Below are positions 1 to 64,000 of a DNA stretch of 64,000 nucleotides, piece by piece. This DNA is from an uncultured virus (IMG/VR IMGVR_UViG_3300037440_000410) (lineage: Duplodnaviria; Heunggongvirae; Uroviricota; Caudoviricetes), in the IMG/VR virus record IMGVR_UViG_3300037440_000410. One strand, 5' to 3'. A program made the translations under genes and the position numbers. The first letter of the stretch is position 1. Each line of letters begins with the position of its first letter. The notes beneath the pieces are model-generated. The model saw only the letters and a list, made by a program, of their open reading frames with translations, did no database searches and had not been told where the DNA came from.

Positions 1-119
1 CCTGGCGCGGTTCCCGATGACGGCCGCCGGGCGTCTCTTGGGGGGCGCCCGGCCCCACCATCCCACGCCCACCCCCCTGCCGGCCGTCTCGTGCGGCCGG
101 CCCTACCCCTGGAGACCCG

Positions 120-1355
120 ATGACCGACCAGACCCAGCACACCCCCGCCGAAGCCGTGCAGTACTGGTACGACGCCGCCGCCGAGCGGCGTGAGGAGCGA
201 GACCGACTGCGTGCCGTCGTCGCGCGGATCCGGCAGATGGCCGACTACTGGGAGCAGCAGCTCCCGGAGGTGATCCGGACTCCGGCTGTCGTGTCCGCGC
301 TCCGTGCCGCGATGGAGCCTGCCGTGTCGTCTGTCGGGCAGGCGCCCACCACCAAGCAGCCCACCCTGCCGGCCGCCGCTCAGCCTCCGCTCCTCGCAGC
401 CGCCTTCGCCCTGGAAATGGACCGGAAAGAATCCGTCGGGGAGGGCACCAACTACCGGCGGGGCATGGCGCGCGCCATCAAGCTGCTGCGCCTGCTGAAC
501 GAGGAGGCGCCCACCGCGCCTGCCGGGCAGGCGCCCGCCCCCGACCGCGTCAAGGCTGTCGCCGAGGCGCTGGAGTTCGGCTCGGTCTGCTGCCCGCTGT
601 GCCGGGGCACAGTTGTCCTGCACACCCCGAACGGAGCGCGCGCCCACTTCACCGCCGTCCACCCCGACCAGCGCATCACCGGCCGAGGCCCTGGCCCGTG
701 GCCGCTGTTGGTGGCCAGCGAAGACGAGGCGCTGCCTGCACTCACCGACCCGACGGCCGTGGATGTCGTCCGCGCGCTGCACCAGCCGGACGACCTGGGC
801 GAGTGCCGTGAATGCCGCGCCTCCTCGCCCTGCCCGACGCTCCGCACGCTGGACGGCAGCGCCACTGCCGTCGTGTCGGGCCGGACAGCCGACGAGACGG
901 GGGACGATCTGCCCGCCGTCTCGTCGGCCGGGCAGGCGCCCACCCCCGACCGGACGGCCGTCCTGTCCGACGCCGAGCGGCAGATGCTGAACTACGCCCT
1001 CAACCAGGCCCAGGTACGGATGTGGTCGGTGGGCGGGTTCACCGACGAGGACCAGGCCGCCGTCGTTTCGCTGCGCCGCCTGGCCGACGAGCCTGCTGCC
1101 GTCGTGTCGGGCCGGGCGGACGACGAGACGCGACCCCGCTGCCCGGACTGTCAGATGCCGCACGACCTCACGCCCGGCAGCCTGCCCGTGACCGCATGCC
1201 AGAACATCCGCCGCCGCATCGCCGAGGCTGAACGACTCCACGCCGAGGACGATCACAGCCTCTGCTGCCGGGCCGACTGCGACGTGATCCGCCAGCGCTA
1301 CGCCGACGCGCCTGTCGTTGGCGGGGCGCAGCAGCCGACCGAGGCCCGGCCGTGA
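120..1355 (+). CDS. Mosaic hypothetical phage protein with repeated linkers and Cys-rich modules
   Basis: GGAG RBS upstream; repeated AVSSxGQAP and AVVSGRxxDET linkers; CPLC, CREC and CPDC motifs. Confidence 0.75.
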   Translation: MTDQTQHTPAEAVQYWYDAAAERREERDRLRAVVARIRQMADYWEQQLPEVIRTPAVVSALRAAMEPAVSSVGQAPTTKQPTLPAAAQPPLLAAAFALEMDRKESVGEGTNYRRGMARAIKLLRLLNEEAPTAPAGQAPAPDRVKAVAEALEFGSVCCPLCRGTVVLHTPNGARAHFTAVHPDQRITGRGPGPWPLLVASEDEALPALTDPTAVDVVRALHQPDDLGECRECRASSPCPTLRTLDGSATAVVSGRTADETGDDLPAVSSAGQAPTPDRTAVLSDAERQMLNYALNQAQVRMWSVGGFTDEDQAAVVSLRRLADEPAAVVSGRADDETRPRCPDCQMPHDLTPGSLPVTACQNIRRRIAEAERLHAEDDHSLCCRADCDVIRQRYADAPVVGGAQQPTEARP

Positions 1356-1594
1356 CGGAGGTGTGGGAGGTCGGTGACCTCGTCATCACGGCGCTCATCC
1401 TGTGGCTGATCGCGGGCGCGCTCCTCGCGGGGCTGCTGTGTGCGGCTGTCGGGAGCGGGGTGGTGTGGGCGTGGAGGCGGCTGTACGGCCGCTGGAGGGA
1501 CGCGGGGGCGTCGGACGCACCGCCGGAGCCCCAGCCCCCTGACAGAGCCTCACGGGCCCGCACAGAGCCCGCGAAGCCACACACACCCGCCTGA
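1352..1594 (+). CDS. Small membrane protein
   Basis: GTGA overlap with upstream stop; hydrophobic stretch. Confidence 0.65.
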   Translation: MTEVWEVGDLVITALILWLIAGALLAGLLCAAVGSGVVWAWRRLYGRWRDAGASDAPPEPQPPDRASRARTEPAKPHTPA

Positions 1595-1682
1595 GCCGCC
1601 CGCCGGGGCTCGCACCACCCGAGCCCCGAACCCGACACCACAAGCCGCCACACGGCCAAACAGACCCCGAGAAGAGGCCCCA

Positions 1683-1952
1683 ATGACCACGAACCTCGAA
1701 GCCCTCTACACAGCACCCGCCGCCAACATCGGCCCCACCAGCCCACGCGCCGAACTCTTCGCCGCCGCCGAAACCCTGCGCCGACGCGACGGCTGGCTGA
1801 ACAGCGAACTGTGCCTCTGGCTCGCCGACACCGCCATCCTCCACGGCCCCGACGAGACCGGCCGCCACTGCCACCGCGACGGCGACACCTGGCCCTGCGA
1901 CGACGTCCACGCCGCACAGAAAGTCGCCTTCGCCGTCAGCTACACCGCCTGA
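1683..1952 (+). CDS. Hypothetical protein
   Basis: GAGG RBS then ATG at 1683 (MTTNLEALY); GC3-rich codons. Confidence 0.7.
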   Translation: MTTNLEALYTAPAANIGPTSPRAELFAAAETLRRRDGWLNSELCLWLADTAILHGPDETGRHCHRDGDTWPCDDVHAAQKVAFAVSYTA

Positions 1953-2006
1953 CCGTGCCCGCCGGCCGCCCCCACCCCGGGGCGGCCACCACCCGAAAGG
2001 CCACCC

Positions 2007-2267
2007 GTGACCCTCGCTGAACTCCGCGCCCAACTCGCCGCCCTCAACCTCCCCGACGACACCCTCGTAGTCCTCGCCAAGGACGCCGAAGGCAACCGCT
2101 ACTCGCCGCTCGTCCAAGCCGAGCACGCCATGTACGCGGCCGAGACCACCTGGAGGGGCGAGCGCTACCTCACCGAGGATCAGCGCCAGGCCGAGACCGA
2201 CCCCGACGACCACAGCGAAGCCCCGGACGACGCCGTCCTCGCAGTCTTCCTCTGGCCCACCAACTGA
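2007..2267 (+). CDS. Hypothetical phage protein
   Basis: GAAAGG RBS; typical codon usage. Confidence 0.7.
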   Translation: MTLAELRAQLAALNLPDDTLVVLAKDAEGNRYSPLVQAEHAMYAAETTWRGERYLTEDQRQAETDPDDHSEAPDDAVLAVFLWPTN

Positions 2268-2282
2268 CGGCGGCCCCACCCC

Positions 2283-2384
2283 ATGACCCTCGCCACCGCG
2301 CTCGGCCTCGCATGCCCCGGCATCAGCCTTCTCGCCGCACTCGCACTCGGCATCCACGCCATCCGCAACCGGAGGAAACCGTGA
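2283..2384 (+). CDS. 33-aa single-TM peptide (not in ORF track)
   Basis: MTLATALGLACPGISLLAALALGIHAIRNRRKP; stop overlaps the GTG of the HIT gene. Confidence 0.55.
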   Translation: MTLATALGLACPGISLLAALALGIHAIRNRRKP

Positions 2385-2746
2385 CCGACCAGCCGTGCCC
2401 CTTCTGCGAGATTGTCGCCGGACGCGCACCCGCCACCTACGTACACGAGTGGTCCGACGTCATCGCCATCGTCCCGCTCAACCCCGTCGTCGACGGCCAC
2501 ACCCTCGTCATCCCGAAGCGCCACGTCCGCGACTTCGCCACCGACCCCGAGGTATCCGCCGACGCCATGCTGCACGCCGCGCAGCTCATGCGCTGGACCG
2601 ACCGCCCCATGAACCTGATCACCAGTCGGGGGCGTGAGGCGACGCAGTCCGTGATGCATCTTCATCTGCACCTAGTTCCGCGAGCGGCCGGCGACGGCCT
2701 CGTGCTGCCCTGGTGCAGCGGCCGCACCAAGGCAGGCACCCCGTGA
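2381..2746 (+). CDS. HIT-family nucleotide hydrolase
   Basis: CPFCEIV N-terminus, GHTLVIPKRH and HLHLHLVPR histidine triad; GGAGG RBS. Confidence 0.9.
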   Translation: MTDQPCPFCEIVAGRAPATYVHEWSDVIAIVPLNPVVDGHTLVIPKRHVRDFATDPEVSADAMLHAAQLMRWTDRPMNLITSRGREATQSVMHLHLHLVPRAAGDGLVLPWCSGRTKAGTP

Positions 2747-2964
2747 CCATCGCCCTCGCCGCCGTCCTCGCATTGGCCGCCGGCTGGTGCGTTTGCCACC
2801 GCATCGGCCGCCACCTCCAGCGTGCAGCCGCCACGGCCGAACGCCTGACCGGGCCCATCCCCGACCCCGCACCCATACCCGACCGGCAGCAGCTCAGCGA
2901 ACAGGCCGCCATCGACGAGACGTTCGACGACATGATCAGCCACTGGAACGAGGACGTCGCGTGA
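2743..2964 (+). CDS. Hypothetical protein with N-terminal TM
   Basis: GTGA coupling on both sides. Confidence 0.6.
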   Translation: MTIALAAVLALAAGWCVCHRIGRHLQRAAATAERLTGPIPDPAPIPDRQQLSEQAAIDETFDDMISHWNEDVA

Positions 2965-3164
2965 CCGGCCTGTCGTCGTCTTCCCGCGGCGAGCACACGC
3001 CTTGGCCGGGCGTCACCTGGGACACCCGCATTGTTCGCACCGAGCTGACGGTGGATGACGCGGAGGACACCTCCGGCCCCGACATGAATCAGCCACTCCC
3101 GCCCCGACCCAACCGGGCCACCCGCCGCGCACAAGCTCGCGCCAAACGGAAGAAGAACCGTTGA
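2961..3164 (+). CDS. Hypothetical protein with basic C-terminus
   Basis: GTGA coupling; ends NRATRRAQARAKRKKNR. Confidence 0.55.
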   Translation: MTGLSSSSRGEHTPWPGVTWDTRIVRTELTVDDAEDTSGPDMNQPLPPRPNRATRRAQARAKRKKNR

Positions 3165-3336
3165 CCGGCCGCACCCGCGAGCAGCCCGCGCCCGGCCCGG
3201 CTTGACGCCCATGCCACCATGAACGTGCTGTCCGAGTCGCACAAGCTGGCGCGGCCCGGGGACGCATGCGGTACCGGTGATGCAACAGCGCAAAGGCCCC
3301 GACCAACACGGTCGGGGCCTCGCTGCATGCTGGGGG

Positions 3337-3603
3337 CTACGCCTCTTCGTCCTGCGGTTCCTCGGCGGCGATGTTGCGAAGACCGGCGATCATGTCCCGG
3401 ACCCCAGTCCAGTAACGCGGGTCGGCGGTCGGGTCGGGGACGTTGTCAAGGATGCCCTGATAGCGGTCGGCCGTCTCATGCAGGACCGCCGCCCGGAAGG
3501 CGTCGATCTTCTCGCTCGCACGCCCCGAGATGGCGGGCGAGTTCTCCTTGCCCTGCATCGCGAAGGCGTACAAGTCCTTACGGACGTCAACGGTCGTGGT
3601 CAC
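3337..3603 (-). CDS. Hypothetical protein
   Basis: AAGGAG RBS; coupled to the upstream GIY-YIG gene. Confidence 0.65.
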   Translation of the reverse strand: MTTTVDVRKDLYAFAMQGKENSPAISGRASEKIDAFRAAVLHETADRYQGILDNVPDPTADPRYWTGVRDMIAGLRNIAAEEPQDEEA

Positions 3604-4154
3604 TGGCTCTCCTTGCTGATGAGCTTGAAATGGGTGAGGGGCCTCCCTGGCCGCGACCTGAGCTTGCCGACCTCCTCGACCAGTCCTTCGCTCTCAAGCC
3701 TCCGAACATGCGCTTGCGCGGACCCCTTCGGTACGCCCAACTCGTCTTCGAGATCCTGGAGACAGAACGGCTGGTCGCCGAACCTCTCCTGGGTCAACTC
3801 GTAGAGACGGGCGCCGGGGAAGCGTGAGCTGTTGTACGGGACGCCGTTGAACACGGTGTTGTGACGTGGGTGCTCGGCCCTGATCGCTTCCATCTCGGCC
3901 CGCTCCGCCGCCGCCCGCGACGGGAACCAGACGACTCGGAACCTCTCCACGTGGGGCCACCACGACTTGCCCGCGTGCGTGTACCAGCGCTTGAGGGGTT
4001 CTCGGCAGATGCCGATGTAGAGCAGATCGTCGGCGGCGTCGAAGAACCGGTACAGGGCGACGTGGTCCGGGTGGGGACTGGTCGGCAGTGCTCCGGTCAT
4101 CTCGGTTGCTACGCTCACGGGGCGCCTTTCTCTTGCTTGGGTCGGGCTGCTCAC
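3600..4154 (-). CDS. GIY-YIG nuclease domain fused to C-terminal winged HTH
   Basis: ALYRFFD...LLYIGI...R...AEMEAI...HN pattern; C-terminal LEDELGVPKGSAQAHVRRLESEGLV; exact start uncertain. Confidence 0.8.
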   Translation of the reverse strand: MSSPTQARERRPVSVATEMTGALPTSPHPDHVALYRFFDAADDLLYIGICREPLKRWYTHAGKSWWPHVERFRVVWFPSRAAAERAEMEAIRAEHPRHNTVFNGVPYNSSRFPGARLYELTQERFGDQPFCLQDLEDELGVPKGSAQAHVRRLESEGLVEEVGKLRSRPGRPLTHFKLISKESQ

Positions 4155-4187
4155 GGCCGGACGGTCTTACTCACCGTCCGGCCGTTC

Positions 4188-4577
4188 TCATTCGGTGGGT
4201 TCGATGCCGGTGACGTCGAACCCGAACGGCACGTCTGCGCACGCGTCGTAGATCTCCTGGCGGATCTGCTCCGGCGCGACCTCCGCGTCCGCTTCGACCT
4301 GCATCGTCAGGACGTAGGTCTTCATCCCGGTCTCTCCTTGCTGCTGGGGCGGATACCGCCGCTTCTTGCGTGGCTGCTTGGGGTTCGCCTCGAAGAACGC
4401 GACCACCTCGTCCTCACGGAACCGTGGCCGCGTACTGCCCTCGCCCTCAACAGGGGAAGGGAAGACGCCAGTCCGCCGGTACGTGTGGACCGTCTGGCGG
4501 CTGACCCCGTGCTCTGCCGCGATCTCGGTGACGGTCATCAAGCGCGGGCTCCCCTCTGGCTCAGGGCTCTTGGGCAC
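4188..4577 (-). CDS. AlpA/excisionase-type HTH regulator divergent from the transfer operon
   Basis: LMTVTEIAAEHGVSRQTVHTYRRTGVFPSP; GGAGG RBS before GTG at 4577. Confidence 0.8.
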   Translation of the reverse strand: MPKSPEPEGSPRLMTVTEIAAEHGVSRQTVHTYRRTGVFPSPVEGEGSTRPRFREDEVVAFFEANPKQPRKKRRYPPQQQGETGMKTYVLTMQVEADAEVAPEQIRQEIYDACADVPFGFDVTGIEPTE

Positions 4578-4592
4578 GGCAACATCCTCCCT

Positions 4593-4628
4593 GATCTGCT
4601 TGACGTTGTAAAGCAGATCGTGCACTCT
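4593..4628 (+). promoter_or_regulatory. Transfer-operon promoter with overlapping operator palindrome
   Basis: TTGACG(4600)-N17-CACTCT(4623); inverted repeat GATCTGCTT-N9-AAGCAGATC at 4593-4619. Confidence 0.6.
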
Positions 4629-4861
4629 GGAATGGCACCAACAGAACGGCCCGGCGTGAGTTCGCACCTCACGCCGGGCCAGCCACCCGCCTGATCTCAC
4701 CAGGGAGTGACCTTGCAAGAGCGTATCGGCCAACCCCAAGGCCAACCCACCCCCACGCACGAGCGTCCCGGCACCGACATGCCGCAACGCCACCCCGTCC
4801 CCGCCCCGCGCCCGCACCTCGAGCCCGCCCAGCTCCCCCGCCGCACACCCGGCGGCTCCCT

Positions 4862-4993
4862 GTGAGTGACATCGACGCCGACATCGACGCCGCCTGGGCC
4901 CTCACCCAGCAACGCATCGCCGCAGCCACAGCCGCAGCCACAGCCGCCGCCCAGGCCGCACGCGCCGCCGCCGAACAGGCGGCCACCCGATGA
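4862..4993 (+). CDS. Small Ala-rich peptide
   Basis: VSDIDADIDAAWALTQQRIAAA...; ATGA coupling to the next ORF. Confidence 0.5.
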   Translation: MSDIDADIDAAWALTQQRIAAATAAATAAAQAARAAAEQAATR

Positions 4994-5133
4994 CCTGCTG
5001 CGGCAAACCCATGCAAAAAGACGGCAACCAATACGTCTGCCGCAAATGCGGCGCCTGGACCGACCCCGGCACCAACAACCCGACCACCCACACACTCGCC
5101 ACCCACCACTTCACCAACACCAACGAGAACTAA
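4990..5133 (+). CDS. Small zinc-ribbon peptide
   Basis: MTCCGKPM...CRKCG. Confidence 0.55.
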   Translation: MTCCGKPMQKDGNQYVCRKCGAWTDPGTNNPTTHTLATHHFTNTNEN

Positions 5134-5167
5134 CCAGCCACCCACCAGACCCAGCCGAGGACACCCA

Positions 5168-5362
5168 ATGTTCGGACGCAAAAACAGCGACAAGGCACCC
5201 ACCGGCCGCGAGGCCGTAGCCCGCCGACTCCAGCAGGCCGGCCTCACCGTGGCCGGCGAACACGGAAGCCGGGCCGCCAACCGTGTCTCGCAGGTACTCG
5301 GCTGCGGACGCATCGAACTGTGCGACAACCCCACCTGCCCGAACTGCGCACCCACCAGCTGA
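5168..5362 (+). CDS. Small Cys-containing protein of the transfer region
   Basis: GAGG RBS; C-terminal CDNPTCPNC. Confidence 0.65.
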   Translation: MFGRKNSDKAPTGREAVARRLQQAGLTVAGEHGSRAANRVSQVLGCGRIELCDNPTCPNCAPTS

Positions 5363-5447
5363 CCGACCGGCCGCCGGGCCCGTCTCGCACGGGCCCGGTC
5401 AAAGGGAACCGCGCCAGCGCTTCCGACCCGAACCCAAGAGGACACCC

Positions 5448-5621
5448 ATGTCGAACCCGACCGCCGCCAACGTGGCTGCCGCAGCCGCCCACCACGCCCG
5501 CCAAAACCCAACGCAGGAGAACCTCGCCGTGGCGAACGCGATCTGCGTGGACGCCATCAAGGCCGGCGCAACCGGCACCGAAATCCAGCAGGCCACCCAA
5601 ACCCCCCGCCGCAACCGCTGA
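5448..5621 (+). CDS. Small hypothetical protein
   Basis: GAGGA RBS; ATG at 5448. Confidence 0.6.
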   Translation: MSNPTAANVAAAAAHHARQNPTQENLAVANAICVDAIKAGATGTEIQQATQTPRRNR

Positions 5622-5631
5622 GGGGCTCGCC

Positions 5632-5823
5632 ATGGCACCCACCCCCGCCCGCCGGCCACGCGGCCACTCACCCCTCACCACCACCCTCCGAACCCCCCTC
5701 GCCCGCTACGGCTTCACCCTCCTCGCCTTCCTCGCCCTCACCACCGCCCAGACCATCCCGTTCCTCCTCACCGCCGCCGTCGCCACCTACGCCTGGCGCA
5801 ACCGCCCCCACCGCCGCCGCTAG
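5632..5823 (+). CDS. Small membrane protein (Spd-like)
   Basis: Hydrophobic segment followed by basic tail; position upstream of tra genes. Confidence 0.55.
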   Translation: MAPTPARRPRGHSPLTTTLRTPLARYGFTLLAFLALTTAQTIPFLLTAAVATYAWRNRPHRRR

Positions 5824-5840
5824 ACCACGGAGCCGTCACC

Positions 5841-6818
5841 GTGAAAAAGCTCACCTGGGTCCAGAAGACCATTCTCGGAGCCGCCAGCCTCCCCATGATC
5901 GCGGTCGGCGGCTTCGGAGGATGGGGCACCTACACCAACATCGTCACCGAGTTCGGCCGCGCCGCCACAGCCGCAGGAGCCGTCGCCGCTGGCGAGGGCG
6001 TCACCCTCGTCCTGGCCCTCGTCCTCCTCGTCCTTGCCATGTTCGGCCAGCCCTCCCCCCTCGTTGTACGCGCAGGGCTGTGGCTGGCTCCCCTCGCCGC
6101 CTCGGTCATGGGCGTTGCGGTTGCCGACAACATCACCGAACGGATCGTGTACGCCCTCGCCCCGCTCGGAATGTGTGGCGCCGCGGAAGGTCTCGGTTTC
6201 CTTGCCCGCCGCACCGTCGTCTACGTGACCAACGTCGATATCGAGGCGCAGCGGCGCAACGCGGCGATCCTGCGCCGTATCGCGTACCACCGGGCGCGCG
6301 CGGAGCGCCACCCCTGGGTGTGGGTGCGGAAAGTGTCGGCGCTCGTAGCGTGGCGGCTCATGGGGCGGCTCGGCCACGCCGACGCCACACTCGGTAGCGC
6401 CCTCACCGACGTACAGAACACCCGCATCGTCGACGGCGCCAACACGGCGCTCGCCGCCATGCTCAGTAGCGCCACCGAACTCCCGGCCGCTACCGCACGC
6501 ACCGCCGTAGCGCCGGCGCCCGCCACACCGAAGGCGCCACGCACCACCGCCCCGGGCAAGACGGCTACGCCTACCGCCGACGGCGCCACGCTCACCCCGG
6601 ATGCCGCTCCCGACGATGCGGTCCTGTGCTACGAGCCCGGCAGCCCGCAGTACGTCGTCCGCGAACTGTGGCTCCGTCTCAACCACCGGCCGACCGAAAG
6701 TGCCGTCGTCGAAGCCCTCGCCGCCGCAGCACTGCCGAACTCCCGCGCGCAGGCCGGGAAGATCCGCCGCCAGGTCGAAGCGGAGAACCCGCGACTGCCC
6801 GGACCCCGCGCAGCCTGA
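5841..6818 (+). CDS. Multi-TM spread/transfer protein (SpdB-like)
   Basis: About four N-terminal TM segments, helical middle, Pro/Ala linker; context before traA/traB. Confidence 0.65.
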   Translation: MKKLTWVQKTILGAASLPMIAVGGFGGWGTYTNIVTEFGRAATAAGAVAAGEGVTLVLALVLLVLAMFGQPSPLVVRAGLWLAPLAASVMGVAVADNITERIVYALAPLGMCGAAEGLGFLARRTVVYVTNVDIEAQRRNAAILRRIAYHRARAERHPWVWVRKVSALVAWRLMGRLGHADATLGSALTDVQNTRIVDGANTALAAMLSSATELPAATARTAVAPAPATPKAPRTTAPGKTATPTADGATLTPDAAPDDAVLCYEPGSPQYVVRELWLRLNHRPTESAVVEALAAAALPNSRAQAGKIRRQVEAENPRLPGPRAA

Positions 6819-6942
6819 CCCTGACCGTGACTGCAGCCCGACTGCAGTCACAACCCCGCACCCCCTCTGAACAGCACAAACCCACACCGCCCCCGGTACG
6901 ACTGCAGTCACAGTCCCAGTCACAGTGAAGGAGGCCCCGCCC

Positions 6943-8394
6943 GTGGCCCGCACCAAGACCGCCCCCGAACAAACCCCCACCACCCCCGAGCAGCCGCCCG
7001 AACCCCCCACACAAGAGCAGCCCCGGCCCTCCCCGGTCCTCGCCTGGCCGGCCGAGTGGCCTGTCCCCGAACTGCCCGCGGAGAAGCGGCGTCGTACCCG
7101 CGGGCTGCCCATGGCCCCGGTCCTCGCTGGGGCGGGCAATGGCACGACTCTGGTGGCGACTGCCGCATATTCGGCGGGCGGTCCGGTGGCGGCCGCTGCC
7201 GCAGGGGTAGTCGTAGCGGCCGGCGCCACAGCGGCGGTGCTGCGCCGTCGGGCGGCCGTGCGCCGTGGCGTGGCGGCCCGCACCCGTAGCGCCACGCTGG
7301 GCGGCCAGAAGGGTGGCGGTAGCGGCCTGCGTAGCGGGTCTGGAGGCGGCGCTACGCGCGGTCGTGGCGGCATGACCCGTAGCGCGGGTGGCGGCCGTAG
7401 CGGGGCTGGTAGCGCCCTGCGTGGCGGGTCGGGGCGTAGCGGTAGCGGCCTGCTTTCGGGAGGCTCGCGTAGCGGTACGGGTGGCGGTGGCCGTAGCGGC
7501 AACGGTCGTTCTCGTGGCGGTCTCCTTCGTCCCGGCACCGGACGCCACACGCTGAAGCCCGGCCGCGGTAGCGGTCTCGGAAAGGACTCTGCCCGCCGTC
7601 AGAAGAAGGCCGCCGAGAAGGCCGGGAGGAGGGCGGCGGAGAAGGCGCTGAAGCAGGCAGCCAAGACCGCCGCCGCGAACACCGCCACGTCCGGGAAGCG
7701 TCACACCCTGAAGGCCGCGGCCGGGCGTACCACTCGCGCGGCCCGTGCTGCGTGGAACGCTGCCCGCCCCCACGCCGCCAAGGCGACGAAGGCTGTAGCC
7801 CGCCAGACCAAGCGCGCCCGCGGAGCACTCTGGGACGGCCTGTGCGCGACCGGCGCGGCCGCGTGGACGTGGCTGCGCTCGGGACGGCGTGCCGCCCTCG
7901 ACCGCCTCAAATCCGTGTGGAAGCGCCGCCGCAAGGACCGCACCACCCCTGACACCCCGACCACCCCGGCCGTCGCCGACACGGTGCGACGCCCCGCCAA
8001 CCCGACCACACCCACACCTGGAGGAACCCGCATGTCCGGTGGAGGACACCACTTCGTCGCCCCCGCAATGGAACTCGCCCGCGCCGCCGCCCACTACCAG
8101 CCCACCGGCATGCTCCAAGTCGGCGCCGACTTCGCCGGCCTGGAAGAGGCACTGCGCCTCCACGCCGAAGCCATGAAGATCACCGTGGAGAACGCGGACG
8201 CCACCCAGCCCCTCGCCCCCCAGATCGTCGAACTCATGCGGCAGATCCACGGCCTCCAACTGAAGGCCGCCGAACTCGCCGGAGAGTTGCAGCCCGCGTT
8301 CCGCCAGCTCCACGACGTCGACATCAGCCGCCTCGAAAACCCCCGCAAGGGCGCCGCAGGCGAACGCATGTGGGACGTCTCCTCCAACCTCTGA
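6943..8394 (+). CDS. Plasmid transfer protein TraA-like
   Basis: AAGGAGG RBS; TM segment, Gly/Arg/Ser-rich linker, helical C-terminal domain; directly upstream of traB. Confidence 0.6.
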   Translation: MARTKTAPEQTPTTPEQPPEPPTQEQPRPSPVLAWPAEWPVPELPAEKRRRTRGLPMAPVLAGAGNGTTLVATAAYSAGGPVAAAAAGVVVAAGATAAVLRRRAAVRRGVAARTRSATLGGQKGGGSGLRSGSGGGATRGRGGMTRSAGGGRSGAGSALRGGSGRSGSGLLSGGSRSGTGGGGRSGNGRSRGGLLRPGTGRHTLKPGRGSGLGKDSARRQKKAAEKAGRRAAEKALKQAAKTAAANTATSGKRHTLKAAAGRTTRAARAAWNAARPHAAKATKAVARQTKRARGALWDGLCATGAAAWTWLRSGRRAALDRLKSVWKRRRKDRTTPDTPTTPAVADTVRRPANPTTPTPGGTRMSGGGHHFVAPAMELARAAAHYQPTGMLQVGADFAGLEEALRLHAEAMKITVENADATQPLAPQIVELMRQIHGLQLKAAELAGELQPAFRQLHDVDISRLENPRKGAAGERMWDVSSNL

Positions 8395-8414
8395 CCCCCG
8401 ATCGGGAGCACGCT

Positions 8415-10493
8415 GTGAAGCTCGACTGGGACGCCAAACACGGCCCCGTCACCGGCCCCATCAACACCGGGATCGCCGCCCTCGCCGTCGGCTACGCCGG
8501 CCACACCACGGGCATGCCATGGGAATGGGCCGCCCTCACCGCGGCCGCCGGCGCCGCAGGCACGCACATCGCGGGCCGTCGCCGTCAGGTCACGGCGGCC
8601 ACCCTCGGACTGCGGGCAGCCGGATGGCTGGGCGCGGGCGGCTGGTGCTCGTGGGCCATCGCCAACGGGCCGTGGACACAAGCCGGTATCGGCTCCCTGC
8701 TGGTCGGGGCGCTCGGCCTGGGCGCGGCAATGGCAGGGGCACACCACGTCGAGCAGAAGGCGGAGGAGCAGCGCGCCGTACAGGAGGCCGCCGCCCGCCG
8801 GGCGTCGCTCGACGGGAAACGCCAGAAGATCGCCGACGAGTGGGAAGACCGCATCGTCCGCGTCTGCCACGGCACCGCCGTGCAGATCATCGGCGTCGAG
8901 GAGTGGGAATCCGGAGGCGGGCGCACCCTCGACGGGGAGTGCGGGCCGGGCGGCGCCACGTGGAAGACCATCAAGGCATTCGAGGACGCCCTCGCCTCCG
9001 ACGCCAAACTTCCCGAAGGCTGCGGCGTCGAGGTCAAGCCCGGGACGAACCGGGGCGCGTTCCTCCTCGACATCGCGACCGTCAACCGGCTCGTCGGCGA
9101 GGACATGTACCCCGACGACTACAGCCCCCTCACCCTCAACGGGCCGCTCCCACTCGGCGTGTTCCGCGACGGCACCAAAGCGGAACCGAACATCCGTCAG
9201 CTCACCGCCACGTTCGCCGGCCGGAAAGGCTCCGGCAAAACCAACCTGTCGAACGTGGCGCTTGCCGGGTGCTGCCGCATGACCGACAACCTCACCTGGG
9301 TCATCGACCTCAACGGCGGCGGTCTCGCGCTGCCCTGGCTGCACGCCTGGCACAAGGCAGGCAAGCCAGGGCGCCCGCCGGTCGACTGGGTCGCCGACAC
9401 TCCCGCCAAGGCGCTCGCCATGGCGCAGGCGGCACTCAGGATCGCGAAGGCCCGCAAGCCCGGCTACAAGCATCTGGAGATCGAAGCCAACGACGACAAA
9501 CTCCCCGTCAGTCCGCAGGTGCCCGGGATCCTGATCGGCGGAGACGAGATCGCGGAGATCTTTTCCCCGCGCGCCCGCCGCGATCCGGTACTACGGGAGA
9601 CGGGCGACACCCTCATCCAAGTGGTTGAGCTCGCCCGCGCAGTCGCGGTGAACGTCCTGGCGACCGCACTGCGCGTCACGCAGGACGTGCTGTCCGAGCC
9701 GCAGCTGATCGTCCAGTCGGGGCTGAAAGTCGCGATGAAGTCCGACGAGCGGGAGATGGCCTACTTCTTCGGCTGGGACGACCGCGCCAACCCGGCCGAC
9801 GCCCCCTACCCGGGATGCGGGTTCATCAAGGTGTTGGACGAGCCGGCGCGCCCGTTCAAGGCGTACCGGATCAAGCCGGACCAGATCGCGGCGATCGTCG
9901 CCGCCACATCCCAGCTGCGGCCCGAGCTTGACGACCTGTCCCGGCAGGCTGCGGGGGAAGCGTATGAGCAGCGGTGGATGGGCACCGATCACCTCCTCGG
10001 TGTCGGCACGGCACACCTGGCGCCAGCGGCCGAGGCAACGAGCGAGCCGGCCGCCCCGCCGCGCGGCCGTGGCGTGACCGCCGACTGGGGTACCAGCCCG
10101 GCCGGGGGTGACGCGCAGGCGTCGATCGATCAGGCGGAGGCCGCCAGGCGGAAGCTGCACGAGGCGATGAACGAGAGCCGGCACGACGGCGACCTCGACG
10201 CCCAGTTCATGGACATCCTCGCCGGTGGCGGCGTCACCTGGAAACCGCCCGCCGTCGAGCCGCCCGCCGAGCCGGGTGACGACAAGGACCCGCGCAGGGA
10301 GCTGGTGTACGACATCGTCGTTGCGGCCGGCCCTGCCGGGATCGGCCCGGAGGGGATCCGCAAAGAGTTCGCCCGCCTGCACCCCGGGCTCGAAGTGCCG
10401 CATGCCGCCACGATCGGCCGCTGGCTCGGCCCCGACCCGCGCGTCCACAAGCCCCGCTTCGGCCGCTACGCCGTCCGCCCCGACCAGAGCTGA
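8415..10493 (+). CDS. traB: FtsK/SpoIIIE-family conjugative DNA translocase TraB
   Basis: N-terminal TM segments; Walker A GRKGSGKT; WVIDLNGG; Walker B ILIGGDE; C-terminal wHTH-like region. Confidence 0.88.
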   Translation: MKLDWDAKHGPVTGPINTGIAALAVGYAGHTTGMPWEWAALTAAAGAAGTHIAGRRRQVTAATLGLRAAGWLGAGGWCSWAIANGPWTQAGIGSLLVGALGLGAAMAGAHHVEQKAEEQRAVQEAAARRASLDGKRQKIADEWEDRIVRVCHGTAVQIIGVEEWESGGGRTLDGECGPGGATWKTIKAFEDALASDAKLPEGCGVEVKPGTNRGAFLLDIATVNRLVGEDMYPDDYSPLTLNGPLPLGVFRDGTKAEPNIRQLTATFAGRKGSGKTNLSNVALAGCCRMTDNLTWVIDLNGGGLALPWLHAWHKAGKPGRPPVDWVADTPAKALAMAQAALRIAKARKPGYKHLEIEANDDKLPVSPQVPGILIGGDEIAEIFSPRARRDPVLRETGDTLIQVVELARAVAVNVLATALRVTQDVLSEPQLIVQSGLKVAMKSDEREMAYFFGWDDRANPADAPYPGCGFIKVLDEPARPFKAYRIKPDQIAAIVAATSQLRPELDDLSRQAAGEAYEQRWMGTDHLLGVGTAHLAPAAEATSEPAAPPRGRGVTADWGTSPAGGDAQASIDQAEAARRKLHEAMNESRHDGDLDAQFMDILAGGGVTWKPPAVEPPAEPGDDKDPRRELVYDIVVAAGPAGIGPEGIRKEFARLHPGLEVPHAATIGRWLGPDPRVHKPRFGRYAVRPDQS

Positions 10494-10501
10494 GGAACGC
10501 C

Positions 10502-10942
10502 ATGCTGCCCGAGCACTACCAGAGCTACCTCCAGCCCGGTCCGTACCGGGCCCCGGCGGCTGTCGAGATGTACGACGAGGCCGACCCGATCGTTCACGTT
10601 CCCGACCCCTACGATCCGAACCGGTCCGTTGCCGTGCGGCGTTCCTCCCTCCAGCCCGCAGTTCCCGCCGCGCCCCGTGATCTCACCCCGCAGCCTGTCC
10701 TCGACCCGCTCGCGCAGCGCATCCTCGCCGGCGGCATCGGAGTGGGCGCGGCCGGCGCCGGTGTCGGCTTCGGGCTCGGGCAACTCGCGGCCGGGATCGC
10801 GCTGATGGGAACGTCCGGGCTGGCGCTCCTCGTCGGCCTACTCCTCGCCGCACGCGTGCTCGGGCCGCGGCAAGTGACCCATGTCCGGCAGACGGTCCAC
10901 AACCGCGCCAGCTGGTTCGGAACGACTACAACCAAAATGTGA
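10502..10942 (+). CDS. Membrane protein, Spd-like
   Basis: GAGGA RBS; Pro-rich N-terminus then Gly-rich TM hairpin; follows traB. Confidence 0.6.
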   Translation: MLPEHYQSYLQPGPYRAPAAVEMYDEADPIVHVPDPYDPNRSVAVRRSSLQPAVPAAPRDLTPQPVLDPLAQRILAGGIGVGAAGAGVGFGLGQLAAGIALMGTSGLALLVGLLLAARVLGPRQVTHVRQTVHNRASWFGTTTTKM

Positions 10943-11072
10943 GAGGACACTCGAACCAGATGGCCGCGAGCACCGTTTGACAGTCCTGCCAGACTGGGGC
11001 GCCGGGACCGCCCGGCACAACGAAGGCCACCAGACTCCCCCCGTCTGGTGGCCTTCGCCCATTCCCGCCCGG

Positions 11073-11279
11073 CTACGCTCCGGGCCCCGCGCCGGAACCC
11101 GGGCGCTTGCTGCTCTGGGGCAGGAAAGCGGCCGCGACGCCGACGATCGTGCCTGGGATGACCGTGATGGCGATGAGCCACCACAGGGAGGGTTTTGGTC
11201 CTGCGAGTAGTGCGATGGCGAGGCAGGTGATGGTGGGGGTGATGGCGAGTAGGGCTATGAGGGTGCTGCGTTTACTCAC
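11073..11279 (-). CDS. Small two-TM membrane protein
   Basis: GAGGAG RBS; GTGA coupling; two hydrophobic segments. Confidence 0.6.
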   Translation of the reverse strand: MSKRSTLIALLAITPTITCLAIALLAGPKPSLWWLIAITVIPGTIVGVAAAFLPQSSKRPGSGAGPGA

Positions 11280-11734
11280 GTGGTCTCCTCGTCCAGGGTG
11301 ATCGACACCTCCGGCCACGCCTTCCCGTCCGACGGCATCAGCGTCGCGGCCTTGACCCGCCAGCCGCGCATGATGACTGTCACGTCGCCGGGCCCCGCAT
11401 CGAGGGGGATCTCCTCGCCATCGGAGACTGGCCGTCCCTGGTAGCGGTACTCCGTGTTCCCGATACCATCCGCGTCGAGCATGCCGACGAGGCGCCCGGC
11501 TCGGATCTCGGCTGCGATCTCCTCGGCGTCTGGGTGTTCTTCGTCCAGGATCCCGGCGTAGCGGAGTAGATCGCCGTCGAGCCATACGCGGTCGATGCGG
11601 CCGATGCCGGGTTCGCCGGGGCGGACCAGCGGAAGTGGCATGGGGCGAGTGAGTTCGGGACGTGGGTCGTCAAGTCGCCGGCCGTCTGCGGTGACGGTGT
11701 GGAGGACGGCGAGTACGCCGGTGAAGGCGGTCAT
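11276..11734 (-). CDS. Stand-alone paralog of the prohead-protease-like domain
   Basis: Colinear similarity to the 28100-28600 segment of the 976-aa head protein; AAGGAG RBS. Confidence 0.7.
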   Translation of the reverse strand: MTAFTGVLAVLHTVTADGRRLDDPRPELTRPMPLPLVRPGEPGIGRIDRVWLDGDLLRYAGILDEEHPDAEEIAAEIRAGRLVGMLDADGIGNTEYRYQGRPVSDGEEIPLDAGPGDVTVIMRGWRVKAATLMPSDGKAWPEVSITLDEETT

Positions 11735-12120
11735 GGGGTGGGCTCCTTGCTGGCCTTCGGGCGCTCCGGCGGTTCGGTCCCGCGCCAGTACTCGGCAGCT
11801 TCCTTCTGCATCTTGTCGATCCACGCAGCCGTCTGCTCCGGGTCGTCCTTGACCTCGAACGTGGTGAGCAGCAGCTCACGCTCACGGCGCAGCTTCTCCC
11901 GCTCCCAGTCGCTCAGACACACGCCCATGACACCGTCCAGCACCCGCCCTGCCGAGTCGTAGGGGATGTTCTCACGCTGCATCTCCGACTCCATGACGCC
12001 GAGCAGGGATCGCAGCGTCTCCACCTGCGTGTGGAAGAACTGGTCGTGTTGGTGGGCGTGGCGTGCGCCGGGGCGCTGGTTGAGGTGGTGCTCGATGATC
12101 TGATCTGTGCGGTCGCTCAT
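11731..12120 (-). CDS. Hypothetical protein
   Basis: ATGA coupling on both sides; GAGGAG RBS. Confidence 0.65.
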   Translation of the reverse strand: MSDRTDQIIEHHLNQRPGARHAHQHDQFFHTQVETLRSLLGVMESEMQRENIPYDSAGRVLDGVMGVCLSDWEREKLRRERELLLTTFEVKDDPEQTAAWIDKMQKEAAEYWRGTEPPERPKASKEPTP

Positions 12121-12410
12121 GCGGTCTGCTCCTCGCTGGGCACCGGGCGCTCCGGCTTGCGCAGTCGGTCGGCGCGGTCCTTGTAACGCGCGTCCGGCTC
12201 GATGCCAGCCTCCCGCGCCATCTTCCGCACATGCGCCGCAGTCCAGCCTGACGCCTTGGTGACATCGGTCGGCCGGTGCTCGCCATCCCTCAGCGCGGTG
12301 AGGACGAGTTCCTTCAGCGCGTCACCAGACTGCTTGAGGCGGTCGGCGTCTCGATGGCGGCGTGCGCCGGCCGCTGCGATCTCGTCGAGCGTGGGTCCCT
12401 GGGTCGTCAT
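12117..12410 (-). CDS. Small HTH regulator
   Basis: RPTDVTKASGWTAAHVRKMAR helix-turn-helix. Confidence 0.7.
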   Translation of the reverse strand: MTTQGPTLDEIAAAGARRHRDADRLKQSGDALKELVLTALRDGEHRPTDVTKASGWTAAHVRKMAREAGIEPDARYKDRADRLRKPERPVPSEEQTA

Positions 12411-12424
12411 GAGAACAAGGTACC

Positions 12425-12497
12425 GCAACAGGGTTGCGATGCAATCCCCTCAGCGCTATGGTTTGAGTCAACGGCAGCGATACCGTCCATCGCTACC
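12425..12497. promoter_or_regulatory. Divergent control region with palindromes
   Basis: CGCAAC-AGG-GTTGCG and CGGCAGCGAT...ATCGCTACCG inverted repeats between divergent genes. Confidence 0.45.
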
Positions 12498-12519
12498 GAT
12501 GATCCACAGGGGGACCACC

Positions 12520-13371
12520 GTGAACGCCGCCACCCGCACCCGCCGCAACACCCAGGGTCAGCAGTTCGCCCACGACATGCGCCACTTCCTCTCCATCGGC
12601 ACCCGCACCCGCCGCGACCGCAAGGGCCTCGACCTCCACCGCGAAATCGCCGACTGGGTCCGCGTCGCCGCCATGGAACACGGCACCCTCGACCCCTCAC
12701 AGGAGGAGTCCTTCCGCCCCGCCTACGACGTCGCATGCTCCTGGTTCAAGTGGATCAAGCTGGGGCGCGCCGACTACACCGTCTGCGAGTACATCAACAA
12801 CCTCACCCCCTACCAGTTCTGCGCCTTCCTCGGCCGGATGATCGACGCCGGAATCACCAGCACCAGCCAAGCGGGCCAGTACTTCAGCGAAATGCGCACC
12901 ACGCTCATCGGCGAGGCGCAGGGGGATGAGGCAGCGGGGCAGACTGAGGCGGTCGACACCAAGGCCGCCACCCCTACCGGTTCGATGCGTCGGGCACTCG
13001 CACGCACCCGCCGCAACACCCTCCGCACCGCCGCCCGCACCAGCCGCGCCCTCGGCTACCGCACCCTCTCCGGCCTCATCGCCGCAGCCGTCGAAGCCGG
13101 CCGCCTCATTCGCACCGGGGACTTCCTCCAGCGCATCGGCGGTGGTGACCTCCCCGACGGACAGCAGTCCTGGTTCGGAAGGCACACGGCCAAGGCGTAC
13201 CGCGCGGCCACCGGCAGCGAGCCTCTCAAGGTGTGGGCGCGGCACCGCACCACCGGCCGTTTCATTCACGTCATGGTGTACGGCCCCATCGACGCCGCCC
13301 TGTACGCCGGCCTCCGCTCCTACAAGGCGACGCAGCACTTGCTCGCCGACATGTACGCGAGGTGCGCCTGA
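12520..13371 (+). CDS. Two-domain hypothetical protein
   Basis: GGGGGA RBS; both halves begin with an RTRRNT motif. Confidence 0.7.
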   Translation: MNAATRTRRNTQGQQFAHDMRHFLSIGTRTRRDRKGLDLHREIADWVRVAAMEHGTLDPSQEESFRPAYDVACSWFKWIKLGRADYTVCEYINNLTPYQFCAFLGRMIDAGITSTSQAGQYFSEMRTTLIGEAQGDEAAGQTEAVDTKAATPTGSMRRALARTRRNTLRTAARTSRALGYRTLSGLIAAAVEAGRLIRTGDFLQRIGGGDLPDGQQSWFGRHTAKAYRAATGSEPLKVWARHRTTGRFIHVMVYGPIDAALYAGLRSYKATQHLLADMYARCA

Positions 13372-13435
13372 GACCAACTCCACGACGCAGCAGACGAACC
13401 AGACCAGCACCACCCGCACCGAGCGAGGGGCCCAC

Positions 13436-13831
13436 ATGCTCTCCACCACCGAACGTGCCGCCACCGCCGCCGACATCATCAAGCGGCTCACTGGCAGCAC
13501 CTACCAGTCCACCGCCATCGACGCCCTCGGCTGGGGCATGGGCCCGGCCCAGCTCGGCATCGACCAGGCCGTCAAGGACGCCGAGTCCTTCGGGTACGTC
13601 ATCGTCACCGAACTGCGCGGCAAGAAAATGGTCGAGCTCGCCCCGCTGTTCACCCTGGTCTACGAGACCAAGGACGGCATCAAGCGGCGCGAGCCCAGCC
13701 CGGCCCGCGCCGTGGAGACCGTCGGCCGCGTGGTGATGCGGATGGCAGATCGGGAGGCCGCTTGGAATATCCAGGTCTTCGACAAGGGTGGCGATGACGT
13801 CACCTTCGACTTCGCCTGCTTCCGCGACTGA
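13436..13831 (+). CDS. Hypothetical protein
   Basis: GAGGGG RBS; codon usage. Confidence 0.7.
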   Translation: MLSTTERAATAADIIKRLTGSTYQSTAIDALGWGMGPAQLGIDQAVKDAESFGYVIVTELRGKKMVELAPLFTLVYETKDGIKRREPSPARAVETVGRVVMRMADREAAWNIQVFDKGGDDVTFDFACFRD

Positions 13832-13955
13832 CCCGCCCGGCCCGGCCCTACAGGGTCGGGCCTCGCCACCGTCACCGTCCTGTACCCCGTCGACTGCCCC
13901 GCCCTCACCCGCATCCAGCTCCTCGCTGACGCCCTCGCCGCGTAAGGAACCCGCC

Positions 13956-14147
13956 ATGCAGATCGGCCCCCGCACCGTCATCTTCCACTCGCCCGACTCA
14001 CACACCCTGTGGGACCGCAGCATCAACGGCATCACCTACCGCTTCATGGTGGTCTACGACGGCGAAGGGCAGCTCCAGGCTGCCGCCTGGCGCGTTGAGC
14101 GGTGGAACTCACTGACCGTGGCCCACCAGTGGGCCGCGACCGCCTGA
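13956..14147 (+). CDS. Hypothetical protein
   Basis: AAGGA RBS. Confidence 0.6.
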   Translation: MQIGPRTVIFHSPDSHTLWDRSINGITYRFMVVYDGEGQLQAAAWRVERWNSLTVAHQWAATA

Positions 14148-14244
14148 CCCCACCACGCCGAAGGCCCCGACCCCTCACGAGGTCGGCAGAGAAAACAGAC
14201 CCGCCCACCCGAACACCCACCACACCACCGAAAGGCACAACCCC

Positions 14245-14640
14245 ATGACCAACGACCGCATCTCCATCGGCAACGCCGAAGACTTCACCCACACCCCCAC
14301 CCGCGGCTGGTTCATCGGAAACTTCCTCGACCCCACCACCGCAGGCCCCCGCTCCACCGACAACATCGAAGTCAAATGGAGCATCCACCCCGTGGGCGAC
14401 CACCGACCCGACATCGCACCCGGCGCCGACACCGTCACCCTCACCATCCTCATCTCCGGCGCGTTCGAACAAATCTTCCCCGACCAGCAGCCCGACAGCG
14501 TTCTCATGGAACGCCCCGGAGACTTCGCCCTCTACGGACCCGACGTCCCCCACACATGGCGGGCCCTCGCCGACAGCGTCATGCTCACCGTCCGCTGGAA
14601 GAGCCACACTCCGGCCGGCGCCCGCCCGGAAAGCGGCTGA
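14245..14640 (+). CDS. Cupin-like protein
   Basis: LTILISGAF...LMERPGDFALYGPDVPHTW cupin pattern. Confidence 0.65.
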   Translation: MTNDRISIGNAEDFTHTPTRGWFIGNFLDPTTAGPRSTDNIEVKWSIHPVGDHRPDIAPGADTVTLTILISGAFEQIFPDQQPDSVLMERPGDFALYGPDVPHTWRALADSVMLTVRWKSHTPAGARPESG

Positions 14641-15065
14641 CCGGGCGCCCCTTATCCTGCGCCCAACCCGAGGGAGGGCGTGGTGGCCGTAGGCGTCGAC
14701 CCGTTCCACGAGCAGGGCACCCATCACTGGATCATCGTCCTGGACGGTGTCGGCTGCCGCAGCGGCACCTGCTCCCCGGCGCCCGGTGAGACGCGGTACG
14801 ACTGGTATCTGAAAATTCGGGCTCTGGTCCTGGACGAGGAAGGCATGTCTGACGGGCCGGTCCCGGTGACGCTCGACTTCGATATCCAGCTCAACAGCCT
14901 TGCGGCTGCCTGACATCTCTGAGGGGTCGTCTCCGGATCGCACCGGAGGCGACCCTTCACCCATTCCTCCCCAGGTCCGTAACAGGAACCCACCCGCCTC
15001 TTCACACCACGCCCACATCCGATAACGTCCCCCATCCCACGACACACCACACCATGGGGGGATCC

Positions 15066-15671
15066 ATGAGCCAGCCCTACCCGCCCCAACAGCCCTACGG
15101 CTACAGCGCCCCGCCACCGCCGCCGAAGAAGACCAGCACCGGCAAAATCATCGGCATCGGATGCGGCGGCATCGTCGGCCTCATCATCGTGACCAGCATC
15201 ATCGGAGCACTCGTCAGCAGCGGCGACGACAGCAAGAGCGACACCGCCTCCACAGCCACGAGCAGCGCACCAGCCGACCAGAACACGGACCCCGCGCCAG
15301 ACAAAACCAGCGAGGCCCCCGCCGCCGAGGAGCCCAAGGAAGACGCACCCGTCGCGATCACCGCGAAGAAGACGACGTTCGCGAAGAGCATCCTCGCCGA
15401 CAGCAGCAACTACACCAGCGTCCTCGTCACCATCACCAACAACAGCGACAAGCCGATCAGCGTGAACCCACTCTGGTTCACCATCACGGACACCGCCGGC
15501 ACAAAGCACACAGCAGCAATCGGCGTCGACGAGAAGCAGATCGACACCGTGGACCTGGCCACCGGCGAAAACATCTCCGGCACCGTCACCGGGAAGGGCG
15601 CCTTCACTGCCAAGTACGTGACCTACGTCGACGGGTTCATCGGCGAACCGGTCCGCGCCGACCTGTCCTGA
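15066..15671 (+). CDS. Membrane-anchored extracytoplasmic protein (DUF4352-like Ig fold)
   Basis: Pro-rich N-terminus, single TM, Ser/Thr/Ala linker, VTITNNSDKPISVNPLWF beta domain. Confidence 0.7.
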   Translation: MSQPYPPQQPYGYSAPPPPPKKTSTGKIIGIGCGGIVGLIIVTSIIGALVSSGDDSKSDTASTATSSAPADQNTDPAPDKTSEAPAAEEPKEDAPVAITAKKTTFAKSILADSSNYTSVLVTITNNSDKPISVNPLWFTITDTAGTKHTAAIGVDEKQIDTVDLATGENISGTVTGKGAFTAKYVTYVDGFIGEPVRADLS

Positions 15672-15770
15672 CACGTTCCCCGCTCTGGCCCGGCTCGCGT
15701 CCCTACGCGGCCGGGCCGCCCCATGCCCTCTCCGGAAGATCACCACCGGGTTCCGGTCCACAATCACCCC

Positions 15771-16331
15771 ATGAGCGCCTACCCGGCCCGCTGCCCCGCC
15801 CGCAACCTCAACGGCCGCATGTGCGACAAACCCGCTGGCCAATGCACCCAGCACCTCGGTTACGGGACATGCGTCTGGCACCGGGGCGGACACCGGAACG
15901 TCGAGGAGGCATGGGCCATGGCGCAGGAGATTGCAGCCGAACGTGAGATCACCCCGCACGAGGCGCTACTCGGCCTCGTCCGAACAGCCGCCGCACGAGC
16001 GGCGTGGACCGACAACATCATTTTCCAGCAGCTCCGCGACCACACCGACAACGGCGGCGACCCGCTGAAACCACCGGACGAACTCGTGCCGTGGCTACGG
16101 CAGTCCCGTGAGGAACGCAGGCTCGCCGCAACCACCGCCAAGACTGCCGTCGACGCGGGCGTCATGGTCGCGCTGGAGCGGCGCATCGACCTTGACCGTG
16201 ACCTTGTCGTGTCCGCCCTCGCCGCCGCGATGGACGCGGCGCCGGAGCTGCCGCAGGAGACGCGGATTGTCATGCTCGGCGCAGCGCAACAGCATCTGAT
16301 GCTGGCGGGGGGAGAGACGGCCGCAGCCTGA
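15771..16331 (+). CDS. Putative terminase small subunit
   Basis: N-terminal C-x9-C...CVWHRGG zinc motif resembling the HGGxSTG type; helical C-terminus; heads the packaging region. Confidence 0.55.
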   Translation: MSAYPARCPARNLNGRMCDKPAGQCTQHLGYGTCVWHRGGHRNVEEAWAMAQEIAAEREITPHEALLGLVRTAAARAAWTDNIIFQQLRDHTDNGGDPLKPPDELVPWLRQSREERRLAATTAKTAVDAGVMVALERRIDLDRDLVVSALAAAMDAAPELPQETRIVMLGAAQQHLMLAGGETAAA

Positions 16332-16374
16332 CGGCCGGAATGATCACCCGGAATGCGCTGGCACCCTGCCGCGC

Positions 16375-17388
16375 ATGCGCATCCTCCTCACCGGCGCCGC
16401 GGGGTTCGTCGGCTCCCACGTCCTCGCTCACCTCCTCGCCAACACCGACGCCGAGATCGTCGTCCCCTGGACACTCCGCCACCACGGCAACAGCCAGCGC
16501 CTCGCCGCCGCTATCGACCAGGCCCCCGAGCCCGGCGCCTGGAACGACCGCGTCACCACGTTCATGCACGACCTCGCCACTCCGATGCCGGCGACGCTTG
16601 TCGACGAGATCGGACCCGTCGACTACGTCTTGAACATCGCCTCCGAGTCCCACGTCGACCGCAGCATCTCCGACCCGGCGCCGTTCATCCGGAACAACGT
16701 CGAGTTGATGCTGAACGTCCTCGACTACGCCCGCCAGGTCCGCCCGCGGATGGTGCTGCACATGGGCACCGATGAGGAGTACGGGCCCGCGTACGGGGAC
16801 TACAAGCACCGCGAGTGGGACACGGTCCTCCCCTCGAACCCTTACAGCGCGTCGAAGGCGGCGCAGTCTGCGATCGCCACCTCGTACTGGCGGACGTTCG
16901 GGGTGCCGGTCGTACTGACGCGGACGATGAACCTGATCGCGCCGGGCCAGGACGCGGAGAAGTTCGTGCCCACCGTGATCCGGAAGATCCTCGCTGGGGA
17001 GACAGTCCAGATCCACGCCAGCCCCGAAGGCGTGCCCGGCTCCCGGCACTGGATCGACGCCCGCGAGTTCGGCGCCGCCTGGCTGCACCTGCTGAACACG
17101 GTCGAGCCGCAGATGTACCCGGACGCCGACCGTCCGTCGATGTTCCACGTCGTCGGCGAGGAGCGGACGAACCTCCAGATCGCGCAGACGATCGCCGACC
17201 TCCTCGGCCGCCCGCTGCACTACGAGCTGGCCAGCTTCCATTCCAGCCGGCCAGGCCACGACCTCAGGTACGCACTCGACGGATCGAAGCTGGCCGAGGC
17301 GGGCTGGGCGCCGGGCAGGTCGATCGAGGAGACCCTCTCCGACATCGTGAAGTGGTACGCCAACAACCCGGCATGGCTCGCCGCATGA
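16375..17388 (+). CDS. NDP-sugar 4,6-dehydratase (RmlB-like extended SDR)
   Basis: TGAAGFVG, ASESHVDRSI, TDEEYG, YSASK, RPGHDLRYALD. Confidence 0.9.
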   Translation: MRILLTGAAGFVGSHVLAHLLANTDAEIVVPWTLRHHGNSQRLAAAIDQAPEPGAWNDRVTTFMHDLATPMPATLVDEIGPVDYVLNIASESHVDRSISDPAPFIRNNVELMLNVLDYARQVRPRMVLHMGTDEEYGPAYGDYKHREWDTVLPSNPYSASKAAQSAIATSYWRTFGVPVVLTRTMNLIAPGQDAEKFVPTVIRKILAGETVQIHASPEGVPGSRHWIDAREFGAAWLHLLNTVEPQMYPDADRPSMFHVVGEERTNLQIAQTIADLLGRPLHYELASFHSSRPGHDLRYALDGSKLAEAGWAPGRSIEETLSDIVKWYANNPAWLAA

Positions 17389-17609
17389 GCGCGCCCGCTG
17401 ACGATGAGCGCCCATACAGGCAGCTCGCCCGCCTATCGCTCCAGCACTCGGCAGACCGACTGAACGCCATTCCCCAGGGACGGGTGGACACCGCCGAGAT
17501 GCAGTGCCACGCCACCCTGGCCCAGGCAATCGCCAGTCTCGCCATGGCTCAGGCCCTCATCGAGATCGGCGACGCCCTACGCGCGCTGGGGGAGCAGTCA
17601 GATGGGTGA
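17385..17609 (+). CDS. Hypothetical protein
   Basis: Coupled to both neighbours. Confidence 0.55.
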   Translation: MSAPADDERPYRQLARLSLQHSADRLNAIPQGRVDTAEMQCHATLAQAIASLAMAQALIEIGDALRALGEQSDG

Positions 17610-18279
17610 CCTGTACCGCGCCGCGGTCATCCCGACGCGGGACCGTCACGACATGCTCGCCGACTGCATCAACTCCGTCGTGGACCAGGTGGACCGGGTC
17701 ATCGTCATCGACAACCTCTCTGAACCGCCGATCGATCCGGAGCCGTGGCACGGCAAGGTCGGCGTGGTCGCGATCCCGATCGACCCGCCGAACATCAGCA
17801 CCCTGTGGAACGTCGGCATCGCCCTCGCCGACGCATCCGCCCACGCCGAGCAGGCCGCCCGGTGGGACATCGCCGTCCTCAACTCCGACGTCACCGTCCC
17901 GCCCGGCTGGATCGACGCACTCTCTACGGCAATGCGCTCCACCACCGCGGTCCTCGCCTACCCCGACCAGCACGGCGGCCACCGGCAAATCCTCCACACA
18001 AAGGCCGACCCGATCGACCTCCGGCAACGGATCACCGGCTACGCCTACCTGCTCCGCGGCGAAGCGGGTCTACGGCTCGACGAGTCCATGGCCTGGTGGT
18101 ACAGCGACGACTCACTCGACTGGGAGGCGCGGGAGCAGGGAGGAGCGCTCCTCGTCCCGGGCCTGGCGGTCGAGCACCGCTGCCCGAACGGCTCGATGTA
18201 CGAACGGCCAGAACTGAAGACGCAGGCCGGCCTCGACCGCGAAACCTTCCGTAAGAAGTGGGGCCGGACCCCATGGTGA
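17602..18279 (+). CDS. Glycosyltransferase, GT2/GT-A
   Basis: AVIPTRDR, VIVIDN, VLNSD, WWYSDD. Confidence 0.85.
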   Translation: MGDLYRAAVIPTRDRHDMLADCINSVVDQVDRVIVIDNLSEPPIDPEPWHGKVGVVAIPIDPPNISTLWNVGIALADASAHAEQAARWDIAVLNSDVTVPPGWIDALSTAMRSTTAVLAYPDQHGGHRQILHTKADPIDLRQRITGYAYLLRGEAGLRLDESMAWWYSDDSLDWEAREQGGALLVPGLAVEHRCPNGSMYERPELKTQAGLDRETFRKKWGRTPW

Positions 18280-18289
18280 GGAGCACCCG

Positions 18290-19105
18290 TTGAAGATTGC
18301 AGTAACCGGTGGTGCCGGATTCTTCGGCCGCGCCACCATCGAAGCCGCAGAGAACGCAGGGCACGACGTGTGGGCGTTCGACCGCACCCAAGGCATGGAC
18401 ATCCTCGGCAGCCTGGACGCGCTCGCCGACGCCGACACCGTTATTCATCTCGCGGGCGTCCTCGGCACGTCCGAGCTGTTCGACATGGCGGAGACCGCTA
18501 TCCACGTCAACGTCATCGGCACGCTCCGCATCCTGGAGTGGTGCCGGGATCATGACGCCCGCTACGTCGGGGTGTCGATGCCGGACCCGTTCCCGTCGGT
18601 GTATACCGCGACGAAGGTCGCCGCGCGCAGGCTGACGACGGCATGGCATCACGCCTACGGCCTCCCCGTGTCGACGGTCCGGGCGTTCAACGGCTACGGC
18701 CCCCACCAGCACTACGGGCCCGGCCACCCGCAGAAAATCCTGCCCACGTTCGCCCGCGCCGCGTGGGAGGGCCGGCCGTTGCCCATCTGGGGTGATGGCG
18801 CCCAGACCATGGACCTCGTCCACGCGGACGATGTGGGGCAGATGCTTGTCGAGGCCACGGCGTTCGGGGATGACCAGACGTTCGACGCGGGCACCGGCGT
18901 GGCGGTGACCGTGAGCGAGCTGGCGGAGTTCGTGCTGAAGGAGACCGGGTCGAAGGCGGGTGTGGAGCATCTGCCGATGCGTGCGGGTGAGGTGCCGGTG
19001 CAGATCACCGCGAAGGGTGAGGGCTGGGACCGGCTCGACTGGAAGCCCGAATTCTCGTGGGATCGGGTTGCTGAGACGGTGAGGTGGTACCGCGATGCCC
19101 GCTGA
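18290..19105 (+). CDS. NAD-dependent sugar epimerase/dehydratase
   Basis: TGGAGFFG, IHLAG, YTATK, FNGYGP; TTG start after GAGGAG. Confidence 0.88.
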   Translation: MKIAVTGGAGFFGRATIEAAENAGHDVWAFDRTQGMDILGSLDALADADTVIHLAGVLGTSELFDMAETAIHVNVIGTLRILEWCRDHDARYVGVSMPDPFPSVYTATKVAARRLTTAWHHAYGLPVSTVRAFNGYGPHQHYGPGHPQKILPTFARAAWEGRPLPIWGDGAQTMDLVHADDVGQMLVEATAFGDDQTFDAGTGVAVTVSELAEFVLKETGSKAGVEHLPMRAGEVPVQITAKGEGWDRLDWKPEFSWDRVAETVRWYRDAR

Positions 19106-19379
19106 TCTACGCGAGCAGTATGCGGCTGCAGCCGAACGTTGCGGGTTCGATGTCTTCGATGCTGGCGAGGTTGCTGACGCTGTCCTCGCAATCCGGGACG
19201 TTGAACTTGAGCGGGCAACGCGGCAGGTAGCAGCGGTCAAGGCCGTGACGGGCTGGCTGATGGAGGTCACCCGCAGCCCGGAACCAGACCCGGTACGCCG
19301 TGATGGGACACGCCGCATCGTGCACATGGTGAACCTTGCGCTGGACGACCCCGACGCCACCTTGGAGTACTACCAATGA
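19095..19379 (+). CDS. Hypothetical protein
   Basis: Overlaps both neighbours; less biased codon usage. Confidence 0.5.
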   Translation: MPADLREQYAAAAERCGFDVFDAGEVADAVLAIRDVELERATRQVAAVKAVTGWLMEVTRSPEPDPVRRDGTRRIVHMVNLALDDPDATLEYYQ

Positions 19380-20035
19380 CCGCTGATATCGCGATCGTGA
19401 CCGCATGCTACGACGCCTACGACACAGTCAAGCCCGTCATGCCGCAGACCGGTGCGGATGTGGAGTGGATCCTCGTCACTGACACCGTGCCGGACGCCGA
19501 AGCTGCGCGCGGCTGGACGGTTGTGCACGAGCCGCGTCCGGATGTGCCGCCGAATCGTGCGGCGAAGGCGCCCAAGTTCGAGCCGTGGAAGTACACGGAC
19601 GCCCCCGCGAGCATCTGGATCGACGCATCGTTCCGGGTCGTCTCCCCGGACTTCGCAGCTGCGGCGATGGGGTACGCGAAGCCGATTGCGCAGTTCGTGC
19701 ATCCGTGGCGGGACTGCCTGTTCGCGGAGGCGGTGGAGATTGCTGCGCTCGGCATGGACCCGGAGGGTGTGGCGGGGTGGCAGACGGCCCGGTACCGGGA
19801 GGCGGGGCATCCGGTGGGTTGGGGGTTGTGGGCGTCGGGTGTGATCGTGCGGCGGCATACGGCGGCTGTTCGGCGGATGGGTGCGGCGTGGGCGCGGGAG
19901 GTGGCGGGCGGGTCGGCGCGGGATCAGGTGTCGCAGCCGCACGTCCTGCGGGAAGCCCGACTGCGGCCCGCTTCTCTGCCGGGGACGCATCTGGCGAACG
20001 CGTGGCTCAAGTACGAGGGAAGCGGACGGCACTGA
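19376..20035 (+). CDS. DUF616-like glycosyltransferase
   Basis: TACYDAYD, SIWIDAS, HPWRDC, RDQVS motifs. Confidence 0.75.
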   Translation: MTADIAIVTACYDAYDTVKPVMPQTGADVEWILVTDTVPDAEAARGWTVVHEPRPDVPPNRAAKAPKFEPWKYTDAPASIWIDASFRVVSPDFAAAAMGYAKPIAQFVHPWRDCLFAEAVEIAALGMDPEGVAGWQTARYREAGHPVGWGLWASGVIVRRHTAAVRRMGAAWAREVAGGSARDQVSQPHVLREARLRPASLPGTHLANAWLKYEGSGRH

Positions 20036-20313
20036 TGAGCGAGCAGACACCGAGCGTGGGCCGGATCGTCCACTATCAGAGCTACGGCACCCCGGGCGGC
20101 GAGTACACCTCCCAGTGCCGGGCCGCGATCGTCGCCGCCGTCTACAGCCTCGACAACCCACACCCGGACCTCGAGGTACACACCGAGGCCGAAGGCGCCG
20201 AGTGGGTGGCGCTCGCGGTGCTGAACCCGAGCGGCATGTTCTTCAACGACGCGTGCCACGACGAGCTGCGCAAGCAGGGCGGCACGTGGCATTGGCCGGA
20301 GCGTGTCGGATGA
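20035..20313 (+). CDS. Conserved small phage protein
   Basis: PSVGRIVHY...RAAIV...GTWHWPER. Confidence 0.7.
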   Translation: MSEQTPSVGRIVHYQSYGTPGGEYTSQCRAAIVAAVYSLDNPHPDLEVHTEAEGAEWVALAVLNPSGMFFNDACHDELRKQGGTWHWPERVG

Positions 20314-20747
20314 GACTGGAGATCGGCGGCGGGAAACTCCTGCCAGCAGGCTGGACCAACCTCGACCCCAACCACGGCACCGGCCAATGGCGGCGCCTCG
20401 CACAAGACACGCCATGGCACACCGGCGACCACACCGTCGAGGCCATGCGCGCCAGCCACGTCATGGAGCACATCCCCGCCGGTGACCCGCGCATCGCGGT
20501 ACTCAACGAAGCCCACCGCGTCCTCCGCCCGGGCGGCGTGTTCGAGATCCGCGTACCCAACTGCCTGTCCGGGACGTGGCACGCCTACGCCGACCCCACC
20601 CACGTCTCCTTCTGGTGCGTGGAGTCGTTCCACTACATCGACGGGACGAAAGCCGCCCACGCTGATTACGGGCTGCGGCCGTGGAAGACGCTGGAGCTCC
20701 GCATTCAGGGCGACAACGAGATCTTGTGGAAGGGGACGCCGCGGTGA
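20310..20747 (+). CDS. SAM-dependent methyltransferase (type 11-like)
   Basis: LEIGGG, ASHVMEH, EAHRVLRPGG, DPTH. Confidence 0.85.
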   Translation: MRLEIGGGKLLPAGWTNLDPNHGTGQWRRLAQDTPWHTGDHTVEAMRASHVMEHIPAGDPRIAVLNEAHRVLRPGGVFEIRVPNCLSGTWHAYADPTHVSFWCVESFHYIDGTKAAHADYGLRPWKTLELRIQGDNEILWKGTPR

Positions 20748-21331
20748 GCGAGCCGCTCGTCACGGTCGTCGTTCCGTACCACGCGGCCCGCGTGAAGAAC
20801 GGCATGCTCAAACGCGCCGTCGCGTCCGTCAACGCGCAGACCATCCCCCACCTGCTGATCACCGCCGAAGACACCGACAGGCAGGGCGCCGCCGCCACCC
20901 GGCAACGCGGCCTCGACCAAGTCGCCACCGAGTGGACTGCGTTCCTCGACTCCGACGACGAGATGGACCCCACCCACCTGGCGCAGCTCCTCGCCTGCGC
21001 CGAGACCACGGGTGCCGACTACGTGTACCCGTGGTTCCGCGTGAAGGGCGGGACGGACCCGTTCCCGATGTTCTTTGGGAAACCCTTCGACCCCGCCAGC
21101 CCGAACTCCACCACGATCACCATTCTCGTGCGCACCGAGCTGGCGCAGCAGGTCGGGTTCACCCGCGACCCGGCGACACAGGCGAGCGGTGAGGACTTCC
21201 TGTTCACGAAAGGCTGCGTCGCCGCCGGAGCACACATCGTGCACCTGCCCCGGCGTTCATGGACCTGGCATCACCATGGCGGAGGAAACACCAGCGGCCT
21301 CCCAACCCGCGGCGACGCCCGCCGCCGCTGA
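20744..21331 (+). CDS. Glycosyltransferase, GT2/GT-A
   Basis: VTVVVPY, AFLDSDD, GEDF. Confidence 0.85.
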   Translation: MSEPLVTVVVPYHAARVKNGMLKRAVASVNAQTIPHLLITAEDTDRQGAAATRQRGLDQVATEWTAFLDSDDEMDPTHLAQLLACAETTGADYVYPWFRVKGGTDPFPMFFGKPFDPASPNSTTITILVRTELAQQVGFTRDPATQASGEDFLFTKGCVAAGAHIVHLPRRSWTWHHHGGGNTSGLPTRGDARRR

Positions 21332-21373
21332 CCTCCGGAACCCATCGGCCGCTACACGCCCGACAATCCGGCC

Positions 21374-23761
21374 ATGACCACCGAGGACAGGGCCCACGTC
21401 GCACAGCGCGCAGCCGCCGCGCTCGACGCCCTCCTCACACCACGCTGGCAGCCACTCCCACACCAGAACCCACCCCCAGGCAACTGGTACGGCTGGCTCC
21501 TCCTCGCCGGCCGCGGCGCCGGCAAGACCGACGCCTGCGCCGAATACATCGCCCGCCACATCGCCGGACCACCCTGCCTCCCCGGCCCAGTACCCCACTG
21601 GGTCGGCATCATCGCCCCCACCCAAGGCGACGCCGTCACCGCCTGCGTCACCGGCCCCTCCGGCATCAAAGCCCACGACCCCACCGCCGTCGGCCCGATC
21701 ACCACGGTAGGCGGCACCGTCGTCCGCTGGCCCAACGGATCCCAAGCCAAGCTGTACGGCGCGAACAACCCGGAAGACGTCGAACGGCTCCGCGCCGGCG
21801 GCAACACCTGCGTGGCCTGGCTGGAGGAGTTCGCCGCGTGGCGGCACATGCAGGACGCCTTCGACCAACTCCGCTTCGGCCTCCGCTCCGGACCCCGGCC
21901 ACACTGGGTCGCCTCCACCACACCGAAGCCCAAGCCCCTACTGAAGCGGCTCATGCAAGGCGAGATCCCGAACGTCGTCACCACCACGGCGACGATGTAC
22001 GACAACCCGCATCTACCGCAGCACATCCGCGACATGCTCGAAGACGCCTACGCCGGAACCGACCTCGGCGAGCAGGAGCTGTACGGCCGGATCCTCGACG
22101 AGATCAAGAACGCGCTGTGGCGGCGCAACACGATCGCCGCCGGCCGGATCCGGTTGGAAGATCTGCCGGACATCATCCGCACCACCGTCGGCATCGACCC
22201 GTCGGGCGGCGCGGGCGAGCAGGGCATTGTGGTCACGGCGAAGTCCGGGCTGCTGCTCCCCGGAATCCTTCCCGGCCCGCGCGAGGACTTGGACGAGGCG
22301 ATCCCGGTGAGGCAGCCGCGCCCGCAGCATCACGGATTCGTCCTCGACGACCGCACCTGCCAACTGCCGCCGGAGGGCTGGGGTCAGCGCGCCGTGCAGG
22401 CGGCAATTGAGTGGGAAGCAGACGATTTGTGCGTAGAGGTCAACTACGGAGGGGACCAAGCGATTGCAGTGATCCGCACCGCGCTGGAGAAGGCCGGCGT
22501 GGACATCCCGGTGCGGAAGGTCCGGGCTACGCACGGGAAGGCGGTGCGGGCTCAGCCGGTTGCGGCACTGGCGGCACAGGGGCGCATGCATCACGCCGGA
22601 GTGTTCCCTGAGCTGGAGGATCAACTTTGCACCTGGTTCCCTGAGTTGGGCTGGTCACCGGACAGGCTGGATGCGTGCCTGGCCGCCGGGACGATGGTGA
22701 CCACGCGCAGGGGGCTCGTCCCGATCGAGCAGGTGACGACTACCGACCAGGCGTGGACGCGGGCCGGTTGGCGCCGCGTGACGGGGTCGGGGATGACGCG
22801 GCCGGACTCCGAAGTGATGCGCGTCGTCACGACACATGGGGAGTTCACGGCCACTTCGGACCACAAGGTATGGACCGAGCAAAATGGGTTCATTCGAGTG
22901 GACGCAATGGCGTGGGGCGATAGAATTAATGTATGCCCAAGCAGACTGAATCGGTTGTTTTCAACGGCGTCACGTTCACTCGCTTCCCTCTGTCGAAGTC
23001 TCGCTCGTCAAGGGTCTACTTCACGGCCTACGCCAACAGCCGCCGAATACCCGGAATGGGACAGCTCCACGTCGAGGTCTGGAAGGCCGCGAACGGCGTT
23101 GAAGAAGTTCCTCGAGGGAGCGTCATCCACCACGTGGACTTCAACCCGCTCAACAACGACCCCGGAAACCTCCGCTGCGTCACCCGCAAGGAACACGCGC
23201 AGATTCACGAGCAGCAGATGGACCGCGACAGCCCTGAGTGGCTGGAGCACCTGGCGAGCATCCGCCCCATGGCGGCCGAGTGGCACCGCACCGACGAAGG
23301 CCGGGAGTGGCACCGACAGCACGCCAAGGACATCTACGCCAAGCAGGAGTACCGGACCGAGGCGTGCGACGAGTGCGGGAAGCCGTACGAGACTCGCACT
23401 CTCGGAAAAACTCAGTACTGCTCTTCTGCGTGCAGCAGGCGAGTTGCTGACCGCGCCGGCAGATATACGAAGCACGCAGACTGTCCGATCTGCGGGCGGG
23501 GGTTCCGGCAGAGCAAGTACCAGCTTGTTCCGGAGACGTGTTCACCCTCATGTGGTGCGTACCTACGTGCTCGAAACAAGGCAGCCCGTGTACGACCTGA
23601 CGATCGAGAGTGAGCACGAGTTCTACGCGAACGGGATTCTCGTGCACAACTGCGTGTGGGGGCCGTGGCATATGAAGCTCGTTGGCACGACCTCGACTGG
23701 TCAGGGTTCGTTGGGTGGGGATCTGGCCCGGAAGCAGATCGTTGGGGGGCGGCTACGGTGA
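21374..23761 (+). CDS. terL: Terminase large subunit precursor containing an intein (about 470 aa after splicing)
   Basis: Walker A AGRGAGKT, Walker B WLEE, TTP coupling motif, nuclease GIDPS, EVNYGG and SPDRLDA. Confidence 0.93.
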   Translation: MTTEDRAHVAQRAAAALDALLTPRWQPLPHQNPPPGNWYGWLLLAGRGAGKTDACAEYIARHIAGPPCLPGPVPHWVGIIAPTQGDAVTACVTGPSGIKAHDPTAVGPITTVGGTVVRWPNGSQAKLYGANNPEDVERLRAGGNTCVAWLEEFAAWRHMQDAFDQLRFGLRSGPRPHWVASTTPKPKPLLKRLMQGEIPNVVTTTATMYDNPHLPQHIRDMLEDAYAGTDLGEQELYGRILDEIKNALWRRNTIAAGRIRLEDLPDIIRTTVGIDPSGGAGEQGIVVTAKSGLLLPGILPGPREDLDEAIPVRQPRPQHHGFVLDDRTCQLPPEGWGQRAVQAAIEWEADDLCVEVNYGGDQAIAVIRTALEKAGVDIPVRKVRATHGKAVRAQPVAALAAQGRMHHAGVFPELEDQLCTWFPELGWSPDRLDACLAAGTMVTTRRGLVPIEQVTTTDQAWTRAGWRRVTGSGMTRPDSEVMRVVTTHGEFTATSDHKVWTEQNGFIRVDAMAWGDRINVCPSRLNRLFSTASRSLASLCRSLARQGSTSRPTPTAAEYPEWDSSTSRSGRPRTALKKFLEGASSTTWTSTRSTTTPETSAASPARNTRRFTSSRWTATALSGWSTWRASAPWRPSGTAPTKAGSGTDSTPRTSTPSRSTGPRRATSAGSRTRLALSEKLSTALLRAAGELLTAPADIRSTQTVRSAGGGSGRASTSLFRRRVHPHVVRTYVLETRQPVYDLTIESEHEFYANGILVHNCVWGPWHMKLVGTTSTGQGSLGGDLARKQIVGGRLR
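22676..23650 (+). mobile_element. Intein (325 aa) in the terminase nuclease motif DRLDA|CVW
   Basis: Block A CLAAGTMV, block B TATSDHKVW, block F VYDLTI, block G ANGILVHN followed by +1 Cys. Confidence 0.93.
22933..23613 (+). CDS. HNH homing endonuclease with C-terminal Cys4 zinc modules, nested out of frame in the intein
   Basis: LHVEVW...IHHVDFNPLNNDPGNLRCVTRKEHAQIH; CDECG...YCSSAC and CPICG...TCSPSC; own ATG and TGA. Confidence 0.88.
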   Translation: MPKQTESVVFNGVTFTRFPLSKSRSSRVYFTAYANSRRIPGMGQLHVEVWKAANGVEEVPRGSVIHHVDFNPLNNDPGNLRCVTRKEHAQIHEQQMDRDSPEWLEHLASIRPMAAEWHRTDEGREWHRQHAKDIYAKQEYRTEACDECGKPYETRTLGKTQYCSSACSRRVADRAGRYTKHADCPICGRGFRQSKYQLVPETCSPSCGAYLRARNKAARVRPDDRE

Positions 23762-23766
23762 CGGGC

Positions 23767-24033
23767 ATGAGCATCTGGATCAGTGCCAGCGACGGCGACG
23801 AACGCGACCTCGTGGCGCTGTACAACGACGGCGACGCGGCGAACTACCGAGGCGAGGGCACCCCGCGCGTTCACATCGACGTCGCGGTCACCGGGTCCGG
23901 GTTCCATGATTTGACTCGGCTTGCCCTGTGGAGTGACCGCGAGCCCGCCGTTGACACGGATGTGCTGCTTACCCGCGAGGCTGTACGGAGGCTGCGGGAC
24001 CGGCTGACTCGGGTGCTTGGGGAGGCATTGTGA
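23767..24033 (+). CDS. Hypothetical protein
   Basis: Lies between terL and the next gene; GTGA coupling downstream. Confidence 0.55.
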   Translation: MSIWISASDGDERDLVALYNDGDAANYRGEGTPRVHIDVAVTGSGFHDLTRLALWSDREPAVDTDVLLTREAVRRLRDRLTRVLGEAL

Positions 24034-24467
24034 ACGCGTGGCTGTTGCTGATTGTGATGGCGCTCGCCGTGTACCGGCTGACGCGGTTGCTGGTGGAGGA
24101 CACGTTCCCGCCGGTGCTGTGGCTGCGTGACCGGCTCGTCGGCGGGTGGCGGCCGTTGACGGAGAAGGAGCAGGGGAAGTACGTCACCGACGTGGCTGCT
24201 GTGGTGGAGGGCCCGCTGGCCCGCCCGCATCCGAAACTCGGTGCGTTGATGCGTACTGACGGTCAGGTGAACCGGTATGTGCGGCGGGTCAAGTGGTCGC
24301 CGTTCTGGCTGGCTGAGTTGCTGTCGTGCCCGTTCTGCGCGTCGGGTTGGGTAGCCGTCGCAGTGACGGTGGGGGTGTGGGTGGTGGCTGGTCTGGCGAT
24401 GCCAGTGCTGGTGTGGTTCGCGGTGTGGGGCGTGGGCGGGTTGCTGGCTGCGCAGGAGTGGGCGTGA
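24030..24467 (+). CDS. DUF1360-like membrane protein
   Basis: YRLTRLLVED...ELLSCPFCASGW; TM segments. Confidence 0.7.
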   Translation: MNAWLLLIVMALAVYRLTRLLVEDTFPPVLWLRDRLVGGWRPLTEKEQGKYVTDVAAVVEGPLARPHPKLGALMRTDGQVNRYVRRVKWSPFWLAELLSCPFCASGWVAVAVTVGVWVVAGLAMPVLVWFAVWGVGGLLAAQEWA

Positions 24468-24717
24468 CGCCGGAACGCGGGATGCTTGCGGGCCCGTAGT
24501 GTTTGGGGTGTGGGAGCCGGGCCTTCGGGTTCCGGGGTGGTGGCGCACAAGGGGCCGTCCGCAGTGGGCATGCGGACGGCCCTCGCTGCTACTCGGGGTA
24601 CGGGAAGGGGGCGCCTCCGTAGAGACGGCCCCGCTAATCCGCTCCGCATTCACCCCGGAATGATCACCTAGATACGCCACCTACCCTCCCGTGCAGACCG
24701 CACCGAGGAGGAACCCC

Positions 24718-26496
24718 ATGGCCTGGTGGAGCGCCTTCACACGCCGAGGCGTACCCACACCCACGCCCACCCCCGCACCCGACCAACCCAACACCCTCAC
24801 CGCCGCCGCAGCCCCCGTCTCCAGCCCCCGCACCGGCCTCATCCGCAACACCGAAGGCTGGCAAGAAGAAGCCTGGGCCTACCACGACACACTCGGCGAA
24901 TTCCGGTACGCCACCGACTGGGAAGCCAAACGCCTCTCCCGCGTCCGCCTCTACGCCGCCAAACTCGAACCCGGCGCCGACGAACCCGTACGCGCCAAAG
25001 CCGGAATGGCCGTCGACCTCCTCACCGCGTTCGCCGGAGGCCCCGGCGGACAAGCCCAGATCATGGGCGGCCTCGCCACCCAACTCAGGGTCCCCGGCGA
25101 GGGCTACCTCATCGTCGAAAACGTCAGCGGCATCGAGCAGTGGTCGGTCCGCTCCATCGACGAAGTCCGTGCCGCGCGCGAGCGGTATGAGGTCATCGAC
25201 GAGAACAGTCCCCGGTCCGGCAACAACTGGCGCCCCCTCGCCCCCGACTCAATGGCGCCCATCCGGGTGTGGCGGCCGAACAAGCGCTGGCACCACCTCG
25301 CCGACAGCCCCACCCGCGCCGCCCGCGCCACCATGCGCGAGCTGGAGTTGGTCAACCGGCACATCGTTGCTCAGTACCTGTCGAGGCTTGCCTCTGCTGG
25401 CGTCGTGCTGATCCCGAGCGAGGTCAACTTCCCCGAGAAGGAGGAGTTCGCGGACGCGCCGGACCCGTTCGTCGCCGAATGGATCGAGATCGCGGCAGAG
25501 GCGATCCGAACCCCGGGCACGGCCAGCGCCGTAATCCCCATGCCGATCAAAGTTCCGTTCGAGTACGTCGACAAGATCAAGCACGTCGACTTCACCCTGA
25601 AGATCGACGAGAAGATCATCGAGAAGCGGGACTCGGCGATCAGGCGGCTCGCCTCCCAGCTCAACGTGCCTTCCGAAGTACTCCTCGGCATGGGCGATTT
25701 GAACCATTGGAACGCCTGGCTCAGCGACGAGACCTCCCTGAAAGTGGACGTCGCCCCAGACGCGGAACTCATCTGCCAGGCCATCACCACCGGCTACCTC
25801 CAGCCCCGCCTGAAAGCCAGCCACGTCGAAGACTGGGCGAACTGGGTCACCTGGTACGACATGTCAGAACTCACCCTCCGCCCCGACCGATCCGACGACG
25901 CCATCGCCCTGTACGACCGCCTGGAACTCAACGGCGCAGCCCTCCGCCGCGAAACCGGATTCAACGAAACAGACAAGCCGACCGACGAGGAACTCAAAGA
26001 GCAGGCCCTCAAGGTCATCATCCACACGCTGCCGTCCGGCGCTGGTAGCGCGCTCACCGAACTCATCGGCGAACAGGTCACCATCGCCGCGACCGCACCC
26101 ATCGCCCCCGGCGAACAACCCGAGCCGGAGCCCCCGCCAGAAGACCGCACACCACCCAACCCCGACACGACACGGGAAGCAGCAGCAGCAGCCCGATCGG
26201 ACCGGATGCGGCAGCAGGCACAAGCCCTGCACGCCCTGCGCTTCACAACGGGCCGCTCACCAGAGTTGATGCACCCCGCGCTGTGCACACAGCACGCCTA
26301 CTCCTGCCCGTTCACACACGCCGCGGTGAAGCTGGACGGCCTGCCACGGCCGGGGACGTCGGGCACGTATGAGGCGCGCCTCGACGCGTTCGGCCGGCTG
26401 TCGATCGGCAGGCTTTCCCCGCATCTGGATACGAGCGGGTTCCTGACCACTCTCTCTCCTCGGAGTAGTAATGGATTCGCTCGCAGCCGCGGCTGA
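24718..26496 (+). CDS. Portal protein
   Basis: Position after terL; WQEEAW, SRVRLYAA and NHWNAW motifs typical of actinophage portals; GAGGAGG RBS. Confidence 0.82.
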   Translation: MAWWSAFTRRGVPTPTPTPAPDQPNTLTAAAAPVSSPRTGLIRNTEGWQEEAWAYHDTLGEFRYATDWEAKRLSRVRLYAAKLEPGADEPVRAKAGMAVDLLTAFAGGPGGQAQIMGGLATQLRVPGEGYLIVENVSGIEQWSVRSIDEVRAARERYEVIDENSPRSGNNWRPLAPDSMAPIRVWRPNKRWHHLADSPTRAARATMRELELVNRHIVAQYLSRLASAGVVLIPSEVNFPEKEEFADAPDPFVAEWIEIAAEAIRTPGTASAVIPMPIKVPFEYVDKIKHVDFTLKIDEKIIEKRDSAIRRLASQLNVPSEVLLGMGDLNHWNAWLSDETSLKVDVAPDAELICQAITTGYLQPRLKASHVEDWANWVTWYDMSELTLRPDRSDDAIALYDRLELNGAALRRETGFNETDKPTDEELKEQALKVIIHTLPSGAGSALTELIGEQVTIAATAPIAPGEQPEPEPPPEDRTPPNPDTTREAAAAARSDRMRQQAQALHALRFTTGRSPELMHPALCTQHAYSCPFTHAAVKLDGLPRPGTSGTYEARLDAFGRLSIGRLSPHLDTSGFLTTLSPRSSNGFARSRG

Positions 26497-29401
26497 TGGC
26501 TCGCACATGTCGGGCGCGATGATCGCTTTGATGCCGACCGTGGAGGATGCGGCCCGGTTGGCGATCGAGGGCGGCGAGGTCGCCGAGCAGCTGCATTTGA
26601 CGCTGTACTTCCTCGGCGACGACGGCACTGCGTGGACCGATGACCAGCGCAAGGAATTGGAAGGCATCGTTCGGGAACGGGTTGCTCTGTTCCCCCCGGT
26701 TGCCGCCCGCGTCTTCGGCGCGGCGCACTGGAATGGCGACGGGGACGATCCGGCCTGGGTCTGGTCCGTTGGGGACGGAGTTCCTGGGGAGGGTTTTCCG
26801 CTGGCGGCGGTGCACGAAGAAGTCGCGGATGCTGTGTTCGATGGGGCGCCGATCGGAGTAAAAATCCCAGCGCAGCACACGCCCTGGCAGCCGCATATTT
26901 GCGCCGCGTACTCCGACGAGCTGGACCTGATCATCGCGTTGGAGGAGCGCCTCGGTCCGGTCGCGTTCGACCGCATTCGGGTGGCGTTCGCCGGAGAGCA
27001 CACCGACATCCCCCTCGGCGGCAGCATGACGGCTGCGGCCGGTCCGTTGCGTCGTCAGCCCACCGATTTGGAGCTCGCCTCCCGCGTCGACTTCGCCGAG
27101 ATGGACAAGGCATGGCGCGACGCCGTCAACGCCACCATCGACGCCTGGGCCGACATCCAGACCGTCCAGCGCGAGCAGATCACCGCCGCCGTACAAGCCG
27201 CAGCCGAGGCCGACGACCTCGACCGTCTCGACACTTTCACCCCGGACACCGGCGACGCCGAACGCCTGCTGATCGCCCGGATGATCGCCTACGCGCGGGA
27301 GGCCGGAGAGCAGCAGCAGGCCGAGGCCGAAGCCCAGGGCGTCAGCGTGCCCGATTGGTCGCTGGACGACGAAGCCCTGACGGCGGCTGCGATCCGGGAC
27401 CGGCTGCGGCAGATCGGCCGGACCGCCGCGCGGGTGCTCGGGGTGGGGCTGGTGCAGTCCGCGGTGCGGCAGGCGATGCGCGTGTGGGGATCCGGTACGG
27501 CCGCGCAGGTCGCTGCTCAGGTTGATGAGCATTTGGCCGGGCTGTCGGGTGCGCAGGTGGAGGAGCAGGTGGGTGCGGCGATGACGTCCGCGCAGAACGA
27601 GGGCCGCATGGCCGTCCTCGCGGTCGCACCGCCCGCCACGTACACAGCTTCGGAAATCTTGGACAAATCGTCATGTAAACCCTGCCGGGACATCGACGGC
27701 ACCAAGTACGCCGACCTCACCGCGGCCCGCGTCGCGTACCCGACAGGCGGCTACACCGGCTGTCTCGGCGGTCCGCGCTGTAGGGGAACGCTCGTCACGG
27801 TGTGGCCCCAGAGCAGCGAGCAGGCAGCAGCCGGAATGATCTTGGCGGCGAGTGCCAACACAATGCCGCAGACCAACGAGCAGGGAGGCACCGTGCCGTA
27901 CAGCATCGTGCAGGACCACCCGGACTGCGGTGCCGATACGCCGTGGGCCGTCACCAAAGACGCCGACAACGAACTCATGGGCTGCCACGACAGCGAAGCC
28001 GCCGCCGAAGAGCAGCGCGCCGCCCTGTACGCCGAAGAGGGCGACATGCCCGACGACATGGCGAAGAAACCCGAAGACGAGAACATGGACTACGCCGGCC
28101 AGACCGCACCCTGGCGTGGCCCCCTCGCCGTCGAAGGACAGGTCACCGGCGACGGCCGCGAGTTCGCCCCGGACGCGCTCACCTGGGCCGAACTGCCCGT
28201 GCCGCTCCGCTGGAACAAAGAGGACTCCCACGGCGGAGAAGCCCGCACGATCGCGGTCAACGTGGGCCGCATCGACAAGATCTGGCGCGACGGCAGTCTC
28301 ATCATGGGCGAGGGCGTCCTCGACCTCTCCGACGACGACGGCCGCCGCGTCCACGCCAAGATCGAAGGCAAGTTCCTGCGCGGCGTGTCCATCGATGCCG
28401 ACTCCATCGCTGACGCCGACGTCGAGCTCGTGTGGCCCGACGACGTCAACGCCGGGACGGAGGAAGCCGACGAGGGCGACCTGTTCGAGATGCTCTTCGC
28501 GCAGCCCGAGAAGATGATTTTCCACGGCGGACGCATCCGCGCCGCCACGTTGGTCGACATCCCCGCGTTCGCCGAGGCGTACATCGCCCTCCTCGACGAG
28601 GCCGGCGCTGTCGTGGCCGGCGGCCAGCCCGTCGGCGAGGCTGTCGTGCAGGCGGCACAGGAAGACGCTCGGAAGGCGAAGGAGTCCACGCGTCCGCTGC
28701 GGGTTGTCACGGCAGGTGCTGCCGCCCACCCGGCGATGGGCGACCTGTGGAAGCCGCCCGCCGAGTGGTTCAACAACCCGGCACTTCCCTTCTACTGCGG
28801 CATCGTCGTCACCGACCAGGGCCGCATCTACGGACACGCCGCACCGTTCGGGTCGTGCCACATCGGGATCGACGGTGAGTGCGTCACGGTGCCCCGAGAG
28901 AACGAGCACTCGCACTACATGACCGGTGAGACCGTCTGCGACAACGGGACGCGGGTGCCGATCGGCCAGATCACCGTCGGCACCGGGCACGCCCCCCTGC
29001 ACTACGGGGCGCAGGCGGCGGCGGAGCACTACGACAACACCGGTTCTGCGGTCGCCGATGTGGCGGTGGGCAACGACAAGCACGGCATCTGGGTGGCGGG
29101 TGCGATCCGTCCGAACGCCGATCCGTTGAGCGTGTACGAACTGCGGGCGTCGGGCCGGGTGTCGGGTGACTGGCGTCGTATCGGCGGCCAGTTGCGGATG
29201 GTGGGTCTGCTGGGTGTCAATGTCGCCGGGTTCCTGGAGGAGGCGAAGATGCGGACGCTGGTCTCTGCCGGGCAGCCGCAGGCCCTTGTTGCGGCTGGTG
29301 TTCCGAGGCAGCAGTGGGCCATGTCGAAGGATGAGTCGGAGCGTCAGGCTGTGCGGGTCGTGATGCGGATGCTGTCCCGCCGAGTCCACCCGGGGAGGTG
29401 A
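26471..29401 (+). CDS. Fusion: 2H phosphoesterase-like domain, MuF-like minor head domain and capsid maturation protease
   Basis: HLTL and PHIC 2H motifs; CKPC...CLGGPRCRG MuF-type cysteines; TGDGR...SHGG...VGRID...RGVSID...RAATLV protease-like domain. Confidence 0.75.
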   Translation: MDSLAAAADGSHMSGAMIALMPTVEDAARLAIEGGEVAEQLHLTLYFLGDDGTAWTDDQRKELEGIVRERVALFPPVAARVFGAAHWNGDGDDPAWVWSVGDGVPGEGFPLAAVHEEVADAVFDGAPIGVKIPAQHTPWQPHICAAYSDELDLIIALEERLGPVAFDRIRVAFAGEHTDIPLGGSMTAAAGPLRRQPTDLELASRVDFAEMDKAWRDAVNATIDAWADIQTVQREQITAAVQAAAEADDLDRLDTFTPDTGDAERLLIARMIAYAREAGEQQQAEAEAQGVSVPDWSLDDEALTAAAIRDRLRQIGRTAARVLGVGLVQSAVRQAMRVWGSGTAAQVAAQVDEHLAGLSGAQVEEQVGAAMTSAQNEGRMAVLAVAPPATYTASEILDKSSCKPCRDIDGTKYADLTAARVAYPTGGYTGCLGGPRCRGTLVTVWPQSSEQAAAGMILAASANTMPQTNEQGGTVPYSIVQDHPDCGADTPWAVTKDADNELMGCHDSEAAAEEQRAALYAEEGDMPDDMAKKPEDENMDYAGQTAPWRGPLAVEGQVTGDGREFAPDALTWAELPVPLRWNKEDSHGGEARTIAVNVGRIDKIWRDGSLIMGEGVLDLSDDDGRRVHAKIEGKFLRGVSIDADSIADADVELVWPDDVNAGTEEADEGDLFEMLFAQPEKMIFHGGRIRAATLVDIPAFAEAYIALLDEAGAVVAGGQPVGEAVVQAAQEDARKAKESTRPLRVVTAGAAAHPAMGDLWKPPAEWFNNPALPFYCGIVVTDQGRIYGHAAPFGSCHIGIDGECVTVPRENEHSHYMTGETVCDNGTRVPIGQITVGTGHAPLHYGAQAAAEHYDNTGSAVADVAVGNDKHGIWVAGAIRPNADPLSVYELRASGRVSGDWRRIGGQLRMVGLLGVNVAGFLEEAKMRTLVSAGQPQALVAAGVPRQQWAMSKDESERQAVRVVMRMLSRRVHPGR

Positions 29402-29407
29402 AAGCGA

Positions 29408-29470
29408 ATGTGCAGTTGCAATAAGAGGCGTCGCCCGACACCTCCGCCGCCGCCCCCTCCGAGCGCCTGA
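29408..29470 (+). CDS. 20-aa Cys/Pro-rich peptide MCSCNKRRRPTPPPPPPPSA
   Basis: GGGAGGTG RBS upstream; lies between protease and capsid genes. Confidence 0.55.
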   Translation: MCSCNKRRRPTPPPPPPPSA

Positions 29471-29482
29471 CCTTTACTTATG

Positions 29483-29536
29483 CGGACCGGCGAAGTTAAT
29501 TGACTCTTTGCCGGTCCGTGTGCTATGCGCTAACCT
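29483..29536 (+). promoter_or_regulatory. Hairpin/operator and candidate promoter upstream of the capsid gene
   Basis: CGGACCGGCGAAG-N10-CTTTGCCGGTCCG inverted repeat; TTGCCG-N17-TAACCT. Confidence 0.45.
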
Positions 29537-29593
29537 CCGTGATCAAAGGGCGCCAACACCGCAGGCGCACACCCCTTCACACCGGAGGACAAC

Positions 29594-31351
29594 GTGCCAG
29601 CCGAGGAACTCTTCAGCGCCCCCACCGACCTCACCCTCGTCGGCGACGACGACCTCTCCGCCCTCGAAACCGAAGGCACCGCCGAGTTCGACCGCGTCCA
29701 CGGCTCCGACAACGTCGACCCCGACACGCTCCAGTACGCGATGCGCCTCGCCAACGACCTCGACCGCATCCGCGCCGAACTCTCCGTCCGCGAAGTCCGC
29801 GCCCAGCGCAACGCCGACCTCGAACAGGCCCGCACCGCCGAGCAGCTCACCGCACTCCAGCAGCGCGTCCACGGCCCCACCGACGCGACCGCCCAGGCCG
29901 CGACCTCCGCGATCGACCCCGAAGCGATCGCCGCCGCCGCCGCGCGGGGCGTCACCGCAGGCATGATCGCCATGATGGGCGAACGCCGCGGCAACCTCGA
30001 CCCCGAGGCCCTCGCACGACGGGCCACCGCGTCCCTCGCCGAGACCGCCCGGCACGCCCCCGCACCGAAGGTCCCCAGCGCGAAGCTCGCGGTCACCGCG
30101 TCCGTCGACATCCCCGGCGTCGCCCACGGCGGGACACTTCCCACCCTGCGCTCCCTCGCCGAAGTGGTGTCGCGCAAGGCCAAGTCGATGCCGGTCACGC
30201 AGAACAACCCGAACCACCAGCTCGTGGCCAGCATTCGCAACGACTTCTCGCACACCATCGACGACCGCACCAGCCCCGGACAGGTCAAGGACCTCATCGA
30301 GTTCCTCACCGGCCCGGACAAGCAGCAGGCGTTGGTGGCGGGCGGCGGATGGTGCGCCCCCTCCGAGATCCGCTACGACTTCTTCAACATCGCCTGCGAA
30401 GACGGCATGATCGACCTGCCCACCTTCGGCGTCAGCCGCGGCGGCATCCAGTTCCCCGTCTCCCCGAGCCTGGCCGACGCACTCGGCGGCGGCACCGCCT
30501 TCGCCGGATTCGCTGCCACCCTCTCCAACACGTCGACGCCGTTCCTGTGGACCGAGGCCGACGACATAGCCGCCGCCACCGGCACCCCGACGAAGCCGTG
30601 CATCAGGGTGCCCTGCCCGGACTTCGACGAAGCGCGCCTGGAGTGCTACGGGTACTGCCTCACCGCAGGCAACCTCACCGACGACGCGTACCCGGAGGCG
30701 ACGCAGCACATGCTGCAACTCCTCATGTCCGCGCACGCGCACGTCATCAACGCCCAGTTGATCGCGCAGATGCTCCTCGCCTCCTCCGCGACCACCACCA
30801 TCGGCGGCGTTACCACCGACGCCGCCGCGCCCCGCATCTACAACGCGGTCGGCATGGCAGCCACGGACTACCGCGCCCGCTACGGCATGTGCATCGACGA
30901 CGTCCTCGAAGTCGTCCTCCCCTACTGGGTCCGCGAGACGATCCGCGCCGACCTCGCCTGGAAGCAGGGCGTTGAACTCCAGGCCGTCACCAACGCGGAG
31001 GTCGACTCCTACTTCGTCGCCCGCAACGTCCGCGTCCAGTGGGTCAACGACTGGCAGGTCCGCGGCGCCTCACAGTTCGGCAACGCGACCCCGATGACCG
31101 CCTGGCCGACGACCGTGGACTTCCTCATCTACGCGGCCGGCACGTTCATCCACGGCAACGGGCTGTCCCTGGACCTCGGTGTGATCCGCGACTCGGTTCT
31201 CAACGAGACCAACGACCACACCGCGGCCTGGTCCGAGGAGTGCCACCTCGTCGCCCGCGTCGGCCACGAGAGCAGGCGGTACACCGTCGCGTTCAACGTC
31301 AGCGGCCAGTCCGGTGGCACCGTGGCCACCCCCAACGGCGCCCACGTCTGA
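29594..31351 (+). CDS. Major capsid protein with N-terminal scaffold-like extension
   Basis: Coiled-coil N-terminus; GGWCAPSE, LPTFGVSRGG, KPCIRVPCP motifs; GGAGG RBS. Confidence 0.85.
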   Translation: MPAEELFSAPTDLTLVGDDDLSALETEGTAEFDRVHGSDNVDPDTLQYAMRLANDLDRIRAELSVREVRAQRNADLEQARTAEQLTALQQRVHGPTDATAQAATSAIDPEAIAAAAARGVTAGMIAMMGERRGNLDPEALARRATASLAETARHAPAPKVPSAKLAVTASVDIPGVAHGGTLPTLRSLAEVVSRKAKSMPVTQNNPNHQLVASIRNDFSHTIDDRTSPGQVKDLIEFLTGPDKQQALVAGGGWCAPSEIRYDFFNIACEDGMIDLPTFGVSRGGIQFPVSPSLADALGGGTAFAGFAATLSNTSTPFLWTEADDIAAATGTPTKPCIRVPCPDFDEARLECYGYCLTAGNLTDDAYPEATQHMLQLLMSAHAHVINAQLIAQMLLASSATTTIGGVTTDAAAPRIYNAVGMAATDYRARYGMCIDDVLEVVLPYWVRETIRADLAWKQGVELQAVTNAEVDSYFVARNVRVQWVNDWQVRGASQFGNATPMTAWPTTVDFLIYAAGTFIHGNGLSLDLGVIRDSVLNETNDHTAAWSEECHLVARVGHESRRYTVAFNVSGQSGGTVATPNGAHV

Positions 31352-31392
31352 CCATCCCCGTGCAACGAGCAGCAGAAGGGTGGTGAGCGCCG

Positions 31393-32274
31393 GTGGCCGG
31401 AGCACGCCAGATCATTGCACCGCCGACGTTCACCGCCCTGTCGTACGGGCTGTGGGAAACCATCCAGCACCCCGCCCCGCCGCCGCACTGGCAGCAGGGC
31501 GTCACCTGGATCGAGCACTGCCCCACCGCAGACACGACGTACGACGAATGCCTCGCCGTCACCGGCACCGGGGGCGCACCGCCCGAACCGCCCGCCAAGA
31601 CCAGCAACGTCGAGCAGACGTTCCGGGGTGCTACCCCGTTCACGGTGTACGCCGAGTTCGAATGCTCCCCGGTGGGTGTGGGCGAGGCGGGGTCGGTTGC
31701 CGCTGATGCGCTGGCCCGGGTGGAGCAGCAGCAGGTAGAGGCGGCGTTCTGGACGGGCACGGCCGGCGGGCAGCCGGTGGTGTTCCCGCATCTTGCGGCG
31801 GACGCCGAGGTGCTGGACTCGCAGGACATTGTGCTTCAGCCCGTCGCCTCCCCAGTTGTGACGGGCGCTGATGTGGCGCATGCGCTCGGTGAGCTGGAGC
31901 AGGATCTCGCCGCCTGCTACGCCGGGCAGGGCCTCATTCACGTCCCGCGTCTGGCGCTGCCGACCCTGGCTGCCGCCTATCTGGTTGTCGAGCGGGACGG
32001 GCTGCTGTACACCCCGGCCGGGAACCGGATCGTGGTCGGCGGCGGCTACACGGGCACGGGCCCCGACGGCGCCGCGCCAGCCGCCGGAACGGCGTGGATC
32101 TATGCGACCGGGAGCGCGTTCGGCTACCGCTCCGATGTGTTCTTCACCGAGGTCCGCGACTCCCTGGACCGGTCCGCGAACACGATCCGCATGATCGCCG
32201 AGCGCACCTATCTGCTCGGCTTCGAGTGCTGCCATCTGGCTGCGCACATCGTCCTGGGCGTGCCCACCGAGTAG
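31393..32274 (+). CDS. Capsid-associated structural protein
   Basis: Directly follows the capsid gene; PFTVYAEFECS motif. Confidence 0.6.
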   Translation: MAGARQIIAPPTFTALSYGLWETIQHPAPPPHWQQGVTWIEHCPTADTTYDECLAVTGTGGAPPEPPAKTSNVEQTFRGATPFTVYAEFECSPVGVGEAGSVAADALARVEQQQVEAAFWTGTAGGQPVVFPHLAADAEVLDSQDIVLQPVASPVVTGADVAHALGELEQDLAACYAGQGLIHVPRLALPTLAAAYLVVERDGLLYTPAGNRIVVGGGYTGTGPDGAAPAAGTAWIYATGSAFGYRSDVFFTEVRDSLDRSANTIRMIAERTYLLGFECCHLAAHIVLGVPTE

Positions 32275-32286
32275 GAGTAGATCACC

Positions 32287-32964
32287 ATGGCAGCTACGTC
32301 GACGTGCGCGACTCCCATCAAGGGCACGCACCTGAGGGTCATCGCCCTGGACGCCTGCGGCGTTCCCGTCACCGGCACACCGGGTCTGGTCGGTGTCTCG
32401 TCCGGGTTCGTGCAGGTCGAGATGGAACCGGACTACGAGGACGGCGAGGAGTTCTTCGAGCGGACCGCCTCAGGCGAGCCGTGCGTAAACCAGAAGGACG
32501 ACCCGACACTGAAGCGGTTCATGCTGACCGTTCAGTGGTGCGAGATCAACGTGTCCCTCTCCTCCTACATGATCTCGGCGACCGAACTCACCACCGGTAC
32601 CCCCACGACCGGAACCGGCTTCGGCGTCGACGAAGGCAACCCCACCAACCGGTACAGCCTGGAAGTGTGGCAGGAAGTAGCGGGTGCTGGGGCCTGCGAC
32701 GAGTCCGGGAATCAGCGGTACATCTACCACGCGTGGCCCAACGTCGGCGCAACCCAGCTGGGTTCCTACACGATCGAGAACGCCCGCTCCACGCTGGAGT
32801 TCACTTCCGAAACCCGGGGTGCCGGAACGAACTGGCTCAGTCTTGTCGGCGCGGACTGGCTGCCGGTGGGGATCACGGTGCCTGCCACCAGGCACTGGAT
32901 GTACAACGTCACCACCACGCCGCCGCCGGACGCGGCGTGCGATCCCACCGTCCTCGCCGCGTAG
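32287..32964 (+). CDS. Major tail protein
   Basis: LDACG...GFVQVEMEPDYEDGEE...CVNQ; position. Confidence 0.7.
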   Translation: MAATSTCATPIKGTHLRVIALDACGVPVTGTPGLVGVSSGFVQVEMEPDYEDGEEFFERTASGEPCVNQKDDPTLKRFMLTVQWCEINVSLSSYMISATELTTGTPTTGTGFGVDEGNPTNRYSLEVWQEVAGAGACDESGNQRYIYHAWPNVGATQLGSYTIENARSTLEFTSETRGAGTNWLSLVGADWLPVGITVPATRHWMYNVTTTPPPDAACDPTVLAA

Positions 32965-32973
32965 GGATTCGCC

Positions 32974-33507
32974 GTGGCCATGACACTGCTCCAGGCACAC
33001 AGTGCGGTCTCCGATCCTCACGGAGACCGCGCTTACGCCGATACGAAATTCGTTCCCCTCGAAGGGGACGTCATCAGCAAGACACGCACCGTGGACAAGC
33101 CCACGGACGAACCCAGAACATCAACCACCCTCGAGGCTGACACCAGCCTGACAGTTGAGGTCGCCGCGGACGCCAGGTACGCCGTGGACGCCTTCCTCAT
33201 CGTTGACGGTGACCTCGAGGCGGCCATGAGCCTGACGTTCACGGCCCCGGCCGACGCCTCGGGTTCGTGGACCCCCATGGCTCCGGCGACGGCCGGTGGA
33301 GCGGAGGTGCAGTTGAAGCAGCTCTCCTTCGGTGAGGCTGCCACCGTCGGCGTCACCGCCGAGGGCGTGATCATCCCCCCGCGGGGTTCCGTCGCCACCG
33401 GCGCCACCGCCGGAGCGTTCACGCTCCGATGGGCGCCGGCCACCACACCCGCCGGGCCGCTCACCCTGCGGGCCGGGTCCTGGCTGCTGCTGACACGCAC
33501 GGGGTGA
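32974..33507 (+). CDS. Structural protein, beta-rich
   Basis: Operon position; Thr/Ala/Gly-rich. Confidence 0.55.
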   Translation: MAMTLLQAHSAVSDPHGDRAYADTKFVPLEGDVISKTRTVDKPTDEPRTSTTLEADTSLTVEVAADARYAVDAFLIVDGDLEAAMSLTFTAPADASGSWTPMAPATAGGAEVQLKQLSFGEAATVGVTAEGVIIPPRGSVATGATAGAFTLRWAPATTPAGPLTLRAGSWLLLTRTG

Positions 33508-33513
33508 GGCGGC

Positions 33514-34692
33514 ATGGCTCTGGCGCAGTACACCGACACCTTCTGGTTCCCCAACGGCAGTCCTGCGGTGAACATCGCTGTCCGGGTGTTCCCGCGCAAC
33601 TCCAGCATCCCGGCCACTTTGTACACCGACGCCACCGGTACCACCCAGATCGTCAGCCCTGCCACCTCCGGCACTGGCCTGCTGTCGTTCTGGGCCGAGT
33701 CGGGCGACTACTGGGTGCACCTGGACACCGAAACGTTCGATGTCACGGTGGGCATGTCGCAGGAGCAGGCCGACCTGTCCACCGGTGTTGCATCCGGTGG
33801 CGAGATCTCCGTCAACGCCCTGAACTCGTCTGCGGTGGACATCACCGCGATGGACGGCTACATCGTCGACTACATCGCGGGGAACCAGGCAGAGCCGGTG
33901 ATCACGCGGGTGAAGACGCCTGCGCAGACGATCCCGATGGATGCTGCCGCGCTGGCGAGGGCGGTGACGTGGTGGGTTGCCGACAGTAGTGGGAGCATCA
34001 TTCAGCAGGCGGGCAAGCCGGATCCGGTGCAGCGTCGTACGCACATTCTGCTGGGTGTGACCGCGCATACCGGTGGTGTGATCGGTGTGGATCAGACGTT
34101 GCCGGTGATCCTGCCGTGGGTGGGGAATCAGCTCGTCGATTTGATGGAGGCGTTGGGGCCGTTCAGTGTCTCCGGGAATGTGATCACGGCGAACGGTGCG
34201 AACCTGATGCTGAATCACAGTGCGGGCACGATGTTCGCCCGCGCGTTCAACCACTACTCCAGTGGTGTCCTCACCCGCAATCCGCACATTTCTGCGACGC
34301 AGGCGCAGACACCGGCCACGTTCATTCAGATCACCGGGTCGGCGACCGCCGCTCCGGCGCTGACACAGACGGTCAATGTTGCGAACTGGGACAACGCGGG
34401 AGTGATCACCCCAGTGGGTGGGGGTGCCAACCAGTCCACCATCCTGCGTGTCTTCCTGTTCGCCAACAACAACGTCAACTTTCAGTTGATCATCCAGTAC
34501 GGGCAGGACACCTACAGCAGCCTCTCTGCTGCGGTGACCGCGATCGGCGCGGAGCCGTTCGTGATCAACCCGACTTTCAACCCGGGCACCGGCACCCTGA
34601 TCGCGTGGATTGCCGTGACCCGCACGGCAACCAACCTGTCCGACATCACGCAGGCCGTGATTGTGGCGCCCGCCAAATTCGCGACACCCTAG
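33514..34692 (+). CDS. Structural protein (fibre/decoration-like)
   Basis: Thr/Ala/Val/Asn-rich beta composition; operon position. Confidence 0.55.
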   Translation: MALAQYTDTFWFPNGSPAVNIAVRVFPRNSSIPATLYTDATGTTQIVSPATSGTGLLSFWAESGDYWVHLDTETFDVTVGMSQEQADLSTGVASGGEISVNALNSSAVDITAMDGYIVDYIAGNQAEPVITRVKTPAQTIPMDAAALARAVTWWVADSSGSIIQQAGKPDPVQRRTHILLGVTAHTGGVIGVDQTLPVILPWVGNQLVDLMEALGPFSVSGNVITANGANLMLNHSAGTMFARAFNHYSSGVLTRNPHISATQAQTPATFIQITGSATAAPALTQTVNVANWDNAGVITPVGGGANQSTILRVFLFANNNVNFQLIIQYGQDTYSSLSAAVTAIGAEPFVINPTFNPGTGTLIAWIAVTRTATNLSDITQAVIVAPAKFATP

Positions 34693-34701
34693 GAGGCTGC
34701 G

Positions 34702-35541
34702 ATGCCGGTCATCAACCCGACGCCGCAGACCGTCCCCGGCGGCACCGGCGACATCACGGGCCCGTGCGCGGACTGGCCCGTCACCTGGACCTGCGACGTC
34801 GACACACTGAACCCGGCCGTGACCGGGCTGGCTGTGTCGATGGCCACGGAGACCCTGTGGTCGCTGACCGGCATGCGGTTCGGGGTGTGTCAGGTGACGC
34901 TCCGCCCGTGCGCCCGCTCGTGCGACAACGGCCGCTTCTACGACGACTTCGGGCCCCCGTGGGAAGGCGGCCGCTCCTACCCGCAGCCCGCACTGATCGG
35001 CGGCCTGTGGTTCAACCTGACGTGCGGCTCCTGCGGCGGTGGCTGCTCCTGCTCCACCGTGTCCGAGGTACTGCTGCCGGCGCCCGTCAACACGATCGTC
35101 GAGGTACTGATCGACGGCACGCCGATGGTGTCGGGCGCCTACCGGGTCGACAACAACCGGCTGCTGGTGCGCACGGACGGCGGCGTGTGGCCGCGCTGCA
35201 ACGACCTCAGCAAGGACGACACCGAGGTGGGTACGTGGTCGGTGACGGCGACGTACGGCGAGGCGTTGCCGGAGGGTGCGTCGCTGGCTGTCGGACAGTT
35301 GGCGTGCGAGATCGCGAAGGCGGCGGCGGGTGGGGACTGCAAACTGCCAGCGGGGTTGCAGCAGTTGGTGCGGCAGGGTGTGACGATCTCGTATCCGGAT
35401 GTGGGGGAGCTGTTCCGGCAGGGCCGCACGGGCTTGTACCTGGTGGACATGTTCGTGTCGACGTGGAATCCGTATGGGTTGCGGCAACGCTCGCGGGTGT
35501 ACAGCGTGGACCGGCCGACGGTACGTAGGGCGGGGACTTGA
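34702..35541 (+). CDS. Head-to-tail adaptor
   Basis: LWSLTGMRFGVC...LRPC, LACEIAKA...CKLP...RQGVT. Confidence 0.7.
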   Translation: MPVINPTPQTVPGGTGDITGPCADWPVTWTCDVDTLNPAVTGLAVSMATETLWSLTGMRFGVCQVTLRPCARSCDNGRFYDDFGPPWEGGRSYPQPALIGGLWFNLTCGSCGGGCSCSTVSEVLLPAPVNTIVEVLIDGTPMVSGAYRVDNNRLLVRTDGGVWPRCNDLSKDDTEVGTWSVTATYGEALPEGASLAVGQLACEIAKAAAGGDCKLPAGLQQLVRQGVTISYPDVGELFRQGRTGLYLVDMFVSTWNPYGLRQRSRVYSVDRPTVRRAGT

Positions 35542-35542
35542 C

Positions 35543-36049
35543 ATGCCGATGATCTCGGGCCCGTTGAAGTGGTACACCGTCGCCTCCACGCTGGAGCAGG
35601 CGGTGTATGCGGAGCTGACCACGAAGCCGGACCGGCATTCGGTGGTGCCGGGTGCGATCGCCTGGGATGCCTGCGACTGCGGGCTCCTCGCCGTGTCGGT
35701 GGCGCAGGTGTTCCTCACCGAGACGTTCCCCGACCAGCTCGCCCGCCGTGTCGGCAACGCCTGCGACGCCCCGTGGGAAGTCGCCGAACTCGTCATTCAG
35801 GTGGTGCGCTGCGCCCCGAACCCTGACGACCCCATGACGGCGCCCACCACAGCCGAACTCGACGCCTCCGCACAGGAGGTTCTGCGCGACGCCTACGAGA
35901 TGCTGCTGGCCGTATCGGTGAAGCTGTGCGAGATGAACCAGGCCCGGGACATCTCCGACTTCATGATGCGCCCCCTGACCGCACAGGGACCGTCCGGCGG
36001 CTGCGTCGGCAACGAACTCCGCGCCTACGTCTCCCTCCCCAGGAACTGA
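35543..36049 (+). CDS. Head-tail/tail completion protein
   Basis: Position; WDACDCGLLAV, VVRCAP, GPSGGCVG. Confidence 0.6.
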   Translation: MPMISGPLKWYTVASTLEQAVYAELTTKPDRHSVVPGAIAWDACDCGLLAVSVAQVFLTETFPDQLARRVGNACDAPWEVAELVIQVVRCAPNPDDPMTAPTTAELDASAQEVLRDAYEMLLAVSVKLCEMNQARDISDFMMRPLTAQGPSGGCVGNELRAYVSLPRN

Positions 36050-36061
36050 GAGGGGCGCGCC

Positions 36062-36454
36062 GTGTTCACCGTGTCGACCAGCTTCAACCTCGACCGCACT
36101 CGCGTGCAGCGGATGCTGCGCCTGCCGGGTGGCATCGTCTACCGCGACATGGAACGCAGGCTGCGCCGTGTCGAAGCCGAAGCGATCCGCCGCGCGCCCG
36201 GAAGCATGAAGCAGGGCATCCGCGTGAGCATCGGGCCCGGCCCCGGCGGCGACTTCCGGGGCACCGTGCGCTCCACTCACCCAGCCAGCATCTATGTGCT
36301 GAACTCGACGAGGCCCCACCGTATTGAGCCTCGACGGCCGGGCGGCGTGCTCCGGTTCACGGTAAACGGGCAGGTCGTATATGCGAGGTTCGTCAACCAT
36401 CCTGGGACGAAGGCTCAGCCATTTTTGCAGGAAGCGTTGCGCGCGGCTCTCTGA
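36062..36454 (+). CDS. Neck/tail completion protein (HK97 gp10-like)
   Basis: Basic protein; TRPHRI...VNHPGTKAQPFLQEAL. Confidence 0.65.
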   Translation: MFTVSTSFNLDRTRVQRMLRLPGGIVYRDMERRLRRVEAEAIRRAPGSMKQGIRVSIGPGPGGDFRGTVRSTHPASIYVLNSTRPHRIEPRRPGGVLRFTVNGQVVYARFVNHPGTKAQPFLQEALRAAL

Positions 36455-36498
36455 CCGCCCGGAATGATCATGCGCGGGGGCGACCTACCGTCCCCACC

Positions 36499-36951
36499 AT
36501 GACCGAGCCCACCGCCAGCGCGCCGCCCGTCAAGGACTTCAGCCGCCCACACCGGCAACTCCAGTTCCGCATCGACGACGACCTGTTCGAAGCCGCACGC
36601 GCACTGCCCGGGAAAACCCTCGCGCGGTTCGCCGCCCGCTTCTCCGACATCGACGAGAAGACCCCCGTCGACAAGCAGCTCGACGTCTTCACCGAGGCCC
36701 TCGGCATGGTCCTCCTCCCCGAGTCCAACGTCCGCTTCCAAAAGCGGCTGGACGACCTGGAACAGCCCATCGAACTGGAGCAGGCCAGCGACGTCATCAC
36801 CTGGCTCCTGGAGGAGTACGGCCTGCGCCCTACCGAGCCGTCCTCGGAATCGTCCAGTGGGCCGTCCAGCCCGGCATCTGGCACGAACTCGACGGGCGTG
36901 CAGCAGCCGCAGGCTTCGATCCCGGCGACCTTCCAGCCGACCGCTTCCTGA
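36499..36951 (+). CDS. Tail assembly chaperone (short form)
   Basis: Upstream of the tape measure gene; ends WLLEEYGLRPT plus a Ser/Pro tail. Confidence 0.75.
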   Translation: MTEPTASAPPVKDFSRPHRQLQFRIDDDLFEAARALPGKTLARFAARFSDIDEKTPVDKQLDVFTEALGMVLLPESNVRFQKRLDDLEQPIELEQASDVITWLLEEYGLRPTEPSSESSSGPSSPASGTNSTGVQQPQASIPATFQPTAS

Positions 36952-37178
36952 ACTGGATCTACGCCGAAATGGTCCAGCGCCTCAGCGTCCGCGAGAACGA
37001 AAAGCCCGAGACCGCCCGCAAGCGGTTCGACGGGCAACTCTCCGTGCGCGCATGGACCACCCCGGGCACCCGCGACAAGACGCCGGACCAGCGTGACCCG
37101 AAAGCCCCCTACTGGTGGGACGGCGAAGAGGACGCCAGCCAGTCCTTCCTCCGCTCGATGGGGGTGAACCTCACATGA
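36828..37178 (+). CDS. Tail assembly chaperone -1 frame extension
   Basis: The -1 frame is open from CCC TAC (PYRAVLGIVQWAV...RFLNWIYAEMVQR) to the stop overlapping the tape measure ATG. Confidence 0.65.
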   Translation, partial: PYRAVLGIVQWAVQPGIWHELDGRAAAAGFDPGDLPADRFLNWIYAEMVQRLSVRENEKPETARKRFDGQLSVRAWTTPGTRDKTPDQRDPKAPYWWDGEEDASQSFLRSMGVNLT

Positions 37179-39970
37179 GCACCCCCGCAGGCGACGGCCT
37201 CATCGGCGGCGCAAGAATCCGCATCGACGCCGACACCGACCCCGCGCTCCTCGCCCTCAACGGCTTCTCCCGCGACGCGCAGGGCCGCATCCGAGACCTG
37301 CGCGGCCGGTTCGTCGCCGACGGCACCGTCATCACCCGCTCCCTCACCACCGCGGCCGGAGGCGGCAACCGCTTCAGCCTCAGCCTGCGCGGCTTGGCGA
37401 GCGTTGCCGGCAGCGCCGGCGCGGTGCTCGGCCGGGTGGGTCTGGGGCTTGGTGCCGTAGGCGCGGCGGCCGGAACAGCGGCACCCCTGCTCGCAGGGAT
37501 CGTGACTACCCTGCAGAACGTCGCTCCCGCCGGCGCGGTCGCGGTCACCGGAATGCTGGCCGTGACGCAGGCTTCGGCCGCCATCAAGCTAGGCATGATC
37601 GGCGTGGAGGACGCCGTCACCGCCGCGTTCGACACGTCGGAGGACGGGGCTAAAAAGTTTGACGAGGCGCTGAAGAAGCTGGCGCCCAACGCGCGCGCGT
37701 TCGCCCTCCAGGTCCGCGAGTTGCAGCCCGCGTTCCAAAAGTTGCAGCAGGGTGTTCAGAACCGGCTGTTCGCCGGGTTCGCCGGCGAACTCAAGGGCCT
37801 GTCTTCCACCGTGCTGCCGGTGGTGGGGAAGAACCTCAACCAGACCGCGGGCACGCTGAACAAGATGGCGCTCGGCGCCAGTTCAGCTGCCCGCACACTG
37901 GCCACGGACGGCACTCTCGGCAAGGCGATGGCGGGCGCGAACAAGGGCCTGTCCAACCTGCGGACGGTCCCCGGGCAGGTCGTGACCGCGCTGGGCCAGC
38001 TTGCGGCGGCAGGCTCTCCGGCATTCGACAGGCTGACTGCCGGAGCAGCGTCGGTGGCTACGAATGTCAGCGGGCGGCTGTCGAAGGCGTTCAAGTCCGG
38101 GGCGCTGGAGAAGGCTGTCGATACGGCGGTCGGTCTGCTGAAGGATCTGGGCACCGTAGCCGCGAACGTGTTCTCCACTCTCGGAAACATCATGGCTCCG
38201 GTTCAGGCGGCGGGCGGCGGTCTGGTTGGCACGCTGGTGCAGATCACGGGCGCTCTGAAGACGGCGACGGGCACTGAGCAGTTCCAGGCCGCCATCAAGT
38301 CGCTGGCCAACGTCATGGGCACGCTGGCCCGCACGGTGGGGCCGCTGCTCGGGCAGGCGCTGGCCAGTATCGCCCCGATCTTCATTGCGCTCGGTCCGCC
38401 CGTTCAGCGCTTGATCCAAAATTTGGGTGCCGGGCTTTCACCGATCATCGTTGGGCTCGGCCCTGTCCTGGCCGCTGCGGCGGATGCTTTCGGGATCCTC
38501 ATCGACGCCGTGTCCCCTTTGCTGCCGATCGCCGGGAACTTGATCGCGTCACTGCTGCCCCCCTTGGTGCCGCTTCTGACTGCCGTCGGTGACGCCTTCG
38601 CCCAGGCCGGACCCGTCGTTCAAATCCTCGGCAATGCCTTGCAGTCCGCGTTGCAGCCCGTCCTGGCGAAACTGCCTTCCCTGGTCGCGCCGTTGGCTGC
38701 GCACTTCTCGACCATGGCGTCGCAGGTCTTCCCGATCCTGGCCAAGACCGCTCTCGCCCTGGCCCCTTCCCTCCTCCAGATAGGTCAGGCGTTCGGGAAG
38801 GTTGTGGTGGCGTCCGGTCCCCTCGTCGCAGCCCTGTCTCAACTCACCGTGCAGCTGCTGCCCGCGCTGCTGCCCCTGCTCACCCCGCTGATCAACACCG
38901 TTGTTGCCCTGGCGTCCGCGCTCGCAGGACAACTCGCCTCCACCATGACCAACCTGGTCGTCCCCGCCCTACAGCTCGTCACCAACCTCCTGCGCGGAGA
39001 CTTCACCGCAGCCTGGAACTCCCTGAAAACACTGGTCTCCGGAGTCGCCGCACACTTCACCGGCACCCTGTCGAGGATCGCCAGCGTGGTCGGCTCCATC
39101 CTGCGGGGCATCGTCGACCGCTTCACCTGGCTGTACAACGTCCTCATCGGCAACAGCATCATCCCGGATCTGGTGCGCGGCATCCTGTCCTGGTTCGGCC
39201 GTCTGGCCAGCATGATCCTGGCCCCTCTGGAGCGTTTCCGGTCTTTCGTCGTCGACAAGTTCACCGCGGTGGTGAACTGGGCCCGCGGGTTCCCGGGTCG
39301 CATGGTGGCCGCTCTCTCGGCGCTCGGCGGCCAACTCATGTCGCTCGCCAGCAGCGCCCTGTCCCGCTTCCGTAACGCCGTCGTCTCGGGCGGCAACTCG
39401 GCGCTGTCGTGGATACGCGGCCTGCCTGGCCGGGCGCTAAGCGCGCTCGGCAACCTCGGCGGCTACTTGGTCAGTTCCGGGCGTTCGCTGATCAGCGGAT
39501 TCGTGCAGGGCATCCTGAGCAAGATCGGCGATGTGACGAGCGCGGTCGGCAGCGTCGTCAGCAAGGCACGTGATCTCCTCCCCTTCAGCCCCGCGAAGGA
39601 AGGCCCCTTCTCGGGACGCGGATGGACGCTCTACTCCGGGCGTGCGATCAGCGAGTCCATCGCAGAAGGCTTGGTGCAGCGGGCGGCTTTGGTTCAGCGG
39701 GCTGCGGCTGCGGTGGCGCAGTCGGCGCGGGATGCGGTCGCATTGCCAATGTCGGGCAGTTCGGCGTTGTCGGGGCGCTCGGCCGGGGCGTCTCTCGGCT
39801 TGAACACCATGCGGACCTCGGCGGGCGGCGCGCCCACAACAGTGATCCTGAACGTGAACCTGACCAACGCTGGACTGATCGGTTCGCAGCGGGACCTGAA
39901 GAACTGGCTCGTCACATCGCTGGATGAACTGCGCCTGCAAGGACGCCTCCCCACGGGATCCGCCGCATGA
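37175..39970 (+). CDS. Tape measure protein
   Basis: About 930 aa, Ala/Leu/Gly-rich amphipathic repeats; LPFSPAKEGPFSG motif. Confidence 0.9.
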   Translation: MSTPAGDGLIGGARIRIDADTDPALLALNGFSRDAQGRIRDLRGRFVADGTVITRSLTTAAGGGNRFSLSLRGLASVAGSAGAVLGRVGLGLGAVGAAAGTAAPLLAGIVTTLQNVAPAGAVAVTGMLAVTQASAAIKLGMIGVEDAVTAAFDTSEDGAKKFDEALKKLAPNARAFALQVRELQPAFQKLQQGVQNRLFAGFAGELKGLSSTVLPVVGKNLNQTAGTLNKMALGASSAARTLATDGTLGKAMAGANKGLSNLRTVPGQVVTALGQLAAAGSPAFDRLTAGAASVATNVSGRLSKAFKSGALEKAVDTAVGLLKDLGTVAANVFSTLGNIMAPVQAAGGGLVGTLVQITGALKTATGTEQFQAAIKSLANVMGTLARTVGPLLGQALASIAPIFIALGPPVQRLIQNLGAGLSPIIVGLGPVLAAAADAFGILIDAVSPLLPIAGNLIASLLPPLVPLLTAVGDAFAQAGPVVQILGNALQSALQPVLAKLPSLVAPLAAHFSTMASQVFPILAKTALALAPSLLQIGQAFGKVVVASGPLVAALSQLTVQLLPALLPLLTPLINTVVALASALAGQLASTMTNLVVPALQLVTNLLRGDFTAAWNSLKTLVSGVAAHFTGTLSRIASVVGSILRGIVDRFTWLYNVLIGNSIIPDLVRGILSWFGRLASMILAPLERFRSFVVDKFTAVVNWARGFPGRMVAALSALGGQLMSLASSALSRFRNAVVSGGNSALSWIRGLPGRALSALGNLGGYLVSSGRSLISGFVQGILSKIGDVTSAVGSVVSKARDLLPFSPAKEGPFSGRGWTLYSGRAISESIAEGLVQRAALVQRAAAAVAQSARDAVALPMSGSSALSGRSAGASLGLNTMRTSAGGAPTTVILNVNLTNAGLIGSQRDLKNWLVTSLDELRLQGRLPTGSAA

Positions 39971-42168
39971 CCTGGTCCCCGTGCGTGACCGGCGCCGCCT
40001 ACCAGATCGCCGTCGACTGGGCAGCAGACGGAGACTTCATCGACCCATTCGACAACGTCACCGACGACGTCCTGCGCCGCGGCATCAGCATCGCCTACGG
40101 CCGCGACCAGGGACGCCAACTGTCCCCAGGCCGCGTCGGCAGCGCAGCCTTCGTCCTGTGCAACGTGGAACGCCTGTACTCCCCGGAAAACACCGACAGC
40201 AGCCTGTACGGGGACCTGGAACCCGGACGCGAGACCAGCATCCAAGCAACCTTCCAGGGCACCACCTACCCCCTGTTCTACGGGCGCCTCAACGACTTCA
40301 CCGTCAACGCCGACCGCACTAACCGCAGCGTCGACTTCACCGCCCTCGACGGCCTGTCCACCCTCCAAGGCGTCAAAATCTCCACCGCCCTCTACCAGGC
40401 ACTACGCACAGGACAGATCGTCAATCTCATCCTCGACGAAGCCGGATGGCCTGCCGACCGCCGAGACATCGACGCCGGCTCTTCCTTCACGCACTACTGG
40501 TGGGAAGAGGGCACCACCGCGTTCGATGCGCTACAGAAAGCCGTCAACGCCGAAGGCCCGCCGGCGATCGCCTACGTCGCACCGGACGGAACGTTCACCT
40601 TCCGCGACCGGCACCACCGGCTACTGCGCTACGCCTCGCAGCAGCCACAGGCGGTGTTCATCTCCCCCCGGGAGACCTGCCTGACCGTGCAAAGCATCGC
40701 CGGACCCCCCGAGCTCCTTGAGGTATCCGACAGTGATGGCGTCCTGGCGACGCTCACCGTCGGCGCGAAGACCGTCGCCATGCGAGGACCCGAGCGCACG
40801 TTCACCGAGAACAAACGGCCCTTCACCGATGCTTTCACCCGTACCGTCGCCAGCGGCTTCGGCTCCTCCGGCGGCGGCGGCAACTACTCCGTCACCGGAA
40901 CCGCCTCCGACTTCAGCGTCGACGGCGCCGTCGGTGTGGCCAGCCTGCCCACAGCAAACGCCTCCCGCTTCGCCACCATCCTCGACAACCTGACCGACGT
41001 CAACGTCACCAGTACCGTCACCGTCACCACCACCCCGGCCGGGGCAGCCAGCTCGGTAGGCATGGTCTTCGGATACACCGACGTCGACAACAATCTCCGC
41101 GCCCGCCTGAACTTCCTCACCACCGGCGTAGTCCAGCTCATCCTGGAGAAGGAAGTCGCCAACGTCACCACCACGCTGGGCGCGGCAACCACTGTCGGTA
41201 CCGGCTTCACCGGCGGCGAACTGTGGCACATCCGCGCGCAGCGCGCCGCCACCACCATCCGCTGCCGGGCGTGGAAAGACGGCGACGATGAACCCGACAC
41301 GTGGCTGCACTCGGTCACCGAAACCGACAACCCGTCCGGCCGGGTCGGCTTCCGTTTCCTGGCCAGCACGGGCAGCACCGGCCTGCCCCGCGTCTTCAAC
41401 GTGGACAACTTGCAGGTCGTCTCCGGCACCTGGACCACGGTCCCCACCGTCACCCACACCACGTGGGTCCGCGTCCTTGAGGAACCGTTCGACGGGCAGT
41501 GGACGGACGAACTCGCCGATCAGATCCTCAGGTGGAGCATCGACCCGAGCCCTGACGTCCTCGCCCACGCCATGCGCTACATCACCGGCGCGCCCGCCGT
41601 CGTCAACCCGACCCTGGGCGCCCAGGTCGCAGGGCAGTCCAGCTACGGGCCCCTGGACACCGACGGCACCCGCATCGAGGGCGCCGACTTCCACGACTAC
41701 ATGAGTCTCGACTGGACTTTCCCCAACGGCGAATTCCGTGCCGCCGACCCCGACGAGGCTCTCTGCCTGGACTGCTCCGGATTCGTCCGCATGGTGTACG
41801 GCTTCAACATGGATGTCCCCATGGTCTTCGATCAGGACATCGACGGAATCAACCTGCCTCGCCGCACCCTGGACATCGGCCCGTCCGGGCCGGGCGTCAT
41901 CGTCGCTCAAGCAGTCGGTACCGCACCGTCGCTGGCTGCGATCCAGATCGGCGACGTCCCTCACTTCGATGCCACATCCGACGGCGGCAGCTTCGGACAG
42001 ATCGACCACAACGGCATCTATATCGGCGTCGACACCCTCGGCAACATGCGGTTCGTCAACTCCCGGAAGACACCGAACGGTCCGACGTTCGGAGACCTCG
42101 GCGGCGCATCGGTACTCAACGGCAGCGGCACCTACACCACGCGCCTGCGCATCATCCGACGGTTCTGA
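39967..42168 (+). CDS. Minor tail protein with C-terminal NlpC/P60 peptidase
   Basis: Tail-like N-terminus; LDCSGFVRMVYG, IGDVPHF, DHNGIYIG. Confidence 0.8.
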   Translation: MTWSPCVTGAAYQIAVDWAADGDFIDPFDNVTDDVLRRGISIAYGRDQGRQLSPGRVGSAAFVLCNVERLYSPENTDSSLYGDLEPGRETSIQATFQGTTYPLFYGRLNDFTVNADRTNRSVDFTALDGLSTLQGVKISTALYQALRTGQIVNLILDEAGWPADRRDIDAGSSFTHYWWEEGTTAFDALQKAVNAEGPPAIAYVAPDGTFTFRDRHHRLLRYASQQPQAVFISPRETCLTVQSIAGPPELLEVSDSDGVLATLTVGAKTVAMRGPERTFTENKRPFTDAFTRTVASGFGSSGGGGNYSVTGTASDFSVDGAVGVASLPTANASRFATILDNLTDVNVTSTVTVTTTPAGAASSVGMVFGYTDVDNNLRARLNFLTTGVVQLILEKEVANVTTTLGAATTVGTGFTGGELWHIRAQRAATTIRCRAWKDGDDEPDTWLHSVTETDNPSGRVGFRFLASTGSTGLPRVFNVDNLQVVSGTWTTVPTVTHTTWVRVLEEPFDGQWTDELADQILRWSIDPSPDVLAHAMRYITGAPAVVNPTLGAQVAGQSSYGPLDTDGTRIEGADFHDYMSLDWTFPNGEFRAADPDEALCLDCSGFVRMVYGFNMDVPMVFDQDIDGINLPRRTLDIGPSGPGVIVAQAVGTAPSLAAIQIGDVPHFDATSDGGSFGQIDHNGIYIGVDTLGNMRFVNSRKTPNGPTFGDLGGASVLNGSGTYTTRLRIIRRF

Positions 42169-42181
42169 AGGGAGACCGACC

Positions 42182-43057
42182 ATGTCCCTCGACTACACGG
42201 CCCCTTTCATCTACCAGCACGGCTGGCGCGACATCGTCAACGATGTCCTCCAGGACGTGGAACAGCGCGCCCAGAACACCGACCTGTCCGCCGTGTGGAA
42301 CACCGAGTCGCCGTTCTCCATCCTCACCGGCCAAACCGTCGAGATCAAAGCTGTCGCCTCCGATCCGTTCCTTGATGCCGTCGCCCCCACCACCTCGGGC
42401 AGCGAACCCGACATCGTGTACACCGGAACCGGCACCGTATCCGCAACCCTGTCCAGGGACTCCGGCCAGTCGACCATCATCCGCATCACCTCTATCGGCG
42501 GCCCCGCGACCATCCTGTCGATGCAGCTCCGCGCCCGCGCCGTACCCGTCGGCCGGACCATCCAGGTCCGTGAGCAGGACCCCGCGTCGATCACCGTGCA
42601 CGGCCTGCGGACCTATCCGCAGGACATCGTCCTGGCCACCGCCAACGACGTTGAGGCCGTCGCCGAGGTCATCGTCGCCCAGTACGCAAACCGGCGCCCG
42701 CTGGTATCGATGCGGATCGTCGCACAGGACCCCACCCACCTTGAGCAGATCTTCTCCCGCACCCTGTCCGACCTCATCACCATCGGCAACGGCGAGCTGG
42801 GGCTGAGTGCCGGCTTCTATGTCGAGCAGGTCGAGCACACCATCACCCGGATCGACCCGCAGCAGCCCCCCATTCACGAGGTGGTCCTGGGGTGCGAGAA
42901 GGAACGCGACGCCCCGAACAAGAACCCGTTCACGTTCGACAAGTCGGGTGCCGGATTCGATGACGGGTTCTTCGACCCGATCGCAGCCGACGACCCCGAC
43001 ACGATCTGGATCTGGGACACGCAATCGGAGTTCGACGTCCACGAGTTCGGAACCTAG
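42182..43057 (+). CDS. Minor tail protein
   Basis: GGGAG RBS; tail-hub-like C-terminal region FYVEQVEHTI. Confidence 0.7.
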   Translation: MSLDYTAPFIYQHGWRDIVNDVLQDVEQRAQNTDLSAVWNTESPFSILTGQTVEIKAVASDPFLDAVAPTTSGSEPDIVYTGTGTVSATLSRDSGQSTIIRITSIGGPATILSMQLRARAVPVGRTIQVREQDPASITVHGLRTYPQDIVLATANDVEAVAEVIVAQYANRRPLVSMRIVAQDPTHLEQIFSRTLSDLITIGNGELGLSAGFYVEQVEHTITRIDPQQPPIHEVVLGCEKERDAPNKNPFTFDKSGAGFDDGFFDPIAADDPDTIWIWDTQSEFDVHEFGT

Positions 43058-43065
43058 GAGGCCCG

Positions 43066-43434
43066 GTGAACCTGATGACGAATGCTGCTCGCGCCTACGT
43101 CTACAACGGCATGTGGGTGGCGGACTGCCCGGCCTCCTGTGGGGGTGTGGAGCAGCTGTACGAGGCGAAGCGGAAGGGCGGACCGCGTGAGGTGCGGCGC
43201 ACGTTGTTCCACTGCTCGTACTGCCATCACGCGACCAGCAACATCGACTGGCCTGCCGACGGGCAGGAGATCTGGGCCGTGTTGCAGCTGCGGCCCGTCC
43301 CGCACAACCGGAACTGGTACCCGCAAGATCATCCGACCGCCGTGAAGTTCGGGATCGAACACGGGCAGAGCGTCCGAGACCTCCGAAACGAGAACGAAGC
43401 GCACGGCGTGGCCGCGCGCGGAAAGGCAGCGTGA
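43066..43434 (+). CDS. Cys-containing tail-region protein
   Basis: WVADCPASCG...CSYC; AGGAGG RBS. Confidence 0.65.
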   Translation: MNLMTNAARAYVYNGMWVADCPASCGGVEQLYEAKRKGGPREVRRTLFHCSYCHHATSNIDWPADGQEIWAVLQLRPVPHNRNWYPQDHPTAVKFGIEHGQSVRDLRNENEAHGVAARGKAA

Positions 43435-43437
43435 ACC

Positions 43438-43977
43438 GTGGCCTGGATAGCGCCAATGACAGCGGTCGCAAATACGGTATTCACCGCAGCACAGTTCAAC
43501 ACCCACATTCGCGACAACCTGAACGAGACAGCACCGGCGAAAGCCACCACCGCAGGAACCCTGTTCGTCGCGGACGGCGCCAACTCCATCGCCGAACGCG
43601 TCCCGTCGACAGCAGCCGTGACCACTTCCGAGTCGACGGGCGGCACCGGCTACGGCAACCTGGCGACACCCGGACCGGCAGTGACGGTGACCACGGGCAC
43701 GAAAGCAATCGTGATGGTGTCCTCGCTGGTACAGAACTCGACAGTAGGAGAAAACAGCTACGCCTCCTACGCCGTGTCCGGCGCATCCACGATCGCCGCC
43801 ACCGACGACCGTTCCGTACTGATCACAGCCGCGTCCATCAACCAGACGCTGCGCGCATCAGCCGTCTACATGGAGACCGCACTCACCGCCGGATCGAACA
43901 CGTTCACGATGCAATACCGCGTCACGGCTGGTACGGGCTCCTTCCAGAACCGCCGCATCACCGTCATCCCCCTGTGA
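43438..43977 (+). CDS. Minor tail/fibre protein
   Basis: AWIAPMT...AAQFNTHIRDNL N-terminus; Thr/Ser-rich. Confidence 0.65.
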   Translation: MAWIAPMTAVANTVFTAAQFNTHIRDNLNETAPAKATTAGTLFVADGANSIAERVPSTAAVTTSESTGGTGYGNLATPGPAVTVTTGTKAIVMVSSLVQNSTVGENSYASYAVSGASTIAATDDRSVLITAASINQTLRASAVYMETALTAGSNTFTMQYRVTAGTGSFQNRRITVIPL

Positions 43978-43986
43978 GGAGAACCC

Positions 43987-44919
43987 ATGGCCGGAACGGG
44001 ACCGCAGCGCTATCCCAGCGCGTCCACCGCGCACTTCTACCAGGACGATTTCGGCGGCGACCGGATGGAGGTCAACGTCGTCGTCCTGCACACCACGGAG
44101 GGGCGCAGCCTGCCGGATTACGGCGGGGGCGGGAGTGCCCCGAACTTGACTGCGGTGCCGGACTTCGCGGCGAAGAAGCTGAAGTGGTTCCAGCACTTCG
44201 ACATCGACCGCTCCTCCCGCGCGCTCCGCAACCTCGCGGGCGGGGTGACGACGAACACGAACAACGTGGTGCAGGTTGAGTTGGTCGGCACCTGCGACCC
44301 GGCTACCCGCAGCACGTGGGTGAAGGCCGGACTCGTCCAGGACCGCAACTTCGTGTTCTGGCCAAAGGCTCCGGCCTGGGCGCTACGGGACGCGGCCGCT
44401 TTCCTCACGTGGGCGAACAAGCAGCACGGGGTGCCGCTGGTTGGCCCGTCGAAGTGGCCTGCCTACCCGACGTCGTATGCCAATGGGGGCGGGCAGCGCA
44501 TGAGCGGTACCCAGTGGAATGCCTTCAAGGGCGTGTGCGGTCACATGCACGTCCCGGAGAACGACCACGGCGACCCCGGCTCCATCAACTTCCCCGAGCT
44601 GCTCAAGCTCGCCAAGGGCGACGTACCCGTCGCCTCTGCACCGACCGAGGAGGTTCCTGTGGCTCTCACGGACGACGACATCAAGAAGATCGGCCGCCAG
44701 GTCGTGACCGGCGCGAACGGCATGAAGGCGCCCGACGACACGTCGATCGAGTGGGCGCTGTCCAGCTATGTCGGCCTCACCTACAAGACGACCCGCACCA
44801 TCGCGGCGGACCTCGCCGCCGTGAAGAAGAAGGTCGACTCCATCGCGGTCGGCGGCGTCGACGTCGACGCCCTCGCAGAGAAGGTCGCTGACCTCCTCGC
44901 CCAAAGACTTGCCGACTGA
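43987..44919 (+). CDS. Endolysin, N-acetylmuramoyl-L-alanine amidase
   Basis: VVLHTTEG, QVELVG, GHMHVPENDHGDPG zinc-amidase motifs. Confidence 0.88.
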   Translation: MAGTGPQRYPSASTAHFYQDDFGGDRMEVNVVVLHTTEGRSLPDYGGGGSAPNLTAVPDFAAKKLKWFQHFDIDRSSRALRNLAGGVTTNTNNVVQVELVGTCDPATRSTWVKAGLVQDRNFVFWPKAPAWALRDAAAFLTWANKQHGVPLVGPSKWPAYPTSYANGGGQRMSGTQWNAFKGVCGHMHVPENDHGDPGSINFPELLKLAKGDVPVASAPTEEVPVALTDDDIKKIGRQVVTGANGMKAPDDTSIEWALSSYVGLTYKTTRTIAADLAAVKKKVDSIAVGGVDVDALAEKVADLLAQRLAD

Positions 44920-44949
44920 CCATCCCATCCAACAGAAACGAGAACCGTC

Positions 44950-45132
44950 ATGAAGGTCTCCAGCATCGCAAAGTCGATCGTCGCCGGACTGGCCGCAGGC
45001 GCGACCGCCGCCGTCACGGCTGTGCAGGACGGAACGCTCACCACCGGCGAGGGTGTCACTATCGTCCTCGCCGTACTCGGCGCGTGGGGAATCACCTACG
45101 CGGTCCCGAACCAGAAGGACGTGAACGCATGA
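44950..45132 (+). CDS. Holin
   Basis: 60 aa with two TM segments, directly after the lysin. Confidence 0.7.
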   Translation: MKVSSIAKSIVAGLAAGATAAVTAVQDGTLTTGEGVTIVLAVLGAWGITYAVPNQKDVNA

Positions 45133-45380
45133 GCAGCCCACTGGACGGACGCATCCGCGCACTGGCCCGCGACGAAGCCACCATGCTCCTCGCCGGCGCA
45201 TCAGCCGGATACGACGACATAAACACGGACCGGGTGACTGCGCTGGAGGAGGAAGTCACCAGCCTGCGCAACACACTGCTGCGCGCCGAGGCCCGCATCG
45301 GCGCCTTGGAGAAGGCAGCCGGTCAGGCGGAACAGGAGGCGCGGTCGGCCACGCGACGGACCAGGGGGTCGGCCGGGTGA
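45129..45380 (+). CDS. Small coiled-coil protein
   Basis: Coupled to the holin and GT genes; heptad repeats. Confidence 0.6.
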   Translation: MSSPLDGRIRALARDEATMLLAGASAGYDDINTDRVTALEEEVTSLRNTLLRAEARIGALEKAAGQAEQEARSATRRTRGSAG

Positions 45381-46456
45381 AGGTCGTCGTGTACCCGGCC
45401 GATCGCTTCGGGTGCGGTTCGCTTCGCATGATCTGGCCTGGCGAGCAGTGTGCTGCTGACGGGCATGACGTGCGTGTCGTCGGGCAGGATCAGCGGGCGG
45501 TACGTCTGGTCATGGAGCGTGACACGGTCCGTGATGTCCTTGTCGACGGCGTGGACGTCGTCGTGTTGCAGCGGGTCACGCACGCCTACATGGCGCAGGC
45601 TGTCAGCGTTCTCCGGGCGAAGGGCGTCGCGGTGGTGGTCGATGTAGACGATGATCTGTCGGCGATTCATCCCTCGAATCCGGCGTGGGCGATGCATCAT
45701 CCGGGCAATGAGGGCCGGCGGATGGCGGGGGGGCAGGTGAACCGGCATTCGTGGCGCAACCTGGCTATGGCGTGCCGGGACGCCACGCTGGTGACGGTGT
45801 CGACGCCCGCCCTGTTGGATGTGTATGCGCGGCATGGGCGGGGTGTGGTGTTGCCGAACTATTTGCCGGATCACTACTACGGGCTGCCGCGCGCGGATTC
45901 GGATGTGATCGGCTGGCCTGGTTCGTTTCATTCGCATCCGAATGATCCGGAGGCGGTTGGTGGGGCGGTTGCCCGGCTGGTGGATGAGGGTGCCGAGTTT
46001 GTGATGCGTGGGGATCCGTCGGGTGCGGGGAAGGCGTTTGGTCTGGGGGCGGATCCTGCGGGTGGTGGGGTGCCGATCGAGGAGTGGCCGCGCGCGGTCG
46101 CCGAGCTGGGGGTGGGGATCGCGCCGTTGGCCGATACTCGCTTCAACAGCTGCAAATCGTGGCTCAAAATTTTGGAGCTCTCAGCGTGCGGGGTGCCGTG
46201 GGTGGCGTCGCCGCGCGCCGAGTACGTACGCCTGCACAGGATGGGTGCGGGTGTCCTCGCCGACCGGCCGCGCTCCTGGTATCGGGAGTTGAAGCGGCTG
46301 CGGGAGTCGGCTGCGCTGCGGGCCGAGTTGTCGGAGGCGGGGCGTGCGGTGGCGGAACAGCTCCGGTTGTCGCAGCATGCGTGGCGGTGGCAGGAGGCTT
46401 GGGGGCGGGCGTACGAGATGCAGCAGGCTACGCCGAAGGCAGCGGCCCTGGCGTAA
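45377..46456 (+). CDS. Glycosyltransferase, GT-B fold (GT4-like)
   Basis: VVVLQR, DVDDDL, VTVSTPAL, GIAPL...FNSCKSWLKILE...GVPWVAS. Confidence 0.85.
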   Translation: MKVVVYPADRFGCGSLRMIWPGEQCAADGHDVRVVGQDQRAVRLVMERDTVRDVLVDGVDVVVLQRVTHAYMAQAVSVLRAKGVAVVVDVDDDLSAIHPSNPAWAMHHPGNEGRRMAGGQVNRHSWRNLAMACRDATLVTVSTPALLDVYARHGRGVVLPNYLPDHYYGLPRADSDVIGWPGSFHSHPNDPEAVGGAVARLVDEGAEFVMRGDPSGAGKAFGLGADPAGGGVPIEEWPRAVAELGVGIAPLADTRFNSCKSWLKILELSACGVPWVASPRAEYVRLHRMGAGVLADRPRSWYRELKRLRESAALRAELSEAGRAVAEQLRLSQHAWRWQEAWGRAYEMQQATPKAAALA

Positions 46457-46680
46457 CCTGAGGACGCTGGCACCCTCTAGCCGACGGAGACACTCAATGG
46501 CTTGGACAGAACCCCGGTGGTCTAACTGCCACCACCTCGTCGTTCGTCCGGACGCGCGTACGTCTGAAGAGGACGAGTGTGGATGTCCCGCGACTGAGAC
46601 GCCGTGGCCGATGCAGGGTCTTCGGGACGACATGAGGCAGTTGTCTGAACGCCTTCGATCGGCAGCTCAGTAGCTTTCTG

Positions 46681-47079
46681 CTACGCCGCGGTCGCGGGTA
46701 GGGGTGTAGCGGCGATCGGTTCCTCGCGCACGTCACGGATCCACGAGATCCCGCAGCCCAGGCACAGTTCGTGCGGATCGTCGTACACCAACGCGGTACC
46801 CAGGCAGAGCGGGCACTTCGCGCGGGTGCGGACCCGGCGTAGCTGGTTGCGCTGATAGGTGGTCGTGCCACCCCAATACCCTTCCGCTCCATGGAGCCTG
46901 GCCCAGGCGAGACAGGTCGTGCGGACAGGGCAGGTACGGCACCACTGCTGTGCGACGTTCACGCCCTCCTCGGTCTCGGCATCAGGGACGAAGTCGAAGT
47001 CAGCGGTGGCGCAGGGCGCGCCGGTCTGCCATTCGGTGCCCTCAGCACTGACGGCGTCAAGGACGCGCTTCTCGATCAC
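46681..47079 (-). CDS. WhiB-family regulator with C-terminal zinc ribbon
   Basis: C...CRTCPVRTTC...GYWGG followed by CPLC...CLGC; start could be 47094. Confidence 0.85.
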   Translation of the reverse strand: MIEKRVLDAVSAEGTEWQTGAPCATADFDFVPDAETEEGVNVAQQWCRTCPVRTTCLAWARLHGAEGYWGGTTTYQRNQLRRVRTRAKCPLCLGTALVYDDPHELCLGCGISWIRDVREEPIAATPLPATAA

Positions 47080-47309
47080 AGCTTCCCCATCCATGCGGGA
47101 TCTCCACGCCCGGACCGTGTACAGACTGGGCAGATGCCGCGCCACATGCCCGGCCTGTCCGGATCGGGAATCGCGGAAGATTTTCCGTCGCGGTCCTTCC
47201 ACTCGTGGCCGCCGGACTCCCTGCCGCACAACGTGCACGGAAGCCAGAAGTACCCAAACGTGCCTGCGTACCAGCGGTGCAGGAACCGGGGCAACACACT
47301 GATCTTCAC
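47076..47309 (-). CDS. Small zinc-finger protein
   Basis: CTLC...CPVC; GAGGAG RBS; GTGA coupling. Confidence 0.6.
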   Translation of the reverse strand: MKISVLPRFLHRWYAGTFGYFWLPCTLCGRESGGHEWKDRDGKSSAIPDPDRPGMWRGICPVCTRSGRGDPAWMGKL

Positions 47310-47319
47310 GGCTCGCTCC

Positions 47320-47571
47320 TCAGGGGCATGGGGTGTTGTCGGCGACGGACCACACGATTGTGTCCGCGAGGCACTTCCTGATTCGGCCGGCCCGGTGGAG
47401 GCGTTGGCATGAGAGTTGGATGGTGGATCGGTCGAGGCCGGTTGCCTGGGCGAGGGCGCTTCGGGTGCCGGTGCCGTCGGCGATGAGTCGGTAGACGTGT
47501 TCGTCGCGGGCTGCGACTTCGGGGCTGCGGGGTCGTCCGGGGCGTCCTGTGTGGTGAGCGGTCTGCTGCAT
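47320..47571 (-). CDS. Winged-HTH DNA-binding protein
   Basis: GRPRSP...TRSALAQATGLDRSTIQLSCQRL. Confidence 0.7.
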   Translation of the reverse strand: MQQTAHHTGRPGRPRSPEVAARDEHVYRLIADGTGTRSALAQATGLDRSTIQLSCQRLHRAGRIRKCLADTIVWSVADNTPCP

Positions 47572-47720
47572 GCGCGTCTCGCATTCACTTGGCCGGTTTA
47601 CTGAATACCATTATGCAGAGGGGTGCAAGTCAGCCACTGGCCGGAATGTGCCACACGGGCATTGTGTGACACTCCAGTTCGAACGGCCCACACCACCAGG
47701 GCCCGCACCACGGAGGCCCC

Positions 47721-48002
47721 ATGGACCTGCTCATCTACCTCGGCGCCGGAGCTGCCGCACTCATCGCCATCGGCGCACTCGCCCGAGGCATCTGGCGCAT
47801 CAACCGCCGCATCGTCGTCATCGTCAACGCAGTCAAAGAACTCGCCCCCAACGGCGGCCGCTCCATCAAAGACACCGTGACGCGCACCGAACGAAAACTC
47901 GACGAAACCGCCTGCAAAGTCGATGCGACCACCGAAGGACTGCGCCAGTTGAGAGAGCAGTTTGATGCGCACATCGCCGACGGTTCCGGGGGCGGGAACT
48001 GA
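47721..48002 (+). CDS. Single-TM protein with coiled coil (possible lysis accessory)
   Basis: GGAGG RBS; N-terminal TM; PNGGRSIKD motif. Confidence 0.65.
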   Translation: MDLLIYLGAGAAALIAIGALARGIWRINRRIVVIVNAVKELAPNGGRSIKDTVTRTERKLDETACKVDATTEGLRQLREQFDAHIADGSGGGN

Positions 48003-48015
48003 CGGCACGTGTAGC

Positions 48016-49443
48016 TCACTGCGGTCCGGACTCGATCGTCACTGCGCTCGCCGGAACCCAGTAGCCGGTGAGTCCGCCGGCGGTGATCTGGAACATGGGC
48101 CTGCCGTTGACGATGGCCCGCCGGTCCGCCGGAGCATTCGACGGGCTCGCGAACGACACGGTCTTCACACTGGTCACGGTGCCGTCCGCCGCCACCTTGT
48201 ACGTATCGACCGGGACGCTGCCGCCGGGGAATGTCACCGTGCGGTCCGGCCGGTAGAGGGTGGCGAGGTGTATGCCGCGCAGGTAGGCCCGCGACCAGGA
48301 CTCGCCGACCCACCAGCCGGTGTAGGCGCCGGCGCTGATGAGGTAGTAGATGCCGCGGTCCTGGATGCGGCGCCGCATGCTCGCGGGCGCGGCCGTGTCC
48401 TGCGAGAACGTGACGGTCTTCTGCTCGAGGAGCGCATCCACCTTGGGCGCCGCCCAGGCGCCGTTGGCCGCGGTGTCGAACCGGTACAGGGTGTGGCTGC
48501 CGGACTCGAACGTGATCGTGCCGGACACGCCGGGCGCCGGGTAGTCGTCGACGAGCCGGTCCGTGTGGTCGGCGAAGTCGGGGCTGCCGGTCTGCCAGTG
48601 CAACTGGCGGAACAGGTTGATGTGGTGCTGGTGGTAGGTGGGGGCCGGGATCCGGTGCGTCTGGCAGTAGAAGGAGTGCCAGCGCACGTTCCGCAGCAGC
48701 GGGAAGTAGCGGGCGATCGTTGTCGCGCACCCGTCGTACAGGTCGGCTGCCGTCTGGCTGCCGGTGGCGCACGCGTAGTCGTACAGCCCGAACATGGCGA
48801 AGATCATGCCGTTGTACGTGTAGTCCCCGGTGCCGGTCTGGGCGCCGGGGTACTCCTGGATCCACACGTAGCCCGTGTCGTTGACGTTCACAGCCCACGG
48901 GTAGCCGTCGTCGATGACCTGTAGTGACGCAAACGCTGCGTCTGCCGCAGCGAGATACGTGGCCCGCTCCTCGTCGCAGACGTCGTCCAGCTCGGCCAGC
49001 TGCACGAACAGGGAGAGCACTTCGCCCTGCGCCATGCCGGAGTACCAGGGCGCCGTGTAGTCGACTCCGCTGTGGACGGTGTGGGTGAAGTCGAAGCCGT
49101 AGCCGAACCACCAGGCGCCGCGGTTCTCGGTGTGCCGGTCGATGAGCCGCTCCGCCTGCGCGCGGGCCCGCGTGAGGAAGAGCGTCTTGCGGGCGGGGTC
49201 GGTTTCGGTGCGGTAGCTGGCGATGCAGCCCAACCCGAACTGGGCCTGCCCGACCGGATGGTCGAAACCGACGGTCCCGCCGTCGGGGTAGTACAGGTAC
49301 TCGCCCGCTGCGTTGAGGTGATACGGGCCGGTCGTGGGCGACACGTTCGCCCAGGCGGTGGGCCGGTCACGCCAGGGCCGCATGCTGTCGGGGAGGTCGG
49401 TGGCGAGCTGGTAGCCGGTTTGGTTGTACAGGGGGAGTGCCAT
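48016..49443 (-). CDS. D-glucuronyl C5-epimerase-like protein with two C-terminal repeats
   Basis: APWYSGMAQG, WIQEYP, YNGMIFAMFGLYDY, YHQHH motifs. Confidence 0.75.
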   Translation of the reverse strand: MALPLYNQTGYQLATDLPDSMRPWRDRPTAWANVSPTTGPYHLNAAGEYLYYPDGGTVGFDHPVGQAQFGLGCIASYRTETDPARKTLFLTRARAQAERLIDRHTENRGAWWFGYGFDFTHTVHSGVDYTAPWYSGMAQGEVLSLFVQLAELDDVCDEERATYLAAADAAFASLQVIDDGYPWAVNVNDTGYVWIQEYPGAQTGTGDYTYNGMIFAMFGLYDYACATGSQTAADLYDGCATTIARYFPLLRNVRWHSFYCQTHRIPAPTYHQHHINLFRQLHWQTGSPDFADHTDRLVDDYPAPGVSGTITFESGSHTLYRFDTAANGAWAAPKVDALLEQKTVTFSQDTAAPASMRRRIQDRGIYYLISAGAYTGWWVGESWSRAYLRGIHLATLYRPDRTVTFPGGSVPVDTYKVAADGTVTSVKTVSFASPSNAPADRRAIVNGRPMFQITAGGLTGYWVPASAVTIESGPQ

Positions 49444-49587
49444 ACCGCCAGTGTGTACGAAACGGCAAAGTCGGCGTGGACCATGCACCGATATGGACAA
49501 GGCGACGGGACCTGGACGGCACTACGCCGCGACACCCATCTCCGCCCGCCGCGCCTCCCGGCTCCCCACGGGAGGCACGCGGCTGCC

Positions 49588-50322
49588 CTACTCAGGCAAG
49601 AATCGGTTGATCGTGGACCGGGACACACTGGTGATCTGCTGTACCTGCGTCCGCTTCACGCTCGCCTTCTGTACGGCCCAGGTGATCAGCGGGTCACGCA
49701 GGTCTCGGGCTACGGCCCACGCGGCGAGCAGCTCCCGGGCCATCACCTGCGCGGTGCTGACTCCGCTGACGCCGTACAAGGCCGGCTGCTCCCATGCGGG
49801 ATGGATCGGGTGTGCCGTCACGTCCGGGGCCGCGGCGAGCAGGGCCAGGAGACGTGCAGCCAGCTCGGTGCGCCAGCGCGCAGTGACGAGCCGGGCCAGC
49901 GGCAGCCCCGCCCACTCAAGGGCGTCGCTGCGCTTGGCCTGGGACACCTCGTCTTCGGTGGCGAGGGCGAGGAGGTCGTCGCGGACGTAGTCCTCTGGCG
50001 GCCACCCGTTGGCGTCGGCCTCCATGGCCGCCGCGGTCAGCGTGACCAGGCGTGTCATCTGCGCACGCGCGTCAGCTACCGCGGCCAGCCTCACCAGGGC
50101 CTGACCCCAGGGCTCGATCTCCTCGGCGACGGCGCGGGCCCGGTCGTTGGCCTGCGACTGGGGCACTTCCAGCTTGCAGAGGGCGAGCGGCCGGGTGCCG
50201 TCCATGAGGTCGAGGAGGACGCCGTGTGCCTGCCAGGTGCCGTGGTCCTCGGCCCACTTCTGCATGCCGGTGTGCTGGATGACGTAGAGGCCGGTATCGC
50301 GGGCCTCGGTGGTGATGTCCAT
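49588..50322 (-). CDS. Hypothetical protein with C-terminal HTH
   Basis: KRTQVQQITSVSRSTINRFL. Confidence 0.65.
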   Translation of the reverse strand: MDITTEARDTGLYVIQHTGMQKWAEDHGTWQAHGVLLDLMDGTRPLALCKLEVPQSQANDRARAVAEEIEPWGQALVRLAAVADARAQMTRLVTLTAAAMEADANGWPPEDYVRDDLLALATEDEVSQAKRSDALEWAGLPLARLVTARWRTELAARLLALLAAAPDVTAHPIHPAWEQPALYGVSGVSTAQVMARELLAAWAVARDLRDPLITWAVQKASVKRTQVQQITSVSRSTINRFLPE

Positions 50323-50345
50323 GGCGGGCTTCTTCCTGGTTGTGG

Positions 50346-50840
50346 TCAGGCGGAGAGCTGGGCGTGGATCTGCTCGGCCAGGTCGAGGACGTCGGAGACG
50401 GTGACCTGCGGGACCTCGCCGCGATAGGTGGTGCGGAACTGGCCGGCGTTGCGGGCGTTGGGCTCCTGGTCCCAGCCCTCGTCGGGGGTGTCGCAGATGA
50501 CGATGCTGACCCTGTCGAGGACGGTGGCGGCGTGGGCGCGGTCGCCAGCGTCCGGGATGCGGTCCAGCTTGTCGGCCAGGAGTGCGGACAGGATGGTGAC
50601 GCGGGTGATGGTCTCGCCGGAGGGGCGGGTGCGGGTCTTGATGGTGGCGGTGGAGAGGTCGAGCACGGCGGCCTTCTTCCTGGAGCGCATGGCACCGATG
50701 GTGAGGCGGTGAGCGAGGGAGGCGGTGTCGATGATCCAGCGGCCGGCCTGCTTGACGGCGGCGATGATGCCGCGGCGGCACCAGGTGCGGATGGTGGCGG
50801 TGGTGACGTTGGCCTGGATGGCTGCGGCGGTGGTGTTCAT
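50346..50840 (-). CDS. MerR/excisionase-type HTH protein
   Basis: TTAAAIQANVTTATIRTWCRRGII...GRWII; GGGGA RBS. Confidence 0.75.
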   Translation of the reverse strand: MNTTAAAIQANVTTATIRTWCRRGIIAAVKQAGRWIIDTASLAHRLTIGAMRSRKKAAVLDLSTATIKTRTRPSGETITRVTILSALLADKLDRIPDAGDRAHAATVLDRVSIVICDTPDEGWDQEPNARNAGQFRTTYRGEVPQVTVSDVLDLAEQIHAQLSA

Positions 50841-51062
50841 CGGATCCCCCTGTATCGAATAGTTCGACTCTAGCGTATCGAACGATACGAAGGCAAGGGG
50901 GTAGGGCATGCCACCTTGCCACCAGCGGCAAAGCAATAAATACCGGCAGCTCAAGACCACCTGCCGCTCCCCGCAGACCGGCCACCACCCACGGAAACCC
51001 ACACGGCCCCGCCCCCACACAGGGGCGGGTCCGCTTCGTCATGTCCGGGGTCAGGCAACGAG

Positions 51063-51113
51063 CAACTATGGCCCCCCTGCCATTGACAACCTATGGTGGG
51101 GATGCCATAGTTG
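51063..51113 (+). promoter_or_regulatory. Sigma70-type promoter bracketed by an operator inverted repeat
   Basis: TTGACA(51083)-N17-CATAGT; CAACTATGGC(51063)/GCCATAGTTG(51104). Confidence 0.65.
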
Positions 51114-51157
51114 TCCTATCGGAGGGCGAGGCGCCCTCCCGAACCAAGGGGGACCCC

Positions 51158-51670
51158 ATGCGACCGATCACCGGCACCGACATCATCGACTTCTACAACA
51201 CCCGCTACGACCTGCTGATCCTCACCGCCGAAGGCGAGTTCGATCACATCGACTACAGCAACGTCGAGAGCAGCCCCTACGAGGACAACCGCGCGACCGC
51301 CTACGACTACGTGACCCTCGACAACGACACCGAAGTGCAGGTCCTGCTGGAGCGGTCGGCCATCGACGAGGGCGAATGGTTCCCCGACGCCCTGAGCGAC
51401 GACGGCGACCTGACCCCCCGCGCCGCCGACGAGATGGCCGCCATCATCAACATGGACGGGATCCTTCCCAGCCGCGCGACGAAGGCAGTCGAGGCGAGCA
51501 AGCAGTGGAAAGCCGCCGAGCAGGAGACCAACCGACTGGCCATCGAGAGGGCGAAGGCCGTGGCCGAGGTCGTGGCGTACTGCGGGGGCAACCAGTCGCG
51601 GGCTGCGGGCGCCTTGGGGCTGGATCAGTCCACGGTGAACAAGCTGGTGAAGAAGGTCAAGTCCGCCTGA
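51158..51670 (+). CDS. Acidic protein with C-terminal HTH
   Basis: GNQSRAAGALGLDQSTVNKLV; AAGGGGG RBS. Confidence 0.75.
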   Translation: MRPITGTDIIDFYNTRYDLLILTAEGEFDHIDYSNVESSPYEDNRATAYDYVTLDNDTEVQVLLERSAIDEGEWFPDALSDDGDLTPRAADEMAAIINMDGILPSRATKAVEASKQWKAAEQETNRLAIERAKAVAEVVAYCGGNQSRAAGALGLDQSTVNKLVKKVKSA

Positions 51671-51712
51671 TGCCACGCCCTGAGCCCCGCCATCGTGCGG
51701 GGCTTCGGCACG

Positions 51713-51901
51713 TCACGCCGCGTCGGCGACCGCAGCCTCAGCCCGTACCGCCGCCGCCCACTCCACCACCAACGCCGCATACACCGCCCGCTCCCCGGCC
51801 GTCGACGGCCTGCCACCCGCCCGCAGCCAAAGGGCACGAATCTCGGCGTTCACGCAGGCAGCAGACCGCACGGAACCACAGACGGGAATGGAGGGGGGCA
51901 T
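51713..51901 (-). CDS. Small hypothetical protein
   Basis: RSAACVNAEIRALW...LVVEWAAAV helical peptide downstream of int. Confidence 0.5.
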   Translation of the reverse strand: MPPSIPVCGSVRSAACVNAEIRALWLRAGGRPSTAGERAVYAALVVEWAAAVRAEAAVADAA

Positions 51902-51919
51902 GCAGACATCCTACGGCGA

Positions 51920-52813
51920 TCAAAGATCACCCAAATTCAGCCCCCGCGCCTCATCAGCAGCACGCTTCGCCGCAGTCGCCCGCGTATACCGATCAATCAT
52001 GTCCCGCCGCGACCACCCAGCCACCGCCATCAACCCCCCCTCCGACCCACCCCGCTGAAGCCACCTCCCAGCCGCCGTATGCCGCAGAACATGCGGATGA
52101 AAATCAGGGATGCCAGCCAGGAAAGCGCGCCGCACGAGACTGTCGTACAGGCCCGAATAGCCGATGGTCTTACCCCGGTCCCCGAGCCACAGATCCGGAG
52201 TGGAAGCAAGCCGGTGGGCCCGACGCAGACGCAGGTACCGGTCGACCGCACGACACGTCTGCGGGCCGACCGGAATGGTGCGCCCCTTTCCTCCCTTGCC
52301 GCGGCGCACGATCGCGGTGCCGGCGGACAAGTCGATGTCGTCGGTCGCCATCGCGACGACTTCGCCGATCCTCGCCCCCGTCTCCAGCATCAGGCGGATG
52401 ATCGCTTCGTCGCGGCGTTCCCAGAAGTCTTTGCCGGCGCACGCCTTGATCAACGCGCGGAGCTGGTCGTCGGATAGTTCAGGGATAATTTTGCTATCAA
52501 GCTTGGGCGGTTTCAGGCCCACCAGCGAGTCGCTGTCGAGTTCTCCCTCCTCGGTCAGCCATGCGGAGAACCGGCGCAGGGACAACTGCCGGGAGCGGGC
52601 TGTGGCAGCCTCTGCGCCCTCGTCGAGGAGGTCGGCGATGAAGGCGTTCACTACGGCTCGTGTGAGGTCAGGGGCGCGGTCGGTGCGCTCGCACCAGGCG
52701 ATGAAGCGTTTGATGCCGTCGGTGTACGTCTTCACGGTCTGCGGGCTTTTGCGTTCGGCGCGTAGGTGGAGGGTCCAGGAGTCGAGGAGGCCGCGCATGT
52801 CGTCGGTGGTCAT
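51920..52813 (-). CDS. int: Tyrosine integrase
   Basis: Catalytic R (TGARIGE), K (RRGKGGK), HVLRHT, GW and Y (IDRY). Confidence 0.93.
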   Translation of the reverse strand: MTTDDMRGLLDSWTLHLRAERKSPQTVKTYTDGIKRFIAWCERTDRAPDLTRAVVNAFIADLLDEGAEAATARSRQLSLRRFSAWLTEEGELDSDSLVGLKPPKLDSKIIPELSDDQLRALIKACAGKDFWERRDEAIIRLMLETGARIGEVVAMATDDIDLSAGTAIVRRGKGGKGRTIPVGPQTCRAVDRYLRLRRAHRLASTPDLWLGDRGKTIGYSGLYDSLVRRAFLAGIPDFHPHVLRHTAAGRWLQRGGSEGGLMAVAGWSRRDMIDRYTRATAAKRAADEARGLNLGDL

Positions 52814-52877
52814 GGCCGCCCCCTGCGCATGATCTTCCGTGTGGTATTTCCACTGGGAGCGCCATGCTTCGGACAGC

Positions 52878-52918
52878 AAAGCGCCCCCGACCGTGTTTGT
52901 AAAGGTCAGGGGCACTTT
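52878..52918 (-). terminator. Stem-loop immediately downstream of the att core
   Basis: On the minus strand AAAGTGCCCCTGACC pairs with GGTCGGGGGCGCTTT: 15-bp stem with two G-U pairs, 11-nt loop. Confidence 0.75.
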
Positions 52919-52930
52919 CCGTGCTGCTGA

Positions 52931-52950
52931 TCAGTCGAGGTAGTCGCGCA
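52931..52950 (-). other. attP core matching the 3' end of hrdB/sigA
   Basis: Minus strand TG CGC GAC TAC CTC GAC TGA encodes (L)RDYLD-stop, the C-terminus of actinobacterial principal sigma factors; non-coding here and next to int. Confidence 0.75.
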
Positions 52951-52992
52951 CTACACCTCTCCCAACGCCATGCTTTACCTGGGAAGACGAGG

Positions 52993-53235
52993 TCACACGC
53001 TACCGCCATGCTTTGCAATACCCTCGACTGAACTCATCCGTAGATCATCCGCCGTACACACCTCCAGCACGTCCGGGCAGCCATCGGCAATCAGTCCGAT
53101 CACTCGGACCGCGTCTGCCTCGCTGATCTGCGCCGGGTCGTACGACGCGTACAGGCCGCAGTCGCCGGGGTGAAGCGCGACAGCTGTGCCGGGCGTATGT
53201 TCGCGCGCCTCAAGGCTGAGTGTCAGCGCGCCCAT
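52993..53235 (-). CDS. Hypothetical protein in the immunity operon
   Basis: AAGGGGG RBS. Confidence 0.55.
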   Translation of the reverse strand: MGALTLSLEAREHTPGTAVALHPGDCGLYASYDPAQISEADAVRVIGLIADGCPDVLEVCTADDLRMSSVEGIAKHGGSV

Positions 53236-53397
53236 TTGTCCCCCTTGTCTCGTGTGTGCTGGCCGCACAACGTCCGAAAGGACCGCACGCACGTCCGTCG
53301 TCGAGCCAGAAACTGTACGCCGCACCGTCCGCAACAGAACCCGCAATGCATAAATGCATGCCCTTTCAACACGTATCGGCTGTATGTAAACAAACGG

Positions 53398-53766
53398 TCA
53401 GCGCGAGTCGCCCTCCCCATCATCCCGCGCGCGCTCGGCCTGCCGCTGCACCGCATCCTCGTCCGGAGCACTGGTCCCGGGCGCCGTGAGCGCGATCCCT
53501 TCGCCGGTCTGGGTGACGACCAGGCCGAGGAACTGGTAAGCCGCCGCGGCCTGTACCGGGGCGACAGGGAGGCGTAGGCCGGCGGCGATGGCCCGGATGA
53601 GGGGCGGGTCGATGTGTACGGTCTTGCCGTTGGCGATCTTCCATAGGACTCCTCTGCTGGGCCGGTATCCGGTGCGTTCGTCGATGGCCTGCTCTTCGAA
53701 CTTGGCGTAGGTGAGTGGCCTGCCTGCGCCGACGCGTTCGGCGACGAGGTCGGTGAGGGTCTGCAT
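53398..53766 (-). CDS. Putative immunity repressor (XRE-like HTH)
   Basis: TYAKFEEQAID...PSRGVLWKIANGK...RAIAAGL; divergent from the Cro-like gene; GAGG RBS. Confidence 0.7.
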   Translation of the reverse strand: MQTLTDLVAERVGAGRPLTYAKFEEQAIDERTGYRPSRGVLWKIANGKTVHIDPPLIRAIAAGLRLPVAPVQAAAAYQFLGLVVTQTGEGIALTAPGTSAPDEDAVQRQAERARDDGEGDSR

Positions 53767-54007
53767 GGTGGTGTCCTCGCTTGTGGGGGGTTGGCGGGTT
53801 GATCGGCATAGGGGGCGAACCTGCGCCCGAGTCAGCGTCATTGTCCACGTTCAAGAACACTCACGCGCCCTGGGCCTCGAATGTTCAAGCCGAACGTTAC
53901 GGAAAACGGGGACAGCATCGGGTGATTCCCGCACAGCACTGGACAGCAGAGCAACGCCATGCTTAGCTTGTTCATGTTCACGAACGTGGACGCCACGGGA
54001 GGAACTG

Positions 54008-54289
54008 GTGCCCGACACCGAACCCATCTACCGCCTCACAAACGCCCCACTCCTGAAACGGCTCATGCGAGGCCCGACCGAAAACGGCCGCCGCCACACA
54101 GCGCGCAGCCTCGCCGACGCCACCGGCATCAGCAAAAGCAAAATCTGGCACATGATCCACGGACGACAGCCCAAGCTCCCCCGGAGCAAAATGCACGCCG
54201 TCCTCAACGAAGTCGACGCCGAACAGGGCTGGCTTTTCACACCCATCACATACACGTTCAAGAACGCGAACACGGAGGACGAGAGATGA
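54008..54289 (+). CDS. Cro-like HTH
   Basis: TARSLADATGISKSKIWHMIHG; GGAGG RBS. Confidence 0.75.
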   Translation: MPDTEPIYRLTNAPLLKRLMRGPTENGRRHTARSLADATGISKSKIWHMIHGRQPKLPRSKMHAVLNEVDAEQGWLFTPITYTFKNANTEDER

Positions 54290-54543
54290 ACGCCGAGGAA
54301 CGCCGGCTCCGCGCCCAGCTCGGCGCGGAGATGAGCTGGGCGAAAACCCCCGACCGCACCGCCCGCACCGCACCCGGCAGCCGCGCCGCCGAAGCCCGCT
54401 TCGAGACGCAGGCCCGCGAGATGCACCCGGACGCCGGCGACGAGTTCATTGCGAAGGTCGCCGAGAACCTGCGGCGGGCGCACTTCAGGCGCATGGGGCT
54501 GGAGTCGGCGCGTAAGCGCCGGGAGCGCATGTCGGCCGCCTGA
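54286..54543 (+). CDS. Conserved actinophage early protein
   Basis: SWAKTPDRTARTAP motif; ATGA coupling. Confidence 0.7.
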   Translation: MNAEERRLRAQLGAEMSWAKTPDRTARTAPGSRAAEARFETQAREMHPDAGDEFIAKVAENLRRAHFRRMGLESARKRRERMSAA

Positions 54544-54623
54544 CCAAAAGAAGCGGGGCCGCCCCGGACACGACCCGGATGCGACCCCAGACCCACTGAA
54601 GCACGAAGCAAGGAGTGGACCTC

Positions 54624-55025
54624 ATGAACAAGCCTACCGGCCTTCCCGGCACCAGCGTCCCTGTGATGACGCTGCCGAAGGCCCCCCTCCCGGACGCGGC
54701 GATGGCCCGCGCTCTGGCCAAGCAGAAGAACGCCCGCACAGTCGACTACCTGATCGACGGCGCGAACCTTCCGGCGCCGGTGCGGATTCCGCGGCCGGAG
54801 TCGGTGCACGTGATGGTCGCGGACGTCGACGACCTCGGCGAGTGGCTGCGGGAGCTGGGCGGCGAAATCCATGTCAGTCCGGAGTTTGAGGGTGTGGAGT
54901 TGTGGACGCTGCATGCGTCGACGGAGCCGCGTGAGGACGGCAGCAGCACCGCGGTGTTGGTGTCGGTGCCGGTCCCGTCGGGCGAGCTGGTCATGGAGTG
55001 GATCCGCGCGGCGGTGGCCCGATGA
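54624..55025 (+). CDS. Hypothetical protein
   Basis: AAGGAG RBS. Confidence 0.7.
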   Translation: MNKPTGLPGTSVPVMTLPKAPLPDAAMARALAKQKNARTVDYLIDGANLPAPVRIPRPESVHVMVADVDDLGEWLRELGGEIHVSPEFEGVELWTLHASTEPREDGSSTAVLVSVPVPSGELVMEWIRAAVAR

Positions 55026-55834
55026 GCGCCCCGAAGCTGGTGGAGCCCTACGGCTGCGGTCGCTGCGGGATTCCGCTGCCGCACGGTCAGCAGACTGGTC
55101 CGGGTGGCCTGCACGGCTGGGAGCGGCCGTCGGATGTGCAGATCTTGGCGCGGATGAAGGCGCGTCGTTTGGCGCGGGTGGTAGCCCGGCAGGGTGCGCT
55201 GCCGGTGCCGGTGGCGTCCGTGCCTGGGCTCCTGCCCGAGGACCTGGCCACGATCGCCGCCTTGATCGGCGGCGCGAAGCCGGCTGTTCCGGGGCTGCTG
55301 GTTCAGCTCGGCGAGTCGGTGCGCGATGTCCGGGCGCACGACCATTCCACGCAGTGCGAGGACTGGTACTGCCTGAACTTGACGTCGTTCATGGGTGAGC
55401 GGATGGGGCCGGTGCTGCGCCGTCTGGTGGACGCGGAGGCCCGTGTCGCTGAGTTGGAGGCGCAGCGTGAGCGGCGTCGGGTCCGGCTGGTGGCGCTTCA
55501 GAACGACGCGTTGAGCATGCGGGGTTCGCTGTCACCGATGGGCGAGGACCGTAAGGTGCCGTTCCCTCTCGGGGAGACGCTCACTCCGGCTGTCGACTGG
55601 CTGATCGCTCGGGTCGCCGAGTTGGAGGCCGAGCGGCACGAGACGAACGAGTCGCTGTCGCTGGCGGCGGAGTCGTTGCGGGAGAACCGGGACCGGATCG
55701 CCGAGTTGGAGGCGTTGGAGCCTGCCGCGATCCAGATTTGCCGGAAGTGCGGTGCGGGTTACACGTACAGAGAGCCGTGCTCGGTGTGCACCTTCAAGGC
55801 ACGGATGGCCGCCGAGTTGGGCGGTCAACGGTGA
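55022..55834 (+). CDS. Mosaic protein with repeated RVAELEA linkers and Cys motifs
   Basis: Three R(V/I)AELEA repeats; CGRC and CRKC...CSVC. Confidence 0.7.
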   Translation: MSAPKLVEPYGCGRCGIPLPHGQQTGPGGLHGWERPSDVQILARMKARRLARVVARQGALPVPVASVPGLLPEDLATIAALIGGAKPAVPGLLVQLGESVRDVRAHDHSTQCEDWYCLNLTSFMGERMGPVLRRLVDAEARVAELEAQRERRRVRLVALQNDALSMRGSLSPMGEDRKVPFPLGETLTPAVDWLIARVAELEAERHETNESLSLAAESLRENRDRIAELEALEPAAIQICRKCGAGYTYREPCSVCTFKARMAAELGGQR

Positions 55835-56142
55835 GCGCCGTGTCGCCGTTCGAGTGGGTGGCTGCCGGGTCTGTCGGCCTGTCGGCGATCAGCCTGATCG
55901 GTCTGGCGCTCGCGTTCGTTGACGCGGATCTCGCGGACTTCGACCTGCGGCCGGCTGTGCGCCGGGCGGTGGAGTCGGGGCGTCTGGACTGGCTGCTGAT
56001 CGGGATCGCCGCCGCCCGGTTTGACGCCCGCGAGTTGGCCGCTGACGCCCGCGCCTTCGCCCGCCTGTCCTTGCGTGAGGCCGCCCTGACGGTGGCCGCG
56101 CTGTACGCCCTTCTCACGATCACTCCGGGAGACGCCCGATGA
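55831..56142 (+). CDS. Membrane hypothetical protein
   Basis: Coupled start and stop; hydrophobic. Confidence 0.6.
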   Translation: MSAVSPFEWVAAGSVGLSAISLIGLALAFVDADLADFDLRPAVRRAVESGRLDWLLIGIAAARFDARELAADARAFARLSLREAALTVAALYALLTITPGDAR

Positions 56143-56402
56143 AGACCGTCTACGTCGCCATGATCGGCGACCGCCCGACCGCCGTCGCGCCGAGCCTCGA
56201 ACTCGCGCAGGCCCACGCGCTCACCGCCCAGACCGAGTACCAGACGGCTGGCGAGTGGGAGCACCGCTGGGACGAGCACTCCTACGACGGACTACGGCTG
56301 ATGCAGCGCCGCCGGGGCCCGGCTGGCTCGGGGCGCCGGTTCTCGTGGACGCAGCGTTCGGTGCGCCCCGTCGACTACATCACCGAGGAGAACGCCCGAT
56401 GA
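56139..56402 (+). CDS. Hypothetical protein
   Basis: GGGAG RBS; ATGA coupling. Confidence 0.65.
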   Translation: MKTVYVAMIGDRPTAVAPSLELAQAHALTAQTEYQTAGEWEHRWDEHSYDGLRLMQRRRGPAGSGRRFSWTQRSVRPVDYITEENAR

Positions 56403-56767
56403 CGTACCGCGTTGAGGGCCCGTTCCCTCTGACTGTCCGCCCGACCGAGTCGGGTGCCGACCTCGACGTGTCCCGCTTCCTGGTCCGTGCCGTGTTGGTG
56501 CAGCTGTTCGCGGACGCGGCGGAGGACCCGGACGGGTTCGGTGAGGAGTTCGCCGACCTGCACTTCCTGTCGCAGTCGGCGCAGATCCAGGGCCGCGACT
56601 CGCATGCCCGGCATGAGTTCGACGAGCGGGTCGACAAGATGCTTGGCGGATTCGGTGACGGCCGTATCGACCTGTACACGACGGGGCTCCGGCAGTTGCG
56701 GGATGCGTTGGACGAGGTGCTGAAGCCCCGCGAGATCCCCGCGCAGCAGGACCGGAGGGCGGCATGA
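56399..56767 (+). CDS. Hypothetical protein
   Basis: GAGGAG RBS; ATGA coupling. Confidence 0.65.
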   Translation: MTYRVEGPFPLTVRPTESGADLDVSRFLVRAVLVQLFADAAEDPDGFGEEFADLHFLSQSAQIQGRDSHARHEFDERVDKMLGGFGDGRIDLYTTGLRQLRDALDEVLKPREIPAQQDRRAA

Positions 56768-57351
56768 GCTTCGCGACCATCACCGCAGTGTCCCTGCCGC
56801 CGCAGGTGTACTCCCACACCGCCGAGCACGACGTCACGCTCACCGCTGACCCGGCCCGCTTCCGCCCGGTCGTCAGCAACAAGGCTCCCGGCTGGGTCAA
56901 GCCCACGCCCGGTACCGGACTGTGGACTGCTCCGGTCACCGCCCGCACCGACGACGGCCAGCCCACGGACAGTGCGTGGCTGGAGTGGTGCCGAGCCGAG
57001 ATGGACGCGGACACCAGCGGGCTGTTCCTCACCGAGATCACCCCGAGCCGGGATGCCCGTCTGCTGCTGATCGACAGTCAGGAGCACCTCGCCGCGATCG
57101 TGGACGCCTACCCCGCCGATCTGGGCCCGTTGGACTACCTGAAGCGCCACTACCCGGATTGGGGTGCGCTCGCTGCCGCCGGGTGGGATGGCGTGTATCT
57201 GACGGATCGGGGGCAGTGGGCGACGCGTCTGCCTCGGTCGGGTCCGGATCTGTACTCGTGGGATCTGGAGTCGATGCTGTGGCTCCGGCACGCGTACACG
57301 GTGGGACGGACGGTGCGCTCTGCGGTGCGCACCGAAGCAGGTGCGACGTGA
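56764..57351 (+). CDS. Trp-rich conserved phage protein, possibly enzymatic
   Basis: KPxxGxGLWT, WLEWC, WDGVYLT, WDLES. Confidence 0.65.
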   Translation: MSFATITAVSLPPQVYSHTAEHDVTLTADPARFRPVVSNKAPGWVKPTPGTGLWTAPVTARTDDGQPTDSAWLEWCRAEMDADTSGLFLTEITPSRDARLLLIDSQEHLAAIVDAYPADLGPLDYLKRHYPDWGALAAAGWDGVYLTDRGQWATRLPRSGPDLYSWDLESMLWLRHAYTVGRTVRSAVRTEAGAT

Positions 57352-57656
57352 ACGCCCGTGCCCGTATCCACGCCATGTTTCCGCTGACGGAGTTGGCTGA
57401 GCGCGAGTTGGACGCCCGGCTGGACGACCTCGTCCGGCAAGCGTTCGCGGCGGGCCGTGAATCGGCTGGCGCGGACGGGTTCCACCTCGATGACTTCCGG
57501 GCGGTGTGGACGCGGAGCGACGGCAGCGACACGCCCGTCTCCGAACTCCGCTGTACGTGCGGCGCCCTGCTCCAGTGTGTCGGCCCGACCTCGCTGCTCG
57601 ACCTCCTGATCGCCGCCACCCTCCACAACTGCCCGCCCACCGGTGCCGCCGCATGA
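57348..57656 (+). CDS. Hypothetical protein
   Basis: GTGA/ATGA coupling. Confidence 0.6.
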   Translation: MNARARIHAMFPLTELAERELDARLDDLVRQAFAAGRESAGADGFHLDDFRAVWTRSDGSDTPVSELRCTCGALLQCVGPTSLLDLLIAATLHNCPPTGAAA

Positions 57657-58000
57657 GCGCCGGTCAGCGGTCCGAGATCGACGTCCTGCGCAGCCTCGTC
57701 CACGACATCCGCACCGCCGCCCACCGGGGCGACGTTACTGAAGTCCGACGCCTCCTCGACGTCCACGCAACGAAGCCCACCGCACGACGTGGCGCCCTGC
57801 TGGCTGCAATCCGTCGCAGTCCGGCCGGGCGGTGGAAGTCGGGGCGCGCAGTGACCGTGCTGCGGCCGCTCGGCTTCCACCCCATCAGCCCCGGCACTGC
57901 CGGACACGACCTTGCGGCGCTCGCCATCCAAGGCCACCTCATCCGCCATGACGAGCCCGGCTGCACCTGGTACGAGCTGCACAGGGAGGCGACCCGATGA
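57653..58000 (+). CDS. Hypothetical protein, possible wHTH
   Basis: TAGHDLAALAIQGHLIRH...TWY wing-like pattern. Confidence 0.6.
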   Translation: MSAGQRSEIDVLRSLVHDIRTAAHRGDVTEVRRLLDVHATKPTARRGALLAAIRRSPAGRWKSGRAVTVLRPLGFHPISPGTAGHDLAALAIQGHLIRHDEPGCTWYELHREATR

Positions 58001-58180
58001 CGTACCGCCTACATCACCGCGGTCCTGGCCATCGCGTGTGCGGCCGTCGCCGCCACCGCAGTCCTCCCGATCGCCAATCCGTACACCGCGCAGGGTCTGC
58101 GGATCGTCGCCGGCGTCATCGCCGGATGGGCCGCAAGCGAACTCCTGCCCTGCCCCTGGCACCGAAAGGAACAACCGTGA
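57997..58180 (+). pseudogene. Frameshifted small membrane protein gene
   Basis: ATG at 57997 with GGGAGG RBS is out of frame with a two-TM reading frame (AYITAVLAIACAAV...KEQP) whose stop overlaps the next GTG. Confidence 0.5.
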
Positions 58181-59100
58181 CGACGACCGTGCAGGCCGAG
58201 GCTCCGGCCTCGGCCGCCGGCCCGACCGTCCTCGGCTGGTTCGAGCCTGGCTCTGAGCCGTGGCATGCCGCCCGAGCGAACGGCATCGGCGGCTCAGAGA
58301 TCGCAGCAGTCCTCGGCCTCTCCCCCTACGAGTCCGCGTTCTCCCTCTGGCACCGCAAGAAGGGACTCGTAGCCCCGGTCGAGGAGAACGACGTCATGTA
58401 CTGGGGCAAGATCCACGAACCCCAGATCTGTGCCGAGTTCGCCAAGCGACACCCCGACTTCGAACTCCGCCCCTCACCGACGTACGCCTCAGCCGGCCAC
58501 CCGTCGGAGATCGCCAACCCTGACCGGCTGGTCCTCGACAGCGAATGGCGGACCGTCGCCATCGTCGAGGCCAAGACGTCCCGTAACGACGAGGGATGGG
58601 GCGAAGAAGGCACCGACCAAATCCCTGTCCACTACCGGGCGCAATGCCTCTGGTACCTGATGGTCCTCGGCGTCACCACCTGCCACGTCGCTGTTCTGAT
58701 CGCAGGGTCGGAGTACCGCGAGTACGTCGTCGAGTACGACCCGGCCGACGCCACCCGCATGCGGGACGCCGCCGCCGAGTTCATGCGGACGCTGGCCGCC
58801 GACGAGCGCCCGCCGATCGACGGCCACTCCGCCACCTACCAGGCCATCCGGGAGATTCCCGAGGGCCTCGACGACGTCGACGTCGAAATCGAAACCGTCC
58901 TCCGTGACCGCTTCTACACCGCGCAAGACGCCTTCTGGCTGGCCGAGGACGAGCTGACCGCCTGCAAGGGCGCACTCCTCGACGCGATCGACACCGGCTG
59001 GCGCGCGGTCTGCGAGCAGAAGCGGATCGCTACCCGCACCGTCCGCGAAGGCCGCACCTACCAACTTCTGCCCGCACGTACACGAAGGAACGCCCGATGA
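58177..59100 (+). CDS. YqaJ/lambda-exonuclease-family recombination nuclease
   Basis: WHAARANGIGGSE, ANPDR, VEAKT, YRAQCLWY; GAAAGGA RBS. Confidence 0.9.
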   Translation: MTTTVQAEAPASAAGPTVLGWFEPGSEPWHAARANGIGGSEIAAVLGLSPYESAFSLWHRKKGLVAPVEENDVMYWGKIHEPQICAEFAKRHPDFELRPSPTYASAGHPSEIANPDRLVLDSEWRTVAIVEAKTSRNDEGWGEEGTDQIPVHYRAQCLWYLMVLGVTTCHVAVLIAGSEYREYVVEYDPADATRMRDAAAEFMRTLAADERPPIDGHSATYQAIREIPEGLDDVDVEIETVLRDRFYTAQDAFWLAEDELTACKGALLDAIDTGWRAVCEQKRIATRTVREGRTYQLLPARTRRNAR

Positions 59101-59486
59101 CCGACATGCAGCCGTACGAGCGGCTCGACCTCGTCACCCCGGTGTTCGAGAAGAACGACGTCCAGATCGACGCGTACCTCTGGTTCGCCCTGTTCGAGTA
59201 CTCCGACGGCCCTGCCCCGGACCCGAACTCCATCGAGATCGTCACCGACCTGTGGGCCACGTCGCCCGAGGGCTACGGCTCGGTCGACATCGCACTGCTC
59301 GCCCGCCTGAACGACGGCCGCTGGGCCTCCTGCGTCGCTTGGGCAGACACGACCGGCTTCGGCTGCCAGCAGGGCGTCGACTGGCGCATCAACCCCACCC
59401 GCGAGGCGGCGATCAGCCAAGGCCTCGACAAGGAATCCCGTACGCACCTCGGGCTGTCACTGCCCGGCGAGGAGAACACCCGATGA
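59097..59486 (+). CDS. Hypothetical protein between exonuclease and recT
   Basis: ATGA coupling on both sides. Confidence 0.7.
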   Translation: MTDMQPYERLDLVTPVFEKNDVQIDAYLWFALFEYSDGPAPDPNSIEIVTDLWATSPEGYGSVDIALLARLNDGRWASCVAWADTTGFGCQQGVDWRINPTREAAISQGLDKESRTHLGLSLPGEENTR

Positions 59487-60352
59487 CCGAGAACACCGTC
59501 ACCAACGCCGTCGCTGTCCGCGACACCGGACCCGGCGCCATGGTCGAGGCCTACCGCGCCGACCTCGCCATGGTCATGCCGTCCCACGTCAAGCCCGACA
59601 CATTCGTTCGCCTCGCCGTCGGCGTCCTGCGCCGCGACCGCAACCTCGCCCAAGCCGCACAGAACAACCCCGCCGCCCTCATGGGCGCCCTCATGGACGC
59701 CGCCCAACTCGGCCTCACCCCCGGCACCGAGCAGTTCTACCTCGTCCCCCGCAAGCAGAAGGGCCGCCTGGAAATCCAGGGCATCCGCGGCTACCAGGGC
59801 GAGATCGAACTCATCTACCGGGCGGGCGCCGTCTCCTCCGTGATCGTCGAGGTCGTCCGGCAGGCCGACACCTTCCGCTACAGCCCCGGCCGCGACGAAC
59901 GCCCCGCCCACGACATCGACTGGGACGCCGAAGACCGCGGCGACCTCCGCCTCGTCTACGCCTACGCGGTCATGAAGGACGGCGCCACCAGCAAGGTCGT
60001 CGTCCTCAACCGGGCGCAAGTGATGAAGGCCAAGGCCATGAGCCAGGGATCCGACTCCGCCTACTCCCCGTGGCAGAAGCACGAGGAAGCGATGTGGATG
60101 AAGACGGCTGCGCACCGGCTGACGAAGTGGGTGCCGACGTCCGCCGAGTACATGCGGGAGCAGTTGCGGGCGCAGGCCGAGGTTGCTGCCGAGCAGCCGA
60201 CGCCCGCTGTCCTGTCCGTGCCTCTGCCGCAGGCTCCCGCGCCCGGCATGGGCGAGGAGTCCGACGAGGGCCCGATCGAGGCTGAGTTCGTCGACGAGGA
60301 GTCCGGTCCGGCGCAGTGGCCGGCTGCGACCCGACCCGGTTCCGGCGCGTAG
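59483..60352 (+). CDS. recT: RecT-family single-strand annealing protein
   Basis: AAQLGLTPG, YLVP, GYQGEIEL, SPW...EAMWMKT. Confidence 0.9.
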   Translation: MTENTVTNAVAVRDTGPGAMVEAYRADLAMVMPSHVKPDTFVRLAVGVLRRDRNLAQAAQNNPAALMGALMDAAQLGLTPGTEQFYLVPRKQKGRLEIQGIRGYQGEIELIYRAGAVSSVIVEVVRQADTFRYSPGRDERPAHDIDWDAEDRGDLRLVYAYAVMKDGATSKVVVLNRAQVMKAKAMSQGSDSAYSPWQKHEEAMWMKTAAHRLTKWVPTSAEYMREQLRAQAEVAAEQPTPAVLSVPLPQAPAPGMGEESDEGPIEAEFVDEESGPAQWPAATRPGSGA

Positions 60353-60436
60353 CCCGCACGCAGGTGGCCGCCCCCGCGGGAATCGGGGGCGGCCGGCACC
60401 CAGCACACCACACCACCATCGAACGGAGAACCCGCC

Positions 60437-60814
60437 ATGAAGCGGTCGTCCCTCTCCCGCCGTCAGCACGACGAGATCCTCGCCGCCCGCCAGCGCCAGC
60501 ACGACGCCGTAGTCGCCAACCTCAAGGCCGACATCGTGCGGCTGCGGAACGAGCGGGACCAGTTCGCCAAGGACCGCGCTGCCATCGCCGCGACCGCCCG
60601 CCGTGACGCGGCCGACGCAGCGGCCACCATCGCCCGCCTGAAGGAGGACCTGGCCGCCGCGTCCTCGGGCGGCGAGAGCACGGCGTCCCTCCGCCGCCGG
60701 ATCAAAAGCCTGGAGAAGCAGTACGACGACGCCGTCGGCATGGGTGCCGGCCGGATTCAGGACAGCAGCCGCTGGCAGCCGGGCTACAAGGCGTCGCAGG
60801 GGGTGGCGTCGTGA
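60437..60814 (+). CDS. Coiled-coil hypothetical protein
   Basis: GGAG RBS; heptad repeats. Confidence 0.65.
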   Translation: MKRSSLSRRQHDEILAARQRQHDAVVANLKADIVRLRNERDQFAKDRAAIAATARRDAADAAATIARLKEDLAAASSGGESTASLRRRIKSLEKQYDDAVGMGAGRIQDSSRWQPGYKASQGVAS

Positions 60815-61065
60815 TTCCGGAGGTCACTGTTGGTGCCGCGTCCCTGATGGGCGCCCTCATATTCGCCACCGCGGCTGTCCGGTACGCGGTCGCTCCGGTG
60901 CCAAAGCCCGGCCAGCACCGCGCCCGCCGCCCGCAGCGTGTCCGCCCGGTCGAGGAGTACGTGCCCGCCTACCTCCTCGTGCCCGCCCAGCAACTGACCG
61001 CGTCGTGCCCCGACTGCGGCAGCCACATCACCATCACCACCACCACGGCAGGGGGCCAGCGATGA
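60811..61065 (+). CDS. Small TM protein with Cys pair
   Basis: N-terminal TM; CPDC. Confidence 0.55.
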   Translation: MIPEVTVGAASLMGALIFATAAVRYAVAPVPKPGQHRARRPQRVRPVEEYVPAYLLVPAQQLTASCPDCGSHITITTTTAGGQR

Positions 61066-61442
61066 GCCGCTACGACTGGATGGCCCAAGCCCTGTGCGCC
61101 CAGGTCGACCCCGGCCTGTGGCACTCCGACCAGGGCGCCAACTACACGACAGCCAAACGCATCTGCGGCGCATGCCCCGTCAAGGTCGCGTGCGCCAACC
61201 ACACGGCCCGCCTCGACACCGACACCCACAGCCGGCACGGCATGTGGGCCGGCCAGACCCGAAAGCAGCGCGAAGCGAAACGCGCTCACGCCGAACGGCA
61301 GGCACGCCGTACCGAGATCGTCCGGCTGCTCGAGCGGGGCGGCATGGACGCCGAACAGATCGCCGACCACGTCGGATGCAGTGAACGCACCGTCTGGCGC
61401 GTACAGAAAGCCCACCGCGCCCAGATGGGAGTGGCCGCATGA
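61062..61442 (+). CDS. WhiB-family regulator fused to a C-terminal HTH
   Basis: ALCAQVDP...CGACPVKVAC...GMWAG; AEQIADHVGCSERTVWR. Confidence 0.88.
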   Translation: MSRYDWMAQALCAQVDPGLWHSDQGANYTTAKRICGACPVKVACANHTARLDTDTHSRHGMWAGQTRKQREAKRAHAERQARRTEIVRLLERGGMDAEQIADHVGCSERTVWRVQKAHRAQMGVAA

Positions 61443-61924
61443 ACGCCCTGTTCACCCCCCCTGACGGCGACTCGTGGATGGCCCAGGCCGCCTGCCGCAG
61501 CGAAGGCATCAACCCCGAGTGGTTCTTCCCCGCGCAGGAGAACGGCCCGTCCCTGTCGACCGCCCGCGGTGTCTGCGCCGGCTGCAGGGTCAGGCAGTCC
61601 TGCTACGACGACGTGATGGCCGCGGAGGCCGGTAAGGGCGAAGGCTCCCGGCATGGCGTGTACGCCGGTCTGACGGGCAACCAGCGCGCCCACCTGTACA
61701 AGCGGGCCGCGAGCCGCGCCAGGCGGGAACGGGCCGCCGTCGAAGCGCCTGCGGCGCCTGCCGAGCCGAGGCCGTCCAGGCCGAAACTCGCGCCGTGCGG
61801 CACCCGGTCCGCGTACCAGCGGCACATCAAGAAGGGCGAGCCCGTCGACGACGCGTGCCGGAAGGCGAACACGGACGCGGACAACCGGCTGCGTCGGACC
61901 GGCAGCACGAAGCGCGCGGCCTGA
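61439..61924 (+). CDS. WhiB-family regulator with C-terminal CGT...C domain
   Basis: AAC...WFFP...CAGCRVRQSC...GVYAG; APCGTRSAYQRH...DDAC. Confidence 0.85.
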   Translation: MNALFTPPDGDSWMAQAACRSEGINPEWFFPAQENGPSLSTARGVCAGCRVRQSCYDDVMAAEAGKGEGSRHGVYAGLTGNQRAHLYKRAASRARRERAAVEAPAAPAEPRPSRPKLAPCGTRSAYQRHIKKGEPVDDACRKANTDADNRLRRTGSTKRAA

Positions 61925-62154
61925 TGACCGGCTGGCTCGGTGGTCTGCAAGTGCGTGCAGGTCAGGTCCCGGTCGCGGACTGGCTGTGCGCCGCCTGCCT
62001 CCTGCACCGCCGGGCCACCGGCAAACGCCGCGTGATCGACCTCGTCACCTCCGACCCCACCACCATCCACCGGGACCAATGCCCGGCCCGCAAGACCACC
62101 TGGCAGCGGCCCGCCGCAACCTGCGGCGGGCCACCCACCCAAGGAGAACACCCC
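61924..62154 (+). CDS. Small Cys-containing ORF that reads through in frame into the vWA gene
   Basis: ATG overlaps the WhiB stop; ADWLCAAC...HRDQCP; no stop before 62155. Confidence 0.5.
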
Positions 62155-62841
62155 ATGATCAGCATCACCAACGTCGAGCAGCAGGCCCCCGGCCTCGTCT
62201 CCCTCGCCAAGACCGCCGCCGTCAGCCTGGAGAAGAACGGCCTCGGCGGGCAGCGCGCCGCCGTCCAGCTCGTCCTCGACCACTCCGGCAGCATGGCTCC
62301 CTTCTACGCCAACGGGTCGGTGCAGCGCCTTGCCGAGCAAGCCCTCGGCCTCAGCGTGAACCTCGACGACGACGGCGCAGTGCCGGTCATCTTCTTCGGC
62401 TCCCGCGCCGAGCAGCATGACGACGCCCGCCTCGACAACTACGCCGGGATCATCGACCACACCCACCAGGGTGTGCGCTGGGGCTCGACGGACTACGTCG
62501 CCGGGATGGACGCGGCAATCGCCGAGTACCGCAACTCCGGGGCCACGGACCCGGCGCTCGTCATCTTCCAGACGGATGGCGAGCCGGACGACCGCGGCGC
62601 CGCCGAACGCGCGCTGCGGGCCGCGTCGACGCTGCCGATCTTCTGGGCGTTCGTCGGGTTCGGCGGGCGCGTCTCCTTCCTGGAGAAGCTCGACGACCTC
62701 AGCGGGCGGGCCGTCGACAACGCTTCCTTCTTCCACGCGGCGAACCCGCATGCCGTGACCGACGAGCAGCTCTACGACGGGATCACCAGCGAGTTCGCGG
62801 GCTGGCTCGCCGCCGCTCGCGCCGCCGGAGTTCTCCGCTAA
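62155..62841 (+). CDS. vWA domain protein (TerF/TerY-associated type)
   Basis: MIDAS motif DHSGSM, T, QTDG; AAGGAG RBS. Confidence 0.85.
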   Translation: MISITNVEQQAPGLVSLAKTAAVSLEKNGLGGQRAAVQLVLDHSGSMAPFYANGSVQRLAEQALGLSVNLDDDGAVPVIFFGSRAEQHDDARLDNYAGIIDHTHQGVRWGSTDYVAGMDAAIAEYRNSGATDPALVIFQTDGEPDDRGAAERALRAASTLPIFWAFVGFGGRVSFLEKLDDLSGRAVDNASFFHAANPHAVTDEQLYDGITSEFAGWLAAARAAGVLR

Positions 62842-62902
62842 CCACCTGACCACGCCCCGCCGCAACCGAACTGCGGCGGTCTACCCACCCAAGGAGAACA
62901 TG

Positions 62903-64000
62903 ATGAGTACGAGACTGACGGAACTGTCGCCAGACCAGGTGGCGGCTCTCGCCACTACCCGCGAAAGATGGCTCGCCCACGGTCTCGCGACCGGCCCCGC
63001 CGACCGTGCGGAGGCAGAGGCGGGGGTGCGTGATGCATATCGTGCTGCTGGTTTGGAGCCGCCGCAGGCTGTGATCTGGCTCGATTCGCCGATGGCTGGC
63101 GCGATTGCTGCCTGGATGCTCACGACTGCTCGGGCTCAGGTCGGGGCTCAGGTCGGGGATCAGGTCGGGGATCAGGTCTGGGCTCAGGTCGGGGCTCAGG
63201 TCCGGGCTCAGGTCGGGGCTCAGGTCCGGGCTCAGGTCGGGGCTCAGGTCTGGGATCAGGTCTGGGATCAGGTCGGGGCTCAGGTCCGGGCTCAGGTCCG
63301 GGCTCAGGTCGGGGCTCAGGTCGGGGCTCAGGTCCGGGATCAGGTCCGGGCTCAGGTCCGGGATCAGGTCGGGGCTCAGGTCCGGGATCAGGTCCGGGCT
63401 CAGGTCTACAAGGCCGTACCCGGACAACACGACGCCGGATGGCTCGCCTTCTACGACTACTTCCACACCCACTGCACCATCCAAGAAGCAGACCGCCTCA
63501 CCAGCATGATGCGCGTCGCCAAAAGCGCAGGCTGGTGGTGGCCGTTCGCCAACGCCGTCATCCTCACCGAACGCCCCACCAGCCTCCACCGCGACAGCCA
63601 AGGCCGCCTCCACCACGAGACCGGCCCCGCACTCGCCTACCCCGACGGATTCGCCATCTGGGCATGGCACGGCACCCGCGTCCCCCGCGACCTCATCGAA
63701 ACCGGCTGGGACCTCAAGCAGATCTTCGATGAACCCAACGCGGAAATCCGTCGCTGCGCCATCGAACGCATCGGCTGGGACCAGTTCATCCAGGACTCCG
63801 GCCTGAAGAAAGTCGCCTCCGCCCCCGACCCGGGCAACGCCCCCTACCACCTCGCACTGTATGACCTGCCCGACGAACTCTCCGACCTGTACGACGACGA
63901 GGCCCGCATCCTCCTGTGCGTCAACGGCACCGAAGAACGCGACGGCACTCGCCACCGTTTCGGGCTCCCTGTCCCCGCGCACCACACAGACCCCGTCGAA
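62903..64000 (+). CDS. DUF6745-like protein with tetrapeptide repeats, truncated by the window end (not in ORF track)
   Basis: [10 protein letters not shown]...WLDSP; xAQV/xDQV repeats; GWWWPF...ERP...GRLH..GPA..YPDG; NAEIRR; alternative ATG at 62900. Confidence 0.8.
63131..63406 (+). repeat. 23 tandem copies of the 12-bp unit (C/G/T)GG G(C/A)T CAG GTC
   Basis: Counted directly; in frame, encodes (R/G/W)(A/D)QV. Confidence 0.95.

Follow-up and report, generated by a model that had tools for sequence, protein, structure and literature searches.

A translocase cassette in a temperate Streptomyces phage

The window, the whole stretch of 64,000 nucleotides analysed here, belongs to a tailed phage of Streptomyces that is temperate and complete. 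It carries a conserved four-gene cassette on the plus strand (g7, g8, g9 and g10; Table 1), placed after the early genes and before the terminase, and every one of the cassette products has predicted transmembrane (TM) segments (AF2 model, hydropathy). A perfect inverted repeat 3′ of g10 possibly marks the end of the operon. Phage early genes precede the cassette; downstream, a sugar-gene block is followed by the gene for the terminase large subunit (TerL), after which the virion module runs up to ~44.9 kb and encodes a portal (1e-122), a major head protein (4e-126), a tape measure protein and an endolysin (PHROG). The tyrosine integrase gene has phage genes on either side, which is the non-integrated arrangement.

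A first-pass annotation of this DNA had described a TraB conjugation module set between early and packaging genes, with neither a second integrase nor a Rep gene at its borders. The cassette does sit between the early genes and TerL (21374), and Pfam and PHROG turned up neither a further integrase nor a Rep in the ORFs scanned between 1 and 16 kb. ParA and ParB were likewise absent from the ORFs scanned in the 64-kb window. All of the features listed in that annotation are present at about the positions given, while several of the labels attached to them found no support.

Table 1. Features of the cassette region and of the phage genome around it
Feature	Position	Strand	Description
HTH_17/MerR-type DNA-binding protein	4188-4538	-	Pfam HTH_17 7.5e-7 on the 116-aa form
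Perfect inverted repeat	4647-4681		Divergent intergenic region; 14-bp arms, 14 pairs, 11 GC
Small ORF	4862-4993	+	43 aa
Small ORF	4990-5133	+	47 aa, Cys-rich, zinc-ribbon-like
Small ORF	5168-5362	+	64 aa; phrog_29738
Small ORF	5448-5621	+	57 aa
Small ORF (g6)	5632-5823	+	63 aa, one TM segment (hydropathy)
g7	5841-6818	+	Polytopic membrane protein, conserved C-terminal ~60-aa domain
Candidate clt-like element or operator	6827-6927		Precedes the translocase operon
Block A	6827-6851		GTGACTGCAG ccc GACTGCAGTCAC
Conserved box	6867-6883		CTGAACAGCACAAACCC
Block B	6900-6927		GACTGCAGTCAC AGTCCC AGTCAC AGTG; immediately 5′ of the g8 ribosome-binding site
g8	6943-8394	+	Membrane-anchored Gly/Arg-rich protein, conserved C-domain
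g9	8415-10493	+	FtsK/TraB-type dsDNA translocase with C-terminal winged helix
g10	10502-10942	+	Small membrane protein, 146 aa
Perfect inverted repeat	11021-11057		3′ of g10; 15-nt arms
TerL with intein	21374-23761	+	Terminase_6N 1.2e-20, Intein_splicing, Hint_2, Terminase_6C (Pfam)
Tyrosine integrase	51920-52915	-	Pfam Phage_integrase 1.7e-25; phrog_1 1.5e-44

g9 encodes an FtsK-like motor with a predicted membrane anchor

The g9 product (707 or 692 aa, with an alternative start at 8370) contains a Walker A motif, GRKGSGKT, and a Walker B motif, DE. Residues G289, K290, D392 and E393 are invariant among 76 relatives, which bears out the earlier description of a full-length protein with intact Walker motifs. 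The protein matched phrog_31069, 'FtsK/SpoIIIE-like', at 1.6e-86, and a profile of the 76-sequence family matched FtsK (PDB 2iuu; 1.8e-12) and TcpA (1.5e-11). An AF2 model (pLDDT 88.5) comprises N-terminal TM helices, a stalk, an alpha/beta motor and a winged helix (wHTH). The predicted N-terminal helices span residues 28-47, 51-71, 76-99 and 104-165, to which hydropathy adds a hydrophobic segment; the predicted wHTH lies at 641-702 and contains the helix PHAATIGRWL. Foldseek aligned the model with the FtsK motor (E 9e-16, TMt 0.60-0.66) and with TcpA (TM 0.75).

One defining trait of Streptomyces TraB is that conjugal transfer and pock formation depend on it. Profile comparison linked g9 to pIJ101 Tra (hhalign probability 97.8, E 8e-13), with only ~21% identity over 255 columns. 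This link is visible at the profile level only: Pfam FtsK_SpoIIIE (PF01580) gave no match to g9 even at E 10, unlike pIJ101 Tra, which matches it at 9.3e-10. Because g9 is missed by PF01580 and is at least as close to chromosomal FtsK as to pIJ101 Tra, 'TraB' is used here for functional analogy and for positional homology with the pZL12-type locus. In chromosomal FtsK the FtsK-gamma domain (PF09397) reads a dispersed, skewed chromosomal 8-mer. PF09397 found no match in g9 and the motif described below occurs at a single locus per genome, so identity with chromosomal FtsK was rejected.

Putative membrane partners of the translocase

SpdB and SpdB2 are integral membrane proteins that have about four TM helices and whose genes neighbour traB. 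The label SpdB-like given earlier to g7 may fit its architecture and does fit its position, but has no detectable homology to a named SpdB behind it. Hydropathy detects two to three strong segments, the gene adjoins the translocase locus, and in related phages and plasmids the same slot is taken by DUF2637 proteins. The C-terminus aligned with the DUF2637 protein of related locus L001 (hhalign probability 60.7, E 8e-5), and the nearest Atlas clusters were HTH_SpdB_C/DUF2637/SpdB_N (score 0.96, a language-model lead only). Against pIJ101 SpdB, the g7 alignment (A5) reached an hhalign probability of 0.8%, and BLASTP gave E 0.006 over a TM stretch only. No Pfam family matched g7 even at E 10; phrog_16651 did, at 9.3e-54. 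Relatives share 64-77% identity with g7, two of them (L019 and L020) retaining the C-domain only (tblastn).

The g8 gene, which probably starts at 6943, encodes a Pro-rich N-terminus, one TM segment, a ~220-aa Gly/Arg/Ser-rich region that is very basic (51 K+R versus 5 D+E) and a ~115-aa C-domain. This domain belongs to no known family, and its alignment (A4, 23 sequences) has a mean column identity of 72%. Homologues were found in Hiyaa gp101, at the C-termini of plasmid proteins of ~690 aa and in P1312 gp064. The ORF had been called TraA-like; it is a real gene, and no tie to any TraA was detected. The g10 product has two hydrophobic segments (hydropathy), and its gene is conserved 3′ of the translocase, with 42-80% identity across 11 loci (tblastn).

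A repeat element covaries with the recognition helix

The element in front of the translocase operon is built from two blocks that are inverted repeats of each other. All exact copies of GACTGCAG in the 64 kb fall within it, and the element is conserved in relatives. The 12-mer GACTGCAGTCAC is near-unique in host genomes of 8-11 Mb, where it marks one locus per genome; across four host genomes (34.5 Mb in total) there are five copies, four of them inside the element. A long-range inverted repeat outranked at least 99 of 100 shuffles at 13 of 24 loci.

The repeat word at each locus corresponds to the wHTH helix of the g9 homologue encoded there. Word and helix class matched in all 23 related loci readable for both, with motif types assigned by eye and three of the five classes represented by one locus each. 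The classes pair GACTGCAGTC with PHAAT[IL]GRW (14 loci), GACGACGAC with PSRSAITDW-like helices (6 loci), GACTGCGACT with PNTTVIARW, GATCCTGATC with PSPETIGRW and GACTCCGAC with PNPDVIGRW. In the motor-domain tree, computed from residues 1-540, the five classes are interspersed, requiring seven changes; none of 200 label shuffles required as few.

Known clt regions contain direct 8-bp repeats recognised by the C-terminus of the cognate TraB, as described by Thoma 2015 (PMC4447253). The covariation of word and helix, as read from sequence, fits a clt-like docking site. Inverted blocks separated by a ~60-nt spacer and placed before a ribosome-binding site look equally like an autoregulatory operator or an RNA stem. 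Both the repeat element and its covariation with the helix are new in this analysis.

The cassette is a maintained part of related phages

The first-pass annotation had proposed a survey of related prophages together with dN/dS of traB. The same layout, with the cassette upstream of TerL or portal (≤10 kb), was found in 20 of 29 related loci. All four cassette genes are under purifying selection (dN/dS 0.13-0.48), with values of 0.15-0.40 for g9 and 0.21-0.48 for g10. Relatives of the phage are found integrated in chromosomes. In Streptomyces fumanus one att pair, 51 bp long and situated at tRNA-Arg, bounds a prophage of 52.9 kb and encloses the integrase, cassette, TerL and portal together. 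The flanks of the cassette itself contain chance 13-mers only. The shared position in 20 of 29 loci rules out an assembly chimera, and the span of the S. fumanus att pair across the virion genes rules out a module with att sites of its own; for the same reasons the cassette is not an inserted AICE. AICEs are described as combining Int, Rep and Tra modules without virion genes (PMC3218068). The element itself was rejected as an AICE on account of its full virion module, the lack of Rep among the scanned ORFs and the virion genes within the att pair of the S. fumanus relative.

The translocase family extends to 690 representative clusters at 50% identity (E up to 1e-3). The order membrane protein, large protein, FtsK-like protein and small gene recurs in pZL12, in Streptomyces plasmids and in phages Hiyaa and P1312. 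The Streptomyces plasmids with the same cassette carry no virion genes within the stretches seen.

Comparison with plasmids, plasmid-phages and other actinophages

Streptomyces plasmid-phage hybrids had been offered as a precedent, and the published descriptions of pZL12 and pFP4 provide it. pZL12, a plasmid prophage of 90 kb, carries ParAB (PMC4487206), and its locus is cited for conjugal transfer (Zhong et al. 2010 via PMC3583192, PMC4487206). This virion-producing Streptomyces element has the same gene order (pZL12.73-.72-.71 and a small gene). Its translocase matched g9 with 28% identity over 51% of the query at E 4e-19 (5e-34 in a second comparison), whereas no similarity was detected between g7 or g8 and pZL12.73 or pZL12.72 (L013, E 0.01). 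Unlike pZL12, the window phage has a tyrosine integrase, chromosomally integrated relatives and no ParA/ParB among its scanned ORFs. pFP4 (Chen et al. 2012) is described as combining episomal propagation and conjugation with infective particles (PMC4170104); its likeness to the window phage holds at the level of that description, not of genes.

The TraB proteins of pSVH1 and pIJ101 are described as FtsK-like motors whose N-terminal part is in the membrane and whose C-terminal domain recognises DNA (PMC4447253). The genes for their membrane partners belong to a translationally coupled operon, and TraB and Spd membrane proteins form a spreading complex (Thoma 2015, PMC4447253). By that account the cassette shares with them an FtsK-like motor with a predicted membrane anchor, and may share a C-terminal domain that recognises short repeats, together with membrane partners. 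It differs in placing the partner genes upstream of the translocase (downstream in pIJ101), in having two inverted blocks before a gene start instead of the direct repeats of known clt sites and in lacking a GntR gene of TraR/KorA type, which pIJ101 carries.

Phages Hiyaa, Keanu, Galactica and Spocter and the Thermobifida phage P1312 encode g9 homologues (phrog_31069) with 33-36% identity over 54-79% of the query. These five translocases are annotated by name only ('FtsK-like DNA translocase'), and a literature search for them found no paper. In Hiyaa the neighbours are a DUF2637-like membrane protein and gp101, a stand-alone 122-aa protein homologous to the g8 C-domain (39%, E 4e-21); hexamer repeats lie upstream in Hiyaa-type phages, and neither a tyrosine nor a large serine recombinase was detected in Hiyaa. 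The closest named relative is the circular 51.7-kb 'plasmid' NZ_CP108596.1 of Streptomyces sp. NBC_01177, whose TraB is 55% identical over 97% and which has the same cis-element word and helix as the window phage. This one circle holds a full virion set and a serine recombinase, and its cassette directly precedes DUF4352-HNH-TerS-TerL; it differs in having a DUF2637-type protein for g7, a serine in place of a tyrosine recombinase and another TerL. SpdB2 homologues have been noted on actinophages phiC31 and VWB (Thoma et al.); these two are cited there for the Spd-like protein only, whereas the window phage also has the motor and its likely cognate site.

A model for capsid-independent movement of phage DNA

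These observations support a model in which the cassette is a phage-owned, TraB-type apparatus for dsDNA translocation that moves phage DNA across membranes or cross-walls independently of the capsid; we put its probability at roughly 55%. What stands of the original conjugation-module reading is an intact TraB-type module that is a genuine part of the phage, as argued by homology, conservation and the cis site; the TraA-like and spd-like labels do not, and the HTH gene with its palindrome is not a GntR-type regulator. The g9 motor, its fold and motifs being those of a membrane-anchored FtsK-like protein, would probably be hexameric by analogy with FtsK and TraB. Its winged helix would dock on the inverted blocks, as the covariation suggests, and the motor, driven by ATP hydrolysis, would pump the circular genome of the phage, unprocessed, through a channel in a membrane or cross-wall. 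That channel may be formed by g7, g8 (through its TM anchor, basic DNA-binding-like region and C-domain), g6 and g10. Phage DNA could then pass from a lysogen or an induced hypha to neighbouring mycelium, between compartments of the same mycelium, or both, and virion production would continue in parallel. Since the phage carries both a pump and a likely docking site, it may also spread from hypha to hypha as naked DNA. Intermycelial conjugation, intramycelial spreading and another DNA-pumping role may each be compatible with the analysis. Because Hiyaa-type phages without a detectable integrase carry the module, it may serve lytic growth and not transfer out of a lysogen.

Should the pump move genomes between hyphae, temperate Streptomyces phages would have a second, capsid-free route of infection, insensitive to receptor loss and adsorption-level defences. 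Models of prophage spread, host range and gene flow among soil actinomycetes would change, and the boundary between prophage, AICE and plasmid would be blurred further than by the two cultured plasmid-phages. More speculatively, and against somewhat longer odds, a large lineage of integrating temperate Streptomyces phages may routinely use its own TraB pump and a private docking site to infect neighbouring hyphae and hyphal compartments as naked dsDNA, bypassing receptors and capsids, with helix and site swapped jointly to create transfer specificity groups. Such groups would prevent mobilisation between phages, plasmids and AICEs that share a host. The helix/word pairs amount to a code of DNA recognition by TraB-type winged helices that can be tested directly, and are natural specificity variants for building orthogonal transfer systems in Streptomyces genetics.

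Alternative roles for the cassette

An FtsK/SffA-like pump at closing septa, guided by its recognition site, could instead drive excised or replicating phage genomes into prespore or daughter compartments; this would secure a carrier state or vertical inheritance, not passage to other cells. Such a role agrees with the FtsK motor fold and predicted sequence-specific wHTH of g9 and with the one cis site per genome, as it does with a second, FtsK-gamma-like domain in the translocases of some relatives (the homologue in L014 matches PF09397 at 4e-19). It is nevertheless unlikely: a prophage within the chromosome is passed on along with it and has no need of a pump, pZL12, the closest characterised locus, is cited for conjugal transfer, and the dedicated membrane partners resemble the published Spd/TraB arrangement.

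Help in replication or packaging, with the translocase resolving concatemers or feeding them to terminase, would suit a position ≤10 kb upstream of TerL or portal, but is improbable. The cassette occurs next to at least three unrelated TerL families (phrog_2, 38 and 9/19179), and therefore is not co-adapted to one packaging machine; its TM helices and membrane partners, and its presence on the plasmids described above, also speak against this role. Slightly less probable still is superinfection exclusion or defence, in which a membrane FtsK/HerA-like ATPase would expel or block entering DNA. HerA/FtsK-fold ATPases are known in defence systems and distant Foldseek matches include HerA-Sir2; the top fold matches, however, were FtsK and TcpA rather than HerA, none of 11 scanned proteins matched PADLOC, and defence needs no self-encoded, covarying recognition site. 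A functionless passenger, whether an AICE or plasmid fragment or an assembly chimera, might be suspected from plasmid genes being the closest non-phage relatives and from neighbouring genes that differ among relatives, but is scarcely credible and already largely refuted by the conserved position, dN/dS below 0.5, no adjoining Int/Rep among the scanned ORFs, flanks with no repeats beyond chance 13-mers, and the one att pair around the whole S. fumanus prophage.

The region upstream of the cassette

The HTH gene is divergent from the plus-strand operon. Its ORF is open to 4817 (4188-4817; HTH_17/MerR domain E 6.6e-7, phrog_66 4.9e-17), and the shorter form in Table 1 is the more likely gene because the HTH domain begins at an internal Met. 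An HTH regulator with an operator palindrome had been proposed here. Gene and inverted repeat are both present, but conservation with the cassette is not, the gene lying beside it in only two of 14 related loci checked (L001 and, in part, L003; tblastn). No divergent GntR regulator of the TraR/KorA type (a kil-kor partner) was found, the sole nearby regulator being HTH_17/MerR-like. The five plus-strand ORFs at 4862-5823, previously termed spd-like, do exist, without a detectable link to Spd; the 63-aa ORF is kept in L016, L017 and L020. A hairpin also lies among the small ORFs, at ~5375-5396.

The translocase cassette is a regular part of a mosaic group of integrating phages

Pfam and PHROG scans recovered a complete temperate siphovirus gene set in the window (table), where the DNA is 65-74% G+C and genes were called by third-position GC. 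Phage genes flank the integrase on both sides and early genes lie at both ends of the window, which is therefore the non-integrated (attP) arrangement of a genome larger than 64 kb. Contigs bearing the window's own translocase reach 73,028 bp. The search for attP, which gave no tRNA in the window by ARAGORN and no tRNA T-arm-like word near the integrase, did not identify the site. The first-pass annotation had placed a TraB conjugation module at 4188-10942 of this phage. All of the features that it listed are present in the sequence, and a scan of ORFs over the first 16 kb detected no integrase or Rep gene beside the module.

Features of the cassette, its surroundings and the phage gene set in the window
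Feature	Coordinates	Strand	Evidence or remark
HTH ORF	4188-4817	minus	HTH_17/MerR domain starting at an internal Met; gene probably 4188-4538
Perfect inverted repeat, 14-bp arms	4647-4681		
Five small ORFs	4862-5823	plus	
g7, 325-aa membrane protein	5841-6818		phrog_16651, 9e-54
Block A			repeats right after the g7 stop
Spacer			~60 nt, with conserved CTGAACAGC box
Block B			repeats with hexamer periodicity, stopping a few nt short of the g8 ribosome-binding site
g8, 483-aa protein	6943-8394		placed by conserved start GTGGCCCGCACC
g9, translocase, 692/707 aa	8415 or 8370 to 10493		
g10, 146-aa protein	10502-10942		
TerL	21374-23761		split by an intein
Portal			phrog_776, 1e-122
Major head protein			phrog_777, 4e-126
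Major tail protein, head-tail adaptor, tape measure, endolysin			Pfam/PHROG scans
Tyrosine integrase	51920-52915	minus	
RecE/RecT and two WhiB-like genes			Pfam/PHROG scans

Loci related to the cassette were found 34 times in viral contigs, where a closer translocase set (alignment A3) replaced the too diverse alignment A1, and five times in genome contigs. A TerL or portal gene lies within 10 kb downstream in 20 of the 29 loci whose translocase is at least 48% identical; 18 were detected by PHROG, with terminases tallied over 36 large downstream ORFs of 380-700 aa, and two (L008 and L018) by tblastn. The other nine gave neither gene among ORFs of 380-700 aa, one locus having no downstream DNA; L017, also among the nine, does encode a portal (77% identical), at a distance of ~15 kb in its genome. 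At least three PHROG families (phrog_2, phrog_38 and phrog_9/19179) are represented among the cassette-associated terminases. The closest virus record compared, G001, gave no TraB match.

The five genomic loci lie within contigs of 198-960 kb. In Streptomyces fumanus JCM 4477 (G005:C1), a 51-bp direct att repeat (547,879-547,929 and 600,734-600,784), the first copy of which lies inside the 3′ end of tRNA-Arg(TCT), brackets a 52.9-kb prophage with the integrase at 548.0 kb, the cassette at ~568.5-572.2 kb, TerL at 574.5 kb and the portal at 576.1 kb. In Streptomyces sp. NBC_01177, a circular 51.7-kb 'plasmid' is a full phage genome with the cassette just upstream of the packaging genes. The distribution, the S. 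fumanus att pair and the NBC_01177 circle thus make the cassette a regular component, kept under selection, of integrating phages that form a mosaic group.

Two other origins of the module had been raised, and neither holds. An assembly chimera is countered by the same layout upstream of packaging genes across related loci, and an independently bounded element with its own att sites by the S. fumanus att pair, which encloses integrase, cassette, TerL and portal alike. Direct repeats around the window cassette are 13-mers at most, and the one checked does not extend.

g9 is predicted to be a distant TraB-type motor

As a single sequence, g9 found nothing in Pfam even at E 10 and nothing useful among PDB sequences, and NCBIfam matched none of the cassette genes. 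It matches phrog_31069, 'FtsK/SpoIIIE-like protein' (1.6e-86). An exhaustive phmmer search defined a family of 690 representative clusters at E ≤1e-3 (308 at E ≤1e-30), and a word-indexed search returned more than 120 clusters with at least 62% identity to g9, from Streptomyces chromosomes and metagenomes, every one of them 'hypothetical' and without a Pfam domain.

Alignment of 76 sequences showed that the Walker A residues G289/K290 and the Walker B residues D392/E393 are invariant, and the resulting profile matches FtsK motor domains (2iuu, 1.8e-12) as well as YukB, a T7SS ATPase, and TcpA, the coupling protein of pCW3. In the AlphaFold model (pLDDT 88.5), four N-terminal helices, one of them a long stalk, are followed by an alpha/beta motor (171-545) and then by a winged helix at the C-terminus (wHTH, 641-702). 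Foldseek searches with this model placed FtsK motors at the top (E 9e-16, TM 0.60-0.66) and TcpA near the top (TM up to 0.75). In BFVD, the structures matched were for the most part FtsK-like viral proteins without a name. The g9 family aligned to pIJ101 Tra by hhalign with a probability of 97.8% (E 8e-13, 255 columns). On these profile, fold and hhalign matches, g9 is predicted to be a dsDNA motor of the FtsK superfamily that shares the domain plan of TraB. The full-length TraB with intact Walker motifs proposed earlier is borne out as a distant member, to which pIJ101 Tra is no closer than FtsK.

A second, FtsK-gamma-like winged helix follows the first at the 3′ gene ends of the translocases in L030, L037 and L041/L038, with the motif ...STQFGS.SMLQRKLR... 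(gamma likeness of the viral copies judged by eye); the plasmid homologue in L014 matches Pfam FtsK_gamma at 4e-19.

A repeat element varies in step with the winged helix of the translocase

In the 64 kb, exact matches to the 8-mer GACTGCAG occur at three sites, two of which are palindromic, all inside the g7-g8 intergenic region at 6829-6909. The architecture of this region (block A, spacer, block B) is fixed in relatives. Block B repeats block A as its inverted complement; in 13 of the 24 loci, the strongest long-range inverted repeat outscored 99 or more of 100 shuffled sequences.

Between lineages, the repeat word and the predicted recognition helix of the wHTH vary in step. The word GACTGCAGTC accompanies the helix PHAAT[I/L]GRW in 14 loci, including the NBC_01177 element with a translocase just 55% identical; GACGACGAC accompanies PSRSAITDW-like helices in six loci; and GACTGCGACT, GATCCTGATC and GACTCCGAC accompany PNTTVIARW, PSPETIGRW and PNPDVIGRW, respectively, in one locus each. 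The pairing is consistent in 23/23 loci where both are readable, with motif classes assigned by eye and three of the five classes single-member. A 24th locus (L036) carries the word and a translocase cut by the contig end. The comparison excluded seven loci without upstream DNA and all loci below 48% identity, apart from two kept as outgroups. In an IQ-TREE phylogeny built on translocase residues 1-540, and so without the wHTH (24 loci and two outgroups), the word/helix classes are interspersed and require seven changes, a number as low being reached in 0 of 200 label shuffles. One class is nested inside a 100/100-supported clade of another, on a tree with much of its backbone unresolved. Moreover, the 12-mer GACTGCAGTCAC occurs five times in four host genomes (5.6-10.9 Mb), and four of these copies are inside the cis element.

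According to Thoma et al. 2015 (PMC4447253), clt regions hold direct 8-bp repeats to which the C-terminus of the cognate TraB is specific. By this analogy and from the paired variation, the simplest reading is that blocks A and B would be the docking site of the pump. Their position would suit just as well an operator through which this domain regulates its own operon, or a stem in the mRNA. RNAalifold predicted no pairs in a 13-sequence intergenic alignment (A2), because this alignment is poor across word types; single-sequence folds pair block A with block B in four of five sequences (z -2.1 to -4.5), while L005 prefers a local hairpin.

Upstream of its translocase region, phage Hiyaa (L011 3800-3845) has repeats with hexamer periodicity (AGTCAC/AATCAC/GATCAC). 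Gene 100, annotated on the opposite strand, overlaps them with its 3′ end, and the plus-strand ORF starting there has 61 codons.

Partner genes of the translocase

Searches of related loci by tblastn with the window proteins defined g7, g8, g9 and g10 as the conserved core, and pairwise dN/dS of each of these genes against four relatives was 0.13-0.48. The HTH gene and most of the small ORFs showed no conservation with the cassette in these loci; the divergent HTH regulator previously assigned to the module is thus real as an ORF with a palindrome, but does not travel with the cassette.

g8 has one predicted TM segment, a ~220-residue Gly/Arg/Ser-rich region (K+R 51, D+E 5) and a C-terminal domain of ~115 aa, whose conservation (72% mean column identity, 23 sequences) exceeds that of the motor. 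This domain matched no known family. It is also encoded directly 5′ of the translocase in other elements: as a gene of its own in Hiyaa (122 aa; 39% identity, E 4e-21), in the Thermobifida phage P1312, and in Streptomyces plasmids, where ~690-aa proteins end in two copies. This gene linkage suggests that g8 may bind the pump. In the NBC_01177 element (L001, NZ_CP108596.1), the g8 homologue is annotated for its final 243 codons only (19264-19992); an ORF with the conserved ribosome-binding site and start runs from 18520 (18520-19992) through a Gly/Arg-rich low-complexity stretch.

g7 had been described as SpdB-like. It is a membrane protein, and a language-model look-up placed it near clusters with HTH_SpdB_C, SpdB_N and DUF2637 (score 0.96; a lead, not a test), but it did not align to pIJ101 SpdB (probability 0.8). 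DUF2637 proteins hold the g7 position in relatives, and there is a weak alignment between the C-termini of g7 and one such protein (probability 60.7). Just the C-terminal ~60-100 residues of g7 are kept in L019 and L020.

A model for capsid-independent movement of phage DNA

In the model that we favour, with a probability of roughly 0.55, the cassette would move the phage genome, as a circle, through membranes or cross-walls independently of the capsid. Here the wHTH of g9 would dock on blocks A/B, the conduit would consist of g7, g8 and the small membrane proteins, and DNA would move between mycelia or between compartments. The plasmid-phage pZL12 has the same gene order as the window cassette. 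Another plasmid-phage, pFP4, is cited as conjugating as an episome and also making particles (PMC4170104), and SpdB2 homologues on phiC31 and VWB are suggested to help in spreading phage DNA (PMC4447253). Beyond pZL12 and pFP4, we found no literature tying phage FtsK-like genes to TraB-type transfer. Hiyaa bears the module and has no detectable integrase, a hint at a role of the module in lytic growth as well.

Of the alternatives, segregation of phage genomes at septa is unlikely, though the best placed. A helper role in packaging or replication appears improbable. The FtsK-like genes of Hiyaa-type phages and P1312 are annotated without functional comment, and a single phage paper offers replication as a guess (PMC11536984). 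Exclusion or defence is a slightly poorer candidate still; PADLOC gave no match for the scanned proteins. Inert cargo or an artefact is very improbable for a cassette under the selection described here.

Additional features of the phage genome

The TerL intein was recognised by Pfam Intein_splicing and Hint_2 between Terminase_6N and the protein end. A sugar-modifying block (16375-21331) occupies the interval between cassette and TerL, with two NAD-dependent epimerase/dehydratases and GT2 glycosyltransferases; another glycosyltransferase and a glucuronyl C5-epimerase-like gene follow the lysis region (45377-46456 and 48016-49500). The block is common to L008, L010 and L017, and may modify glycans of the virion or the host envelope.

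Adjoining the cassette, a homing-endonuclease-like gene (3600-4154, minus strand) encodes a GIY-YIG endonuclease fused to a winged-helix domain, with homologues at scattered positions elsewhere in L003, L005 and L010. In a 976-aa protein (26471-29401), the N-terminal part is RNA-ligase-like (phrog_2659, 4e-28) and other parts match phrog_859 (labelled portal protein) and phrog_18402 (labelled head maturation protease). The early region encodes a vWA-TerF-like protein (61795-62841; Pfam 4.5e-59) and a HIT-family hydrolase (2312-2746; 1.3e-15). Finally, ~23 copies of the 12-bp tandem repeat GGGCTCAGGTCG (91% matches, 63132-63406) lie inside a DUF6745 gene (62900-64000), where they encode a tetrapeptide repeat.
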